Below, one piece after another: positions 1 to 64,000 of a stretch of DNA of 64,000 nt (within the stretch, counting starts at the first letter, position 1; the number at the start of each line of letters is the position of its first letter). The DNA is from Spirochaetales bacterium. Its GTDB lineage: Bacteria; Spirochaetota; Spirochaetia; DSM-27196; SLAA01. The translations under genes and the position numbers were made by a program. The stretch covers positions 11,447 through 75,446 of the forward strand of contig SLAA01000010.1 in the NCBI GenBank assembly GCA_007127105.1, written 5' to 3'. The notes under the pieces were generated by a model. That model ran no database searches and had not been told where the DNA came from. It saw only the letters and a list, made by a program, of their open reading frames with translations.

Positions 1-81
1 AATCACCTGGTACTTGTCGTCCAGAACGCCGCACAGCATCTTGGTCGCGCCCATATCAAAGCCAATCAGGTAACTGTCCAT
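1..81 (-). CDS. N-terminal 27 codons of an ASKHA/ROK-type sugar kinase gene running out of the left edge
   Basis: ATG at 79-81 on the minus strand. Translation MDSYLIGFDMGATKMLCGVLDDKYQVI resembles the phosphate-1 motif (I-G-x-D-x-G-x-T-K) at the N-terminus of ROK glucokinases. Absent from the ORF track because it is truncated by the window edge. Confidence 0.4.
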   Translation of the reverse strand, partial: MDSYLIGFDMGATKMLCGVLDDKYQVI

Positions 82-212
82 TGTTATCCTCGCATTCCTT
101 CAGGTTTTGGGACCTTCCACCAATATAGCCGCGATTATTCGTTCCGGGAACAGCTTCGCGTCGCTTCTTGCCTCTCCAAGGCTTTTGGGTTAGGGTTTGA
201 TGTGGATAAGCT

Positions 213-1178
213 ATGAACAACACCTTACGCGCTCCTACACGCGGAGTCATTATTGGGCGATTCATGCCACCCCACCTGGGGCATAGGTATCTGGTAGGCT
301 TTGCCCGAGAGTTCGTCGAGCACTTGACGGTGCTCGTATGCACTCTGCACGATGAGCCGATTCCGGGCAGGCTCAGGTATGAGTGGATGCAGGCCATGTT
401 CTGCGATGTAGAGATCATCCACGTTACTGAAGAGATACCGGAAGCCAACCGCCACAATCCAAACTCCTACAGAATCTGGGCGGATTTTATTCGCAAGATT
501 ATTCCCGACCCCATAGACTACGTTTTTGCCTCGGAACAGTACGGCTTCAAACTTGCCTCGGAACTGGCTGCGGAGTTTGTGCCGGTAGATCCGGGACGCA
601 GCAACTTCCCGGTATCCGCAACCGAGATTCGCAAAAACCCGTTCACTAACTGGGCCTATTTGCCAAACCTTGTAAAACCGTATTTTGCCCGACGTGTGGC
701 CTGCATCTCGCAGCAGATTGGAGTTCCCGGGGTAGACTCACATCCAGCGCGTGCGCTTGCTCAACACTATCACACGGTCTGTGTCTCGGATGCGCTGGAA
801 CGCTGGATGACCCTGCGGGACAAGCCGCGAACCGCAGACGACCTTCGCTTGGTAGTGAAGAGTCAGGCGGCGGCAACCGCGGCTCTGTTACCGTTGTGTA
901 ACCGGGTCTTGTTCGCTGAAGCCGACTGTGTGACCTTACAGGCTCGTCTGCACCTTGAACTGGACCTTGCGGGGCATAGCCACTCAGAGCCCTCAAACCT
1001 GTATGTCCTTCACTTTGATTCAACGCACTCGGCTGAGTTCCGCCAGTACCTCGACGAGCTTACCGCTATCCTTGAGGAGCAGAGCCTCCCCTATATTGTC
1101 ACAAGCGAACATGATCCGCACAAGGACCCACAGGTGGTGGCAGCAATCGAAGACCTTTTTGGATACAAGGTAGAGTAG
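213..1178 (+). CDS. NadR-type nicotinamide-nucleotide adenylyltransferase-like protein with a degenerate C-terminal kinase-like half
   Basis: 321-aa ORF. N-terminal nucleotidyltransferase signature GRFMPPHLGH (HxGH). The C-terminal half aligns by eye with the NadR ribosylnicotinamide-kinase region, but the Walker-A position reads SQQIGVPGVDSH, with no GxxxxGK[ST]. Confidence 0.6.
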   Translation: MNNTLRAPTRGVIIGRFMPPHLGHRYLVGFAREFVEHLTVLVCTLHDEPIPGRLRYEWMQAMFCDVEIIHVTEEIPEANRHNPNSYRIWADFIRKIIPDPIDYVFASEQYGFKLASELAAEFVPVDPGRSNFPVSATEIRKNPFTNWAYLPNLVKPYFARRVACISQQIGVPGVDSHPARALAQHYHTVCVSDALERWMTLRDKPRTADDLRLVVKSQAAATAALLPLCNRVLFAEADCVTLQARLHLELDLAGHSHSEPSNLYVLHFDSTHSAEFRQYLDELTAILEEQSLPYIVTSEHDPHKDPQVVAAIEDLFGYKVE

Positions 1179-1185
1179 CTCTGAT

Positions 1186-2457
1186 CTACGGTCGAATGCG
1201 CTTCCGGTCTCGAGGAAAGAGTGAGGCTTCCTTCACGTTCGTCAGACCAAGAATCTTCTGCGTCAACCGCTCAAGACCAATAGCAAAACCACCATGCGGT
1301 GGGCAACCGTAGCGAAAGATCTGCGCGTAGTCGGCCAGCCCTTCCTCGGTAAGTCCAAACTTTGGTAGCGCGTCCAGCAACATGTCGTACTCGTTAATGC
1401 GACGTCCGCCGGTGGTTATCTCCAGCCCACGGAACAGCAGATCAAAACTGCTGGTCTTCTGCCCGTCGGGATAGGCGTAGAATGGCCTCTTCTTCCGTGG
1501 AAAGGCGTTCACAAAAACTGCCTCAACTCCGTGAGTCTCCACGGCCCAGTCACACAGAACCCGCTCACCCTCGGGATTGATCTCGAACACCCGTCGCCCA
1601 AGTTTGGTGCTAATGATTTCTTTCGCCTCGTCGTGAGTTATTCGTGGAGTCTTGCGGATCTCTTCGGTGCTGGGTACGCGGGCATCATACTCGGTCAGAA
1701 TTCGAGCGCAGTCGCGCTCCACACAGCTGAACACATGCGCCAGTATCTCCACCTCAAGATCCATGAGATCATGCTCATCCTTGATGAAGGCGGTTTCTAC
1801 ATCAAGTGAAACATACTCGTTAAGGTGCCGCGGAGTATCGTGCTTCTCTGCCCTGTAAGCAGCGCCAATCTCAAAAACGCGTTCCATACCACTTGCCACC
1901 ATGGCTTGTTTGTAGAACTGAGGCGACTGGGCAAGGTAGACACGATTCTCAAAATACTCGACAGCAAATAGTCCGGTGCCGCCCTCGGTTCCGGTTCCTA
2001 TGAGTTTGCTCGACTTAATCTCGGTGAACTCCTGGCCACGCAAATACTCGGCAAAGGAGCTCAACAGACTTGACTGCAAATAAAAGATGTCCCGAATCTT
2101 TGGGTTGCGGAGCGAGATGACTCGCTGATCCAGCACGGCCTCAAGACCAACCTTGTCGGGGTCTCCATTTACCTGAAAGGGTAAATCCGGCGCGGCCGGT
2201 GCGAGCAGTTCGGTTTCCACCACGGCTACCTCATATCCACCGGGGGCCTTTTCATTTGCACGAACCTCGCCGCGCGCGGTAATGACCGACTCGTGGGTGA
2301 AGTCGGGCTTGTTGTCATAGACCAACTGCACTATGCCGGAGCGGTCCCGAAGAAGAACAAACGAGATAGCGCCGAGCTCACGTATTCTGTGTACCCAGCC
2401 GCTTACTTCTACCTGCTTTCCAGACTCAGCGGCGATATCGCGAGTAAGTGTTCTCAT
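1186..2457 (-). CDS. aspS: Aspartyl-tRNA synthetase, archaeal/AspRS2 type (probably non-discriminating)
   Basis: 423-aa ORF. Class IIb aaRS motifs present: LAQSPQFYKQ, FEIGAAYRAEKHDTPRHLNEY (motif 2 region), GGFAIGLERL (motif 3). Size is typical of the short archaeal-type AspRS. Its ATG overlaps the gatB stop (TAATG, 2455-2459). Confidence 0.85.
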   Translation of the reverse strand: MRTLTRDIAAESGKQVEVSGWVHRIRELGAISFVLLRDRSGIVQLVYDNKPDFTHESVITARGEVRANEKAPGGYEVAVVETELLAPAAPDLPFQVNGDPDKVGLEAVLDQRVISLRNPKIRDIFYLQSSLLSSFAEYLRGQEFTEIKSSKLIGTGTEGGTGLFAVEYFENRVYLAQSPQFYKQAMVASGMERVFEIGAAYRAEKHDTPRHLNEYVSLDVETAFIKDEHDLMDLEVEILAHVFSCVERDCARILTEYDARVPSTEEIRKTPRITHDEAKEIISTKLGRRVFEINPEGERVLCDWAVETHGVEAVFVNAFPRKKRPFYAYPDGQKTSSFDLLFRGLEITTGGRRINEYDMLLDALPKFGLTEEGLADYAQIFRYGCPPHGGFAIGLERLTQKILGLTNVKEASLFPRDRKRIRP

Positions 2458-4901
2458 TACTGATCCTCCATGATCCGCTGCACTTCAAGCTCGTCCTCGG
2501 ACCCAAGCTGGGCGACAATGAGACGCGTGAATGCAGACTCGGTTGTGAGTCGCCCCATAGGGATTGCGCCCTCACGCCACAACTCGTGGCTTGTGACATA
2601 GTCGGCAAAATCAACCATGGCTTCCTGTTGTGATGTACAGAAAAAGGACACTCCGTTTGCGGCGCCGTACTGCAGGGCAGCTCGGAGAGAGTAGGGCGTT
2701 TCTCGCACGCTGGCGGTCCCTGTGTCGTAGAGCTCAAGAACAAAGTAGCGCACGCCGTTCTTCATAAGCGTAATAAGGTGGTCACCACGCATACCCGGGA
2801 AGGCCTTCACAATGAAACACCGCGACATGGCGTTCTCCAAGGCAGTCTGTACCGCCTTGCGGTCGGTGGGCTCAACGCCAGCGGCGGGATAAATGGGAGC
2901 AGGCAGGTGTGCTGGGTTTGAGTCTCCTCCAATCTCGTTCCAGGTGCGAAATACACCAGCGCGAGCAGCGCCTTCCTCAACCCGTTCAAACTTCAAGTTG
3001 AGTGGGGCAAACTCCTGAGCTCCGTACACAACACCAACACCTGGCGCGCCGGAGGCTGCCCGTTTCACAGCTGCACTGATATTGGCTACCGCCTCACTCC
3101 GAGGCTTTGCACTCCCGCGCTCAGAGTCATTCGGGACCGACGAGGCGGTTAAGACAATGGGAATGCGAGCCTTACCGAAAAACCAGTACAGCAAGGACGC
3201 GGTGTACGACAGGGTGTCGGTACCGTGAGCGACCACTATTCCTGCTGCCTCGGAGTCCTCAATACGTCGGGCTATCTCGGAGATGAGCACCGCCCAGTCG
3301 GCCGGGGCAATTTCCTCACTCAAGAATGCGCCTAGTTGTATCTCTTCAAGACGGAGTTCAGCCGGAAGTCCGGTATCACCGGCAAACTCGGTTCGTAAGT
3401 CAAAGAGTTCTCCCGGGCCAATGAGCCCGTCCTCGCGTCTCACACCTGAAATGGCACCGCCAAAGGAAAGCACATGGATAACCTTGACCGCCAGACGTGA
3501 AGAGATAAGTTCTTGCAGCAGCTGCGGCTCAGCCCTTCCCGATGTTGCCTTCATGACCTGGCCCACCAGAAATCCAACCGGTTTAGCATCGCCAGCACGC
3601 ACCTGCTCAACCGCGTTCGGGTTTGCCTTCAACACCGCATCTATGTACTCCGAGAGCTCGGCAGGGTCAGTAATTTGCTCCCAGCCTTTTGCTTTAATGA
3701 TAGCTGCTGGAGAAGCGTCCGAGACAAAGACCTCTTCAAGAACTTGTTTTGCAATCTTGCCGTGTATACGCCCCTCGTCCAAAAGACGCAGCAACTCCGC
3801 GAATCGTTCCGGATTGAGGACCGAGCTTTCTATGCTTTCGCCGCGGCGATTCAGCAGTTTCTTAACATCGGAGGCAAGCCAACTCGCCGCAGACTGCGGA
3901 TCAGCACCCAACGCGATGGTGTGCTCAAAGAACTCGGCGGTGCTTCGTTCATCAATGAGAAACTCAGCCTGTAGCTCGGATAGCCCGTATTCGTCAATGA
4001 ATCGTGTGCGCCGGGCAGCAGGCAGCTCTACAAGGCCCTTTTCTACCTCCAGCAGAAAGGCGTCGTCGGTAATAAAGGGCGGCAGATCTGGCTCCGGGAA
4101 GTAGCGGTAGTCGTGTGCACTTTCCTTTGTGCGCATTGGTTCGCTCACATCTCGGTTCTCATTCCAGAGACGTGTTTCCTGCACTACAGTTCCGCCACGT
4201 TCAAGAATGTCCTTCTGACGCGATATCTCAAAATTGAGCGCCTTGCGTACAAAGCGCGAGCTGTTCAGGTTCTTAATCTCAACCTTATTGCCCAGTCCGC
4301 CACCAGAAAGGTTCACCGAGACGTTTGCATCACAGCGCATGGAGCCTTCTTCCATGTTCCCGTCACACACACCCAGGTAGCGAACCATTCGGCGAAACTG
4401 CTGCAGGAGCACCTCTGCTTCCTCGCCCACCTCTAAATCAGGCTCGGTTACAATCTCCAGCAGTGGAGTTCCGGCCCGGTTGTAGTCCAGCAGCGACATG
4501 TCGCCAGCATGAATCATTTTCCCGGCGTCTTCCTCAAGATGAACCTCGTGAATGCGAACGCGGCGCTTTTTCTTGTGGAACTCAATGTCAACAAAGCCGT
4601 CTCGTCCGAGCGGATGTTCGTACTGGCTTATCTGATAGTTCTTGGGCAGGTCCGGGTAGAAGTAGTTCTTGCGCTCAAAGACGCTGCGTGGTGACAGGGT
4701 ACAGTTCAAGGTGCGGGCAACCACATAGGCCATACGCATGGCTTCCTGATTAAGCACCGGAAGAACTCCCGGATAGCCCATACAAACCGGACAGATATTG
4801 CTGTTGGGCTCATCCCCAAATGCTGCTTTGCAGCCGCAAAAAATTTTGGTTTGAGTCGCGAGTTGAATATGAATCTCTAGACCAATGAACGACTGGTACA
4901 T
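2457..4901 (-). CDS. gatB: Asp/Glu-tRNA amidotransferase subunit B fused to a C-terminal asparaginase/GatD-like domain (814 aa)
   Basis: The ORF track gives 2457..5057. The conserved GatB N-terminus MYQSFIGLEIHIQL starts at 4901, preceded by GGAG and 10 nt after the gatA stop. Residues 1-470 are GatB (PVCMGYPGVLP, YRYFPEPDLPP, GFLVGQVMKATSGRAEP). Residues about 472-814 (nt 3488-2460) carry the asparaginase motifs VAHGTDTLSYTAS and PIVLTASS. No stop or linker lies between the modules. Confidence 0.88.
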   Translation of the reverse strand: MYQSFIGLEIHIQLATQTKIFCGCKAAFGDEPNSNICPVCMGYPGVLPVLNQEAMRMAYVVARTLNCTLSPRSVFERKNYFYPDLPKNYQISQYEHPLGRDGFVDIEFHKKKRRVRIHEVHLEEDAGKMIHAGDMSLLDYNRAGTPLLEIVTEPDLEVGEEAEVLLQQFRRMVRYLGVCDGNMEEGSMRCDANVSVNLSGGGLGNKVEIKNLNSSRFVRKALNFEISRQKDILERGGTVVQETRLWNENRDVSEPMRTKESAHDYRYFPEPDLPPFITDDAFLLEVEKGLVELPAARRTRFIDEYGLSELQAEFLIDERSTAEFFEHTIALGADPQSAASWLASDVKKLLNRRGESIESSVLNPERFAELLRLLDEGRIHGKIAKQVLEEVFVSDASPAAIIKAKGWEQITDPAELSEYIDAVLKANPNAVEQVRAGDAKPVGFLVGQVMKATSGRAEPQLLQELISSRLAVKVIHVLSFGGAISGVRREDGLIGPGELFDLRTEFAGDTGLPAELRLEEIQLGAFLSEEIAPADWAVLISEIARRIEDSEAAGIVVAHGTDTLSYTASLLYWFFGKARIPIVLTASSVPNDSERGSAKPRSEAVANISAAVKRAASGAPGVGVVYGAQEFAPLNLKFERVEEGAARAGVFRTWNEIGGDSNPAHLPAPIYPAAGVEPTDRKAVQTALENAMSRCFIVKAFPGMRGDHLITLMKNGVRYFVLELYDTGTASVRETPYSLRAALQYGAANGVSFFCTSQQEAMVDFADYVTSHELWREGAIPMGRLTTESAFTRLIVAQLGSEDELEVQRIMEDQ

Positions 4902-4911
4902 ATGCGGCTCC

Positions 4912-6423
4912 CTACTGTTCGCCCGCAGGCCGCTCATACCCCGGCGCAAGCTCAGGTTTGTACAGCGTAGCGTAATCTCGTGCCGCTGCAAGAAGACGAG
5001 GCTCGCCAAAAGCCGGTGCCAGCAGCTGCATTCCCACCGGCAGGCCTTTGGGTACACCGGCCGGAAAGCTCAAGGCCGGAATTCCCGCGAGATTGGCGCT
5101 GGCAGTAAATTTGTCTGCCTGCTTCTGCTCAAACGGACTCATGTCCTCACCACCATGCCGAAATGCCTGTCGAGGAAAAGTCGGGGTAAGGATCATATCG
5201 ACCTCGCCAAAGCTGGCCTCAAAGTCCGTGCGAATTGCGGTTCGAATCTTCTGGGCTCGAAGATAATACTGATCCTGAAAGCCACTTCGCAGAACATAGG
5301 TTCCGAGCAGTATCCGCAGCTTGACCTCCGCCCCAAAGCCCTGGTCGCGACTCAGTCGAACAAGCTCTTCCGGATTCTCCGCGTAGTCAGGCCTAAGACC
5401 GTAACGCACCCCGTTGTACCGTGCCAGGTTAGCGCTGGCCTCTGCTGTTGCAATGGTGTAATAGACCGGTGCCACGTACTCGAGCATGGACAGCGATACT
5501 TCCTTGACCTCGTATCCCAGAGAGCGGAAGCCCTCCAGACAGGTCTGGTAGGTCTCCGCGACCTCTGCGCTCAACTCAAGCTGCTCCGGTTTAAGGACGC
5601 CCAAACACGGACTCTTGCCACGATATCCAAGGGAGGCTACACCCGCGGCGTCAGCATCATGCGACGCTGAAGGGACAGGGTCCATTGAGGTCTGATCAAA
5701 AGGGTCTGCGCCCGAAATCACCTCATATACCGCCTGAAGCACATCAAGATCCGTAGATATGGCACCAATTACATCTAATGATGAAGCATAAGCAACTAAC
5801 CCAAACCGTGAGACTGTCCCGTAGGTTGGTTTAAGTCCGTACACACCACAAAACGACGCGGGTTGCCGCACCGAACCGCCGGTGTCAGAGCCAAGCGCAA
5901 ATGGAACCAGCCCTGCGGCCACCGCCGCAGCCGAGCCACCGCTGGAGCCTCCAACGACATAGTCTTCATTCCAGGGGTTTGTAGTGCTCCCGAGAGCCGA
6001 GTTGTCGGTGGAAGACCCCATGCCAAACTCGTCAAGGTTGGTCTTTCCAACAGGAACGGCACCGGCATCTATGAGACGCTGCACCGCGGTTGCATGATAG
6101 GGGCTGTTGAAGTTCTCAAGAATGCGGGAGCCACAGCTGAGCCGAAACCCGTCGACAGCAATATTGTCTTTGACACCAAAGGGTAGCCCTGCCAATACTG
6201 CATGTTTCTCCGCCGACGCTACCTCACCGGGAGCGTTGCCGAGATGTCTTGTGGGATTGAACTCAAGGAAGGAACCAATGCGCGCATCTCGCGCGCGAAC
6301 AGCCTTCTCGTAGGCATCTGGAGAGTTCTCCAGTACGTTTTTCCAGAATGTAAGCACGTTGACGACCTGTTTACAAGACGTTTGGTATGACGATGAACCG
6401 GTCTTCAAGTTCCTCGGCCGCAT
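4912..6423 (-). CDS. gatA: Asp/Glu-tRNA amidotransferase subunit A (amidase family)
   Basis: Amidase signature [36 protein letters not shown], plus FGVKDNI. The start is uncertain. The ATG at 6423 overlaps gatC by 53 nt. A GTG 13 nt after the gatC stop ([10 protein letters not shown]...) is an alternative. Confidence 0.88.
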
Positions 6424-6655
6424 CTAACAGAGTGTCCGAATGAGCACCAGGAATGTCTCGTCGCTCATCCACGCGTGCGCGGGAACGGCTCACCTGCATA
6501 TGGGTGGTAGGTTCCAGCCCGCTGACATCGAACTCACTCATCTTGGAGAAATAGGCCACCATCTGCTCTACCTGCAGCGCAAGCCGAGAAATTTCTTCCT
6601 CGGTTAACTGAATGTGTGCAAGGTCGGCGGTAACGTAAAGCTCCTGAGTGTTCAT
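6371..6655 (-). CDS. gatC: Asp/Glu-tRNA amidotransferase subunit C
   Basis: 94-aa ORF. Typical GatC sequence (LAHIQLTEEEISRLALQVEQMVAYFSKM...PTTH) and position directly upstream of gatA. Confidence 0.88.
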   Translation of the reverse strand: MNTQELYVTADLAHIQLTEEEISRLALQVEQMVAYFSKMSEFDVSGLEPTTHMQVSRSRARVDERRDIPGAHSDTLLDAAEELEDRFIVIPNVL

Positions 6656-6773
6656 ACCGGCCTCACTATTACATTCGCTCCCTTGGGTGTCAAGGCCGAC
6701 GGCGGCACGAACCCGGTTCTAGACGTATAAACACGAAGAACTGGGAGAACTCAATTGCGGGCATATGTGCTGT

Positions 6774-7139
6774 TTAGCTGAGTGCGGCATTCACTGCGGA
6801 GAGCAGGGTAGTTGCGTCAAAGGGTTTGCTGAGCACTTCCCGCGCGCCAAATTTCTGCACGAGTCGTTGGAAGGCATCGGTGTTCGTCGGCACCTTCCCG
6901 GATACCATGATAATGGGAAGCTCATTCCTCAGTGCGTGCGCATCTATCATGGTTTCAATCCCACCCTTGTCAGGCATGACGACATCAACAATGAGGAGAT
7001 CAAACACCTCTGACTCCACTATTTCCATCGCAGGCAGTCCACCAGAGGCTTCAACTACCTGGTGCCCGACATCCTGGAGAGAATCACGAACGAACTGTAG
7101 AAAGAGCTTATCGTCATCAACAACGAGGATCCGCGCCAT
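6774..7139 (-). CDS. Stand-alone response-regulator receiver (CheY-like) protein
   Basis: MARILVVDDD start at 7139; the ORF-track extension to 7229 has no homology. Has the acidic pocket DDD, the phospho-acceptor in LLIVDVVMPD, and the conserved SGK / KPF motifs. No output domain and no adjacent kinase. Confidence 0.8.
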   Translation of the reverse strand: MARILVVDDDKLFLQFVRDSLQDVGHQVVEASGGLPAMEIVESEVFDLLIVDVVMPDKGGIETMIDAHALRNELPIIMVSGKVPTNTDAFQRLVQKFGAREVLSKPFDATTLLSAVNAALS

Positions 7140-7263
7140 TTCATCTCCTTGGTAAACATGGAGTATATCGCGCGGGATCACTTGCCTGCAAGTCAATGCT
7201 ACATTTGGCCACCGCGCAGGGAGGCCCAAAATCGATGCTGGAAGGCTGGTACGGATAAAAGAT

Positions 7264-7292
7264 TTGACATCTCAATCACGATAGATTATGTT
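7264..7292 (+). promoter_or_regulatory. Candidate sigma-70 promoter for the glycoside-hydrolase gene
   Basis: TTGACA (7264-7269), 17-nt spacer, TATGTT (7287-7292), about 95 nt upstream of the ATG at 7386. Confidence 0.3.
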
Positions 7293-7385
7293 GCGAGATA
7301 ATCCTACGTTGGAAACGTATATTCGGCCGCGTTTTCACGTTTTCCGCACAGACGGAGCAATGTCGGCCGCTACCCTTGGAATACT

Positions 7386-8843
7386 ATGGCATACGCAGCA
7401 ACACAACTTCAGACTGACCCGACGCTAAAAAAAGAATTTCCGCTTGTTCATTTCTATGATCAAGACTTTGTCGATGTCTACGACCAGACCTGGGCCTGGA
7501 TAGGCGACAGCTGGCACAAAGGAACGACGCGCAACAAGCTCCAACCTCGGTATTTTAACCACACAGAGTCCGAGGTTATCAACCAGTTTGAGGCATGTTT
7601 TTCAACCTTTTTTCTGGTTTACAGCAATCGTGTTCACCCGGCGACACCACAGATCGACAACTTCTATCAGATGCAGGAGTCGAACGGTGCAATTCGTTGT
7701 GAATACAGCGTGAAAGACGGGAAGGCGGTACCCCAGAAAGACAACGCAGAGGCGGTTGGCCCACCCTTGTTCTCCTGGGCTGAGTACAACATGTACCACA
7801 AGATTGGCAACAAGAAACGCGTAAAGGAGGTCATGCCCTATCTGGAAGCCTATTTCGGGTGGCTGGAAGCGACCTTCAAAAAAGAAAACGGCCTGTATGC
7901 GGTACCACTGTCCGCCACCATGATGACAAACTCCCCACGGAAGGGGATGCGATATGCGGTTGACTTCAACACCCAGCAGGCAATGAACGCGCTCTACATG
8001 GCTGAACTTGGTGACATACTCAACGACAAAGAGGTGAGTTTCCGCTACAAACGGCAGTACTTCTCGCTCAAGTCACGCATTAACTCAATGATGTGGAACG
8101 AGGAAGACGGGATCTACTACGATTTAGACAAGAATGAGGAACAGGTAAAGGTTAAGACCATTGCCGCATTCTGGCCTCTCTTGGCTGAACTCCCAAACGA
8201 TGCCAAAGCAGAAGCTCTCATTTCACACTTGAGTAATCCTGAGACCTTTGGGGTAGAGCATCCATTTCCGTCGCTCGCCGCAGATGAGCCGGAGTTCAGC
8301 GAAAAGGGTGCAGGATTCCGTGGTTCGGTATACCCGCCCTTCACCTTCATGGTCATTAAGGGCCTTGAAAAGTACGCCCGCTTTGACCTTGCGCGCGAAT
8401 GTGCGATCCGGCATATGTACTACATCCTCGACACCCTGCATCCCGAAGGCAAGGACAAAGGCATGGTCTGGGAAGCCTACGCACCGCGCAAAGATGGTCC
8501 TGCACAATGGAGCGGAAAGAAAGACTATCCGCGACCCATGTTGCTTGCCTACGTAGGTCTGTCGACAATCACACTCATGATAGAGAATATTATCGGGCTC
8601 TTTGTCAGCTTGCCGCGAAAGACCGTGGACTGGATTGTCCCTACGCTCGAGATCATGGGCATTGAGAATCTTTCACTGCGTCGCAATATGATCACTATTC
8701 TTTCGAACAAAAGTGGTCGAGGCTGGGAGATTCGTCTGGAGTCAGAGAAACTCTATTACTTCACTATTGATATTCTTGGTAAGAAAAAGAAAACTCTCCC
8801 GATTCCTTCGGGTAAGTGTTCTATGCTCATAGACAAACTATAG
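7386..8843 (+). CDS. (alpha/alpha)6-barrel glycoside hydrolase, GH63/MGH1/trehalase-like
   Basis: 485-aa ORF. By eye it resembles the C-terminal catalytic region of GH63/GDE_C-type hydrolases (FWPLLAELP...HPFPSLAADEPEF...GSVYPPFTFMVIKGLEKY). The family assignment is not verified. Confidence 0.5.
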   Translation: MAYAATQLQTDPTLKKEFPLVHFYDQDFVDVYDQTWAWIGDSWHKGTTRNKLQPRYFNHTESEVINQFEACFSTFFLVYSNRVHPATPQIDNFYQMQESNGAIRCEYSVKDGKAVPQKDNAEAVGPPLFSWAEYNMYHKIGNKKRVKEVMPYLEAYFGWLEATFKKENGLYAVPLSATMMTNSPRKGMRYAVDFNTQQAMNALYMAELGDILNDKEVSFRYKRQYFSLKSRINSMMWNEEDGIYYDLDKNEEQVKVKTIAAFWPLLAELPNDAKAEALISHLSNPETFGVEHPFPSLAADEPEFSEKGAGFRGSVYPPFTFMVIKGLEKYARFDLARECAIRHMYYILDTLHPEGKDKGMVWEAYAPRKDGPAQWSGKKDYPRPMLLAYVGLSTITLMIENIIGLFVSLPRKTVDWIVPTLEIMGIENLSLRRNMITILSNKSGRGWEIRLESEKLYYFTIDILGKKKKTLPIPSGKCSMLIDKL

Positions 8844-8847
8844 TTCG

Positions 8848-8870
8848 TCCGGCGCCTATTCGGCGCCGGA
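8848..8870. terminator. GC-rich hairpin between convergent genes (possible bidirectional terminator)
   Basis: tccggcgcc / tattc / ggcgccgga gives a 9-bp perfect stem, followed by ctctttctcc on the plus strand. It overlaps the last codons of the Fe-S gene. Confidence 0.4.
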
Positions 8871-9554
8871 CTCTTTCTCCAGTTCCTTACGCAGTTCCAT
8901 GATATGTTTCGCCGGGTAGACGGCAGTCGGACAGACACGGCTACACTCAAGAGCCCGTTCACAGCGGTACACACCATCGGGACGACCTGCTGCATGGAGA
9001 ATCTCGGCGCGGCGTTCCGGGGTCTTTGCCAACTCCCTGTTGAGTGCAGCCAACACTGCCGGGCCCTGAAACTCGTCTTCAACCGGACACGCGGCCATAC
9101 AGAGGCCACACTCAATGCAGTTCTCAAAGCGCTCAAAGCGTTCCACGGCCTCTGGGCGCGCAGCGTCTTTGTTCACCTCGCTTTCGCGAATGTATCCACT
9201 GTCGGCCGGGTAGGCACTCATGAGCGAAACCGGACTGACAGCTAAGTCACCAAGCGGTTCCATGCCCACAAGTGGCTCGAGCTTGATATCGCCAGCCGCA
9301 AGATCCTCGACCTTTGTCAGGCAGGCAAGCTTTGGCTTTCCGTTGACGGTCATACCGCAGGTCCCGCAGGAACCATGATGGCAGGAGTGTCGGTACATGA
9401 GGTCCGGCGCTTGCTCGACGCGTATCCATTCCAGAGCATCAAGCACCGTTGCGTGTTCATTGAGCTCAAGGGAGTAGTTTTTGAACTCCACCGGTGTGCC
9501 TGAGGGCCCACCTCCACGCAGGATACGAAAGTTGCGTTCCTGTGTACTCATCAC
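8856..9554 (-). CDS. SdhB/FrdB-like iron-sulfur subunit (2Fe-2S plus 4Fe-4S cluster motifs)
   Basis: 232-aa ORF. Cys motifs are CHHGSCGTCGMTVNGKPKLAC (plant-type 2Fe-2S), CIECGLCMAACP and CSRVCP. The GTG at 9554 or the ATG at 9551 overlaps the stop of the upstream flavoprotein gene. Confidence 0.75.
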   Translation of the reverse strand: MMSTQERNFRILRGGGPSGTPVEFKNYSLELNEHATVLDALEWIRVEQAPDLMYRHSCHHGSCGTCGMTVNGKPKLACLTKVEDLAAGDIKLEPLVGMEPLGDLAVSPVSLMSAYPADSGYIRESEVNKDAARPEAVERFERFENCIECGLCMAACPVEDEFQGPAVLAALNRELAKTPERRAEILHAAGRPDGVYRCERALECSRVCPTAVYPAKHIMELRKELEKESGAE

Positions 9555-10729
9555 TTAGCTCCTTTTCTGTAGTACTGTCGGTGTGAGGGAAGCGGAGTTT
9601 CCGTAGTGGTACACGGTTCCTGGACTCCCAGCTCATGGCAGACGGCATCTACAGTCTTCTCCGCCATAGCCCGCAGCACGGTTGCCTTGCCTCCAATAAC
9701 GCTCATGAGTCCGTGGACGTCGTCGTGCTCGCCATGGTTCACACATACAAAGTCACGGCTGAGGCCACGGCCATCCTCAATGCTCTCAGACTTGCCAGCC
9801 AATGGGCGAGCGGCAATCCAGGCGGCGTGGAAGGGCTGCTTACTGAACTCTGGCACCATTTCATCCGCGCAGCGATACAAGAAGTCTACATCCTCACGGG
9901 GCACCTTGATATCGTCAGGATCGTCGGTCTTGTACTGAGTAGTCCCAATAATGGAGAGGCCACGTTGAGGCACAATGATGTCGCCGTCGCCAGAAGGGTG
10001 CAGATGGCTAATGACCATGTTACACAGGCGCTTCCGAACGGCGAGCATGGTACCAGGAGCTGGAGTAATAGGAATATCAATTCCGGCGAGCTTTGTAATT
10101 TGAGGCGCCCATGCGCCGGTGGCGTTTACAATGAGATCCGCCTCAATGCGCTCGTCTTTCTTCTGCACAAGGTCACGAATTCGCACTGCAACTGCGCGTC
10201 CGCCCTCAATCTCAATTCCGGTGACCGGGCAGAAAGGCCGAATAACAGCGCCCCCCTGTTGGGCACCGGCAAAGAACTGAAGTGGTAGTCTCCATGCATC
10301 AATAGTCCCATCTGGAACCTGCACAACGGTCCCAATTTTGTCGGAGAGCTTCGGCTCCATAAGCAGAGCCTGTTTTCGAGGGACCTTCTCGGCCGGGATA
10401 CCCGACTCCAAACAGGCGTCGATGAAGGTCGGTGCGAAGGCCTCGTCCTCATCATTCAAGGCGACAAAGAGTCCATAGTTGGACTCAAGCGACTCCGAGG
10501 CAATTTTTCGGAGTGTATTGGTTTCTTCCATACACTCACGCGCTATTGCCCGATCACCCACAGCGTAACGCGCGCCGCAGTGAAGCTGGCCATGATGGCG
10601 TCCGGTGGTTCCGGAAGTCAGCTCACCACGATCAAGTACGGTCGCATTGAAGCCGCGCTTAACAAGGTCATAAGCAATGGCAGCGCCTGTGCCCCCACCA
10701 CCGATAACCACAACATGATACTTCTTCAC
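9551..10729 (-). CDS. FAD-dependent glycerol-3-phosphate dehydrogenase, GlpA-like, lacking the C-terminal BFD-type domain
   Basis: 392 aa. Strong by-eye colinearity with E. coli GlpA: VVVIGGGGTGAAIAYD, TSGTTGRHHGQLHCGARYAV, VPDGTIDAWRL, VNATGAW, GGKATVLRAMAEKTVDAVCHELG..PCTT. It ends about 150 aa earlier than GlpA. The GTG start overlaps the nudC stop (GTGA). Confidence 0.75.
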   Translation of the reverse strand: MKKYHVVVIGGGGTGAAIAYDLVKRGFNATVLDRGELTSGTTGRHHGQLHCGARYAVGDRAIARECMEETNTLRKIASESLESNYGLFVALNDEDEAFAPTFIDACLESGIPAEKVPRKQALLMEPKLSDKIGTVVQVPDGTIDAWRLPLQFFAGAQQGGAVIRPFCPVTGIEIEGGRAVAVRIRDLVQKKDERIEADLIVNATGAWAPQITKLAGIDIPITPAPGTMLAVRKRLCNMVISHLHPSGDGDIIVPQRGLSIIGTTQYKTDDPDDIKVPREDVDFLYRCADEMVPEFSKQPFHAAWIAARPLAGKSESIEDGRGLSRDFVCVNHGEHDDVHGLMSVIGGKATVLRAMAEKTVDAVCHELGVQEPCTTTETPLPSHRQYYRKGAK

Positions 10730-11622
10730 AAGAGCTCCTTTGTCCCGTCCGGGTCGGGTCGTCGTTTCGTTTCATTGACATGGTGGTCTATCATACGCCT
10801 TGCCAAACTTAAAGGTCCAGGAAGCGGAGGAAGTTCGTCTACCGCATACCACGCGGCCTCCGCTATTTCTTCCGGTTCCGGAGTGATCTTTCCTCCGGCG
10901 TACTCAGCGAAATAGCCAACCATCAATGCATCGGGAAAGGGCCAGGGTTGACTGCCAAAGTACTGCAGGTTTTTGATCCGCAGACCGACCTCTTCCATAG
11001 TCTCACGATGCACGCATTCCTCAAGCGTTTCGCCCGGCTCAACGAATCCGGCAATGAGACTGTAGTGGGGAAGACCGCGCCGAGCATTGCGGGCCAGAAG
11101 GATCTTATCCCCTTTGATTATTGCAGTGATAACGGCAGGAACTACTCGCGGATAGTTCTTGTTGCCACAGTTGGGACATTTCTTGCCCCGCTCCTGTTGG
11201 GCATGAAACAACTCGGTACTGCATGTACCACAGTAGCGCGAGTGAATATCCCACCGTAGAATATGGTAGGCGCGCCCAGCAACAAAAGCTAACTCTCGGC
11301 TGAGCCGCGGATACAAAGCTCGCAGGGTTCCGGCAAAGAGCCCCGCCGCTCGCAAGGAAGCCTCTTCAACGACATCGGTGCCCACCGAGGCTCCGGCGGG
11401 TGACATTGTGTACAAAGGACGTCCGTCAAGGCGTCCAAGGTACTGGCATGGGGTTTTCCACCGAATGGACGCAAGTTGCTCAAAGCTGGGAAGCTCCAGC
11501 CTGCTGCGTTTCTCGGGGTCACCCTTTACAACCAATTGATCTCCGCTGAAGGCCGCACACAGATCCTGGGGATCCGGCTTTGCCGGAGGAAGATACTCAG
11601 AAATAAACCGACTCGTTCTCAA
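10726..11622 (-). CDS. nudC: NADH pyrophosphatase / NAD-cap hydrolase (Nudix, NudC family)
   Basis: Zinc ribbon CGTCSTEL...CPNCGNKNYPR followed by the Nudix box GFVEPGETLEECVHRETMEEVG and the NudC-type SQPWPFP. The apparent TTG start overlaps the upstream stop (TTGA). Confidence 0.85.
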   Translation of the reverse strand: MRTSRFISEYLPPAKPDPQDLCAAFSGDQLVVKGDPEKRSRLELPSFEQLASIRWKTPCQYLGRLDGRPLYTMSPAGASVGTDVVEEASLRAAGLFAGTLRALYPRLSRELAFVAGRAYHILRWDIHSRYCGTCSTELFHAQQERGKKCPNCGNKNYPRVVPAVITAIIKGDKILLARNARRGLPHYSLIAGFVEPGETLEECVHRETMEEVGLRIKNLQYFGSQPWPFPDALMVGYFAEYAGGKITPEPEEIAEAAWYAVDELPPLPGPLSLARRMIDHHVNETKRRPDPDGTKELL

Positions 11623-12953
11623 AACACCATCACCCGTTGTCCATCGCTAAATATGCTAATTTTTCTTGTAGATTCCGATATCGCAATTGCAACCGCATCG
11701 CTCACCGCGGTAATGGCCGCTGCAGCTGTGTGCCGCGCGCCAAGCCCATAGGGGACTTTTCGCACTGCGGTGTTTGTGCGCACGTAGGTTCCAGCCGACA
11801 TGATGACGCCATCGCCACGAATAATAAAGGCTCCGTCAATTCGTGAGAACTCCTTAATGGTTTCCTCAAGACTCGGATCGAGAACGTTTCGTTCCTCTGC
11901 GTTGTATCCGTGGAAGGGGTTAATGACTAATTGCTGTGTGTGTTTTAACACCTCTTCGTGACTCCCAAGAACAAAGAGGGTGCCGACTGGCTTGCCTTCC
12001 CGTCCTTCCTCGGCAATCTCTCCTGAAATCTGGATAATTCGCGAAAACACAGCCTCTTCCAGGTCCCGTGGACGCTTGGTAGAACTCAGAGAGAAAAACA
12101 GTGCGAAATCACGCTCGACATCGGTATAGCTGATGGTATCAAGCTCCTGAGTTTCATCATTACCAAAAATGTTCAGCACCTTGTCGCCCTTCTTGAGTCG
12201 GCTCTTAGAAAGAAGGTAGATCAAGGACATCTCGACCAGGTTGCGTCGGCGCAGTCCCCTGTACGGAAGCTGAACGACCTCTCCAAACTGGTAGTCTTCG
12301 TATCGTGGGTACATATTCAAGTCTTGCGTAATGAGAAAGAGGGGCGGTGAGCCATAGGAGAAGTCTTCTTCCCGGAGGAAGGATAGTGTCCCTAAGGGGT
12401 CCGGATACAGAAGGACCGCCTGCAGCTCGGCCTCACGGGCCATGTGCATTGCGGCACGAAAGGTGATGCCAGCAATGCTGAGATTGTGTTCTGGAATTGT
12501 GGGTGCCGGTTCGACTGCGGTCGGTAGTAGTGCAGAAAGAACCTCATCGGCGGAGTTCGCGTTGAGTAAAGACGTTACCATAGACTCGCGAGCAAAGAGC
12601 CGTGCAATCTTGCTGAGCAACTGAATATGGTCGATATCGTTCCAAACAATGAAGACCACAACTCGCGTAAGTTCCCCGTCCTTGCCGTCCCAGGATATCC
12701 CCCCACGGCTTATCCCCACAGCAACAACACTTTCCGGTGCACCGAGAAGCTTTGCGTGGGGAATTGCTATTCCATCACCGACGTAGGTAGAAATTTGCGA
12801 CTCTCGCTCACTTACTGCTGTGTAGATTTCGGCACTTGGACGGGAGACAGCGGGAGCTACAAGCCTGCTAAGCTCATAGAAGGCTTCTGTCTTGCTGGTT
12901 GCGGTGAGAAAACAAATGCGTTCGCGGTCAAAGTACTTTACTACCTCCGTCAT
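11619..12953 (-). CDS. PTS EIIA(type 2)-domain / diadenylate cyclase (DAC, DisA_N) fusion protein
   Basis: 444 aa. Residues 1-145 are EIIA-2-like with GDGIAIPHAKL (His66). Residues about 298-444 are a DAC domain with IDGAFIIRGDG (DGA) and GLGARHTAAAAIT (RHR-type motif reading RHT). The ATG lies 4 nt after the lplA stop. Confidence 0.8.
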   Translation of the reverse strand: MTEVVKYFDRERICFLTATSKTEAFYELSRLVAPAVSRPSAEIYTAVSERESQISTYVGDGIAIPHAKLLGAPESVVAVGISRGGISWDGKDGELTRVVVFIVWNDIDHIQLLSKIARLFARESMVTSLLNANSADEVLSALLPTAVEPAPTIPEHNLSIAGITFRAAMHMAREAELQAVLLYPDPLGTLSFLREEDFSYGSPPLFLITQDLNMYPRYEDYQFGEVVQLPYRGLRRRNLVEMSLIYLLSKSRLKKGDKVLNIFGNDETQELDTISYTDVERDFALFFSLSSTKRPRDLEEAVFSRIIQISGEIAEEGREGKPVGTLFVLGSHEEVLKHTQQLVINPFHGYNAEERNVLDPSLEETIKEFSRIDGAFIIRGDGVIMSAGTYVRTNTAVRKVPYGLGARHTAAAAITAVSDAVAIAISESTRKISIFSDGQRVMVF

Positions 12954-12957
12954 ACCT

Positions 12958-13866
12958 CTACTCTTCCTTATTATCGAACATCATAACTATCTCGTCCATG
13001 CTTTTGTGCCAGCTGCGCCCGCAAAAACGGGAGCTCATTGTGTCATTGTGGGGAATCAAACCCAATTGTTCAATTCTTCCTTCCCTTACCCAGACCTCAA
13101 GTTCCCGGTAACGCGCCCGAAAAGCAGGGCATTTGTGGTATATCCAGTCTTCACTCTCCAGCTTGTGCCGGTGGTGCTGCACCTCGGGAAGGCCCGCAAT
13201 GGCTCGCATAGGAAGAACCGGGGGCTGCTGAGCAGGCTTGAAAGTTCCGGCCAGGGCTTGTTCAAGAGTTGGTAGGGCTGTGGCAAGATCTTTGTACTCG
13301 TGCTTACTCCGCGCAAGCGAACTCACCTCGGAGCGCACCGAGTTAATGCCTTTGGACTCATATGCAAAGAGCCCATCTCCTTTCAGCATTCCAGACAGTC
13401 GCTCAAAGTGCGGAGCAACAAGAAGGGTCAAATGGTGCAGCGACGCGCCACCACTATGCCGAAAAGCACTTCCGGATATCTTTTTTCCCGCAATCAGCAG
13501 GTCGTTCCGTTCATTGCGCTCAACGGCAAATCCCAAACTATGCAGGGCCCCCAGCACCACCTGGTAGTTGGCTTCCTGGTCATACTGCTCGGCAGGTCCG
13601 AGAAATGCAATATTCACATTACCCAAGTCATGGTAGACCGCGCCGCCTCCACTCACTCTCCTCACCGGCAGGACACCATGCTCGCGCATGAGGCGGAGGT
13701 TACACTCCGCATGAATGTTCTGGTGACGGCCAACCACTACCGATGGCGCGTTTCTATACAGAAGCAGGAGATTCTGCCGCGGCGCGACACGTGACATAAG
13801 ATAGCTTTCAAACGCTAAGTTGAGATACGGATTGACCGAGGCCGTCCGTAGCATGGTGCGCAGCAT
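12958..13866 (-). CDS. lplA: Lipoate-protein ligase A
   Basis: 302 aa. Has NPYLNLAFESYL, VVVGRHQN, VRRVSGGGAVYHDLGN and GKKISGSAFR, with the conserved Lys. Confidence 0.85.
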   Translation of the reverse strand: MLRTMLRTASVNPYLNLAFESYLMSRVAPRQNLLLLYRNAPSVVVGRHQNIHAECNLRLMREHGVLPVRRVSGGGAVYHDLGNVNIAFLGPAEQYDQEANYQVVLGALHSLGFAVERNERNDLLIAGKKISGSAFRHSGGASLHHLTLLVAPHFERLSGMLKGDGLFAYESKGINSVRSEVSSLARSKHEYKDLATALPTLEQALAGTFKPAQQPPVLPMRAIAGLPEVQHHRHKLESEDWIYHKCPAFRARYRELEVWVREGRIEQLGLIPHNDTMSSRFCGRSWHKSMDEIVMMFDNKEE

Positions 13867-13924
13867 AGTCAGCTTTAGCCTCCGAATGCTCTTAGTGTAT
13901 ACTCACGAAAGGAGTGACCTCTTT

Positions 13925-14494
13925 ATGATACGACTTGTGTGCTTTCTCGGTAACCCTGGAAACGAGTACCGTTTCACCCGCCATAACGTCGGGTGGATGC
14001 TGCTCGATGCTGCATTTCCAGACCTTGGGTTCCGCGGCAAGTTTCATGCCGATATCGCAGAAGTATTCCCTCCCAGAGAGCAGGGTGGAGAGAAGCTCCG
14101 AGTCCTGCGACCCACTCAGTACATGAACCGTTCCGGTGAAAGCATTGGGCGCGCAGTAGCCTTCTTTCAGCTCGACATACAGGAGGTCTGTGTAGTTCAT
14201 GACGATCTAGAACTACCCTTTGGAAGTATAGCTCTTAAGTGCGGTGGCGGGCTTGGCGGCCATAACGGACTTCGCTCGGTGAAGGCTGCGCTCGGTGATC
14301 CTGGTTTTTTCCGGCTCCGCATAGGGGTAGGGCGGCCGAAACATGGCAAGGTCGACAGTTTCGTCCTCTCCCGTTTCAGCCCGGATGAGGAAGCCGTCCT
14401 TCCACGCATACTTGAGGCTGCCCGACAGCGCCTGGATGAGGCGGTGCGTGCATCAGAGCCAGCAAGCGATAACTCTGCAATACAGCTCTTCTAA
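13925..14494 (+). CDS. pth: Peptidyl-tRNA hydrolase
   Basis: MIRLVCFLGNPGNEYRFTRHNVGW start at 13925; the ORF-track start at 13820 overlaps lplA and lacks homology. Its stop overlaps the recR stop on the opposite strand (CTAA, 14491-14494). Confidence 0.9.
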   Translation: MIRLVCFLGNPGNEYRFTRHNVGWMLLDAAFPDLGFRGKFHADIAEVFPPREQGGEKLRVLRPTQYMNRSGESIGRAVAFFQLDIQEVCVVHDDLELPFGSIALKCGGGLGGHNGLRSVKAALGDPGFFRLRIGVGRPKHGKVDSFVLSRFSPDEEAVLPRILEAARQRLDEAVRASEPASDNSAIQLF

Positions 14495-15081
14495 GCCAGG
14501 GGAACTCGGCCACGCAGAGAACGGGCAATGGTGAGACGGTCCGCATACTCTAAGTCACCACCCACAGGAAGCCCCAGCGCGAGCCGTGAAATCCGCAGAC
14601 CCGAGTCCTGGAAAAGCTTCTTGAGGTATAGTGCGGTGGCGTCGCCGTCTACCGTGGGGTTGGTTGCAACAATGAGTTCCTGAGTCGCCTCGGTGCGAAC
14701 TCGTTCGTGAATACCCCGTATATTCAACTGAGCTGGGCCTATACCGTCGAGCGGTGAGATCACACCACCAAGCACATGGTACATACCACCGTACTCACCG
14801 GCACTTTCAAGGACTGCGATATCCCCCGGCGACTCCACAATACACAGATAATTTCGGTCACGACGGGCATCGGCACAAATTGTGCAGAGATCGTCCTCGG
14901 TGTAGTTTCCGCATACCGGACATGGATGAATGCGCTCCTTGAGTATAGCTATCTGCTCGGCGAGCGCTCGATTATAACTCTCGTCGGCAGCAAGGAGATG
15001 ATACACAATTCTGGTTGCGCTTTTTTTTCCTATGCCGGGAAGACGGGCGAACTGAGCAATGAGTTTATCGAGAACAGTCAC
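14491..15081 (-). CDS. recR: Recombination protein RecR
   Basis: 196 aa. Has LPGIGKKSATRI (HhH), the C4 zinc finger CPVCGNYTEDDLCTIC and a Toprim domain. Confidence 0.95.
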   Translation of the reverse strand: MTVLDKLIAQFARLPGIGKKSATRIVYHLLAADESYNRALAEQIAILKERIHPCPVCGNYTEDDLCTICADARRDRNYLCIVESPGDIAVLESAGEYGGMYHVLGGVISPLDGIGPAQLNIRGIHERVRTEATQELIVATNPTVDGDATALYLKKLFQDSGLRISRLALGLPVGGDLEYADRLTIARSLRGRVPLA

Positions 15082-15130
15082 AACTGTTTCCTCTTGACCC
15101 TAAGCGGGACAATTGCATTTGGCTTGTGCT

Positions 15131-15451
15131 TTATGCCGACCCGAACATTCCAGGTGGCAGATCGAGTCCTCCAGTAAGTCCGGAAACCTCTTCTTGAATG
15201 CGTTCTTTTACCTTTCGGATTCCGTCTGTGCAGGCTGCCAGCAGGAGATCTTCCAGCATTTCAATATCGTCAGGATCTACCGCCTCGGGCGAGATCTTCA
15301 CCGAACGAACTTCCATGTGTCCATTGAACTCCACGCGAACCATGTCACCACCAGCGCTTCCTACAGCGGTTACGCCTCGGAGTTTCTCCTGCGTTTCGCT
15401 CATCTTGGCCTGAATGTCCTGAAAATTCTTAAGCATATCCATTGGATTCAT
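15131..15451 (-). CDS. ybaB: Nucleoid-associated protein YbaB/EbfC
   Basis: 106 aa. Typical sequence (MLKNFQDIQAKMSETQEKL...V.I.PE..DPDD.EMLEDL) and the conserved dnaX-ybaB-recR context. Confidence 0.9.
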   Translation of the reverse strand: MNPMDMLKNFQDIQAKMSETQEKLRGVTAVGSAGGDMVRVEFNGHMEVRSVKISPEAVDPDDIEMLEDLLLAACTDGIRKVKERIQEEVSGLTGGLDLPPGMFGSA

Positions 15452-15462
15452 AGTCAGATTCC

Positions 15463-17193
15463 TTATTCTTCAATGACCTCACCGCGAAATACCTTCTTCA
15501 CGGTAGCAACTGTTTGATCAAGTTCAATTGCCGTGTGCTCGCCGTCGGCATTCTCAACCTGTACCGAGATAGCAACGTCCTCATCCAGCGACTCACACAC
15601 AACATCACGCACGACCCCGATATCTTTCTTCACTTCGTTAGCCGCAAAGGCGGAGGCGAACACAATCAGTAGGGCGTTGTCGTTGAGTTCCCAGCGAGTT
15701 GCATTCTCAACCACTGCACCGAGCGCAAGTTTGTGCTGCTTCACACCAGCGACAATCTCGTCAATCTTTTCTTGCTCCAGAAGAAAGGCCGAACGTGCCG
15801 TTGTGGTCGGTTGGGGTGCTGCCAGCACCTTTGAGTCACCACTACGGTAGTCCTCATCAGGCTGGTAGTCCTGTGCGGGTTCGTTGTCCTCTTCAATATC
15901 GTTGTTTTGGTTAGGTGTGTCGATGTTGTGGTGGTCGGCTTGGTATTCCTCAGCGGAACGCCCGCTCCGTGCTTCAAGCTCCGAGGCCTGGTTTGCAGGT
16001 CGTTGACGCGTAGCGCTCCCAGCAGAGACCGGTGTAGCCGGGGACTTTGCGCCAGCGCCCATACTCCGCAAATCTTCAAGACGGCGCAGAATTTCCTCGT
16101 GAGATATGTAGTCGACAAGCGATGCAAGTCGAGACAGGAGCAACTCCAGCTCAAACCTCTCGTTCAGTGAGTAACGCAAACGCCGATACAACTCAAGCGT
16201 TAGTTCAAGCCCATGTTCAAGCTGGGCCTTGTTCCAGGCGGATTTGGCTCGTGCTGAGTATCGCTCCGGTGAAAAGCCAAGGAGTGACTCCTTGGTTATG
16301 CCATGTTGCAACAACATCAAGCTGCGAAAGTACTCCGACAAATCAACCACAAACTGTTCTATGGGAACCCCAGAGCCCACTATATCGTCTGCGGTTTCCA
16401 TAAGCACCGCCACGTCGCCAGCGGCGAGCAGCTCAACTATGGCGTTGAGTCGATCCAGACCTACCAGTCCCAGGCTCTTGCTAATCTTCTCCATCGTGAT
16501 AGAGCCGGATGAAAAAGCAACAACCTGGTCAAAGAGGGTGTAGGCGTCCCGAAGACTGCCGCCAGCCTCCTTGGCTATCCAGAACAGCGCCTCGTGCTCG
16601 GCTTCTATGCCAAGTTCCAGGCAGGCTTCACTCAAATGATCACGTATAGTCTCAACCGGAATGAGGCGAAAGTGAAACTGCTGGCAGCGAGAGCGGATGG
16701 TAGCGGGAACCTTGTGAACCTCGGTTGTTGCAAAAATGAAGGCAACATAGGGTGGGGGTTCCTCTATGGTCTTGAGCAGCGCGTTGAAGGCGCTGTTCGA
16801 GAGCATGTGCACCTCGTCAATGATATAAATCTTATAGCGGGAGTTGCTCGGTGCAAAGAGCACCTCTTCCTTTATCTGACGAACGTCGTTCACCGAGGTG
16901 TTCGAAGCACCGTCAATTTCAATCACGTCTATGGACTCTCCGCGCGCAATCTCATTTGCCTCAGGATAGTCGGAGAAGTTCTCACCTCGCGGGCCATCCG
17001 GGCAGTTGAGTGCAGCCGCAAGGATTCGTGCAGCCGAGGTCTTTCCTACCCCCCGTGGGCCAGAGAAGAGATAGGCATGAGCAATCTGCCCGTTATTGAG
17101 AGCGTTTTTGAGTGTTGAAACGACGAACTCTTGCCCGGCCAGCTTATCAAAACTGTGGGGTCGTTTTCGTCCGGCTGTTACTTCATATTCCAT
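15463..17193 (-). CDS. dnaX: DNA polymerase III subunit gamma/tau
   Basis: 576 aa. AAA+ clamp-loader motifs present: GPRGVGKTS, IYIIDEVHML, SRCQ. Confidence 0.95.
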   Translation of the reverse strand: MEYEVTAGRKRPHSFDKLAGQEFVVSTLKNALNNGQIAHAYLFSGPRGVGKTSAARILAAALNCPDGPRGENFSDYPEANEIARGESIDVIEIDGASNTSVNDVRQIKEEVLFAPSNSRYKIYIIDEVHMLSNSAFNALLKTIEEPPPYVAFIFATTEVHKVPATIRSRCQQFHFRLIPVETIRDHLSEACLELGIEAEHEALFWIAKEAGGSLRDAYTLFDQVVAFSSGSITMEKISKSLGLVGLDRLNAIVELLAAGDVAVLMETADDIVGSGVPIEQFVVDLSEYFRSLMLLQHGITKESLLGFSPERYSARAKSAWNKAQLEHGLELTLELYRRLRYSLNERFELELLLSRLASLVDYISHEEILRRLEDLRSMGAGAKSPATPVSAGSATRQRPANQASELEARSGRSAEEYQADHHNIDTPNQNNDIEEDNEPAQDYQPDEDYRSGDSKVLAAPQPTTTARSAFLLEQEKIDEIVAGVKQHKLALGAVVENATRWELNDNALLIVFASAFAANEVKKDIGVVRDVVCESLDEDVAISVQVENADGEHTAIELDQTVATVKKVFRGEVIEE

Positions 17194-17223
17194 GGTGGGC
17201 CCTATTGGTTTGGAATAAAAAAA

Positions 17224-17350
17224 GCCCCTTCAGCTCAGACCAAGCACACTGCGGCACATGAACCAACCGCTTACCGCTGCTGCCTTCCGGCCCTGACGGG
17301 GTTGGGCGGCGGACCATTGCACAGGGCCCGGCCGTCGACACTGAAGGGGC
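17224..17350 (-). ncRNA. ffs: Signal recognition particle RNA (small bacterial 4.5S-type)
   Basis: The minus strand reads GCCCCUUCAG...GUCAGGGCCGGAAGGCAGCAGCGGUAAGC...CUGAAGGGGC + U7. It has the domain-IV core CCGGAAGGxAGCAGC with a GGAA tetraloop, a terminal helix of 10 bp, and the conserved position just upstream of dnaX. Confidence 0.75.
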
Positions 17351-17355
17351 ACTAG

Positions 17356-17442
17356 CGGAGAGAGAGGGATTCGAACCCTCGGTACCCTTGCGAGTACATA
17401 CGCTTTCCAAGCGCACACCTTAAGCCACTCGGTCATCTCTCC
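17356..17442 (-). tRNA. tRNA-Ser (anticodon GGA)
   Basis: Hand-folded cloverleaf: GGAGAGA acceptor, anticodon loop UUGGAAA, long variable arm, T-loop GGTTCGAATCC. No encoded CCA. Confidence 0.88.
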
Positions 17443-17476
17443 AGAGCGCCGCCTAAACAGCGCACCATCACCAAAA

Positions 17477-17565
<89 letters not shown>

Positions 17566-17700
17566 GAAACCGCTATTGAACGGTATTTTGTGTGCCATTC
17601 AATGTAAAGTAAATAACTCCTTGGTGCAATAGGGGAAATTTTTGAGTTCTTGACAGCTCACGGAAACCGACTGATGATTAACTGCTGGAGGTCGGGGAGT

Positions 17701-19068
17701 ATGACTTTGCGCGCCACGGTTCATGGTAGTACCTATGGTTTTGACTCAGTACGAGAAGTCCTTGCGAAAGCAAGTGAGGAGAAATCGGGGGATCAGTTCA
17801 CAGGCGTTGCCGCAACAAGCGCCACCGAGCGGATTGCTGCGCGATACGTGCTCAGCGAGCTCACCCTCAACGATATTCGCGAGAACCCAGTCATACCCTA
17901 CGAAAAGGACGCAGTCACTCGCATCATTGAGGACGGTCTGAACGATACTATTTTTTCCGAGATCCGCAACTGGACTGTAGGACAGCTTCGTGACTGGCTA
18001 TTGAGCCATGAGGCAACTGGCGAGCATGTCCGGCGGGTCAGCAGAGCGCTGAACGCAGAAATGGTCGCCGGAGTTGCCAAACTTATGTCCAATATGGACT
18101 TGGTTTACGGCGCGCAGAAGTTGCGCGTGGTTACCCGTGCCAACACCGAGGTCGGCATGGCTGGCACACTGTCCTTTAGAATTCAACCGAATCATCCTAC
18201 GGACGCATCGGCCGGAATCATAGCCTCACTGATGGAGGGACTCAGCTACGGAAGTGGCGACGCGATCATTGGGATTAATCCAGTAGAGGACTCCTTAGCC
18301 GGGACTACCCGGCTGATGCAGGAAAGCTACGACTTCATGACAAAGTGGGAAGTTCCTACCCAAAACTGTATTCTTTCACACATTACTACCCAAATGGACG
18401 CCGTACAGAACGGGGCTCCGGTAATGGTGCTGTTTCAAAGCATAGCCGGAACCGAGTCGACAAACGACTCCTTTGGTGTCAACGAGGCACTCCTGGACGA
18501 GGCCTACGACTTGATCCTGCACATGGGCAAGGCCGCCGGGCCGAATTTGCTTTATTTTGAGACCGGACAAGGCTCCGAGATGGCGGTTGGAGAGGACCAT
18601 GGGGTAGATGAAATGACCCTGGAGGCGCGAACCTATGGGTACGCGCGTCGCTGGCGGCCCTTTATCGTCAACAACGTTTCAGGCTTTATCGGGCCAGAAA
18701 CCCTCTACGACGGCAAACAGATTATCAGGGCATGTCTAGAGGATCACTACATGGGAAAGCTTATTGGTCTTCCTATGGGTATGGCGCCCTGCTACACCAA
18801 TCACACCAACGCCGATCAAAATGATCAAGAGACCGCAACCATGTTGCTTGCAATGGCGGGTGCTAATTACTATATGGGCATGCCAATGGGCGACGACGTG
18901 ATGCTTGCGTATCAGGACACCAGTTATCACGACGACGCAACACTTCGGGAGATGTTAGGGCTGCTCCCAGCGCCGGATTTCAACCGGTGGTGTGAAAAGA
19001 TGGGTATTCTTTGCAATGGAAAGCTAACTGAGCGAGCCGGTGACGCCTCACTCTTTCTAGGTCGCTAG
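17701..19068 (+). CDS. eutB: Ethanolamine ammonia-lyase large subunit
   Basis: Colinear with E. coli EutB along its whole length: VREVLAKA.E.KSGD, NPVIPYE.D.VTR, YFETGQGS, GLEDHYMGKL, CYTNH..ADQND, RAGD.SLF. The ATG at 17701 is preceded by GGAGG. No eutC follows. Confidence 0.9.
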   Translation: MTLRATVHGSTYGFDSVREVLAKASEEKSGDQFTGVAATSATERIAARYVLSELTLNDIRENPVIPYEKDAVTRIIEDGLNDTIFSEIRNWTVGQLRDWLLSHEATGEHVRRVSRALNAEMVAGVAKLMSNMDLVYGAQKLRVVTRANTEVGMAGTLSFRIQPNHPTDASAGIIASLMEGLSYGSGDAIIGINPVEDSLAGTTRLMQESYDFMTKWEVPTQNCILSHITTQMDAVQNGAPVMVLFQSIAGTESTNDSFGVNEALLDEAYDLILHMGKAAGPNLLYFETGQGSEMAVGEDHGVDEMTLEARTYGYARRWRPFIVNNVSGFIGPETLYDGKQIIRACLEDHYMGKLIGLPMGMAPCYTNHTNADQNDQETATMLLAMAGANYYMGMPMGDDVMLAYQDTSYHDDATLREMLGLLPAPDFNRWCEKMGILCNGKLTERAGDASLFLGR

Positions 19069-19140
19069 CTCATAGACCGTTCGCCGAACCCGGTGGCACC
19101 CCCGGTTGATTCGGGGATGCCGTCGTGTTCTATCTCGTCG

Positions 19141-20457
19141 TTACAGAATCACCGCTCCCAGAATTCCAACAATCATGAGAGGGATATTGTAGTGCAGAAA
19201 GGTGGGCACGCAGGTGTCCCAAATATGATCGTGCTGTCCGTCAACATTAAGTCCGGCGGTAGGACCTAAGGTGCTGTCGGAGGCCGGTGAACCAGCATCT
19301 CCAAGGGCGGCTGCCACGCCAATTAACAGAATGGTAGCCGGTGTGCTGAAGCCAAGGCTCATTGCCATAGGCACGTAAATCGCCGCAATAATTGGGATCG
19401 TGCCAAAAGAAGTTCCAAGTCCCATAGTAATGAACAGGCCAATGAGAATCATCACGGTCGCGCCTATCAAGCGGCTCCCGCCAAGCAATGCACTCGCCGT
19501 TTCCACCAAAGGTTGCACTGCTCCGGTTTCACGAATAACAGCGCCGTAGCCAGCGGCTACCAGCATGACAAAGGCAATGAAGCCCATCATCCCAATTCCG
19601 CTACTGATCATTTCGTCTATGTCCTGCCATTGAATAGCACGTCCGACCAGCATAATGGCTATTCCTACCAGGGCCCCAATGTGCAGTGACCCGAGAGGGC
19701 TTACCTGAATTGCCAACGCCGACAAGGCACCAACCAATGCCACCCAGTGACTGCGTGTCATTTTCTCTGGGGCTGCGGCCATGCTTTCCGTAACGGCGTC
19801 GGGAGCGAGCTGCAGTTCCTGGTACTCACGTGGTTTTCGGTACGTGAAGAAAACAGCCACAATCAATCCAACAAGCATTGCGAGCCCAGCCACCCACATG
19901 ACGTGCCAGATTTGGCCTTGCGCAACGACAAGCCCGTTTTCAGCCATTTGGTCGCTCATAATGCCGTGGAAAATCCAGCCGTAACCTATAGGCAATGCTA
20001 CATAGGGTGCCTTGAGCCCAAAGGTCAACGCCGTGGCAGCTGCCCGTCGGTCAAGCTTAAGCTTATTCATGACCGCAAGAAGTGGGGGCACAAGGATAGG
20101 AATAAAGGCTATGTGCACCGGAATGAGATTCTGCGAAAGCGAGGCGACACCAGCAATGATAAGCAGCATTACCACCGCTTTGTCCTTGACCAGCCGACCA
20201 ATGTTACGGGTCAAGACAACCGCTATTCCGGTCTTGTGTAACGACGCCGCCAATGCCCCCAACAGGATGTAACTCAGAGCTGTGCTGGAGTTACCTCCCA
20301 TCCCACCAATGAGTGTGCTCATTGTTTCGCCCAGGGGCATACCCGCAAGTACACCACCGGCAAGTGCGGCTACGATCAATGACAGCAACACATTCAACTT
20401 AAGCAAGCACAACACGACCATAATTATGACCGATAGAAAAACTGGATTTGTCAACAT
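19141..20457 (-). CDS. Multi-pass membrane permease of the Na+/H+-antiporter-like (NhaC/YuiF-type) superfamily
   Basis: 438 aa from MLTNPVFLSV; the ORF-track extension to 20613 is non-hydrophobic and unconserved. About 11-12 predicted TM segments. The family call is by general resemblance only. Confidence 0.55.
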   Translation of the reverse strand: MLTNPVFLSVIIMVVLCLLKLNVLLSLIVAALAGGVLAGMPLGETMSTLIGGMGGNSSTALSYILLGALAASLHKTGIAVVLTRNIGRLVKDKAVVMLLIIAGVASLSQNLIPVHIAFIPILVPPLLAVMNKLKLDRRAAATALTFGLKAPYVALPIGYGWIFHGIMSDQMAENGLVVAQGQIWHVMWVAGLAMLVGLIVAVFFTYRKPREYQELQLAPDAVTESMAAAPEKMTRSHWVALVGALSALAIQVSPLGSLHIGALVGIAIMLVGRAIQWQDIDEMISSGIGMMGFIAFVMLVAAGYGAVIRETGAVQPLVETASALLGGSRLIGATVMILIGLFITMGLGTSFGTIPIIAAIYVPMAMSLGFSTPATILLIGVAAALGDAGSPASDSTLGPTAGLNVDGQHDHIWDTCVPTFLHYNIPLMIVGILGAVIL

Positions 20458-20627
20458 TCGGGATTTATAGCACGATATATTCCGGTTGTACAGCTTCAAT
20501 TCATGAATCGACTTCACACAAACATCATACCGGCTCCGACAAACCGTCACAGAGTTCATCGATACTCTCCGTACGACTGATTCCCTGAACAGTGCGGATC
20601 GGTAGTACAACATAAAGGAGAATCACT

Positions 20628-21164
20628 ATGAACAAGAAGCAGTTCCAGAAACTAGCGGCAACTTTCACGCTTATCCTGGTGGCGGTTTTTGCCGCAGCAC
20701 AGACAGGGAACGATGATAAAGGCTTCGGAGCGGCCGGGGCGCTGCAAACAGAGGGGTACAGTCTTGAAGAGATGTTGCGGTATGCCGCCCAAGATGAGTT
20801 CCTTGCGAGAGCGGAGTATGCAGCCATTATCAAAGCATGGAATGTCGACCGGCCCTTCACCAATATAATCAGGTCGGAGGAACGACATATCGCTGCGCTC
20901 ACACCGCTGTTCGAACGACACGGTTTTGAGATGCCGGAAGACACGGCTGCACAGCACGTAGTTATACCGGAAAGCCTAGAGCACGCATTTGTCATTGGCG
21001 TTGAGGCCGAGATTGAGAATATAGCGATGTATGTGAGTTTTCTGGCACAAGACAATCTACCTGATGATGTACGTTGGGTTTTCGAGGCCTTAATGCGTGG
21101 TTCAGAAAACCACCTGCGGGCATTTGAGCAGGGACTCGAGCGCCAGCTTTCACGGGGTCGGTGA
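20628..21164 (+). CDS. Secreted ferritin-like DUF2202-family protein
   Basis: 178 aa. Has a signal peptide (LILVAVFAAAQ) and two ferritin-like E..H repeats (DEFLARAEY...SEERHIAAL; EAEIENIAMY...GSENHLRAF). An AGGAG RBS precedes it. Confidence 0.6.
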   Translation: MNKKQFQKLAATFTLILVAVFAAAQTGNDDKGFGAAGALQTEGYSLEEMLRYAAQDEFLARAEYAAIIKAWNVDRPFTNIIRSEERHIAALTPLFERHGFEMPEDTAAQHVVIPESLEHAFVIGVEAEIENIAMYVSFLAQDNLPDDVRWVFEALMRGSENHLRAFEQGLERQLSRGR

Positions 21165-21213
21165 ACGGTCCGGCTCATGACGAACGAACCGCTCGGGTGG
21201 TATACTTCCGGGC

Positions 21214-21720
21214 ATGGGAACAATAAGGCACTGGCCACCAATCGTTGTCTTGCTACTGGTGATGGTGCCGGTTTCCATACGTGGCATTGAGCTTCAGCCC
21301 AATGAATACGATTTAGGTCATCTGAATCTCGGGCGTCGGCTCGGCACCACTATGTATATGCCGGGCGACTACCGAAGTGATCTTCTCGGAGATGAATCTG
21401 GGGTTTGGCACGGAGGTTCTCAGGGGTTTGCTGATGATACCGTCGTGGGGTTCTACGGCGATGTCTACAAGAGTTCGCTGGACGCTCAGTCTGCGACGAG
21501 AGATCAGCTTCCTGAGTTCGAGGTTGGCCCCGGTCGACTGGGACTCGATATAGGTCTTGGGCGTTCTCAGTCGACCATTCCGCTGTCTGAAATTGTCCAA
21601 GCCAGAGATATAGTTGAACGCCTGAGCGACATGATTTCTGATGTCGCCGAGTTTGGCTTAAACACCGTTACAACTAGCATTGGATTTGTGTATAGGCTGC
21701 AAGCCCGCCCGGAACAGTGA
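21214..21720 (+). CDS. Hypothetical secreted/membrane-anchored protein
   Basis: 168-aa ORF with an N-terminal hydrophobic segment (WPPIVVLLLVMVPVSI). I recognise no motif. Confidence 0.35.
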   Translation: MGTIRHWPPIVVLLLVMVPVSIRGIELQPNEYDLGHLNLGRRLGTTMYMPGDYRSDLLGDESGVWHGGSQGFADDTVVGFYGDVYKSSLDAQSATRDQLPEFEVGPGRLGLDIGLGRSQSTIPLSEIVQARDIVERLSDMISDVAEFGLNTVTTSIGFVYRLQARPEQ

Positions 21721-21726
21721 ACAAAC

Positions 21727-21862
21727 CTGCCCAAGTGGACTCGGTTTGAGCTCCCAACTTCCTGTTGGGTGCTCAAGCCCGTCTCGTGCCCTGACGCGGC
21801 CATCCCTGGCCGCTTTTCCTCGCTTCCGCTCGGCGGGCTCTCGTTTCGAGTCCACTGGGCAC
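21727..21862. repeat. Structured inverted-repeat element of about 135 nt whose arms are copies of the tRNA-Arg 3' end
   Basis: 21728-21743 (tgcccaagtggactcg) is identical to 21916-21931 inside tRNA-Arg. 21847-21862 is its inverted copy with a 1-nt deletion. Inside are internal hairpins at 21748-21774 and 21796-21813, plus the pairing 21776-21781/21834-21839. Confidence 0.5.
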
Positions 21863-21870
21863 TAGGAATA

Positions 21871-21908
21871 AAGAAGGCCTCAGGAGCTAAAGCTCCTGAG
21901 GCCTTCTT
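21871..21908 (-). terminator. Rho-independent terminator of the tRNA Ser-Ser-Arg cluster (possibly bidirectional)
   Basis: Perfect inverted repeat aagaaggcctcaggagct / agctcctgaggccttctt, about 16-18 bp. On the minus strand it is followed by UUUAUUCC. Confidence 0.55.
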
Positions 21909-21913
21909 ACTAA

Positions 21914-21987
21914 CGTGCCCAAGTGGACTCGAACCACCGGCCTTTAGATCCGCAATCTAACGCTCTATCCAACTGAGCTATGGGCAC
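21914..21987 (-). tRNA. tRNA-Arg (anticodon GCG)
   Basis: 74 nt: GTGCCCA-TA-GCTC-AGTTGGATA-GAGC-G-TTAGA-TTGCGGA-TCTAA-AGGCC-GGTGG-TTCGAGT-CCACT-TGGGCAC-G. Anticodon loop UU-GCG-GA. Confidence 0.88.
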
Positions 21988-21997
21988 AAAACCAATA

Positions 21998-22084
21998 CGG
22001 AGAGGGAGGGATTCGAACCCTCGGTACCCTTACGAGCACAACTCCTTAGCAGGGAGCCCGATTCAACCACTCTCGCACCTCTCC
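21998..22084 (-). tRNA. tRNA-Ser (anticodon GCU)
   Basis: Hand-folded: GGAGAGG acceptor, anticodon loop CUGCUAA, long variable arm, T-loop GGTTCGAATCC. Confidence 0.88.
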
Positions 22085-22107
22085 AGTGGTCTAACTAAAC
22101 TCTGCGA

Positions 22108-22192
22108 CGGAGAGAGTGGGATTCGAACCCACGGAACCTTGCGGCTCAACGGTTTTCAAGACCGCCTCCTTCAACCACTCGGACACCTCTCC
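22108..22192 (-). tRNA. tRNA-Ser (anticodon UGA)
   Basis: Hand-folded: GGAGAGG acceptor, anticodon loop CUUGAAA, long variable arm, T-loop GGTTCGAATCC. Confidence 0.88.
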
Positions 22193-22208
22193 GTTTCAAT
22201 GAGGGTTC

Positions 22209-22237
22209 ACTATAGCCATACGGTAGCCATTTGTCAA
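22209..22237 (-). promoter_or_regulatory. Near-consensus sigma-70 promoter for the tRNA Ser(UGA)-Ser(GCU)-Arg cluster
   Basis: The minus strand reads TTGACA (22237-22232), 17-nt spacer, TATAGT (22214-22209). The first tRNA starts 16 nt downstream of the -10 element. Confidence 0.65.
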
Positions 22238-22286
22238 TGATGCCAGTAAGATTGTACCCTGTGAGAAACAAGCCCAAGGAGCGCTT

Positions 22287-23645
22287 ATGCTACAGACTGT
22301 TCTACCTGATGTCATCCGTGAAAGCATAGAGAACAAAAACTGGACTCGTCTCGCTAGTCCTGACATAGACTGGCCCGAGTTCGAAATCGTTGCTCCTGAA
22401 CTTGCAGACTACATACGTGACATAGACAAGACTGATCGGGTCTTGCTCTTTCGGGCCTTGCCACGAGATCTCAAGGTAGATATTTTCGCATTCCTTGATC
22501 CCGAAACAAGCGACAACTTGTTGTTGGAGCTGACAGATGCCGAGACCCGGCACATTCTGGCCGAGCTTGAACCAGATGACCGTACTGTACTTCTTGGTGA
22601 ACTTCCCGGCCAGGTTACTCAACGACTCTTGACGCTGCTCAGTCCTGATGACCTTAAGGAGGCCAGGCAGCTCCTTGGTTACCCGGAGGAGAGTATCGGG
22701 CGTCTCATGACGCCGGACTATGTTGCGGTTCGTCCAAGTTGGACGGTCGCCGAAGCCTTAGATCATATTCGTCGGCATGGACACGAGAGTGAGACCGTCA
22801 ACACCGTGTATGTCACGGACAGGTCCGGTAAGTTGATAGATGCCTTACCTCTACGGCGCTTCATTCTGGCCGAGCCACATGAAACGGTCGACAGCATCAT
22901 GGACCGCACCGTCGTCAGCATCTCTGCGTATGAAGACCGCGAAGAAGCGGTACGCATCATGCAACGTTACGATCGTATTGCGTTGCCGGTGGTCGACTCC
23001 GGTGGTGTGCTCTTAGGAATTGTAACTTTTGACGATGTGTTTGAGGTTGCAGAACAAGAAGCAACTGAAGACTTTCACCGCAGCGTTGCTATTGCCCCGC
23101 TCAAAGGTAGTTACTGGGAGACCAGCGCCGTTCGGTTATTTCGCAGCCGCATTGGGTGGCTTTCTATCCTGGTGTTTGTCAACCTCATCAGTTCGGGTGT
23201 CATTTCCGCATTTGAGGAGACCCTCGCAGCCTATGTAACCTTGGCGTTCTTCATTCCGCTTATCATTGACACCGGAGGTAATGCTGGCTCGCAGTCCGCA
23301 ACTCTCATGATCCGCGCAATCAGTACTGGCGACATTCACCTAAAACAATGGGGCCGAGTCTTTATGAAAGAACTGCTCATTGGTGCCGCAATCGGCCTCT
23401 CTCTTGGTGCACTTGGTGCTGTTCTTGGAGTATTCCGTGGCGGCCCGGCTATAGGACTCGTGGTATTCATGACTATGGCCACTATGCTCGTCATGACCAA
23501 CCTCATAGGTATGCTCATGCCGTTTGTGCTGACAAGAATTAAGCTCGACCCGGCTATCGCCAGCGGGCCATTGATCACCTCAATTGCCGATGCTGTGGGC
23601 CTGGTAATTTATTTTTCCTACGCACGGTGGATTCTCGGCTTGTAG
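22287..23645 (+). CDS. mgtE: Magnesium transporter MgtE
   Basis: 452 aa. Has the MgtE N-domain, tandem CBS domains, and a TM domain with IDTGGNAGSQSAT and PLITSIADAVGL. Confidence 0.9.
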   Translation: MLQTVLPDVIRESIENKNWTRLASPDIDWPEFEIVAPELADYIRDIDKTDRVLLFRALPRDLKVDIFAFLDPETSDNLLLELTDAETRHILAELEPDDRTVLLGELPGQVTQRLLTLLSPDDLKEARQLLGYPEESIGRLMTPDYVAVRPSWTVAEALDHIRRHGHESETVNTVYVTDRSGKLIDALPLRRFILAEPHETVDSIMDRTVVSISAYEDREEAVRIMQRYDRIALPVVDSGGVLLGIVTFDDVFEVAEQEATEDFHRSVAIAPLKGSYWETSAVRLFRSRIGWLSILVFVNLISSGVISAFEETLAAYVTLAFFIPLIIDTGGNAGSQSATLMIRAISTGDIHLKQWGRVFMKELLIGAAIGLSLGALGAVLGVFRGGPAIGLVVFMTMATMLVMTNLIGMLMPFVLTRIKLDPAIASGPLITSIADAVGLVIYFSYARWILGL

Positions 23646-23662
23646 CAGGAGGCTCGCGGGCT

Positions 23663-24679
23663 CTACGAGAGTCCTAAGCGCTCAGGTATCACCCACAAAA
23701 GGAACTGTGAGAACACCTCCCATACGTGAGCTCCATAGCCACCGGACTTGACCCAGGCTTGGGGAATGCCAAGTTCATACAGACGCCTGTAAACCAGGTG
23801 ATCACGTTCATCTAGTTGCCGCAGTGTCAAATTGAGCGGTGCAGTAGAGGGAAGCCCGTCCTTTTCGTAAGGGTCGGCTCCCCCAACAACTATTGCCAGG
23901 TCAGGAATACCAAAGGCCTCCATGCGTCGTAATCCCTCATCAAGACGACTCACGTAGTCCGCCTCCTCTCCGGAGGCAATAGGGATGTCTACATCACTTG
24001 GAACAAAGGAAGGGTGCAGGCTTCCATCCGGCAGATACGGATCTCGGTCCAAGGGCCAGCCGTCTGCCATATGAATGCTGAGGGTACGGATGCTGGAGTC
24101 ACCGGCACATAATGGGGCAGTTCCATCACCCTTGTGAGCGTCGATATCGACAATCCAGATGTTTTTCGCCCTGTCCTCGGCCTGCATCCGTCGAGCAGCA
24201 ATCACCAGATCATTAATAACACAGAAACCATCGCCGGTGTCGTACTTGGCGTGGTGGTATCCTCCGGTGAAGGTGTAGCAAAACCCAGAGACAAGTGCTT
24301 CGCGGCAGCATGCGCAGGTGCCAGCGACGCCGTCAATGAGTCTGTCAAACAGATTAACCAGTGGATACTTAGCCTTTGACGGATCGTAACGGTAGTAGTT
24401 GCCCTCAAAATCCAGTAGTTCAAAGGTCTTGAGAAGTTCCGCCTCAAGTTCATTTGAGTAGAGTCGCTCAACATAGTCCGGTGAGTGAACCCGCAAGAGG
24501 TCATCCTTGGCGACATCAATCGGATAGTCGCGAATGTGCCACCGATCACGCGTTGGACCAAGCCGCGGATCCTCGATCAAGGATTTAAAGGTCGCGGTCA
24601 CCGTGCTGTCGTAGATCGGAATAAGAATTCCAAAATCACTCAACGAAGGTTGGAGTTGTTCACGATAGATTAGCATCAT
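23663..24679 (-). CDS. Histone-deacetylase-family (AcuC/Aph-like) deacetylase
   Basis: 338 aa. Has GGYHHAKYDTGDGFCVINDL and DIDAHKGDGT (zinc/charge-relay motifs). Confidence 0.85.
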   Translation of the reverse strand: MMLIYREQLQPSLSDFGILIPIYDSTVTATFKSLIEDPRLGPTRDRWHIRDYPIDVAKDDLLRVHSPDYVERLYSNELEAELLKTFELLDFEGNYYRYDPSKAKYPLVNLFDRLIDGVAGTCACCREALVSGFCYTFTGGYHHAKYDTGDGFCVINDLVIAARRMQAEDRAKNIWIVDIDAHKGDGTAPLCAGDSSIRTLSIHMADGWPLDRDPYLPDGSLHPSFVPSDVDIPIASGEEADYVSRLDEGLRRMEAFGIPDLAIVVGGADPYEKDGLPSTAPLNLTLRQLDERDHLVYRRLYELGIPQAWVKSGGYGAHVWEVFSQFLLWVIPERLGLS

Positions 24680-25512
24680 TCCCTTCCAGATTGCGGATAC
24701 CCAAATCTATCCACGTATGCTTCAATTGTTTCCATATCTCCCGGTTCGAGAAGCGACCGGTAACGTTGGAGCAAAGCCGGGTCATAGCGAAGTGAGGAAT
24801 AGACTGCCCAGTGGGCCTTATTTATGCGATTCCGACCCAGGGTCTGATACCAGCTCCGACGGCCATCTGCACGTGAGAGATAGTCATCACCAATCTGTCG
24901 GTACCTTCTATAGACGGCAAGATAGGCGTCGAAAAGTCTATTGAGTTCTGCTTCACTGAAGACTCTTTGACCGTTGTCAGCCGGACGCCCTAATGGATCA
25001 TACATGCTTACGACATCGCCCACCACCATGAAGTCGGGGTCGGGAAAGGCAGCGGCATTCAGCAACCAAAGATCCGGCCACAGGTGTTCCTTCCCCCAGT
25101 AGCGAGCCGCGAGCGAGTAAAAGGTATCTCCCCACTGCACATAGTGAGTAAACAGAAGCTCGCGTGAAGCCGGGTCGCTAATGTCCTCAGGTTCACGCTC
25201 CTCGTAAACGGCCTCCGGGGCTGGAGCTGCTTCGGGCTCAGACACTGGCTCCGGCTCCGTGGTTTCAGGGATTGTGGGTGAAGGAGCAGGTTCTGCTGCG
25301 GGCTCTGGGGCTTCAATGAGTTCGGTGCGGGTAGCTAGTGGCGGCGCGGCTTTGCGGGCAAGGCCTGGATGGAAAAAAATAAGGCCCAAAGCTGCCAAAT
25401 CAAAAATCGCCATAAACAGCATGAGAAGTACAACATGCTTTCTTCCTATCCGATAGTCCTCAAACGCTCGTGCTGCATCAAGAGAAAGGCGCCCAAGGTG
25501 TTCTGTACCCAT
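24676..25512 (-). CDS. Membrane-anchored protein with a Pro/Glu-rich linker and a LysM-like motif
   Basis: 278 aa. One TM segment (VVLLMLFMAIFDLAALGLIFF), a PEPAAEPAPSP-type linker, and HYVQWGDTFYSLAARYWG (LysM-like). 4-nt overlap with the downstream deacetylase gene. Confidence 0.45.
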   Translation of the reverse strand: MGTEHLGRLSLDAARAFEDYRIGRKHVVLLMLFMAIFDLAALGLIFFHPGLARKAAPPLATRTELIEAPEPAAEPAPSPTIPETTEPEPVSEPEAAPAPEAVYEEREPEDISDPASRELLFTHYVQWGDTFYSLAARYWGKEHLWPDLWLLNAAAFPDPDFMVVGDVVSMYDPLGRPADNGQRVFSEAELNRLFDAYLAVYRRYRQIGDDYLSRADGRRSWYQTLGRNRINKAHWAVYSSLRYDPALLQRYRSLLEPGDMETIEAYVDRFGYPQSGRE

Positions 25513-25826
25513 GTTTTGACCTCTTATCTCTCATGATAGTATGATCTGAGCACCACTGCAACGACCAATGCAGCTCTCGAACAGCTCAAGGATCATGACT
25601 CATGACGATGTCGGAACTGGAAACTCTCCCGCTCTCATTCCTTCGGGCCGCATTGTGGAGACGGAAGCCTAGCGCCAGGATGACCCGGCCTCACGCTTCG
25701 GAGACCTACCCTTTGCTGCCGATGATGTCCGCCGCGTTCGGGTCCTGTGCAATGGCCCTGGAATACTCGCGCAGGTATAAGTAAAGCGACCGAGCTAAAC
25801 TGGCGATTCTATGCCCAGCGTGACGC

Positions 25827-26834
25827 TTACTGGGTGTCGGGGAGCAAGATTTCAACGACTCGGTCAAGGTCATCCATAGAAAGATAGGCAATTTCAATGC
25901 TTCCCTTCTCCAGACTCCCTTTAAGTTTGACCTTGGTGCCAAGAAGCTCTATGAGACGTTGCTCGATATCGGCTAACTCAGCTTCACCTGCCCGAAATCC
26001 AGCCTCTCCGCCTTTTGGCCGAGGACGTCCTTCGGGTCTGGTTCGTGGATCCAGGTCTCTTCCGGTGTCCGAAGCACCTTCTGCGAGGTCTGTTGCTTGC
26101 TCACCGTTCACCGGCGCACCAAATCTAAGCGCTGCAAAGGCTTCTTCCGGCAGCTCACCAGAAGACACTCGGGTTGCCAAGGTCTCGGTCATGCGTACCG
26201 ACAGCCCATGCTGAATAACCAGTTCACCGGCTCGAGTTAGATTTTCATCGTCTTTAATGGCCAGTAGGGCGCGCGCATGCCCAGCGGTAATCTCCTGGGA
26301 AACCAAGGCTTGGCTCACCTGCTCAGGCAAGCGCAACAAACGGAGTACATTCGCAACCGAGGAGCGCTTCATACCAAGCCTTCGCGCCGCTTCTTCCTGG
26401 TTGATCCCTGCCGACTCAATAAGAATCTGAATAGCTTGCGCTTCCTCAAGCGGATTCAGATTGCGACGCTGAATGTTCTCTATGAGCGCTATCTCAAGTC
26501 GTTCCTCGACGGTAAAGCTCCGAACGAGTACCGGCACCTCTGTTATCCCAGCCTCAAGCGAGGCTCGGTAACGGCGTTCACCCGCAACTATGCGGTACCG
26601 CCCCTCCTCAATCTGCTCGACCAGGATCGGCTGTAGAATGCCCTTTGAGCGAATAGAGTCGGCCAGCTCGTGGATAGCCTCGGGGTCAAAGTCTTTGCGG
26701 GGTTGGTCGGGGTTAGGTTCAAGCGAACTAAGAGGAACGTTTATAAGGTCTCGGCTGGTCTCTTCAGGAAGCGCTTCGCTTTCCTGGGCCTGAAGCAGCG
26801 CGTCTATTCCTCGGCCTAACCTTCGCTTAGCCAC
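25827..26834 (-). CDS. parB: Chromosome partitioning protein ParB/Spo0J
   Basis: KRRLGRGIDALL, the ParB box GERRYRA, and an HTH (QEEAARRLGMKRSSVANVLRLL). The likely GTG start at 26834 overlaps the parA stop (GTGGCTAA). The ORF-track ATG at 26894 would overlap parA by 68 nt. Confidence 0.9.
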   Translation of the reverse strand: MAKRRLGRGIDALLQAQESEALPEETSRDLINVPLSSLEPNPDQPRKDFDPEAIHELADSIRSKGILQPILVEQIEEGRYRIVAGERRYRASLEAGITEVPVLVRSFTVEERLEIALIENIQRRNLNPLEEAQAIQILIESAGINQEEAARRLGMKRSSVANVLRLLRLPEQVSQALVSQEITAGHARALLAIKDDENLTRAGELVIQHGLSVRMTETLATRVSSGELPEEAFAALRFGAPVNGEQATDLAEGASDTGRDLDPRTRPEGRPRPKGGEAGFRAGEAELADIEQRLIELLGTKVKLKGSLEKGSIEIAYLSMDDLDRVVEILLPDTQ

Positions 26835-27582
26835 GCGCCAACACCTCTTCGGCAAGCTTTTGGTAGGCCTTGGCTCCCGCGCAGTCTGCATCATAACGGC
26901 AAACCGGTACTCCGTGTGACGGCGCTTCGGATAGACGAACGTTTCGTGGAATCACGGTGCGGAACACCCGTTCCTTGAAATACCCAACCACCTCTTGCAC
27001 AACATCTTGTGACAAACGATTGCGAGAATCATACATCGTGAACACAATACCCTGAACACTCAAGTTAGGGTTAAGTGTCCGTTTGACTTGACGAATACTT
27101 GAGAGCAGTTGCGTAAGACCTTCCATTGCAAAGTACTCACACTGCAAAGGGATAATTACGTTGTCGGCCGCCACAAGCCCGTTCAAAGTCAGAATTCCCA
27201 ATGAGGGCGGGCAGTCGGTGAAGATATAGTCGTACTCATTTCGCAGCGGTTCGAGTCCTTCCTTGAGAAAGAACTCACGCCGTTCCTCCGAGACCAACTC
27301 AACGCCCGCCCCGGTAAGATTAATGCTAGATGCAATGATATCAAGGTTTGGTAGCATGGTCGTCTGCACCGCCTCACGGGCACTAGCGGTACCGGTAATA
27401 ACCTCGTAGATTCCCTTGCCGTCAATAGCCGCGCTCACCGTACTCGAAAGGTTACACTGTGCATCGAAATCCACTAGCAAGACCTTCTTTCCAGCAAGGC
27501 TCAAATACGCCCCGAGGTTGACTGCGGTGGTGGTTTTTCCAACCCCGCCTTTCTGATTTGCAAATACAGTGATTAGTCCCAT
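26827..27582 (-). CDS. parA: Chromosome partitioning ATPase ParA/Soj
   Basis: 251 aa. Has the deviant Walker A NQKGGVGKTTT. Confidence 0.95.
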   Translation of the reverse strand: MGLITVFANQKGGVGKTTTAVNLGAYLSLAGKKVLLVDFDAQCNLSSTVSAAIDGKGIYEVITGTASAREAVQTTMLPNLDIIASSINLTGAGVELVSEERREFFLKEGLEPLRNEYDYIFTDCPPSLGILTLNGLVAADNVIIPLQCEYFAMEGLTQLLSSIRQVKRTLNPNLSVQGIVFTMYDSRNRLSQDVVQEVVGYFKERVFRTVIPRNVRLSEAPSHGVPVCRYDADCAGAKAYQKLAEEVLARG

Positions 27583-27621
27583 AGTAATGTGGCCGGATTA
27601 TACACGATACATGACGCTCTG

Positions 27622-28887
27622 TCAGTCCGAATCGTCTCTGGTGTGCAGGTGCGCCTCAATAAAGCTCTTTCGGGCTCGCTCTCGAATCCCAATTGCCAAT
27701 GCAAGCATAGACACGAGAATACCCTCCGGCGTGCGTGGTGGTCGCGGAGAGAGAGGAAATGTCGAGTTCAGAATGATGTCTTTCTCGGTGTCGCTGAAGG
27801 GTTCCCACCGAGACCACTGCTCACGAAAGAAGGACTGGGTAAAGATCTCCCAGTTTTTTCGGGTCTGTCGTACAGGATCAGGGCTGGGGAGTCGAAGCAG
27901 CGCACCACGAAAGGACGCTTCTGCATCGAGGCCAAGAGATCTCGACAGCCGAAATGCGGCGCGGGCCACGCGCTCGTTGTGCTCACGCAGGTTTGTGGTG
28001 CCAAAGGATTCCTCTTGAAGGTGCTCGTACTCGGGTACAGACACAATTGGATTCTTAAGCTGCTCCAGCCGAGCCTGCTCCGCTTCCGGAAGCTCTCCAA
28101 GCACAACCGCAAATGACCCCGATGCCTCCGTTTCATCAGGCGTCTCGCCCATGACATGCTGTACCAAAGCCCTAAGCTCACGCCTCTCTGCAAACGATGA
28201 GATCAAGTGCTCAGGGCCGGTCGCCAACAGCTTTTGCAGCGGATCATGAAGCGCGCCCGCATATTTGTGGAAGACTTCACCACTCAAGGACCGCAAACGG
28301 TCCAGCTCAAGCTCGGCCCTGCCCCGCAACTCATCCACGCGTTGTTGCAAAGCGCGGAGGGCACGGCTCGAGATTGCTACATCAAAGAGCAGGTAAAATA
28401 GCAAGCCCAAAGCTAAGGCCTGAGTAGTTGCAGGAGGAAGCCTCGTGAAGAACTCATTCAGGTGTGGTTTAATGCCGTGAATAACCACCAGGGTAAGCAG
28501 CAACCAGTACAGCGAGTAGCGAAGTGCGATACGCCCGTGAAGGTTAAAGCGATAACTGGAGTAGTCCCACAATCGCAGTCCAAATACACGCTCCATAACC
28601 CAACCGGCAAGATACTCAAGCAGCGTCACTAGCACCGTCAGCAGCAGGACTGCCACAACGTAGGACAAAGGTTGCAGCGGAATGTAGAGGACATGAATGA
28701 TAAGACCTCCAAAGCCGAACACCGGAATAAAGGGGCCGTACAGAAACCCTGAGTTAATCAGTCGATGATTCTTGAAACTCCGAAAGGTCGACTCGATGAT
28801 CCAGCCTAGAAAGGCGTAGAACATGAAAAAGAGAAAGAGTTGCACGAAGAGGTCCATCAAATCCATTCCTTTGTCAGATAGCGCCAA
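27622..28887 (-). CDS. Membrane protein (DUF1113/'ABC-transporter type IV'-like N-terminus) with a degenerate HD-like C-terminal domain
   Basis: 421 aa; an alternative ATG is at 28866. The N-terminus has 5 TM segments (FYAFLGWIIESTF...). The C-terminus has the HD-domain helix pattern (HNERVARAAFRLSRSLGLD...), but the HD dyad position reads RL. It lies directly upstream of parA on the same strand. Confidence 0.45.
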   Translation of the reverse strand: MALSDKGMDLMDLFVQLFLFFMFYAFLGWIIESTFRSFKNHRLINSGFLYGPFIPVFGFGGLIIHVLYIPLQPLSYVVAVLLLTVLVTLLEYLAGWVMERVFGLRLWDYSSYRFNLHGRIALRYSLYWLLLTLVVIHGIKPHLNEFFTRLPPATTQALALGLLFYLLFDVAISSRALRALQQRVDELRGRAELELDRLRSLSGEVFHKYAGALHDPLQKLLATGPEHLISSFAERRELRALVQHVMGETPDETEASGSFAVVLGELPEAEQARLEQLKNPIVSVPEYEHLQEESFGTTNLREHNERVARAAFRLSRSLGLDAEASFRGALLRLPSPDPVRQTRKNWEIFTQSFFREQWSRWEPFSDTEKDIILNSTFPLSPRPPRTPEGILVSMLALAIGIRERARKSFIEAHLHTRDDSD

Positions 28888-28972
28888 AACTCATATTTAT
28901 ACCTAGATTGACTCAATATTGTATATTCATTACAAAGATGAGCACGATTTTTCTCACAAACGGAGGTAGTTC

Positions 28973-29737
28973 ATGAAGAAGTTAATCACAGCAGCAATAC
29001 TTGTCACGGTGGCGCTCAGTATGGTGTTGCTTGCATGCAGCCAGGCCGAGGAAGCGGACGGAGTACCACGCATTGTCATTGGTACCGATGCAACCTGGCC
29101 TCCAATGGAGTTTATTGATCAGTCGACTCGGGAGATCATTGGGTTCGATATCGACCTAATGAAAGCAGCGGCTGAAGCAGGTGGCTTTGAGGTTGAGTTT
29201 CGTAACACCGGTTGGGACGGCATATTCGCTGGACTCGCTACTCGTGAATACGACGCGGTCATGAGCTCGGTAACCATCACCGAGGAGCGAATGGAGACAA
29301 TGGACTTCTCAATCCCTTACATCAATGCAGGGCAGATTCTGGTGGTTCCGGTAGCTACTGAGGGCGTAAGCTCCCTTGCCGACCTATCTGGCAGGCAGGT
29401 AGGTGTGCAGATTGGAACAACCGGTCAATTCGCCGTTCAGGACTATCCAGAAATCAACGTTGCTACCTATGACGAGATTGGTCTGGCGTTTGAAGATCTT
29501 GCAGTAGGTCGACTTGACGCAGTTGTAGCGGACACCCCGGTCGCCGCGAACTACGCTCTGCAAAACGAAAACTACTCGCAGTCGCTTAAGATTGTCGGCG
29601 AACCCTTCACTGAAGAGTTCTACGGTGTTGCGGTGCGTAAGGGTAACACCGAGGTTCTTGAGTTGATTAACCGGGGCCTCGAGGCTGTATTGGCTGCCGG
29701 AGTTGACGAGGAGCTTGCTGAAAAGTGGCTGAGGTAA
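28973..29737 (+). CDS. Polar amino-acid ABC transporter substrate-binding lipoprotein
   Basis: 254 aa. Has a lipobox (LLAC) and type-3 SBP motifs (GTDATWPPMEF, GFDIDL, DAVMSSVTIT.ER). Confidence 0.85.
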   Translation: MKKLITAAILVTVALSMVLLACSQAEEADGVPRIVIGTDATWPPMEFIDQSTREIIGFDIDLMKAAAEAGGFEVEFRNTGWDGIFAGLATREYDAVMSSVTITEERMETMDFSIPYINAGQILVVPVATEGVSSLADLSGRQVGVQIGTTGQFAVQDYPEINVATYDEIGLAFEDLAVGRLDAVVADTPVAANYALQNENYSQSLKIVGEPFTEEFYGVAVRKGNTEVLELINRGLEAVLAAGVDEELAEKWLR

Positions 29738-30528
29738 ACAATCGCGACGAGGCCAACCGCCGAATCACGGTTAATGTGAGCGATGGGGCATTGATCCCCG
29801 ATCGAGGAGAGACGTCACTGTTTTCTGCGTGGCGCATCTCCTTTTTCGGGGCTATTGCCCTCTTGATTATTCTACCGACGGTACGGCCACGGCCGTACCT
29901 CGACATCATGCGCTTCTTGCCGGACGGCATCCTCGCAACATTTCAGGTAACCATCATCTCTATTGTCATTGCACTCGCAATTGGACTGATCACCGGCCTC
30001 GGACGGATTTCGCGCATCACGGTAATCAATCGCATTGCGACAATATATGTTGAGGTTATCCGCGGAATTCCACTGCTGGTGCAGTTATTCTATATCTACT
30101 TTGCCCTTGGACAACTCGTCCGAGTCCCTCGTCTCGCCTCGGCAATCATTGCCATGTCGGTATGTTACGGGGCCTATATGGGAGAGATTTTCCGGGCGGG
30201 ATTGCAGGCAATTCCGAAGGGTCAAATGGAAGCCGCGCTTGCCTTAGGCATGAGTCGAGGTCAGGCGCTACGAAAGGTTATTCTTCCTCAGACCTTCAGA
30301 GTCATTCTACCGCCGGTTGGCAATGAGTTTATCGCGCTCCTGAAAGACTCATCCTTGGTTTCGATCATCGCAGTGTCGGATCTCCTCCGGCGCGGACGAG
30401 AATTTGCCTCGGTCAGCTTTCAGTACTTTGAAACCTACACAGTGGTTGCACTCGTGTACTTAGTTATTACGCTCTTCTTGTCGAAGATCGTCTCGTTAAT
30501 TGAAGATTGGGCGGAGCGCCGTGGATAG
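29725..30528 (+). CDS. Polar amino-acid ABC transporter permease (HisMQ/GlnP family)
   Basis: 267 aa. EAA-loop region ([24 protein letters not shown]). The GTG start overlaps the SBP stop. The N-terminal 60 aa are uncertain. Confidence 0.85.
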
Positions 30529-30550
30529 TAGCACAGAAAACACTCAACCT

Positions 30551-31276
30551 ATGCGAATACGAATTCGCAACGCAACCAAGGCTTTTGATACACTTGAAGC
30601 AGTGAAAAACGCAGACCTCGATGTCGCCCCTGGTGAGGTTGTACTCATTATTGGGCCATCCGGTAGTGGCAAGAGCACCCTCCTCCGTTGTGTAAACCGT
30701 TTGGAAACACTCACCGAAGGAGACATCTGGATAGATGAAGACCTCGTAACCGATCAACGCGGAGATATCCGCAAAATACGCGAAGAGGTCGGTATGGTCT
30801 TTCAGAACTTCAATCTTTTCCCGCACTTGACTGCGTTAGAAAACATTATGCTGGCGCCACGTACGGTAAAGGGAGTTACAAAGACCGCGAGTCGCGAGAA
30901 TGCCCTTCGCCTGCTCGCTCGGGTTGGACTTCAGGACAAGGCGACAACCTATCCGGCGAAACTCTCGGGTGGACAGCAGCAGAGGGTGGCAATAGCGCGC
31001 GCCTTGGCAATGAATCCTAAGGTTATGCTTTTTGACGAACCTACATCGGCACTGGATCCGGAAATGATCAAGGAAGTACTGGACGTCATGCTTGATCTTG
31101 CCCGGGAGGGAATGACCATGCTTGTAGTGTCCCATGAAATGGGCTTTGCACGGGCGGCGGCGGATAAAGTAGTGTTTATGGATCAGGGAGAAATCATTGA
31201 GGTCGGTACGCCCTCCGAGGTTTTCGATAACCCGAAAGAGAATCGGACACGACGGTTTCTTGAACATATATTGTGA
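30551..31276 (+). CDS. Polar amino-acid ABC transporter ATP-binding protein (GlnQ-like)
   Basis: Walker [10 protein letters not shown], signature [15 protein letters not shown], Walker [15 protein letters not shown] at 30551. An alternative GTG at 30521 overlaps the permease stop. Confidence 0.9.
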
Positions 31277-31457
31277 GGTAGGGGTAGATCGTCATGCCTT
31301 CCCATAGGCAACAGCTTAAGGTTTTTTGACTTTAGAAGGTCCTCAAATTGGACGAGAATGAATCGATGAAGTCGAAAAAAAATATCTTATCAAGTTTAGT
31401 TGCAATTTACTCGGAAAACGTTACATTTAACGGTAGCTTAACGAAGGATTCGACTTC

Positions 31458-32543
31458 ATGGAAAGCATGAAAAGAACAACCAGGCAAGGGGAGAACTTGC
31501 TGACACCTGAACTCATCCGAAAGTTTCCAAAAGTGGAGTTGCACCGGCACCTGGAAGGGTCTTTTCCCGTGCGAACGCTCTATGAAATTGCACACAAGAA
31601 CAAGCTCGACATGCCGAGTGATTATGAGGCCTTTAAGGAACAGGTTCAGTTCCCGAAAGACTCGGAACCGGATTTTCTGAAGTTCCTATCCAAGTTCAAG
31701 AATGACTGGTATCGGAGTTTTGACGACGTATACCGCATTGCGTATGACTCGGTAAAAGAGTTTGCAAATGACGGTTTGTACTATATCGAGCTGCGCTTCT
31801 CTCCTGAGCACTTCGCCTTTCATAACAACTTTGACCGCAATGAAATCACGAAACTGGTTATTCAGGCTGGCAACGACGCCGCTGCAGAAATCGACCTTAA
31901 GATTAGGTATCTCATTACCTTCAATCGGAGTAAACAAGACCAGCACGAAATGACCGCCCTCTATGAGGAGATTAAGGCACTCAATCTACCGGATATTGTA
32001 GGAATGGATCTTGCCGGTGATGAGATTAACTTTCCTCCAGAGCTTTTCACCGAGTTCTTTACCAAGGTCAACAGCGACGGTGTGTACAAATCAACCATCC
32101 ATGCTGGCGAGGTGAGTCCGCCTGACCAGATATGGAAGGCTATAGAACTACTGGGCGCATCCCGAATTGGGCATGGTACCTCATGCGTTGAGGACGAAAA
32201 GCTCAAGGCTTACCTCACGGAACACCATATCGTTCTTGAACAATGCATAACTTCAAACTATCAAACCGGCTCCTGGGTAGATGAAAAGAACCATCCGCTC
32301 GGACGCCTCTATCAAGAAGGGGTTCCGGTTTCCATCAACTCCGACGACCCTTTTATTCAGGACACCGATCTAACCGACGACTATGTAAAGACGGTGCATT
32401 ACTTCGGTCTCACAATGGACGATCTAGTCGAACTGAACATGATTGCTTTGCGCGGAGTGTTTCTTTCGGATTCGGAAAAGCAAAGCCTCATTAGCGAGTA
32501 TTCGGCTCGAGTTTCGTCGTTTCGCGAGAAATACAGCGTTTAG
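31458..32543 (+). CDS. add: Adenosine deaminase
   Basis: 361 aa. Has KVELHRHLEGS, HAGE and SINSDDP. Confidence 0.9.
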   Translation: MESMKRTTRQGENLLTPELIRKFPKVELHRHLEGSFPVRTLYEIAHKNKLDMPSDYEAFKEQVQFPKDSEPDFLKFLSKFKNDWYRSFDDVYRIAYDSVKEFANDGLYYIELRFSPEHFAFHNNFDRNEITKLVIQAGNDAAAEIDLKIRYLITFNRSKQDQHEMTALYEEIKALNLPDIVGMDLAGDEINFPPELFTEFFTKVNSDGVYKSTIHAGEVSPPDQIWKAIELLGASRIGHGTSCVEDEKLKAYLTEHHIVLEQCITSNYQTGSWVDEKNHPLGRLYQEGVPVSINSDDPFIQDTDLTDDYVKTVHYFGLTMDDLVELNMIALRGVFLSDSEKQSLISEYSARVSSFREKYSV

Positions 32544-32547
32544 GGCT

Positions 32548-33183
32548 TCACTCGGGAGAGCCTTTCAACCTATCCAGTTCAATTGTTCCACGTGAAACAT
32601 CTCGAATAGCGGCTCCAACATCCGGCATAAGTTCGGTTCTCATGTTGAGTTCCAGACTAACCACTGATCCAAAACTCTCCGAAACAATTCGAACATCTTG
32701 GAATGCATAGTCATCACACAGGCGTCGGATAGATTGATGAAGCTCGTAAGGGCAGTCCAGCAACAATGTTGTACGCGCCTCCAGGACTTCGACACTGAGT
32801 TGCTCCAACACACCTTGGGCTGCTGTGGTGTATGCGCGTACTAATCCGCCGGTGCCCAGTTTTGTTCCGCCGAAGTATCTAACTATGGACAGAAGAACAT
32901 TGGTGACAGAACTCCCCTTCAGAACCTCAAGCACCGGTCTTCCGGCAGTACCTTTCGGCTCGCCGTCATCGCTCATTCCAAAATCGTCGCGGCTAAGCCC
33001 TCCAACTCGAAAGGCATAGACCACATGAGCGGCATGAGGATTCTGATGACGTATACTCTGAAGAACGACTTTCACCTCTGCTGAGGTCTCAACAGGATCA
33101 GCGGTCGCTATGAACCGCGACTTACGATCAAGGTACTCAAACTGTGCAGATGAAGTTGGCTGGAAAAGGTGGGGGTTGCTCAT
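32548..33183 (-). CDS. yigZ: IMPACT/YigZ-family protein
   Basis: 211 aa. Colinear with E. coli YigZ: KSRFIA, SDDGEPKGTAGRP, VVRYFGGTKLGTGGLVRAY. Confidence 0.8.
   Translation of the reverse strand: MSNPHLFQPTSSAQFEYLDRKSRFIATADPVETSAEVKVVLQSIRHQNPHAAHVVYAFRVGGLSRDDFGMSDDGEPKGTAGRPVLEVLKGSSVTNVLLSIVRYFGGTKLGTGGLVRAYTTAAQGVLEQLSVEVLEARTTLLLDCPYELHQSIRRLCDDYAFQDVRIVSESFGSVVSLELNMRTELMPDVGAAIRDVSRGTIELDRLKGSPE
32584..32599. promoter_or_regulatory. parS centromere site (consensus)
   Basis: TGTTCCACGTGAAACA matches the tGTTNCACGTGAAACa consensus exactly. It lies inside the 3' end of yigZ. Confidence 0.8.
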
Positions 33184-33185
33184 AA

Positions 33186-33201
33186 TGTTCCACGTGGAAC
33201 A
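33186..33201. promoter_or_regulatory. parS centromere site (perfect palindrome variant)
   Basis: TGTTCCACGTGGAACA has one deviation from consensus, which makes it a perfect 16-bp palindrome. It begins 3 nt upstream of the yigZ start codon. Confidence 0.75.
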
Positions 33202-33279
33202 TCGGCGCCGGGATCAATACCCGGCGCCGAAGGTTGTACGCAAGAGGGGCCGCCCGGCTTATTCAAGCCGAGACGGACC

Positions 33280-35868
33280 CTATTCTTGGTCGGTCTCGTT
33301 ATCAGACTCCTGGTCGGACTCCTGGGCTGGCTGGTCCTCAGACTCGTTTAAGGATTCTTCGTCGAGTTCGTGGTTGTCCGGTATATCTTCGGATTCACCC
33401 GAGGCCTCAATCACGGTTACTTCTTCGTCGGTGTCGTCTTTTCCGTTTCGCGCCACACCAATCACAAAATCTGGCCGTTCTATATTTACGACCCGCACTC
33501 CGCTCGCCGCACGCGACTGCTGCGAAATATCCTTGATCTGGATCTTAAGAGTACTACCCTGAGAGGTGACCACAATAATATCGTCCTCGTCCGAAACAGA
33601 TAGTAACGAAACGACCTCGCCGGTGCGCTCAGATACATTGTAGGCCTTCTGACCTTTGGTTCCTCGGCCGTGCGGTGTAAACTCACTGTAAGGAGTGCGT
33701 TTACCGTATCCACCTGCCGTAAGTAAAAACATATTCTGGTCCTCGGATACAACGACTACCCCGGCCAGCTCGTCTCCCTTTCCAAGGCGAATACCGGTCA
33801 CCCCGCGAGATGCTCGTCCCATGCCTCGAACACTTTCTTCAAGCATGCGTAGACCCTGACCATGACCAGTGACGAGAAACAGCTCATCTGATCCACTGGT
33901 AAGCAAGGCTGCTACTACCCGATCGCCCTCATCCAGACGAATTGCGACAACCCCTCGGGTACGAGCGTTAGAGAAGTCCGCCACCTTCACTTTCTTCACC
34001 ACACCACTGATAGTCGCGAGGAAGATGTAGTTCTCTATCTTAAAGTTAGGCAAGGACACTACCGCTGCAATTTCTTCGTTGGCGGAAATCTGGAGAATTG
34101 CTTTCAGGTGAGTACCGCGTGCAACGCGAGACGCCTCGGGAATCTCGTGTACCTTAAGCCAATATGCCTTACCCTCGCTAGTGACGAACAAAATGAAGTC
34201 ATGAGTAGAGCCCACAAATACATGCTGTACAAAGTCCTCGTCCTTGAGCGATGCAGAGGAACTACCCTTTCCACCACGCCCTTGCAGCCGGTACGATGAG
34301 ATAGGAACTCGTTTAATGTATCCACGGTGTGAAATCACCACGACCATGTCTTCTTTCTGGATCAAGTCCTCAATATCTATGCTTTCAATTTCATCTGGAA
34401 CAATCTCTGTGCGTCGGTCATCTCCAAACTGGGCTGCGATCTCGCGGGTCTCGTCCTTAACGATATCAAGTACCTTCTGCTCGCTCGCAAGAATGCTTTT
34501 GAGTTCTTTGATAAGCGCTCGAATCTGTTCGAGTTCGTCTATGATCTTCTGAGTTTCCAGACTGGTAAGCTTTTGCAAACGCATATCGAGAATCGCCTGC
34601 GCCTGCAGCAGAGAGAGCTCAAAGCGCTCCATAAGGCGAGTGCGCGCCGTTTCGACGTCACTCGACTCCTTAATGGTGCGGATAACTTCATCGATATTAT
34701 CAAGCGCTATCTTGAGACCTATGAGAATGTGTTCGCGTTCCTCAGCCTTGCGTAGATCAAACTTGGTGCGTCGAACCACAACTTCTTTTCGATGCTTTAC
34801 GAAGTACTCAATGGTGGACTTGATGGTAAGCGTTTCTGGTCTACCGCCAGCAAGCGCAACGGCATTCACATTGAAGTTGGTTTGCAGCTGCGTATGGGTA
34901 AAGAGTTGATTGAGGATAATCTTGGGGCTTACCCCCTTCTTCAGCTCAATTACAATCCGCATTCCGTCCCGATCGGACTCATCGCGCAGGTCGGAGATTC
35001 CATCAATTTTGCGGTCCCGAACAAGATCGGCTATCCGGGTAATAAGGGTTGCCTTGTTTACTTGATACGGGATTTCATGAACAAGGATTACATCCTTGCC
35101 GCTCTTGGTGCTTTCAATGGTAAACCGAGCCCGCACCGTAATCCGACCACGGCCGGTCTTATAGGCCTCACGAATGCCACTACGGCCGTAAATGATCCCA
35201 CCTGTTGGAAAGTCGGGGCCTTGTATGTACTGGAGCAGTTCATCCAGCGCGATATGAGGTTTGTCTATGAGAGCGCAGATTGCCTCACTCACCTCTCGCA
35301 AATTATGTGGAGGAATATTCGTCGCCATACCAACCGCGATACCGGATGCCCCATTTGCAAGCAGGTAGGGAAATGCCCCTGGCAACACGAGCGGCTCATC
35401 AATGCTGTCGTCGTAGTTCGGGCCGAAGTCGACGGTTTCCTTCTTGATGTCACGCAGCATCTCTTCTGCCACGCGTTGCAGTTTGGCCTCGGTGTATCGC
35501 ATAGCAGCCGGAGGGTCACCGTCAACCGAGCCGTAGTTACCTTGTCCATTGACCATGAGGTAACGCATGGAAAAGTCTTGCGCCAAACGTACCAAAGAAT
35601 CGTAGATCGACTGATCCCCGTGGGGGTGGAACTTACCTAAGACATCGCCGACAATACGTCCGCTCTTCTTGAACGACTTGTCAGACCGAAGCCCCATCTC
35701 GTTCATGGAATAGAGAATACGCCGATGCACAGGTTTGAGTCCGTCACGTACGTCCGGCAAGGCACGACTGACAATTACCGACATGGCGTAGTTGAGATAA
35801 CTTTCCTTGACCTCATCTTCAATCGAGACCGGGATTACTCGACCACGCAGTTTTTCTTGATCCGACAC
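33280..35868 (-). CDS. gyrA: DNA gyrase subunit A
   Basis: 862 aa. Has the active-site region AAMRYTE, the QRDR-like [10 protein letters not shown], the GyrA-box region, C-terminal beta-pinwheel repeats and an acidic D/E/S tail. Confidence 0.97.
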
Positions 35869-35901
35869 GATTTGGTTCCTTTCCGTTAGACGTCGAGAGT
35901 T

Positions 35902-37998
<2,097 letters not shown>

Positions 37999-38057
37999 TT
38001 ATGGTATTCTTGGCTCTTGTCGATAAGGCGTAGAAACATACATATAGGGAGCCATGA

Positions 38058-39440
38058 ATGAGCACGACCTCATGGGACTACAGCATGTTCTGGCATGAGG
38101 CCATGAAACAGCTACAGGATGAGCTTTCGGAACAAGAGTACTCGATGTGGTTCAACCGTATGGAGTATGCTTCCTCGGGGAAGGAGCAGATCACCGTTAA
38201 GGTGCCATCATCCTTCTACCGTGACCAGGTCAAGCAACGGTATCTTGCAACTATACAAGACAAACTGTTTGAGCTCTCCGGGAGTGAACTGCACCTCGAG
38301 TTTGAGGTCGCCAAGGCTGAAACCCCGGTGGCGGATAAGACGCCCCAACCAAAGACGGATACCAAGCGAACTACTGCTACCCAGACACGCGAACCAAAAC
38401 CACCCCATCCTCAACTGCGCGAGGAATACACCTTCGACAACTTCGTTATCGGTGAGAACAGTAGTTTTGCCGCAAACGCCGCGCTTGCAATAGCAAAGAA
38501 TCCGGGAACTGCCTATAACCCTTGTCTTATCTACGGTGGTGTAGGACTTGGGAAAACGCATCTTATTCAGTCTATTGGGAACCAGGTTTACCAGGAGTAT
38601 GAGAAGCTTCGCATTGTCTATGTCACTATGGAAAGCTTCACCAACGACTTCATACAGTCTATACGCGAGAAACGGACCCAGGGTTTCAAGAACAAGTACC
38701 GATACGCAGATGTTCTTCTCATAGACGACATTCACTTTCTTCCTGGGAAGCCAGAAACACAGGAAGAGCTTTTCCACACCTTCAACGCGCTCTATGACGC
38801 CAACAAGCAAATGGTGTTCACCTGTGACCGTCCGGTTTCCGAAATCCGTGATCTCACCGACCGGCTACGAAATAGATTTGAACGGGGCCTCAACGTCGAT
38901 CTCCAACCACCCTCCTACGAAACGCGTTTTGCTATCCTCAAAAAGAAAATTGAGCGGAGTGATTTGGATATTCCTACCGAGGTTATCGAACTGATATGTA
39001 ACAATGTTACAACCAATGTCCGTGACCTTGAAGCCGCACTCACAAAGCTCATAGCCTATGCGGAGTTGGTGAACAAGCAGATCACCGTCGCTGTCGCGCG
39101 CAGTCAACTAAAGGATATGCTTTCTAATCCTCACCAGTCAAAAATTACCATCGACGCTATTCAACGGGCAGTTGCTGACTACTTCAACCTCTCCAGCCAG
39201 GAACTCAAGGGGAAAAAACGCACAAAAACCGTAGCTTTTCCCCGACAGTTGGCGATGTATATATGCCGTGAAATAACCGAATACTCCACGACCGAGGTTG
39301 GGCTTGAGTTTGGTGGACGTGATCATACAACAGTGATGTATGCTTGCCAACGAATTGAGAATCGTATTCGAACCGACGCCACTGTCGAGACTATCATTCA
39401 GAACCTTATTAGAGATATTAAGAGCAAGGGAATTAGGTAG
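38058..39440 (+). CDS. dnaA: Chromosomal replication initiator DnaA
   Basis: 460 aa. Has the AAA+ Walker A GGVGLGKTHL, LLIDDIHFL, and the domain IV HTH (DHTTVMYACQRI). Confidence 0.97.
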   Translation: MSTTSWDYSMFWHEAMKQLQDELSEQEYSMWFNRMEYASSGKEQITVKVPSSFYRDQVKQRYLATIQDKLFELSGSELHLEFEVAKAETPVADKTPQPKTDTKRTTATQTREPKPPHPQLREEYTFDNFVIGENSSFAANAALAIAKNPGTAYNPCLIYGGVGLGKTHLIQSIGNQVYQEYEKLRIVYVTMESFTNDFIQSIREKRTQGFKNKYRYADVLLIDDIHFLPGKPETQEELFHTFNALYDANKQMVFTCDRPVSEIRDLTDRLRNRFERGLNVDLQPPSYETRFAILKKKIERSDLDIPTEVIELICNNVTTNVRDLEAALTKLIAYAELVNKQITVAVARSQLKDMLSNPHQSKITIDAIQRAVADYFNLSSQELKGKKRTKTVAFPRQLAMYICREITEYSTTEVGLEFGGRDHTTVMYACQRIENRIRTDATVETIIQNLIRDIKSKGIR

Positions 39441-39446
39441 AAACTC

Positions 39447-39515
39447 TGTGGAGAACAGTACCAATTATGGGTGTTCTGTGGGGATATCTTTTGGGGCCGC
39501 GGAAACTGTGGACCA
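39447..39515 (+). promoter_or_regulatory. Three DnaA-box-like 9-mers in direct orientation at exact 30-bp spacing
   Basis: TGTGGAGAA (39447), TGTGGGGAT (39477) and TGTGGACCA (39507), compared with the TGTGGATAA consensus. They share the core CTGTGG. Confidence 0.5.
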
Positions 39516-39604
39516 TTTGCTAATAACCGGGAAGACTTGTTATGAGCTTCAACTCACGTTGAGACAAGGTCTTAAGCTGGTTTTGCACATGTTAAGTGTT
39601 CCCA

Positions 39605-39645
39605 CTATTACAACTACTAGTTTATAACTATATACAATAATAAGA
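39605..39645. other. AT-rich candidate DNA-unwinding element of oriC
   Basis: ctattacaactactagtttataactatatacaataataag is the most AT-rich stretch of the dnaA-dnaN spacer, about 90 nt downstream of the box array. Confidence 0.4.
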
Positions 39646-39665
39646 GGGATAAGGAGCACGTGATC

Positions 39666-40769
39666 ATGAAGTTCGTATGTGACAAAGATGTAATCATGCG
39701 GGAGATATCCGTCGCTGCGGACATCATCTCGTCAAAAACTACGCTTTCCATACTTTCAAATGTGTTAATGGAAGCTTCAGATCAGAGCTTAAAGATCCGT
39801 GCTACAGATCTTAAGGTGAGTTTTGAAACCGCAATTCCGGTAACTGTTGAAGGTGAAGGTCGTACTACAGTCTTCTGTGATAAATTGCTCGGAATACTTC
39901 GCTCATTACCGTCTGGAGAAGTCGAGTTCGAAACTACTGGCTCCGACCGAATGATCATTCGTCCTCGAGGAAAGAAGATTGATTTCAGACTGAAGTGTAT
40001 CGAGGCCGACAAGTTTCCAGAGATTCAACTTGCGGTTGAGGACGCCTACTGGGAGTTTCCTCAGAAAGAGTTTATCGAAATGATCTCCCAGACTGTGTTT
40101 GCTGTTTCAGACGACGAAACGCGCTATTTCATGAATGGGGTTTACATGGAGAACCAGGAAGGTGCTCTTATCATGGTAGCAACCGACGGACGTCGCCTGG
40201 CACTCGTGAAGAAGTATCCCACATCTGAAATGAAAGAGTTTCCGGGGATAATTGTGCCACCAAAAGTGCTGACCTTGATTCGCAAGCAAGCATCCGGCGA
40301 GGGATCCTTTGCTATTGCCGTAACCGAAAAGAACCTCTTTGTTCGATTTGAGAATCAGAAGATCTCTTCAGCCCTTATTGACGGTCAGTTTCCTAACTAT
40401 CGACGCGTAATTCCAGAAGAACAGATTCACGAACTCACGGTTTCTCGAGTTGAACTCGCGGAAGCTCTGAGACGAGTTTCGCTACTTGTCGAAAAGTCCC
40501 GGCGAATCTATGTTGATCTTCGTCCTGAAGCCATCCTTATGCGAAGCGAGGAAACAGATATCGGAGCTGCTAGTGAAGAGATTTCTTGTGACTACACCGG
40601 ACCAGAGTTAACCATAGCTCTAAATTACTTATACCTCTCTGAGCCGCTTAAAGCCATTGAGTCTGAACGTGTGAAAGTCCGCTTCACCGAGTCCAATAAG
40701 GCGGTGACTTTGCAGCCTGATCCGGAATCTGACTACTTCCACATTGTTATGCCGATGCAGTTGGATTAA
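39666..40769 (+). CDS. dnaN: DNA polymerase III beta sliding clamp
   Basis: 367 aa from the ATG at 39666, with AAGGAG 9 nt upstream; the ORF track starts at the GTG at 39660. Typical three-domain clamp sequence (MKF.C.K..L, ATDG.RLA, MPM.L end). Confidence 0.95.
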   Translation: MKFVCDKDVIMREISVAADIISSKTTLSILSNVLMEASDQSLKIRATDLKVSFETAIPVTVEGEGRTTVFCDKLLGILRSLPSGEVEFETTGSDRMIIRPRGKKIDFRLKCIEADKFPEIQLAVEDAYWEFPQKEFIEMISQTVFAVSDDETRYFMNGVYMENQEGALIMVATDGRRLALVKKYPTSEMKEFPGIIVPPKVLTLIRKQASGEGSFAIAVTEKNLFVRFENQKISSALIDGQFPNYRRVIPEEQIHELTVSRVELAEALRRVSLLVEKSRRIYVDLRPEAILMRSEETDIGAASEEISCDYTGPELTIALNYLYLSEPLKAIESERVKVRFTESNKAVTLQPDPESDYFHIVMPMQLD

Positions 40770-40788
40770 GGGTATCGGCTAAATCTGA

Positions 40789-41883
40789 ATGGCATTCACC
40801 CGACTTAGGAGTTTTGGTTTTCGCAATCTTGCTGATGCTACCGTGAAAGTCAATGCTCCTGAGGTCTTCTTTGTCGGCGAGAACGGCCAGGGTAAAAGCA
40901 ACTTTCTGGAAGCCTTGCATTACCTCTGTTACGGGAGTTCCTTTCGCACTCGTAAACCCGAGCATCTTCTTCGTACCGGAGATAAGGTGTTTCGACTTGT
41001 TGCTGGAGTGTCTGAACCCAATCAACTTATTGACGAGCTTTCGATTACCTTTGAGGACAAGAAGCGTCAGATTTGCTTTGACGGGAAAGTCGTACAGGAT
41101 CGAAAAGATCTGCTCGAACGCTTTCCCTGTTTTGTGTTTTGCCACGGAGATATTGAGTTCATTACTGGACCACCAGAGACTCAACGGTTGTTCTTTGACC
41201 AAACACTGAGTCTGCTTGATCATAGATATATCGACCTTTTACGAAACTACCGTCAGATTCTTCGTTCACGCAATGCCTGCATAAAGGACGGCCGCCATGA
41301 ACTTCTGAGCGTTTATGATGAACAGCTCATTGAGTATGGACGCCAACTTACAAAAAAGCGTCATGAGGTAGTGAGTGAGTTCAACGAGTCTCTCAGTGCG
41401 GTGTTTGAGCGCACCGCACGAATTAACGCAGAGGTGAACATACGGTATTTACCCTCTTGGAAGGAAGGTCAGGAAGCAGCCACTTTGAATCGTCTCAGAG
41501 AACGAGACCTGGCATTCTTAACCACCACCTCAGGGCCGCACCGTGATAGATATAGATTCTTGAAGGATGGTCGTGAGTTTACCGATACCGCCAGTACGGG
41601 ACAATTACGTCTCCTGTCTTTGGTCCTTCGGACCGCTCAAGTGAACTACTTCTGGAGCAAAACCCATAGACCACCTATTCTTCTCTTGGACGATGTACTC
41701 CTTGAGCTCGACCACACTCGTCGCGAACGCTTTTTGAATGACCTCCCTCCCTATGACCAGGCATTCTTTACCTTTCTTCCCCAGGAACCATATGCGAGTT
41801 ATCGAAAAGCAGATACTCTTGTCTATGAGGTAAAAAACGGAAGCTTTACACTTCATGACGACGATGAGGGACAGCATGTCTGA
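40789..41883 (+). CDS. recF: DNA replication and repair protein RecF
   Basis: 364 aa. Walker A GENGQGKSNFLEA, signature-like SGPHRD, Walker B LLLDDVLLELD. Confidence 0.95.
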   Translation: MAFTRLRSFGFRNLADATVKVNAPEVFFVGENGQGKSNFLEALHYLCYGSSFRTRKPEHLLRTGDKVFRLVAGVSEPNQLIDELSITFEDKKRQICFDGKVVQDRKDLLERFPCFVFCHGDIEFITGPPETQRLFFDQTLSLLDHRYIDLLRNYRQILRSRNACIKDGRHELLSVYDEQLIEYGRQLTKKRHEVVSEFNESLSAVFERTARINAEVNIRYLPSWKEGQEAATLNRLRERDLAFLTTTSGPHRDRYRFLKDGREFTDTASTGQLRLLSLVLRTAQVNYFWSKTHRPPILLLDDVLLELDHTRRERFLNDLPPYDQAFFTFLPQEPYASYRKADTLVYEVKNGSFTLHDDDEGQHV

Positions 41884-42403
41884 GATGAAAAAAGCCGGTG
41901 ATATCCTCAAAACCTTCTTTGACCGATCGGTACTTGCCGAAGGTGAAAAGTATCTGCGTTTCTTTGGTGCCTGGGATCAGATTGTCGGGCCGGACATATC
42001 TGCTCATGCAAAGGCGGTAGATATTGTTCATGGGTCTGTAGTCGTGGAGGTTGATCATCCAGGTTGGCTCCAGATGTTGCAGCTACGTGAACAGAATGTG
42101 CTTCAAGCACTCCATAGACGATTTCCGGACTTAAAGATAACGGGAATGCGTTATAGGCTTGTGGATCCCGGGCACTTCAGCCCTCCTGGAAGTGAAAAAG
42201 TCGATATCACAACGAGGAAAGGCAGCACAAAATCCGATAGTGACGCCGATGATCGGTCGGAAACCACTGGCACCGAGTTCGCTAACCAGGGGTACGAGAG
42301 TGACTCCGACCATGAAGCACTAGACGCGATAGGAGACGACACTCTACGTGAAGGTCTCAAGCGTCTCGGAGACGCGCTACGGCTCCATGATGAAGATCTT
42401 TGA
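41876..42403 (+). CDS. DUF721 / DciA-like protein
   Basis: MSEMKKAGDIL start at 41876 overlaps the recF stop (ATGTCTGA). The core W..IVG..I..H.....I..G.L.V.V....W...L, and the position downstream of recF, are typical of DUF721. The C-terminal 70 aa are acidic and low-complexity. Confidence 0.7.
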   Translation: MSEMKKAGDILKTFFDRSVLAEGEKYLRFFGAWDQIVGPDISAHAKAVDIVHGSVVVEVDHPGWLQMLQLREQNVLQALHRRFPDLKITGMRYRLVDPGHFSPPGSEKVDITTRKGSTKSDSDADDRSETTGTEFANQGYESDSDHEALDAIGDDTLREGLKRLGDALRLHDEDL

Positions 42404-42417
42404 TCTTCGCCAAATCA

Positions 42418-42447
42418 TTGACACGCCCGATTTGCAAAGCGTATACT
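42418..42447 (+). promoter_or_regulatory. Candidate sigma-70 promoter for rpmH-rnpA-yidC-jag
   Basis: TTGACA (42418-42423), 18-nt spacer, TATACT (42442-42447), about 48 nt upstream of the rpmH ATG. Confidence 0.55.
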
Positions 42448-42494
42448 ACGCGCCCGTTACCATTATTGTCTTAGTATATTGAAGGAGACCTGCG

Positions 42495-42650
42495 ATGAAG
42501 CGCACATATCAACCCAGCAGGGTTAAACGAAACCGAAAGTTCGGATTTCGTGCCCGAATGAAAACCAAGGGCGGTCGTCTGGTTTTGAAGAGACGTCGTG
42601 CCAAAGGACGGAGCAAACTGTCCGTCGCTGATGAAAAGAAGCCTTACTAG
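42495..42650 (+). CDS. rpmH: 50S ribosomal protein L34
   Basis: Not in the ORF track (51 aa). [61 protein letters not shown] at 42481-42487. Confidence 0.95.
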
Positions 42651-42969
42651 AGATGAACGTCTTCGCTCAGAGCGTAGCATAAAGACAGTCTTCGTGAACG
42701 GCAAGGTACTGCGTGGACGGGGAATGCAGCTTAGGTATGTTGCAAACAACCTCAATCATAATCGCTACTTGGTCGTTACGGAGCGCAAATTCGGAACCGC
42801 GGTGCGGAGAAACAAGGCCCGCCGCGTTGCCAAAGAGCTTTTTCGTACATCCAAACCCGAGCAAACTCAAGGATTCGACCTCGCGCTGATCGTCTTTCGG
42901 GGGGACTACACCTTTTCCGAACGAAGCCGGCAGTTTCGCGTGCTACTTGGTAAAGCCGGAATCCTGTAG
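42631..42969 (+). CDS. rnpA: Ribonuclease P protein component
   Basis: [21 protein letters not shown]... with the RNR-type motif [13 protein letters not shown]. The ATG at 42631 overlaps rpmH by 20 nt; the ORF-track ATG at 42598 would overlap it by 53 nt. Confidence 0.85.
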
Positions 42970-42977
42970 GAGTCCTC

Positions 42978-44714
42978 ATGGAAAAAAATACCCTAATTGC
43001 AGTAATCCTCTCGGTTGTAGTAATCACCGTAGGGTTTATGATTCAGAATGCCTTGTTTCCACCCGAAGATTTTACTCCAGCCGTGACTGCTCCGATTGAG
43101 GAGCGTCCGACACCAGAAGCGACTCAGTCCGTTGAGCCACTTCCAGACCCTATGCGCGCGGCTGGTACTATTGAACCTGCACCCGACCATGAGCCTGACA
43201 ATGTAGCCTCATATACCCATCGCACCGATCTGCTGAGTGTAACATTCGACCCCCGTGGCGCTGTTGTTACTTCATTTCAGCTGCTCGAGCACCGCGACGG
43301 GGATCGTCCTGTTGAAATGGTCAAACGCGGGCTGGGTTCAGACGCGGGCTTTACCCTCCATTTTGGCGACTCAAGTTCACCGGTAGTCGACGCTGCTTTC
43401 CATCGACGTGCGACGAATGACGCGAACACGGTCGAGTTCTATCGCGACTTCCTGGTGCATAGAAACTCGAACAATGGTGAAGAACCAATTCGTTTTCGCG
43501 TCACGCGAATATATCGATTCCGAGACGGAGAGTATTTGGTCGAAAGTGACACCGTCTTCGAGAATTTGAGCGGCGGTGCAATACCTCTGAACTTTTCCGG
43601 TATTGCCTACACCATTGGTTTAGGTCCTCAGATAGGTCCAAGTTTCCAGGAACTGGATGGACGAAACGAGTACCGGAGATTTGCCCACTTTGACGGAGAT
43701 CGTACCCGGTACGAGGATTTGCGAGCCGGAGCGGAAGAGGTACTTGAGCGGCGAATCAAGTGGACGGCAATTGTTGGTAAGTACTTTGCTTTGGCTGTTG
43801 TTCCCGGCACCGTAGAGTATGAAGTGACCTTTGCAAAGCGAGATGTGACAGGTCTTGAGGAGGGAGCTCAGCTGTTTCTCTCTCGACCGGTTATTCGCAG
43901 CCAGTATCAGACAGACACACTTCGATACTATGTGGGTCCACGCACCGACTTTGCGGCGCGATACAACAACCCTTCCGATAACGCATTTGCGGCCCGCAAT
44001 CTTGAGCTTGATGAGTTAGTGCAAACTCGCTTTCTTCTTGGCTGGCTTGAGAACTTCTTGAAGTTCTTTCTTAATATCATTTATGGATTCATTCCCAATT
44101 ATGGGATCGCAATAATTCTGCTTACGATACTCGTGAAACTCGCAACCGCTCCTCTGACCAAGAAGAGCTTTGAGTCAATGGGCAGAATGCAGGAACTTGC
44201 TCCAAAAATCCAAGAGATCAAAGAGAAGCATGGCGACAACCCACAAAAAATGAATCAAATGACGGCGGAGCTCTACAAGAAGGAAGGCGTAAACCCATTG
44301 GGTGGTTGTTTGCCTATGTTGCTGCAGTTCCCGTTCTTCATTGCGATGTTTGGTCTCTTTAACAATCACTTTGATCTTCGTGGAGCGGTCTTCATTCCAG
44401 GTTGGATCACCGACCTATCGGCTCCGGAGTCAATTCTGAACTTTGGCGATTTCACCTTACCGCTGCTTGGATGGAACGACCTAAGGCTGTTGCCCATTGT
44501 CTTCGTGGCAACGCAATTACTCAGCACCAAGTTTATGCAAACACCATCGGCACAGGGTGGTCAGATGAAAATGATGACCTATATGTTGCCTGTTGTTTTC
44601 TTCTTTGTGTTGTATAACATGCCGTCCGGACTCCTGGTATACTGGATCTTTTCCAACCTTCTTCAGGTCGGACAACAGATGCTGACCAAGCGTCGTAAGC
44701 TGCAGTCCGCATAA
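42978..44714 (+). CDS. yidC: Membrane protein insertase YidC (long, periplasmic-domain form)
   Basis: 578 aa. N-terminal TM segment, large periplasmic domain, and a C-terminal 60-kDa insertase core (GIAIILLTILVKL...PL..KS..SM, GGCLPMLLQFP, LLVYW). Confidence 0.95.
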   Translation: MEKNTLIAVILSVVVITVGFMIQNALFPPEDFTPAVTAPIEERPTPEATQSVEPLPDPMRAAGTIEPAPDHEPDNVASYTHRTDLLSVTFDPRGAVVTSFQLLEHRDGDRPVEMVKRGLGSDAGFTLHFGDSSSPVVDAAFHRRATNDANTVEFYRDFLVHRNSNNGEEPIRFRVTRIYRFRDGEYLVESDTVFENLSGGAIPLNFSGIAYTIGLGPQIGPSFQELDGRNEYRRFAHFDGDRTRYEDLRAGAEEVLERRIKWTAIVGKYFALAVVPGTVEYEVTFAKRDVTGLEEGAQLFLSRPVIRSQYQTDTLRYYVGPRTDFAARYNNPSDNAFAARNLELDELVQTRFLLGWLENFLKFFLNIIYGFIPNYGIAIILLTILVKLATAPLTKKSFESMGRMQELAPKIQEIKEKHGDNPQKMNQMTAELYKKEGVNPLGGCLPMLLQFPFFIAMFGLFNNHFDLRGAVFIPGWITDLSAPESILNFGDFTLPLLGWNDLRLLPIVFVATQLLSTKFMQTPSAQGGQMKMMTYMLPVVFFFVLYNMPSGLLVYWIFSNLLQVGQQMLTKRRKLQSA

Positions 44715-44738
44715 GCCTAGCAAAGGAGTACTACGCAT

Positions 44739-45398
44739 ATGACACGAGAGTTTGAAGGCAAGACCGAAAAGGACGCAATTGATGCGGCAATATCGGAACT
44801 GGGACTCGAACGCGATGAGTTTGATGTAGAAATTGTCGATACTCAGAAATCCGGCCTGTTTGGAATGTCGAAAAAGGTTCGTATCCGCGTGCACACCAGC
44901 AGCGACTACACTCCGGTTAACGACACACAACCGGAGAACGACTTTGAGCACGGCATAATAGACTTCGTGGCCGGTATGATAGAACGGATGGGCTACACGG
45001 CAGAGATTGTCATAAAGTATCGGGAGCCCGGTAAACTGTGCTTGAGAATAGATTCGGAAAGCTCAGGGATTCTCATAGGACGTAAAGGACAAAACCTTGA
45101 CGCGTTGCAGTTGCTGGCCAACGTCGTTGCTGGCCGCCTGTATGGTGACGAAATCAAGGTGATTCTGGATACCGAAAACTACAGGTCGCGTCGTGAGGAA
45201 AGCCTGGTGCGCCTTGCTCACCAGGTTGGCGATCAAGTGCTTCGAGAAAAGGGGTCACGTCTGCTGGCACCAATGAATCCGTTCGAACGCCGACTCATAC
45301 ACACCTCCTTGACCGACATCGAAAACATTGCCACCAAAAGTGAGGGTGAAGGCCTTTACAAACAGGTTCGCGTATATTATCGTGGCGCGGGACAATAA
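44739..45398 (+). CDS. jag: Jag/KhpB RNA-binding protein (Jag_N, KH, R3H)
   Basis: 219 aa. KH GxxG region (GILIGRKGQNLDALQ) and R3H (PMNPFERRLIHTSL). Conserved position after yidC. Confidence 0.85.
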   Translation: MTREFEGKTEKDAIDAAISELGLERDEFDVEIVDTQKSGLFGMSKKVRIRVHTSSDYTPVNDTQPENDFEHGIIDFVAGMIERMGYTAEIVIKYREPGKLCLRIDSESSGILIGRKGQNLDALQLLANVVAGRLYGDEIKVILDTENYRSRREESLVRLAHQVGDQVLREKGSRLLAPMNPFERRLIHTSLTDIENIATKSEGEGLYKQVRVYYRGAGQ

Positions 45399-45450
45399 AC
45401 AGCTTAGGGCTTGAACTTGGCACGAATTTCACTTGTGGATAGGTTGTGGA

Positions 45451-45486
45451 AAGAACTCGGACTTCGGTTCGAGTTCTTTGTATGTT
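45451..45486 (+). terminator. Rho-independent terminator after jag
   Basis: An 11-bp stem (agaactcggac/gttcgagttct) capped by a UUCG tetraloop, followed by tttgtatgttt. Confidence 0.6.
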
Positions 45487-45710
45487 TGCAAACCTACTTA
45501 GTAGATATTAAGGTAATGCTCCTTCGTTCTCCCAGTACCCCTCAAAACGCACATAAATAAAACCATTAACTCTAATAAAACAATATTTTCGATGCGTTCT
45601 GGTGAGGAATAGCTGTCCTCCGGAGTCCTACCTTTCGGTAGTGTTCGATAGTGCCTTTGAGTCTTTTTGACTATACCCATGGATACGCGTCCTGTAGCAT
45701 GTGTACAACC

Positions 45711-45719
45711 TGTGGATAA
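45711..45719 (+). promoter_or_regulatory. Perfect DnaA box in the jag-gcvT non-coding region
   Basis: TGTGGATAA at 45711-45719. Related boxes are TGTGGATAG (45434-45442, 1 mismatch) and TGTGGAAAG (45445-45453, 2 mismatches). Confidence 0.45.
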
Positions 45720-45873
45720 CTTTTCAGCCTTTCGCGTAGGATGGCCGAGTAAACTCATTGCGCTCAATGACTTACCTTTGTCTTCGGTCTACTTGTGACA
45801 CCAGGATTGTGGTTCCTGTGAGGAGGAAAATAATACGGTAGTGCGATGGACTTTTTGATTGTATACTTTTGGC

Positions 45874-46986
45874 ATGAACGCCACACTCAAACACACACCC
45901 TTCTATGACCTTCATAAAGAACATAATGCTCGTTTTGCTCCCTTCGCAGGGTGGGAAATGCCTATTCAGTATCAGCCTGGGGCCATAGCCGAACACAAGC
46001 ATGTGCGAGCTCACCTTGGGGTTTTTGATACTTCCCACATGGGCCGTTTCGAGCTACGGGGTAAGGAGGTTACGCAGTTTCTTGACTACGCGGTAAGCAG
46101 CGACATTCTGAGCTTGTCTGAGAACACGTCCCGATATGGGCTGTTATGTCGCGAAGACGGCGGAATAATTGACGACGTCTTTGTTTACAGACTGGAGGAT
46201 CATTTCCTGGTCGTGGTAAATGCTTCGAATCGCGAAAAGGATTATCGGCACCTGGATGCTTTGCGAAAGGGTTTCGAGGTTGAGCTGCTCGATCGTTCAG
46301 CGGAAACTGTGATGCTTGCCATACAGGGGCCAGAAGCTATTCCTTTTCTGGATGCGGTCGCATCAGCTCCGCTTTCCGAGATTCCGAGGTTCGGCGCCGC
46401 GCAGCGAACGCTTGACCGGGTAGAGGTAGTTGTGGGCCGTACTGGTTACACCGGGGAAGACGGGGCTGAGCTATTCTTTGGAAGCGAATCGGCCCTACAT
46501 GTCTGGAACTACCTCTTTGGCGAGGCCGAGACGCGCGCGGTTGATTTGCAACCAATTGGCCTCGCGGCAAGAGACAGCCTACGCTTTGAACCGGGCTTCC
46601 CGCTCTATGGACACGAGCTCTCTGAGGACATTAGCCCAATTGCGGCGCGCCTGAAATGGGCGTGTGAGTTTGATCGAAATTTCGTCGGGCGCGATGCTTT
46701 GCTCAAGAGGGTTGAATCGGGAGAGCCCCGTAGGCTGGCTAGCGTTGTTATGCACGACCGCGGCGTTCCGCGCGAAGGGTGTACAGTCCATAGTTCTGCA
46801 GACGGATCCCAGATCGGCGTTGTGGTCACCGGAATGTATGCTCCGACGGTTGATGCCTACGCTGCGAATGTGTACCTTGACAATGCTTTCAATAAAGTAG
46901 GAACGATGCTCGAGATTGACATTCGCGGTAAGCGTAAGGCTGCCGAGCTTGTTAAGCGACCGCTTTATACACCGAGTTATCGATAA
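45874..46986 (+). CDS. gcvT: Glycine cleavage system aminomethyltransferase (T protein)
   Basis: MNATLKHTPFYDLHKEH...FAGWEMPIQY...GVFDTSHMGRF. ATG at 45874, with no obvious Shine-Dalgarno sequence; the ORF track starts at the TTG at 45859. Confidence 0.9.
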   Translation: MNATLKHTPFYDLHKEHNARFAPFAGWEMPIQYQPGAIAEHKHVRAHLGVFDTSHMGRFELRGKEVTQFLDYAVSSDILSLSENTSRYGLLCREDGGIIDDVFVYRLEDHFLVVVNASNREKDYRHLDALRKGFEVELLDRSAETVMLAIQGPEAIPFLDAVASAPLSEIPRFGAAQRTLDRVEVVVGRTGYTGEDGAELFFGSESALHVWNYLFGEAETRAVDLQPIGLAARDSLRFEPGFPLYGHELSEDISPIAARLKWACEFDRNFVGRDALLKRVESGEPRRLASVVMHDRGVPREGCTVHSSADGSQIGVVVTGMYAPTVDAYAANVYLDNAFNKVGTMLEIDIRGKRKAAELVKRPLYTPSYR

Positions 46987-47098
46987 GAGCTTGACGTAAT
47001 TCACTGTTCCCTTTTCTATTGAGGGGAGTCGCACGAAGGCGAACTGGCTTAGTCTTATGACCATCCTTTTCGCACTAATTAGCAAGGAGTGAGTAAGT

Positions 47099-47488
47099 AT
47101 GAATTTTGACACAAACGCACGGTATCTTGAGTCACACGAATGGGCGAAGAAAGAAGGCGATCTCGTGGTATGTGGTGTTTCTGACTACGCACAGGATAGT
47201 CTGGGGGACATTGTCTTTGTCGAGCTGCCGGAAGTGGGTACAAGCTTCAATAAAGGCGACGCTTTTGGTGTGGTTGAGAGCGTTAAGGCGGCTAGTGATG
47301 TCTATATACCTATAGGTGGCGAAGTAGTTGATATTAACGCTGATCTTGAGGACAGTCCCGAGACCGTAAACTCCGATCCTTTCGGAGCAGGATGGCTGAT
47401 CAAGGTAAAACCGAGCAATCCTGAAGAACTAGAGGCGCTCCTCTCGGCGGACGACTACAAGAAGTTCACGGATGGTTTGGACGCTTAA
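47099..47488 (+). CDS. gcvH: Glycine cleavage system H protein
   Basis: 129 aa. Lipoyl-lysine motif VESVKAASDVY. Confidence 0.95.
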   Translation: MNFDTNARYLESHEWAKKEGDLVVCGVSDYAQDSLGDIVFVELPEVGTSFNKGDAFGVVESVKAASDVYIPIGGEVVDINADLEDSPETVNSDPFGAGWLIKVKPSNPEELEALLSADDYKKFTDGLDA

Positions 47489-47532
47489 TTGGCGGATCCG
47501 AAATTACGGTTGAACAAGGAAGGAATGAGAGT

Positions 47533-48969
47533 ATGGCATACATAGCAAACAGCGACAAAGACCGAGCGGAAATGTTACAGGCTATAGGGGTCGGCTCGAT
47601 TCAAGAATTGTTTGACGATATTCCGAAATCCCTTCGGTTCCCGGAACTTAACCTACCAGCGCCTTACTCAGAGTTGGACTGCATGGCCGAACTAGATAGC
47701 TTGGCCGTGGAAAATCTAAGTTCAGGCTCCTCGTTGTCCTTCCTGGGTGCCGGTGCCTGGAATCATTTCATACCGAGTATCGTTCCGTTCCTCGCCGGAA
47801 GAGGTGAGTTTGCCACCGCGTATACGCCATACCAGGCAGAGGCCAGCCAAGGAACCTTGCAGGCGGTATTTGAATACCAAAGCATGATCTCGGAACTCAT
47901 TGGTATGGAGGTGGTTAACGCCTCTCACTATGACGGTTCCACCTCACTTGCCGAGGCCGCAATGATGAGCGTTAATGTTGCGCGTGGTAAACGCAAGAAG
48001 GTACTGGTTTCTGGGGGTGTGCATCCGGAGTATCGGCGAGTCATGCAGACCTATCTCCAGGCGATGGATGTTGAGTTACTGGGAGTAGTTGGATCCTCTC
48101 CTCCAAGTCCAGAAGCTTTTCTGGAGGCCGGTGGAGACCCTGCCTCGCCCTTTGCTGGAAACCCGCGAGCCGAGGTTGAGGCATTGGCCAAGGCTGCGGA
48201 TGAGCATACTGCTTGTGTGGTCGTATCGAGTCCCGACTTCTTCGGGAGAATTATTGACCTGGACGGTATTGCGCAAGAGCTAAAGGCCAAAGGCGTCCTC
48301 TTGATCGTCAACACCGAACCCATCTCTCTTGCGTTGTTTCGCGATCCAGGTAGTTACGGTGCCGATATAGTCACCGGCGAGGGCCAGCCCCTAGGAATTG
48401 ATCTCTCTTACGGCGGCCCTTACCTCGGAATATTCGGAACTCGCAAAGAACTCGTTCGGAAGATGCCTGGGCGTCTTGCAGGCGCGACCGTCGACACTGA
48501 AGGGAGCCGGGGCTTTGTTCTAACGCTAAACACCCGCGAACAACACATACGGCGAGAAAAGGCAACGAGCAATATTTGTACGAACCAGGGTCTTATGGCC
48601 TTGCGAGCGGCAATCTATCTTACCGCAATGGGGCCAGAAGGCCTTAAGCGCGTAGCCGAGCTTTGTTATCATCGCTCGCACTATACGGCGGAACGAATTA
48701 ACGAGCTTCCCGGCTACTCGGTGCCGGACTTGAGTGCGCCTGTAGGTGGAAACCAGTCAAATTCTGTCTTCTTTAAAGAGTTTGTGGTGCGTACACCAAG
48801 ACCGGCGAAAGACCTCATCAACGAGCTTGCTGAAGAAGGAATCGTCCCGGGACTCGACCTCGGCCGATATTTTCCTGCACGGAAAAATGAGCTCTTGGTT
48901 GCGGTGACGGAAATGAACAGCAGGCTTGAGATCGACGCCCTTGTTGAGGCTCTGGAGGAGCAGTCATGA
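47533..48969 (+). CDS. gcvPA: Glycine dehydrogenase (decarboxylating) subunit 1
   Basis: 478 aa. Has TAYTPYQAEASQG, the typical split P-protein alpha subunit motif. Confidence 0.93.
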   Translation: MAYIANSDKDRAEMLQAIGVGSIQELFDDIPKSLRFPELNLPAPYSELDCMAELDSLAVENLSSGSSLSFLGAGAWNHFIPSIVPFLAGRGEFATAYTPYQAEASQGTLQAVFEYQSMISELIGMEVVNASHYDGSTSLAEAAMMSVNVARGKRKKVLVSGGVHPEYRRVMQTYLQAMDVELLGVVGSSPPSPEAFLEAGGDPASPFAGNPRAEVEALAKAADEHTACVVVSSPDFFGRIIDLDGIAQELKAKGVLLIVNTEPISLALFRDPGSYGADIVTGEGQPLGIDLSYGGPYLGIFGTRKELVRKMPGRLAGATVDTEGSRGFVLTLNTREQHIRREKATSNICTNQGLMALRAAIYLTAMGPEGLKRVAELCYHRSHYTAERINELPGYSVPDLSAPVGGNQSNSVFFKEFVVRTPRPAKDLINELAEEGIVPGLDLGRYFPARKNELLVAVTEMNSRLEIDALVEALEEQS

Positions 48970-50417
48970 AGAAGGAACGACCCAAACTGTTATTTGAACT
49001 TTCTCGACCTGGTCGTCGTGCGGTCCGACTACCGGAGAATGAAGTGCCAACGACCGAGATTCCAGCGGGGCTACGTCGCGAGAAACTCACACTACCTGAG
49101 TTAAGTGAGCTTGATGTGGTGCGATACTTCACCAGGCTTTCGCAACTCAACTTTTCCATAGATACTAACTTCTACCCGCTGGGATCCTGTACCATGAAGT
49201 ACAATCCCAAGCTAAATGAGGCTACATCCTCGCTTGAGGGCTTTGCGGGACATCATCCTCTTATGCCAATGAAATTCTCACAAGGCAGTCTTGAACTCAT
49301 ATATAGGCTCCAGGCTCAACTCAGCGATATTTCCGGATTCACACAAACCAGCCTTCAACCGGCTGCCGGAGCTCAAGGTGAGCTCACGGGTGTACTCATG
49401 ATACGGGCCTATCATACCCAGCGCGGCGACACAAAGCGGCAAAAGATGCTCATTCCCGATAGCGCTCACGGTACGAATCCAGCAACCGTGACGATGGCGG
49501 GATACGAAGCTGTAGAAATTCCATCGGATGCAGAAGGTAACGTAGATCTCCAAGCGCTGAAGGCAGCTTGCGACGATACTGTTGCCGGGCTGATGATCAC
49601 CAATCCTAATACCCTGGGGCTGTTTGAGCGGGGCATTGAGCAGGTTACCAAGGCAGTGCATGATTGTGGAGGACTGGTGTACGGCGACGGTGCGAACATG
49701 AACGCGATTCTTGGTATTCTCCGGCCTGGAGATGTCGGAATTGACGTTATGCACTTCAATCTGCACAAAACCTTCTCAACTCCGCATGGCGGCGGGGGAC
49801 CAGGAGCCGGACCGGTCGCCGCTAACGAGAAACTTGTTGAGTTTCTTCCGGGCCCAATTGTGGAGGAAAGCGATGACGGATTTCGGTTTCGTATGCCGAA
49901 ACATACCATTGGGCGTGTGAAGGCCTTTCATGGAAATTTCGGAATGCTTGTACGAGCCTTTACCTACATACTGAGCAACGGTGCTTCAGGGTTACGCGAG
50001 ATTTCAGAGATTGCTGTACTCAATGCCAACTATCTCAAGCATAAGCTTGCTGAGGTCTTTCCGGCCAAATATAACCGAACCTGCATGCATGAGTTTGTTG
50101 CGGTTGGTAAGTTGAGTGATCGAGTTCATACCATGGATGTGGCAAAAAGGCTGCTTGACTACGGAATGCATGCACCCACCGTGTATTTTCCTCTCATTGT
50201 CAAAGAGGCGCTTATGATTGAGCCGACCGAAAGTGAAAGCGTAGAAACCCTTGACGAGTTTGCCGAAATTCTTCTGAAGATTGCCAAGGAAGCTGAGGAG
50301 AACCCGGAACTTCTGGAGCAAGCTCCGCATGAAATGCCGCTCAGACGGCTCGATGAGGTCTACGCCGCCAAGAATCTGGTGTTACGAGCTCAGGACCTTG
50401 CCGAAGTTCAGCCCTAA
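48966..50417 (+). CDS. gcvPB: Glycine dehydrogenase (decarboxylating) subunit 2
   Basis: 483 aa. PLP-lysine region NLHKTFSTPHGGGGPG. ATGA overlap with gcvPA. Confidence 0.93.
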   Translation: MKKERPKLLFELSRPGRRAVRLPENEVPTTEIPAGLRREKLTLPELSELDVVRYFTRLSQLNFSIDTNFYPLGSCTMKYNPKLNEATSSLEGFAGHHPLMPMKFSQGSLELIYRLQAQLSDISGFTQTSLQPAAGAQGELTGVLMIRAYHTQRGDTKRQKMLIPDSAHGTNPATVTMAGYEAVEIPSDAEGNVDLQALKAACDDTVAGLMITNPNTLGLFERGIEQVTKAVHDCGGLVYGDGANMNAILGILRPGDVGIDVMHFNLHKTFSTPHGGGGPGAGPVAANEKLVEFLPGPIVEESDDGFRFRMPKHTIGRVKAFHGNFGMLVRAFTYILSNGASGLREISEIAVLNANYLKHKLAEVFPAKYNRTCMHEFVAVGKLSDRVHTMDVAKRLLDYGMHAPTVYFPLIVKEALMIEPTESESVETLDEFAEILLKIAKEAEENPELLEQAPHEMPLRRLDEVYAAKNLVLRAQDLAEVQP

Positions 50418-50439
50418 GAGCTATACTCAAACGATAACG

Positions 50440-50481
50440 CCCGCGCCACTTGGTTTATAAAGCAGGTGGCGCGGGTTTTTT
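50440..50481 (+). terminator. Rho-independent terminator of the gcv operon
   Basis: cccgcgccac (50440-50449) pairs with gtggcgcggg (50466-50475), followed by T6. Confidence 0.75.
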
Positions 50482-50556
50482 CAACATCACCTAGCAAGCA
50501 TAAAACGGCGGACTACCCATTCCCGTTCATGTTTCCCAATTTCGAGGAGAAAAAAC

Positions 50557-52059
50557 ATGTCAACCTTACCTACGACTACCGATACCCTTACTGGAAAGAG
50601 CCTGAAGAGCGGTACAGATTACGATGTAAAAGACTTAGCCCTGGCCGACTGGGGTCGCAAGGAACTTGACGTTGCTGCACACGAAATGCCGGGTCTCATG
50701 GCGGTACGTGCGAAGTACGGGCCTGCCAAACCACTGGCGGGCGTACGTATTACCGGAAGTCTTCACATGACGATACAGACCGCAGTGCTGATTGAAACGC
50801 TCGTCGAGCTTGGCGCGAATGTGCGCTGGGCGAGCTGCAATATATTCTCAACCCAGGATCATGCCGCCGCCGCAGTGGTGGTAGGACCCCCAGCAAAGGG
50901 CGGCAGTCCTGATGATCCTCGGGGTGTTCCAGTCTTCGCCTGGAAAGGGGAAACCCTCGAGGAATACTGGGACTGTACCCTCAAGGCCCTCACCTTCCCG
51001 GGCGAGAATGGGGAACTTGGTCCACAGCTTATTGTTGACGATGGGGGAGATGCAACCCTGCTCATCCATAAGGGTTATGAGCTTGAGAATGGCTCGGACT
51101 GGGTTCACGGTGAGTCGGAGACGCGTGAAGAGGCAATTATCAAGGCTCTCTTGCTGCGTGTTAAGGCCGAGAATCCCAAAAAGTGGCATGACGTAGCCAA
51201 AGACTGGCGTGGGGTGAGTGAGGAAACAACTACCGGCGTACATCGACTCTACAAAATGGCCAAGGAAGATAGCCTGCTTGTTCCAGCTATCAATGTGAAC
51301 GACTCGGTTACAAAGAGCAAATTTGACAACCTCTATGGCTGCCGAGAGAGTTTGGTCGACGGCATCAAACGTGCAACCGATGTCATGATTGCAGGTAAAC
51401 TGGCCGTCATTTGTGGATATGGTGATGTAGGAAAAGGAAGTGCTCAGAGCCTTTTGGGGCTTGGTGCTCGTGTGATGGTGACCGAGGTAGATCCTATCTG
51501 CGCTCTGCAGGCATCCATGGAGGGCTACACCATTGCAACGCTTGAGGACAGTCTTGGACAGGCCGACATCTACGTTACCGCAACCGGAAATAGGGACGTG
51601 ATCACCCTTGAGCACATGGAAGCAATGAAAGACCAGGCAATAGTCTGCAACATAGGCCATTTTGACAATGAGATCCAGGTTGATAGGCTCAACGAGCGAG
51701 CAGACATACAACGAGTTGAGATCAAACCTCAGGTTGATAAGTACATCTTTCCGGATGGACATTGCATATATCTACTTGCCGAGGGTCGGCTGGTGAATCT
51801 TGGTTGCGCCACTGGACACCCAAGTTTCGTCATGAGCAACAGCTTCAGCAACCAGGCATTAGCCCAGATCGACCTTTGGGAGAAACGCGATGAGTACAAG
51901 ATCGATGTCTACACACTTCCAAAGTATCTTGACGAGGAAGTTGCACGACTCCATCTTGCACGAGTCGGAGCAAAACTCACTGAACTAACGCCCGAACAGG
52001 CTGCGTACATTGATGTGCCGGTGGAGGGACCGTATAAATCTGAGACCTATCGTTACTAG
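50557..52059 (+). CDS. ahcY: Adenosylhomocysteinase
   Basis: 500 aa. Has [25 protein letters not shown] and the NAD-binding [17 protein letters not shown]. Confidence 0.95.
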
Positions 52060-52093
52060 GTCGACATCCGAAGTTAGCAACAGGAGTAGTTGA

Positions 52094-53257
52094 GTGGAAA
52101 ACCGACGTTATCTTTTTACCTCCGAGTCTGTAAGCGAGGGACATCCTGACAAGCTCTGTGATCAGATCTCAGACGCCGTTTTAGACGCCTGTCTTCAGGA
52201 CGACCCTGAATCACGCGTGGCTTGTGAGTGCTTCACTACCACGGGTTTAGTGGTGGTTGGTGGTGAGATCACAACCGACACCTACGTTGATGTACAGGAT
52301 ATAGCTCGGGGTGTAGCAAAACGTATTGGGTACACCGATCCGGCCTACGGCCTTGACTACGAAAGCATGAGTGTGCTTTCGGCGATCCATGCGCAGAGCC
52401 CAGACATTAGTCAGGGCGTCAGTGGTACTGGATTGTATGAAGGGGAACAAGGTGCGGGCGATCAAGGAATGATGTTCGGTTTCGCGTGTAATGAAACACC
52501 GGAACTCATGCCAGCGCCGATTATGTATTCGCACCAAATTCTGCTCAAGGCAGCCGACCTGCGAAAAAAGGGCAAGCTCACCTGGTTGCGGCCGGACAGC
52601 AAAAGTCAGGTCACGATTGAGTATGACGGCTTCACACCGAAAAGAATTGACGCAGTTGTTCTGAGTCATCAACATGACGATGCAATTGGCTATGATGATC
52701 TCAAGGCCGCTCTTATTGAGAAGGTGCTCAAGCCGGTTCTCGAGCCGACTGGGCTCCTAGATACAGATACCAAGTTCTATGTGAACCCAACAGGGCGCTT
52801 TGTGATTGGCGGGCCGCATGGTGACTCCGGTTTAACGGGACGCAAAATAATTGTAGATACCTATGGTGGCGCCGGTCGGCATGGTGGCGGAGCTTTTTCC
52901 GGGAAAGACCCAAGCAAGGTGGACCGATCAGCGGCCTATATGGCGCGGTACGTTGCCAAGAATATCGTGGCTGCTCAGTTGGCAGATAGATGTGAGGTGC
53001 AGCTGTCGTACGCTATTGGTGTCCCCTTCCCTATTTCCGTAATGGTCGACACCTTTGGCACCGCCAAGGTTCCAGAGACGGCAATAGAGGCGGCAGTCCA
53101 GAAGGTTTTTGACCTGAGTCCACGAGGGATTAACCAAACCCTTGAGCTGAAACGCCCCATCTATGAGGAAACGGCCGCGTATGGGCATTTTGGCCGACCT
53201 CAGTTCTCCTGGGAACACACTGATCGTGCGGCTGATCTCCAGCGTGAGATATCCTGA
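52094..53257 (+). CDS. metK: S-adenosylmethionine synthetase
   Basis: 387 aa. [38 protein letters not shown] start 7 nt after CAGGAG. Confidence 0.95.
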
Positions 53258-53294
53258 TTTCTATCTTTCTTGTAGCGATTGATGATGGGAGGGG

Positions 53295-53314
53295 GCCAGC
53301 CCATATGGGCTGGC
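53295..53314. terminator. Perfect 20-bp palindrome between convergent metK and the OMP gene (possible bidirectional terminator)
   Basis: gccagcccatatgggctggc. There is no clear U-tract on either side. Confidence 0.3.
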
Positions 53315-53329
53315 AAACTCAGCAGTGAC

Positions 53330-54817
53330 TCAGTAGTGATGATCCAGGCCGATAAATATTTCGCGCTTGCTCCCCCCGGAAAATGACATGTCCTCCACTA
53401 CACGGCGCAGGTCGAATCCAAGAGAACCACGCAGATACAGTGCGCGGGCGAATAGTGGGAAGCCGAATACTTCAATGCCCGAACCGATCTTCCAGTCCTC
53501 ATCCTCGTCAAAGGAACGGTTATGGCTGCCGACAACCGCCGCATCCAGGAATACGGAGAATTGACCTTCGGCCACCGGTCGTAAGCGGAAAACACTCAAG
53601 GTGATATCTGCGTTAGCAAAGGCGCCGTAATCACCCTCAAGCTGGTCACGACTACTCCGCCGCCGCAGTATGCCGCGAACCTTCTCGGCGACTTGATCCT
53701 TGGCGTCAAAGTTGGTGAAAGCACCCGTTCGACCGGACACAGCGAAGGGAAAGTTCTGCGCAAATCCGCGCATCTCCGTGACGACGTCGCGTTCCCAGTC
53801 AAGGTGCTGAGCGTTGAAAGTATTGGTATTTGCCAGTGAAAACTGCGCGCCCTCTCGGAAGTTCCCGACCCAGTTTATTCGACCGGCAGTTAGCCGGTGA
53901 TCGAATGTAAGGCGCGTGCCACGACGGTCGGAGCTTATTTCCTCAAGAACCTTGTATCTTTGTCCAACAGCGACACCCGGGCTGTACTGGAGTCGTCCGA
54001 GTACAGGAAGAGCCACCGGTACGTCAAAACTCGTGCCATAGCCAAGTTCGGTGCCCAGATAGTAACCGTCTTCATCCGCATCTTCAGTGGTGTAAAAATA
54101 CTCTTGCTCAAGGCTGAGGGTCCAGAATCGGTCGAAAGCGCCAGGCAAGTTGAGTGCGATCTCCGTCTCGGCGCCGTATTCCTCGTAGGAACCAGTAAAC
54201 GCCATGGACGACTTGAGCTTCCAGCTCCAGTCGTATCCCTGCCAGGTGAAGGGCAGTAAGAACTCGAGTTCTATCGTGATCTCGTTGTCCTTGGCGTCTT
54301 CATCCTCAGGGGCTTCTCCCAAGTCCCGGTTCTCCCAGTCAAGTGTTACTGCAAGTCGTTCGAGAGTTCCGAAAAAGTTGTAGTCACGCGCCCGTAAGCT
54401 TAGCAGAAGGCCGTCGTTGGAGTCGTACCGGAAGTAGGGCAGTACCAGGATATTCCAGCTGTCTTGCGTCTGAACAAGAACAGAGAGCGGAACGACCCCA
54501 TTCTCCGGCGCTCCCATAACGTACTCGATTGACGCCTCCGCGAGCGGCCGTTGGTTAAGCAGCTCCTGTTCCCGATCGGCAATGTAGAGGTCAAGCTCGA
54601 GCTGTGACGTAAACTCCAGTCCGGGATAGACCTGAACCAGCCGTTTGATAACCCCTTCCTGCGTGCGCCCACGTACATCGAACTCTACCTGTTCGACTCT
54701 ATAGAGTGTGGCGATGCTATCTACCTCAGACTCTTGTCCGTGAAGTAACCCGACAAAAGAAAGTCCGAAAAGCAGAAGCCCGGATAGCAAGACCCTAGGT
54801 CGCGGTGTGAACAACAC
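53330..54817 (-). CDS. Omp85/BamA-TamA-superfamily outer-membrane beta-barrel protein
   Basis: 495 aa. Signal peptide, a POTRA-like N-terminal segment, alternating-hydrophobic beta-strand pattern, and an aromatic C-terminus (...IGLDHHY). Confidence 0.55.
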   Translation of the reverse strand: MLFTPRPRVLLSGLLLFGLSFVGLLHGQESEVDSIATLYRVEQVEFDVRGRTQEGVIKRLVQVYPGLEFTSQLELDLYIADREQELLNQRPLAEASIEYVMGAPENGVVPLSVLVQTQDSWNILVLPYFRYDSNDGLLLSLRARDYNFFGTLERLAVTLDWENRDLGEAPEDEDAKDNEITIELEFLLPFTWQGYDWSWKLKSSMAFTGSYEEYGAETEIALNLPGAFDRFWTLSLEQEYFYTTEDADEDGYYLGTELGYGTSFDVPVALPVLGRLQYSPGVAVGQRYKVLEEISSDRRGTRLTFDHRLTAGRINWVGNFREGAQFSLANTNTFNAQHLDWERDVVTEMRGFAQNFPFAVSGRTGAFTNFDAKDQVAEKVRGILRRRSSRDQLEGDYGAFANADITLSVFRLRPVAEGQFSVFLDAAVVGSHNRSFDEDEDWKIGSGIEVFGFPLFARALYLRGSLGFDLRRVVEDMSFSGGSKREIFIGLDHHY

Positions 54818-55001
54818 TTGAGCATCCTTTCGTCGGAGAATACCATGCGCAGCGGCACGTCCAACACTTCAAAGCTTAGCATAATACTGTAGTGTTGCTC
54901 GAATGCTGTCAAGAAGAGTGTGATTTCTGAAGCGGAGTTCCTGGATTGCTCCTCAGCGATAGCACTTGCCTTCAGGCGACACCGACACTATTTTTCCTTC
55001 C

Positions 55002-56171
55002 ATGGCAGCGCCTCTAGATGAGTCTGCAAACCTAACAACTCCGGAACAACTCAAATCGAGTTTATCCACCACCGCATTTGCTTTCCGTGGCTACAACGTC
55101 ACAAATCTGGGTCGAACACCGGAGCTCTTAGAGCACCATGTCTACGGATCGGTTGTTGAGCGACATCTCCGGGAGGCGGGCGAGGTCTGCGAGAAGGTTT
55201 CCTCCCGTCCGGTTGACCTCCCGTCTCAGGTGCGTTCCCGTACCGAAACCTCGGTCACACGATATCCAGAGGCTGTAGCGCTTATTTGTGCAACCGAGAT
55301 GGCCCAGCTTTCCTTGCTCGAGAAGTTCTTTGGTATTCCCTACCATCACACTCGGATTGCCTTTGGCTTCAGCCTTGGAGAGATTGTGGCCTTGGCTGCG
55401 GGTGGGGTTTTTGACTGGCGGGTGGGTATGCGTGTTCCCTTAGAGTTGGCGGAAGACTGTGCCGAGCTCGCGCAAGACGTCACTATGGGTGTTCTCTTTT
55501 CCCGGGATGCAGTCATAGCTATGGAAGACGTGCAACGCCTCTGTATCCGGATTAACAACGAGAATGACGGCCTGATAGGGATTTCTTCACAGTTGGCTCC
55601 GAACGCGTTCTTACTGCTGGGACAAGGAAGTACTATAGATCGGTTTAAGGCGCGTATGCACAGTCACCTATCACGCAGAGTGAATTTACGGAAGAACACC
55701 GACAGCTGGCCCCCTCTGCACACCCCAATCGTCCGTCTCAAGTACATTAGCGACCGTTCCGCCAATCTTCTTCATACCCTCGAGGGAGGTTTTATGGCCC
55801 CGAGTGTCCCAACCTTGTCCATGGTGACCGGAAAGGCGAGCTACAACGACTACAACGCTCGAGACCTGTTGCGCAACTGGACCGATCATCCACAATTACT
55901 CTGGGATGTAGTGTACGAATCTCTCTGGATGGGGGTGCAGACCATCGTGCATGTGGGTCCAGGCCCGAACATTATTCCCTCTACCTTTCAACGTCTCAGT
56001 GACAATGTGAGAACCCAGATCAAGGCAAACTTTGGTGTCTGGACCTTGTCCGAGGTGGTTCGCAGGCAATGGCTGCAGACGGTGCTCCCTAACCGTACGG
56101 CACTTCTGCGTGCCCCATTTGTGCGCCATATCATGCTTGAGGACTGGCTCCTGGAACACGCTCCGGAGTAA
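55002..56171 (+). CDS. Divergent FabD-like (malonyl-CoA:ACP transacylase superfamily) acyltransferase
   Basis: Nucleophile elbow GFSLGEIVALAAGGVF, where canonical FabD has GHSLGE. The FAFRGYNVTNLG segment aligns where FabD has FPGQGSQ. ATG at 55002; the ORF track starts at the TTG at 54966. Confidence 0.5.
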   Translation: MAAPLDESANLTTPEQLKSSLSTTAFAFRGYNVTNLGRTPELLEHHVYGSVVERHLREAGEVCEKVSSRPVDLPSQVRSRTETSVTRYPEAVALICATEMAQLSLLEKFFGIPYHHTRIAFGFSLGEIVALAAGGVFDWRVGMRVPLELAEDCAELAQDVTMGVLFSRDAVIAMEDVQRLCIRINNENDGLIGISSQLAPNAFLLLGQGSTIDRFKARMHSHLSRRVNLRKNTDSWPPLHTPIVRLKYISDRSANLLHTLEGGFMAPSVPTLSMVTGKASYNDYNARDLLRNWTDHPQLLWDVVYESLWMGVQTIVHVGPGPNIIPSTFQRLSDNVRTQIKANFGVWTLSEVVRRQWLQTVLPNRTALLRAPFVRHIMLEDWLLEHAPE

Positions 56172-56264
56172 CCAGAAGCAAGAACGGCAGGAAACCGGAA
56201 AACGCGCAGACCTTGTGATAAAATAGTATTTCGTATAAGCTCCGAGCACTGATTAACTAATGTA

Positions 56265-57344
56265 TTGGAGATAGAATTGATTCCTGCCCTAACGGCAATG
56301 GCACTCGCCTTCGGTGCGGGTATGATACTCATTCCATTGCTTATGAAGCTCTCAGCAATGAAGGGCTGGTTCGATATTGCCGATGAACGCAAGATCCACA
56401 GTGGCCAGGTTCCTTTTCTCGGCGGCGTGGGGATCTTTTTTGCCTTCATGTTTGCGGCCGTTGTTGTGTTCCTGGTATTTCTAGCCCGAGATCCTGCACG
56501 AGATTTTGCGGCGCGCTACTATGCGCTTCTGCTTATAGGCCTTACCTTTATTCATGCCGTCGGTGTATTCGACGACTTCATTAACATTCATGCTATGCGC
56601 AAACTCATACTCCAGGTTATTGCAGCTGGCATCATTACGGCTGGCGGTGTCGTGATTCATGGCTTTTCGGTACCCGTGTTAGGAATTCAGGTTCAGTTCG
56701 GGTTGCTTGCGTATCCAATTTCCGTGCTATGGATTATTGGAATTGGAAATGCCGTGAATCTCATTGACGGCATGGATGGTATGGCTGGCGGTGTGGCTGC
56801 GTTTATCGCCGTAGCAATGCTCGTGCTGGGTGTGGTTGCAGGAGATCAGCTGGTAACCTTGTTATCGGCAGCGCTGATTGGCGCACTTATGAGTTTCCTT
56901 GTATTTAATGCACCGCCTGCATCCATTTTCATGGGAGATGGTGGATCACTCTTTCTAGGATACATCATTGCCATACTTCCCATTATGCACAGCTCACTTC
57001 CTAACCCGGGCCTGGATTTTACTATTCCCGTAACCCTTCTCCTCATTCCCATTCTTGATACCGTAAGTGCGATCCTAAGACGGCAACGGCGACGACTTCC
57101 CATTCATCAACCTGACAAGGAACACGCTCACCACAAGCTGTTAGCTCTAGGTCTGTCACCACGGCAAGCACTTCTCGTTGTGTATGGTATGAGCGCACTC
57201 ATTTCCGGCGCAGTAATCGTGTATGTAGTGGAACGTGACGGTCTGGGTATGGTACTGCTGGCTGTCGCCTGGATGGCCTCGATTTCGGCATTCCTTATGT
57301 TGTCGCGGGTTCACCGGGTTCAAGTACGCCACAACCGCAAGTAA
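56265..57344 (+). CDS. Polyprenyl-phosphate N-acetylhexosamine-1-phosphate transferase (GT4, WecA/MraY family)
   Basis: 359 aa, multi-TM. Has DD.IN..A..KL, NAVNLIDGMDGMAGG and FMGDGGS. TTG start; an alternative ATG is at 56298. Confidence 0.85.
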   Translation: MEIELIPALTAMALAFGAGMILIPLLMKLSAMKGWFDIADERKIHSGQVPFLGGVGIFFAFMFAAVVVFLVFLARDPARDFAARYYALLLIGLTFIHAVGVFDDFINIHAMRKLILQVIAAGIITAGGVVIHGFSVPVLGIQVQFGLLAYPISVLWIIGIGNAVNLIDGMDGMAGGVAAFIAVAMLVLGVVAGDQLVTLLSAALIGALMSFLVFNAPPASIFMGDGGSLFLGYIIAILPIMHSSLPNPGLDFTIPVTLLLIPILDTVSAILRRQRRRLPIHQPDKEHAHHKLLALGLSPRQALLVVYGMSALISGAVIVYVVERDGLGMVLLAVAWMASISAFLMLSRVHRVQVRHNRK

Positions 57345-57357
57345 CAGCCGCACACAA

Positions 57358-58431
57358 CTATAGACGCCCATCTGAAGCAGGGAAAATGTCACCGTACTCA
57401 AAAAAAACCAGGGTTCGCAGGAAGGCCTCTCCACGATGAGCCCTGCGCCGATACAGCTCGTGACGGCCATCGGTAAATACGCTGATCCGAGCGTTGGGAA
57501 GAAACCGCTCCAGCACCGAGAGGTTATGGCGCCACGCCACAATGTCATCGTCGTTTCCTTGCAGAATCAACACTTCCGCGGGGTTCGGACGAGCCCTCTC
57601 TATACGTACCGCATAGCGGTTTGCAGCCACGACCCAACTAAGGGGCATGGTGCGAGCGGCCAGAGGATCGCTATCATCGGTTGCAATTTGAGGCACCACC
57701 TGCCGAAATGCCGCGGTAAGCGGTGGCAGCACAGGATACCCACGAAACCGTATAAGAGGTGATGCTAAGGCAATACGGCTGTACTCCTCCCCATAGCCCT
57801 GTCGAAGCAGTTCCAAAAAAGCTGCAGCACCGGTACTGAATCCTATCCCAAAATACGGTGTCGGAAAGGCTTGCTCCACTCCATACCTATGAACCGCCTG
57901 AAGGCAGTGCGCGTACTCCCCAAAGTCGTCTATCCCTCCTGGCCGACCACTGGAGAGACCGTGGCCTGGCAAGTCCATGGCCAATACCGCATATCCGTGC
58001 TCGCTGAATCTCCGAATAAGGTAAGACAAATGTCCGGCATGAGACAGATAGCCGTGCACAATGACTACCGTTCCTGCACTTATGGGGCCTAGGGGATGGA
58101 ACTCATGGATCGCTATCTGGTAGGGGAGGGCGTTCGAAGCCCCGCTCGGGGCACATGACAAATAGCTCGTGCTGCGGTAGCTCACCGGAAAGTCAAGTTC
58201 ATACATAGTATAGAATTCTGAAGGTTCTGGTATGATTCGCCCCTCGGAGACCCGTGGACGCGGTGGCACAGCGCAGCCTTGGACGGCAAGTCCCAATCCA
58301 AGAGCGAGGGCGAGTCCCAAAAACGCACCTGTGACCCGACTCCCAGGGTGCCGCCATCCTGGCGTTCGAGCTCGTTTGTGCCTGTTTTGAGTGATCTGAA
58401 CCATAATGCCAAAGTGTAAACCGCTGAGCAT
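57358..58431 (-). CDS. Alpha/beta-hydrolase lipoprotein (lysophospholipase/monoglyceride-lipase-like)
   Basis: 357 aa. Lipobox LAVQGC, oxyanion HGYLSH, nucleophile elbow GFSTG. Confidence 0.65.
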   Translation of the reverse strand: MLSGLHFGIMVQITQNRHKRARTPGWRHPGSRVTGAFLGLALALGLGLAVQGCAVPPRPRVSEGRIIPEPSEFYTMYELDFPVSYRSTSYLSCAPSGASNALPYQIAIHEFHPLGPISAGTVVIVHGYLSHAGHLSYLIRRFSEHGYAVLAMDLPGHGLSSGRPGGIDDFGEYAHCLQAVHRYGVEQAFPTPYFGIGFSTGAAAFLELLRQGYGEEYSRIALASPLIRFRGYPVLPPLTAAFRQVVPQIATDDSDPLAARTMPLSWVVAANRYAVRIERARPNPAEVLILQGNDDDIVAWRHNLSVLERFLPNARISVFTDGRHELYRRRAHRGEAFLRTLVFFEYGDIFPASDGRL

Positions 58432-58490
58432 ATCGCCGCAACATCACTTGCGTTGACACGAACCTGAATTAGCAGTATTTCTCTTCTACC

Positions 58491-60188
58491 ATGTTTCGGC
58501 CAGGAATTCTTCGCGCAATGCGCGGCTACACGCTACGCCAGTTTGTCGCAGATCTAATAGCAGGCCTTATTGTCGGGGTGGTTGCAGTGCCGCTCTCTAT
58601 AGCAGTTGCGGTTGCCTCCGGCGTAACGCCCCAACAAGGACTCGCGACAGCAGTTGTGGCAGGGGCGGCAGTTGCCTTCTTTGGAGGGGGACGCGTTCAG
58701 ATTAGTGGTCCCACAGGCACCTTCGTAGTGGTGGCCTACGCTATTGGCTCACAGTATGGTTATGACGGACTGGCGCTTGCAACCGCCATGGCGGGCGTTA
58801 TGCTCGCAATTATGGGAATTGCCCGGCTTGGACGCGTCATCCAGTATGTCCCCTACCCGGTCGTTATTGGCTTCTCGTCAGGAATCGGAACGGTCATTCT
58901 GATATCTCAGATTGGTGATCTTCTGGGGATGTCTTTGGTTGGCGCTCCCCCAGATGTCCCCGCGCGCATACTCACCTATTTCGGTGCACTGGGTCGGATC
59001 AGTATTACGGATACGCTCGTCTCTTTGGTCACCATCCTCATTGTTGTGTTCTGGAAGAACCTATCCAAACGTATTCCCGGCGCGCTGGTGGCAATACTTG
59101 CCGTAACGATTCCAGTCATCGTGTTTGATCTCTCGGTAGTGACCATCAACTCTCGCTTCGGTGGTCTGCCGCGTGGCATGACCTGGTATGGGTTTCCACC
59201 AGTCTCGCTTGAGCTTGTTCAGCAAATGCTTATGCCTGCGTTTACCATAGCTCTTCTCTGTGGTATAGAAAGCCTCTTCACTGCGGTGGTTGCAGACGGC
59301 ATGGTTGGTGACCGACACGACCCTAACACAGAGCTCATTGGGGAGGGCATTGCCAACTTCGCCTGCGCAATCTTCGGTGGTATACCAGCTTCTGGGGCGA
59401 TTGCTCGAACCGCGACCAATGCCAAGAATGGCGGTCGAACTCCGGTGGCGGCCTTGGCAAATGTTGCCTTGGTTTTTTTGGTGATGACCGTCTTGGCACC
59501 GCTTGTAGGTTACATACCTATTGCCGCTCTTGCAGGGGTACTGGCTGTCGTTGCATATAATATGGCTGAGTGGCACTCCTTCATGGCACTCATGAAGGGA
59601 CCAAAAAGCGATGTCTCGGTGATGCTTACCACCTTTGCTCTCACCATCCTGATTGACCTCTCGGTTGCAATTCAGGCTGGCATGGTGCTTGCCGCCTTTC
59701 TGTTCATGCACCGTATGAGTGTGGTTGCTCAGATCAACGTCCTCGGTGCGGAAAAGAAACCACGTGACGGACAGAGAGCTGGCCGTGCCGATCTAAACTC
59801 ACAAGTTGAACTGGGGCACGGCCGTGGTATCCCAGAAGGAGTTGAGGTATACGAGGTTAACGGTCCTTTCTTCTTTGGAGCCGCCGAGAAGTTTCGCAAC
59901 ATCATGATGTTTATCGAACGAAGACCCAAGGTACGAATAGTCCGCATGGGTGCGGTAGGTGCTATCGATGCAACCGGCCTACGGCTATTGGAAGATCTGG
60001 TGAACGACAGCGAACGGCATCATATGCATTTCATTGTATGTGAGCTCCAAGCGCAGCCGGAACGCGCGCTAAAGAAGACGGGTCTCTACGAGCGTCTGCA
60101 ACCGGGTCATCTGTGTGAAAGCCTGGAAGAGGCGTTGGAGTACGCCCGCACATACACCCAGGAAACGAACGAGAGCCGGGAGTTGTAG
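58491..60188 (+). CDS. SulP-family anion permease with a C-terminal STAS domain
   Basis: 565 aa. The N-terminal sulfate-transporter signature region (DLIAGLIVGVVAVPLSIA) and the C-terminal STAS fold (VYEVNGPFFFGAAEKF...IDATG). Confidence 0.9.
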   Translation: MFRPGILRAMRGYTLRQFVADLIAGLIVGVVAVPLSIAVAVASGVTPQQGLATAVVAGAAVAFFGGGRVQISGPTGTFVVVAYAIGSQYGYDGLALATAMAGVMLAIMGIARLGRVIQYVPYPVVIGFSSGIGTVILISQIGDLLGMSLVGAPPDVPARILTYFGALGRISITDTLVSLVTILIVVFWKNLSKRIPGALVAILAVTIPVIVFDLSVVTINSRFGGLPRGMTWYGFPPVSLELVQQMLMPAFTIALLCGIESLFTAVVADGMVGDRHDPNTELIGEGIANFACAIFGGIPASGAIARTATNAKNGGRTPVAALANVALVFLVMTVLAPLVGYIPIAALAGVLAVVAYNMAEWHSFMALMKGPKSDVSVMLTTFALTILIDLSVAIQAGMVLAAFLFMHRMSVVAQINVLGAEKKPRDGQRAGRADLNSQVELGHGRGIPEGVEVYEVNGPFFFGAAEKFRNIMMFIERRPKVRIVRMGAVGAIDATGLRLLEDLVNDSERHHMHFIVCELQAQPERALKKTGLYERLQPGHLCESLEEALEYARTYTQETNESREL

Positions 60189-60242
60189 GAAAACTTTGGG
60201 TCTCCTCAGACTTTACTTTTGAGTTGTCCCAGCAGTACTATC

Positions 60243-61505
60243 ATGCTCATGAACGAAAAACCACTACCTTTTACCCACGAGTTTCTCGAAGAACTCACGC
60301 GCACCTACTCGACACCATTTCACATATACGATGAAGCCGCAATTCGCGAAAACGCGCAGGCTCTCAACGAAGCCTTTGATTGGGTCGATGGTGGATTCAA
60401 GAATTACTTCGCTGTTAAGGCGCTTCCGAACCCGCACATAATGAAGATCCTTCATGAGGAAGACATGGGATTCGACTGCAGCTCCTTTATTGAGCTGGTC
60501 TTGTCGGAGCGTGTAGGTGTTACCGGTGAGGAAATCATGTTCACCTCCAACGCTACACCGCTGCACTACTACAAGAAGGCTCTTGATCTGGGGGCAGTAA
60601 TCAACCTCGACGACATCTCACATATCCCCTACCTTGCAGGAAATCTTGAGATGCCGGAGTTGATCTGCATGCGCTACAATCCTGGCCCGCTAAAGGAAGG
60701 TAACGTAATAATTGGTAAGCCGCAGGAAGCGAAGTTCGGTTTCACCGAGGAACAAATACTATCTGGATTTAAGGAGGCACGTGATCTTGGCGCGAAGCGT
60801 TTTGGGTTGCATGCTATGGTCGCCTCCAATGAACTTGATCCCAGCTACTTTGTGGAAACCGCAGTACTCCTTTTTGAGCTCGCAAAAAAGCTCTGGAAGC
60901 GGCATCATATTAAGCTCGAGTTCATAAATCTTGGTGGAGGTATGGGAATTCCCTACAAGCCGGAACAGAGGCCACTCAACTACCAGGAGATATCCGACGG
61001 CATTCGCGAGGCCTACAACACCATTGTGAGCGGTACCGAGTTTGGCCCGATTCGCATTGTCACTGAGAACGGACGAATTATTACCGGTCCGTACGGGTAT
61101 CTTGTCTCACGCGTGACTCACCTTAAGGATACATACAAGAGATTTGTGGGCTTAGATGCAAATATGGCAAATCTTATGCGACCAGGGATGTACGGAGCGT
61201 ATCATCATATTTCCGTGCCTGGAAAGGATGCCTCAACTCCGTCCAGACTCTACGACGTGACCGGTAGCCTGTGTGAAAACAATGACAAATTTGCTATTGA
61301 TCGTGAGCTTCCTGAAATTGAAGTAGGGGACTTGGTTGTGATTCATGACACCGGAGCACACGGGCACTCCATGGGCTTCAACTACAACGGCAAGTTACGT
61401 TCGGCGGAGCTGTTATACCAACGTGACGGTAGCGTTAAGCTCATTCGCCGGGCCGAAACAACTGAAGACCACTTGTCCACTCTCGACTTCAGCGATTTCG
61501 AGTAA
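60243..61505 (+). CDS. PLP-dependent decarboxylase of the Orn/DAP/Arg (group IV) family, probably diaminopimelate decarboxylase
   Basis: About 420 aa. TPFHIYDE, the PLP-Lys in YFAVKALPN, GGGMGIPY and GSLCENND. Substrate is not resolvable by eye. The start is ATG 60243 or 60249. Confidence 0.7.
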   Translation: MLMNEKPLPFTHEFLEELTRTYSTPFHIYDEAAIRENAQALNEAFDWVDGGFKNYFAVKALPNPHIMKILHEEDMGFDCSSFIELVLSERVGVTGEEIMFTSNATPLHYYKKALDLGAVINLDDISHIPYLAGNLEMPELICMRYNPGPLKEGNVIIGKPQEAKFGFTEEQILSGFKEARDLGAKRFGLHAMVASNELDPSYFVETAVLLFELAKKLWKRHHIKLEFINLGGGMGIPYKPEQRPLNYQEISDGIREAYNTIVSGTEFGPIRIVTENGRIITGPYGYLVSRVTHLKDTYKRFVGLDANMANLMRPGMYGAYHHISVPGKDASTPSRLYDVTGSLCENNDKFAIDRELPEIEVGDLVVIHDTGAHGHSMGFNYNGKLRSAELLYQRDGSVKLIRRAETTEDHLSTLDFSDFE

Positions 61506-61515
61506 GTTCTGTATC

Positions 61516-62100
61516 TTATCCGAAGCGCCGCACAAGCAGATTCTGGTCCTCAGCTCCGCTTCTACACGAGTCCTCCGGACGACACGCTTCCTGATCCTCG
61601 GTCTCCTGACGATAGTTCTTTGCCAGGAGGCTCGTAAAGGAAGCGCAGAGCTTGTTTTCCAACTCGTTTCTCGATTGGCAAGACAACAGTTCGTGTCGAA
61701 AGAGTTCATTGCGCACCAGGCCCACGAGACATGAGAGCACTTTGAGGTAGTCCATTTCCGAGTCGGGATGATTTGCGACGACGAACAAAAGCTGTACCGG
61801 ACGACCGTCCATGGCACCGAACTCAAGCCCGTCGTTGGAGACACCAAGCGCTACCAGCGGAACCGAAACCTCCGCAGTTCGACCATGTGCAACCGCAACC
61901 CCATGTCCGAACCCGGTGGACTGAACCTTTTCACGTTCAATAACCTTAGCGGCGAAATCTTCAATGTCTAGTTGGGGTACCCGACGAAAGACTTGTGAGC
62001 GATGCACTACCTCACGAATGGCCTCAAACTTGTCGGTACTCTCTATATTCCAAACAACGCTTCCGTCGCTAAAAAAACTATATTCACAGAGGTTGTTCAT
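61516..62100 (-). CDS. Stand-alone PTS EIIA type-2 (PtsN/EIIA-Ntr-like) protein
   Basis: 194 aa. EIIA-2 fold pattern with the phospho-His motif GFGHGVAVAHGR, plus a 40-aa charged C-terminal tail. Confidence 0.7.
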   Translation of the reverse strand: MNNLCEYSFFSDGSVVWNIESTDKFEAIREVVHRSQVFRRVPQLDIEDFAAKVIEREKVQSTGFGHGVAVAHGRTAEVSVPLVALGVSNDGLEFGAMDGRPVQLLFVVANHPDSEMDYLKVLSCLVGLVRNELFRHELLSCQSRNELENKLCASFTSLLAKNYRQETEDQEACRPEDSCRSGAEDQNLLVRRFG

Positions 62101-62176
62101 AGTTTTAGTACTATAGTTTTCAAAGCGCTAAGTCAATAGCCCCCCTGCAGGCTTTTCTGATACTATGGGCCTGCCT

Positions 62177-64000
62177 ATGAGACGTGAAATACGAACCCGG
62201 CCCGGTCTACGTGACGGGCGCAGCACAGAACTCGCTACCCGCATTTCTCGGCTTCTGCCGACGGTACACCTTAGCTACATAGAGGTGCGCGATGTCTTCA
62301 TTCTGCAGGGCTATCATGACCTTGATGACCGCACCTTCGGACGGCTCTTCATTGATCCCGTGTGTTCCGAATTACTCAAGGCAGGTGACCAACGCTCCCC
62401 GGCGGGAGCCGGGATAGCGGCGCACGAAGCTGCCGAACAGGAATCGAGCTGGGACTACTCAATAGAGATTGCGGTCAAACCCGGCGTTACCGATACCGTT
62501 GCCGATACTGCCGCGGCAGCGCTTGCGAGCGAGACTGGTGTGGAGATAGTTGGTACTGCGGACGCTTCTCTGAGTGGCAACGCGACTCCCGAAAAGGGGA
62601 CGGTACAGACCGCCCGTCGATATCTGCTGGGGGGCCTTGGATTTGAAGAAGCTCAGGCAGTCGCTGCTGAGTTGCATAACCCGCTCATTGAGTTTGCTGA
62701 GATCCTTTCCCGGGAGACATACAGAGCCGGAAAGAGGCACCCGGATACCTACCCTCTCCATCCAGATCCAGCACCGCCAACTGTCGAGAGATACGATGTC
62801 TCCAGTATGGACGACCCTGCACTCATCGAACTCTCCAATGAACGTTTGCTTGCACTGAGCCGAGAAGAACTCCATGCAATAGCTGAGCACTATCGTGACC
62901 CCAAGATCATTGAAGCACGGATGGCCGCTGGCCTGCCTGCCGAGGCAACCGACTGCGAGCTTGAGATGCTTGCTCAGACCTGGAGCGAGCACTGTAAACA
63001 CAAGATCTTTCAGGCTGGCATTCGCTACCTCGAGTATTCAGGTGCTCCGGACCCGCAAGGCTCCAGTCAGACAAGTGTGAGTGAGGAACGAATTGAGGGC
63101 CTGTTTGCCACCTATATTCGCGGCACTACCGACGCGGTTTCAAAGGGGCGCGAAGATATACTTTCGGTCTTTCACGACAACTCCGGAGTAGTCGCCTTTG
63201 ATGCTGAACACGTGGTGTGTTTTAAGGCCGAGACCCATAACTCGCCAAGTGCGCTTGATCCGTACGGAGGTGCAATCACCGGCATTGTGGGTGTGAATCG
63301 AGACATCATGGGCACCGGACGAGGCGCGCGGCCAATTCTCAACACCAATGTGTTGTGCTTTGGGTATCCGGACACATCCGGTTCGGAACTACCGCGGGGA
63401 ATTATGCCTCCAGAGAGGGTTCTGCGCGGGGTACATCACGGGATTGTGGACGGCGGGAATCAGTCGGGTATACCGACAGTTGCTGGAGCCTTCCTTTTTG
63501 ACGAGAGCTTCATGGGAAAGCCGCTGGTCTTTTGCGGAACTGCGGGAATAATGCCTCGCCTGCTTGGGGGGCGGCCATCCTGGGAAGAAGACATTGACCC
63601 AGGTGATATTGCTGTTATGGTCGGTGGTCGCATAGGCAAGGACGGAATACATGGCGCTACCTTTTCCTCCCTGGCTCTTGAAGAGGAGTCGCCAAGCTCC
63701 GCCGTTCAGATTGGTGACCCCATTACCCAACGCCGAATGATGGACTTTCTGCTTGAGGCCCGCGACCTTGGCCTATATAAGGGAATCACCGACAACGGCG
63801 CCGGTGGGCTTTCCTCCTCACTTGGTGAAATGGCGCGCAGCAGTGGTGGAGTTGAGATTGAGTTAGCATCCTGTCCACTGAAGTACCCAGGGCTTGCGCC
63901 GTGGGAGATTCTGGTCTCCGAGAGCCAAGAGCGCATGAGTCTTGCTCTTGACCCCAGTACACAGGTGCAGTTTTTTGAGTTGGCTCGCAGGCGCGGTGTT
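62177..64000 (+). CDS. purL: Phosphoribosylformylglycinamidine synthase (PurL), 5' part running out of the right edge
   Basis: Open frame of 608 codons to the window end; not in the ORF track because it has no stop. Has WSEHCKHKIF, ETHNSPSALDPYGGA and DNGAGGLSS. An alternative ATG is at 62165. Confidence 0.9.
   Translation, partial: MRREIRTRPGLRDGRSTELATRISRLLPTVHLSYIEVRDVFILQGYHDLDDRTFGRLFIDPVCSELLKAGDQRSPAGAGIAAHEAAEQESSWDYSIEIAVKPGVTDTVADTAAAALASETGVEIVGTADASLSGNATPEKGTVQTARRYLLGGLGFEEAQAVAAELHNPLIEFAEILSRETYRAGKRHPDTYPLHPDPAPPTVERYDVSSMDDPALIELSNERLLALSREELHAIAEHYRDPKIIEARMAAGLPAEATDCELEMLAQTWSEHCKHKIFQAGIRYLEYSGAPDPQGSSQTSVSEERIEGLFATYIRGTTDAVSKGREDILSVFHDNSGVVAFDAEHVVCFKAETHNSPSALDPYGGAITGIVGVNRDIMGTGRGARPILNTNVLCFGYPDTSGSELPRGIMPPERVLRGVHHGIVDGGNQSGIPTVAGAFLFDESFMGKPLVFCGTAGIMPRLLGGRPSWEEDIDPGDIAVMVGGRIGKDGIHGATFSSLALEEESPSSAVQIGDPITQRRMMDFLLEARDLGLYKGITDNGAGGLSSSLGEMARSSGGVEIELASCPLKYPGLAPWEILVSESQERMSLALDPSTQVQFFELARRRGV

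Follow-up and report, generated by a model that had tools for sequence, protein, structure and literature searches.

The gatCAB-aspS locus

The window, i.e. the whole stretch of 64,000 nucleotides that was analysed, carries on its reverse strand the genes gatC-gatA-gatB~ASN-aspS, in this order (Table 1). The third cistron encodes one protein in which GatB and an asparaginase-like domain are read in a single frame, as seen from the ORF list and from Pfam. ASN denotes the asparaginase-fold domain, residues 471-814 of the fusion (344 residues). The ORF is unbroken over 2457..5057, and the conserved start MYQSFIGLEIH corresponds to the ATG at 4901, which gives 814 codons. This ATG follows the gatA stop by 10 nt and has GGGAG on its 5' side (TAG-GGGAG-N6-ATG). 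A longer GTG start was rejected, since it would extend 146 nt into gatA, while the homologues begin at MYQS. At its 3' end the TAA of the fusion overlaps the ATG of aspS in the shared TAATG. A promoter-like site, by consensus match only, lies at 6693-6665 (reverse strand).

Table 1. Genes, domains and motifs of the gatCAB-aspS locus (positions in the window)
Feature	Position	Strand	Evidence and remarks
gatC	6371..6655	-	TIGR00135, 52.5 bits (cutoff 47.1)
gatA, amidase-type glutaminase subunit	4912..6423	-	TIGR00132, 500 bits (cutoff 481)
GatB~asparaginase-like fusion, full CDS (814 aa plus stop)	2457..4901	-	ORF list; four Pfam domains in one frame
GatB_N cradle (kinase/transamidase), aa 5-282	4056..4889	-	Pfam, 382 bits
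GatB YqeY-like tail, aa 323-470	3492..3935	-	Pfam PF02637 GatB_Yqey, 155 bits, 1-148/148
Asparaginase N-terminal lobe, aa 475-628	3018..3479	-	Pfam PF00710, 82 bits, E 4e-23
GGAIS motif, aa 481-485	3447..3461	-	Ala483 = GCC at 3453-3455, where TGGTI has its nucleophilic Thr
S528-E529-E530	3312..3320	-	counterpart of substrate-binding Ser-Gln/Glu; invariant 48/48
HGTDT motif, aa 559-563	3213..3227	-	second catalytic Thr (T561) and Asp (D562) kept; 48/48 spirochaete fusions
LNLKFER, aa 634-640	2982..3002	-	K637 at most one alignment column from the catalytic Lys
Asparaginase_C lobe, aa 696-811	2469..2816	-	Pfam PF17763, 37 bits (cutoff 34.6)
aspS, archaeal-type non-discriminating aspartate--tRNA(Asn) ligase, 423 aa	1186..2457	-	start overlaps the fusion stop

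An earlier note on this DNA, made from the sequence alone, had described residues 1-470 as a complete GatB preceded immediately by a normal GatA and GatC, and both statements hold. The GatB part is canonical, with 630.8 bits against the NCBIfam model NF004012 (cutoff 338), 555.6 bits against TIGR00133 (cutoff 314.8) and 507 bits against A. aeolicus GatB (3h0l_B). Its cradle residues H11, H121, E123, K128, E149, D191, E208 and K210 are the canonical ones and are invariant in 15/15 sequences of group 1, which comprises the spirochaete fusions with canonical GatB (n = 15). Among them H11 (in GLEIH), E123 and E149 align to the solved GatB proteins and are the equivalents of His15, Glu157 and Glu184 of GatE, which are metal- and kinase-site residues (PMC2330236). 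The two upstream genes lie directly before the fusion on the same strand, and in GatA the stretches VKDNI, GGSSGGS and GSDTGGS are conserved relative to 3h0l_A (396 bits), i.e. the Ser-cisSer-Lys motifs are intact.

The gene downstream of the fusion, which the earlier note left unmentioned, is adjacent and translationally coupled to it. Its product scores 502 bits against NF003483 (cutoff 353) and 382 bits against TIGR00458 (cutoff 368). The aspS gene is found directly 3' of the fusion in all 16 canonical-GatB loci with enough flanking sequence, and also in L081 and L083; this adjacency holds over clades whose ASN domains share only about 34% identity. Of the partners of the fusion, the translationally coupled ND-aspS is the best conserved. 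Because a gene for ND-AspRS sits downstream, Asp-tRNA(Asn) is the expected substrate of transamidation.

Fold and active site of the asparaginase-like domain

The linker between the GatB tail and the asparaginase domain is about 4 residues long. The direct in-frame fusion to a two-lobed domain of the type-I asparaginase/GatD kind is borne out by the single ORF and by Pfam matches to both lobes (82 and 37 bits), the match of residues 471-814 to the asparaginase models being significant (PF00710, E 4e-23). The AF2 model of ASN (pLDDT 81.6, pTM 0.87) has the two-lobed type-I-asparaginase fold, with its first strand at domain residues 3-9, and the top Foldseek matches to this model are all asparaginases (best E 5e-18). 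The double label GatD/asparaginase used in the earlier note stands as regards the fold, but ASN is not specifically GatD-derived: it scores 102 and 99.5 bits against the GatD equivalogs (cutoffs 310 and 324), and the GatD profile match covers positions 70-405 of 420, the N-terminal domain of GatD being absent. Against TIGR00519 the score is 98.9 bits, below the cutoff of 260.5. When the profile of the ASN family was used, true GatD proteins (P0205, P0236) reached about 118-124 bits and bacterial asparaginase-like proteins of the stand-alone type up to 176 bits, and in a NJ tree the ASN family is sister to the stand-alone bacterial homologues.

All motifs that the earlier note had quoted were located, as SFGGAIS (479-485), VAHGTDT (557-563), PIVLTASS (581-588) and LNLKFER (634-640). 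Replacement of the nucleophilic Thr by Ala, which the earlier note had aligned by eye, was found by two kinds of alignment: Ala483 falls on the Thr of GGTI when the protein is aligned by phmmer with solved archaeal type-I asparaginases, and on the nucleophile Thr in a profile-profile alignment (hhalign) to 20 stand-alone TGGT asparaginases (probability 100%). Position 483 is Ala in 62/64 family members (database fragments) and in 15/15 group-1 sequences. The HGTDT motif and a nearby Lys (K637) are retained, as also claimed. Residues invariant in 48/48 spirochaete fusions are S528, E529, E530, HGTDT, N635, ELY..GT and CTSQQ, and the C-terminal lobe has the family-invariant stretches ELYDTGTA (723-730) and CTSQQE (755-760). 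According to phmmer, S528-E529-E530 aligns to 'SED' of GatD (1zq1_A) and to 'DST/GSQ' of archaeal asparaginases. The alignments differ by 1-3 residues at the catalytic Lys, the column of which falls on R640 by phmmer and on F638 by hhalign, with the near-invariant K637 one residue off; in the aligned spirochaete fusions residue 637 is K in 43/48 and residue 640 is R in 37/48, and the AF2 model places K637 in a predicted strand (domain residues 166-169). The flexible-loop Tyr is missing: L493 aligns to Tyr21 of 4q0m, and the residue in this column differs between sequences (L, M, E, A, T and others).

The retention of T561, D562 and K637 could be a sign of residual or altered catalysis, which speaks against a purely non-hydrolytic domain. 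A second active glutaminase or asparaginase that feeds GatB in the manner of GatD, by another nucleophile (e.g. T561) or an altered mechanism, would be in line with the intact fold and with the invariance of T561, D562 and S528/E529 with K637 nearby, and has a parallel in GatD, the glutaminase serving the GatB paralogue GatE. We nevertheless consider it quite improbable. All spirochaete fusions with canonical GatB have Ala at the nucleophile position, T561 is lost too in other canonical-GatB clades, and the flexible-loop Tyr is absent, while Thr-to-Ala asparaginases serve as inactive substrate traps. The adjacent GatA is fully intact, and from published GatCAB structures ASN would sit on the distal tail, far from the cradle entered by the GatA tunnel. 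GatD itself uses a Thr nucleophile (PMC2330236). Of the two roles offered in the earlier note, the catalytically dead binding module is favoured, because A483 is found in 15/15 sequences, other clades have lost T561 (to L or A) and GatA is intact; the second ammonia-donor site is disfavoured.

Distribution and conservation of the fusion

A survey of related genomes, which the earlier note had called for, found the same fusion in a Wallbacteria-like clade as well as in Spirochaetota, where more than 50 independent assemblies have it. The carriers include complete chromosomes, the genome of the isolate Breznakiella homolactica (CP067089) and a closed MAG (CP070696), and the fusion is also present among RefSeq proteins of Treponema phagedenis. 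An independent MAG (L001) has the same in-frame fusion with 91-95% amino acid identity. The chance that an assembly error, a frameshift or a gene-calling artefact has joined gatB to a separate asparaginase gene is negligible, since the same continuous frame recurs in these independent assemblies, both CP067089 and CP070696 among them, and GC content is continuous over the junction. Our literature searches found no paper describing a GatB-asparaginase fusion, which as far as we could find has apparently not been studied before.

The dN/dS of ASN relative to L001 is 0.041, comparable to 0.030 for the GatB tail, and ASN is, as judged from such substitution ratios, under strong purifying selection. 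It would be very hard to reconcile this value, and dozens of invariant residues over some 50 genomes and three clades, with an inert relic or a mere folding or stability appendage of an old gene fusion. Loss of the nucleophile fits such a relic, as does the faster evolution of ASN compared with the GatB cradle (about 53% and 73% identity to L002, respectively), but the domain is retained even where the GatB part no longer has catalytic residues of its own.

Each of the 23 canonical-GatB fusions is missing one catalytic Thr or both. A second canonical-GatB clade (P0132, P0137, P0139, P0140, P0108) combines A483 with T561-to-L and K637-to-R/Q, and L081 has T483 together with T561-to-A. The derived Treponema clade has retained ASN on a GatB part that lacks the kinase residues, and there position 483 is A in 19, S in 7, T in 6 and G in 1; that only small residues occur agrees better with a steric constraint than with a catalytic one. 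Thr483 is found together with T561 only in fusions with a kinase-dead GatB part, and where Thr or Ser is back at 483 in some members of the Treponema clade, the chemistry may matter. The sequences indicate that the loss of catalysis in ASN is selected rather than accidental. Neither gatCA nor aspS is nearby in the derived clade, and as ASN persists there with a kinase-dead GatB, helping the chemistry of GatB or docking an AspRS encoded next to it cannot be its whole core function.

Proposed role

Our preferred reading, to which we assign a probability of roughly 0.6, is that ASN serves an Asn-transamidosome as a module for binding or scaffolding, which binds amino acids without hydrolysing them and probably dimerises, and not as a second enzyme. 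Ammonia for transamidation would still come from GatA, and ASN would be a pseudo-asparaginase that keeps a pocket for Asn, Asp, Gln or Glu and does not hydrolyse the ligand, the pocket behaving like those of engineered Thr-to-Ala substrate-trap mutants. To our knowledge all asparaginases dimerise. ASN probably forms homodimers as asparaginases and GatD do, and would in this way pair two GatCAB units, which might be coupled, possibly in a ligand-dependent manner, to the dimeric ND-AspRS, giving a protein-tethered or regulated Asn-transamidosome. Dimerisation, ligand binding and the contact with AspRS are proposed from fold homology and gene order. GatD forms the homodimeric core of the alpha2beta2 GatDE and holds two GatE (PMC2330236). 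The Asn-transamidosome of T. thermophilus is without direct protein-protein contacts (PMC3241645), so the gain of a docking domain would mark a genuine change.

ASN might instead hold or act on the aminoacyl end of tRNA, either protecting or handing off Asp-/Asn-tRNA(Asn) or hydrolysing mis-acylated or activated species, and the loss of the nucleophile would then prevent back-deamidation of Asn-tRNA. This would agree with the direct attachment of ASN to the tRNA-binding YqeY tail, which is conserved in both the canonical-GatB and the derived clades, and with the complementary pattern in which an intact GatB always goes together with an ASN that lacks one catalytic Thr or both. We regard it as unlikely, however: what an asparaginase pocket recognises is a free alpha-carboxylate, and in aminoacyl-tRNA this group is esterified; moreover, no precedent was found in literature searches. 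ASN is also strongly acidic (pI about 5, net charge -14), and a general RNA-binding surface is less likely for this reason.

Comparison with known systems

Relative to the bacterial GatCAB of A. aeolicus (3H0L), S. aureus (2DF4) and T. maritima (3AL0), the GatB part of the fusion (residues 1-470) is an ordinary orthologue, as are GatC and GatA. Known GatB proteins stop a few residues past the YqeY tail, whereas the fusion continues for the 344 residues of ASN, and its operon differs further in the translationally coupled ND-aspS downstream. Fusions between a synthetase and an amidotransferase part are represented by AspRS-GatC (NF009460) and GlnRS-YqeY (NF011291), both of which appear in the NCBIfam hit lists for the gatCAB-aspS operon and indicate that components of indirect aminoacylation are fused in some lineages; none of these adds an asparaginase-fold domain.

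Archaeal GatD (1ZQ1, 2D6F) resembles ASN in being a type-I asparaginase fold that works with a GatB/GatE-type kinase, and the two have the SE(D/E), HGTDT and TSQ motifs in common (Foldseek TM 0.68). GatD is, however, a separate subunit with an N-terminal domain and a Thr nucleophile, while ASN lies in cis at the C-terminus of GatB, lacks that domain and has Ala instead. Thr-to-Ala exchange in GatD reportedly abolishes activity. A GatD-type ammonia supply is not needed in the fusion operon, where GatA is present.

The best matches to ASN are the type-I L-asparaginases of T. kodakarensis (5OT0), P. furiosus (4Q0M), P. horikoshii (1WLS) and B. licheniformis (7CB4), with E 4e-18 in phmmer and E 5e-18 and TM 0.72 in Foldseek. 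They share with ASN the two-lobe architecture, HGTDT and the Lys-containing strand, but have TGGTI where ASN has (F/M)GGAI without the loop Tyr, and the ASN family has invariants of its own (W573, NLKF, FRNWN, ELYDTGTA, CTSQQE). In the engineered mutants BlAsnase-T13A (7C8X) and guinea-pig ASNase1 T19A (5DNC) the nucleophile has been exchanged just as at Ala483, and according to their PDB entry descriptions these mutants retain the fold and hold unhydrolysed L-Asn. These traps are laboratory mutants of stand-alone enzymes, whereas the change in ASN is natural, ancient and conserved and occurs in a fusion protein; they offer the best model for the behaviour of a natural GGAI pocket.

The fusion gene and its two modules

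An earlier note had read this gene as a GatB fused in frame to a GatD/asparaginase-type domain whose nucleophilic Thr is replaced by Ala, and the motifs it quoted were all found at the positions it gave. The four Pfam domains listed in the table share one frame. The longer 866-aa product from GTG 5057 was rejected, since it would overlap gatA by 146 nt, whereas the ATG at 4901 lies 10 nt past the gatA stop with a GGGAG Shine-Dalgarno sequence ahead of it, and homologues share the N-terminus of the 814-aa fusion, MYQSFIGLEIH. NCBIfam assigns residues 2-471 to GatB with 631 bits (cutoff 338), and this part can be aligned over its whole length to GatB proteins of solved structure (507 bits to A. 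aeolicus 3h0l_B, residues 5-471 of 478), so that GatB is complete and the C-terminal asparaginase-fold domain (ASN, residues 471-814) starts about four residues past the normal end of GatB. As far as can be judged from sequence, the protein is on every point a bona fide GatB.

The C-terminal 340 aa score almost equally with the NCBIfam models of GatD (102 bits) and type-I asparaginase (99 bits), both far under the cutoffs. AlphaFold2 models ASN with good confidence (pLDDT 81.6, pTM 0.87), and the nearest structures are type-I asparaginases from archaea and Bacillus (Foldseek E 5e-18, TM about 0.72), GatD ranking 16th among the structural matches.

Features of the fusion protein (residues) and of the window (nucleotide positions)
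Feature	Position	Strand	Details
GatB_N	residues 5-282		Pfam 382 bits
GatB_Yqey	residues 323-470		Pfam 155 bits
Asparaginase	residues 475-628		Pfam 82 bits, E 4e-23
Asparaginase_C	residues 696-811		Pfam 37 bits, over its cutoff
Open frame of the fusion	2457-5057	-	single open frame in the ORF listing
Fusion gene (gatB~ASN)	2457-4901	-	814 aa
Receiver gene	6774-7229	-	single-domain response regulator, 118 nt upstream of gatC, same strand
MGH1-like/trehalase-type glycoside hydrolase	7386-8843	+	divergent neighbour
444-aa protein	11619-12953	-	PTS EIIA-2 (7-142), DisA_N diadenylate cyclase (314-439)
SRP RNA, then two tRNA-Ser (GGA, CGA)	17235-17565	-	
tRNA-Arg(GCG), tRNA-Ser(GCT), tRNA-Ser(TGA)	21913-22193	-	
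Replication-origin region	25827-44714		also with dnaN, recF, yidC
parB	25827-26894	-	
gyrA	33280-35868	-	
gyrB	35902-37953	-	
Candidate oriC	~37954-38057		divergent gyrB/dnaA gap
dnaA	38058-39440	+	
495-aa ORF	53330-54817	-	no Pfam match at E <= 1e-5
401-aa ORF	54966-56171	+	no Pfam match at E <= 1e-5

Active site and selection

Ala483 (codon GCC, 3453-3455; residue numbers are those of the fusion protein) occupies the column of the nucleophilic Thr in phmmer alignments to solved asparaginases, and the profile-profile alignment to 20 stand-alone TGGT-type asparaginases gives the same assignment with a probability of 100%, in keeping with the earlier reading. ASN is of type-I asparaginase fold, but it lacks the defining nucleophile and scores under the curated cutoffs. 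At the position of the flexible-loop Tyr, ASN has L493, and this column is variable. The HGTDT motif (T561, D562) is kept, as are S528-E529, the counterparts of the substrate-binding Ser-Gln/Glu (SED in GatD). The gapping of a 5-residue insertion specific to the window decides whether the catalytic Lys column holds R640 or F638; near-invariant K637 sits on a predicted strand one residue from this column, and the catalytic Lys is probably retained. With so many residues in place, an active second glutaminase has to be considered for ASN; we hold it to be quite unlikely, and at least one catalytic Thr is absent in 23 of the 23 fusions with an intact GatB. GatA, encoded directly upstream, has the complete set of amidase catalytic motifs.

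The pocket of ASN looks preserved, with the nucleophile swapped for Ala or, more generally, for a small residue. In crystals of the engineered asparaginases T13A and T19A, intact Asn is bound (7c8x, 5dnc), so the ASN site has the look expected of one that binds substrate and does not hydrolyse it. The dN/dS between the window and L001, a locus from another genome, is 0.041 for ASN, 0.030 for the helical and tail part of GatB and 0.019 for the cradle. Many ASN positions are invariant (48/48), including the substrate-binding residues and the C-lobe motifs ELY..GT, CTSQQ and D764, and by eye the C-lobe invariants match the loops by which, in asparaginase dimers, one subunit completes the pocket of the other. 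Judged from the low dN/dS and the invariant positions, ASN is functional in the evolutionary sense; an inert relic is highly improbable.

Distribution of the fusion

A domain search of a 5.8-billion-protein collection listed 120 matches, the best 118 of which are fragments of spirochaete proteins, usually labelled GatB or 'asparaginase domain-containing protein'; GGAI is present in 62 of the 64 listed fragments spanning the motif. When one genome per species was scanned, the in-frame fusion was found in about 52 Spirochaetota genomes. An assembly artefact was rejected on the conservation of the fusion in about 50 assemblies, and the chance that the fusion is artefactual is negligible. The closest of these genomes is the MAG PXEI01000314 (Spirochaetaceae T3Sed10_372), with 91-96% amino acid identity over the operon.

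The fusion takes three forms. Group 1 (the window and 16 loci) has the operon gatC-gatA-gatB~ASN-aspS and a fully canonical GatB part, with 63-95% identity to the window, and all 15 aligned sequences have Ala483. Group 2 comprises 36 loci, some of them from Breznakiella homolactica, Gracilinema caldarium, and termite-gut and rumen Treponema; database entries of Treponema phagedenis (RefSeq WP_024752636.1, UniProt A0A0B7GZF5) also fall in this group. Among the loci are L007, L013, L015-L019, L021-L041, L043, L044, L047-L050, L052 and L064 (e.g. L064:4612-7005). Here the fusion gene is solitary, gatA, gatC and aspS being absent from the fetched flanks, and the GatB part, at 29-45% identity, falls under every GatB cutoff (299 vs 338). 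At the metal/kinase positions of GatB, H11R, H121R, E149R, D191N, E208K and K210R occur in 33/33 group 2 sequences and K128R in 30/33; the GatE equivalents of the substituted His and Glu positions bind Mg2+ and are essential (PMC2330236). Both the YqeY tail and the majority of the ASN invariants (51/67) are kept, and position 483 is Ala in 19, Ser in 7, Thr in 6 and Gly in 1. The group 2 fusion looks like a repurposed GatB-like pseudoenzyme, and Thr occupies 483 in some ASN domains whose GatB part is kinase-dead.

The third form is a clade further removed (proteins P0132, P0137, P0139, P0140 and P0108, the last a Wallbacteria fragment), which has canonical GatB, the same gatCAB~ASN-aspS operon, and A483 together with T561-to-L. 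In L081, a group-1-like spirochaete locus, T483 is present and T561 is changed to Ala.

The glycoside hydrolase is the divergent neighbour in 14 group 1 and 27 group 2 loci, with 57-76% identity across the groups, and so both forms sit at the same ancestral locus. It supports positional orthology without giving a functional clue; the neighbours of the Treponema-clade fusions share nothing beyond this gene, and a functional link is not evident.

Origin of the asparaginase-fold domain

A neighbour-joining tree, a weak method, suggests that the ASN family is monophyletic, that its sister group is the stand-alone bacterial asparaginase-like proteins and not GatD, and that group 2 is nested within group 1; Ala would be basal, with Thr or Ser solely in derived Treponema subclades. 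An exhaustive profile search agrees: about 36 fusion clusters (50% identity) score above 219 bits, followed after a gap by stand-alone proteins of 350-370 aa (IYTGGTIGG...LELYNSGTA...TSQQ; at most 176 bits), and true GatD proteins reach about 120 bits. An origin from GatD by archaeal transfer is not supported, the stand-alone bacterial proteins being closer. These nearest unfused relatives (P0142, P0144, P0157, P0164 and similar) are an uncharacterised subfamily of bacterial asparaginase-like proteins sharing the motifs TGGTIGG, HGTDT, LELYNSGTA and TSQQ, and score about 204-229 bits, under the TIGR00519 cutoff of 260.5.

In a distant canonical-GatB fusion clade the operon is headed, directly upstream of gatC-gatA-gatB~ASN-aspS, by an extra 655-aa asparaginase-like protein (L083:2276-4243, also in L084). 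Its N-lobe seems permuted, with HGTDT at about residue 180 and ATGGTI at about 302, and it may act as partner to the dead ASN domain. By eye its N-terminus looked receiver-like, but it gave no Response_reg match even at E <= 1, and a 'Rosetta-stone' link to the receiver gene was rejected. The stand-alone receiver gene is limited to the window, L002, L003 and L081.

Genomic surroundings

Just ahead of gatC there is a sigma-70-like site, TTGACA-17-AATAGT (with TG), a consensus match only. At the other end the fusion stop TAA overlaps the aspS ATG (TAATG), and the encoded AspRS is of the non-discriminating type by NF003483 (502 bits vs 353). A Pfam scan of larger ORFs in the 64-kb window gave no asnS, glnS or asnA/B. 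The remainder is ordinary chromosome round the replication origin (gyrA, gyrB, dnaA, dnaN, recF, parB). The 444-aa protein could be a sugar-PTS-linked c-di-AMP synthase, and Ser isoacceptors make up four of the window's five tRNAs.

Discussion

The window encodes a canonical GatCAB whose B subunit bears a conserved, nucleophile-less asparaginase-fold domain, and the fusion gene is translationally coupled to that of a non-discriminating AspRS. The adjacency of aspS is conserved across clades only about 34% identical in ASN, which supports a link of the fusion to Asn-tRNA synthesis. That ASN handles the aminoacyl-tRNA end is unlikely; the domain is acidic (pI about 5, net charge -14), which argues against a general RNA-binding surface and disfavours an RNA-binding role.

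We tentatively propose, with a probability of roughly one in four, that ASN is a natural substrate-trapping pseudo-asparaginase which holds Asn or Asp, free or at a tRNA 3' end, unhydrolysed, that its homodimer joins a pair of GatCAB units with the dimeric non-discriminating AspRS in a protein-tethered, ligand-responsive Asn-transamidosome, and that the whole protein has been repurposed in Treponema-type spirochaetes. On a less far-reaching reading, which we consider more likely than not, the ammonia source is still GatA and ASN acts as a pseudoenzyme binding an amino acid. From its fold ASN probably homodimerises, which to our knowledge is a feature of all asparaginase-fold members, and the dimer would pair two GatCAB units, matching the dimeric AspRS. 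In the T. thermophilus Asn-transamidosome tRNA alone holds the parts together, with no protein-protein contacts (PMC3241645), so a docking or sensing domain would be a real change. In the Treponema-type protein, where invariant Arg, Lys and Asn replace the GatB kinase site and ASN is kept with Thr sometimes restored, the product may be a non-transamidating factor that binds tRNA or an amino acid. In group 2, ASN persists although the GatB site is not a working one and no aspS adjoins the gene, so the core function of ASN must be broader than aiding GatB chemistry.

Public databases already hold proteins of this architecture under automatic names, and no paper describing or testing a GatB-asparaginase fusion was found in the full-text literature outside subscription journals. 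Should ASN prove to dimerise or to sense an amino acid, a bacterial Asn-transamidosome would for the first time have a tether or regulator at the protein level; in those known, tRNA alone joins the parts (PMC3241645). The family is also a natural experiment on pseudoenzyme evolution, as ASN lacks a catalytic Thr where GatB is intact and sometimes has it back where GatB is kinase-dead. Experiments are within reach, given the orthologue in Treponema phagedenis and the cultured strains of Breznakiella and Gracilinema.

GatCAB and GatDE are treated as separate solutions, each joining a GatB/E-type kinase to a glutaminase, an amidase in the one and an asparaginase in the other. The bacterial GatCAB described here has amidase and asparaginase folds in one complex, the asparaginase-type one disarmed by selection. 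Compared with GatD, ASN is without the N-terminal domain, the Thr nucleophile and a GatE partner, scores under the GatD cutoff, and is nearer to bacterial stand-alone homologues. In the alpha2beta2 GatDE the dimeric core is formed by GatD (PMC2330236), and a tethered Asn-transamidosome would be the bacterial counterpart of that core. Functionally, ASN recalls the GatDE arrangement, in which an asparaginase-fold dimer holds two kinase subunits, but without the chemistry.
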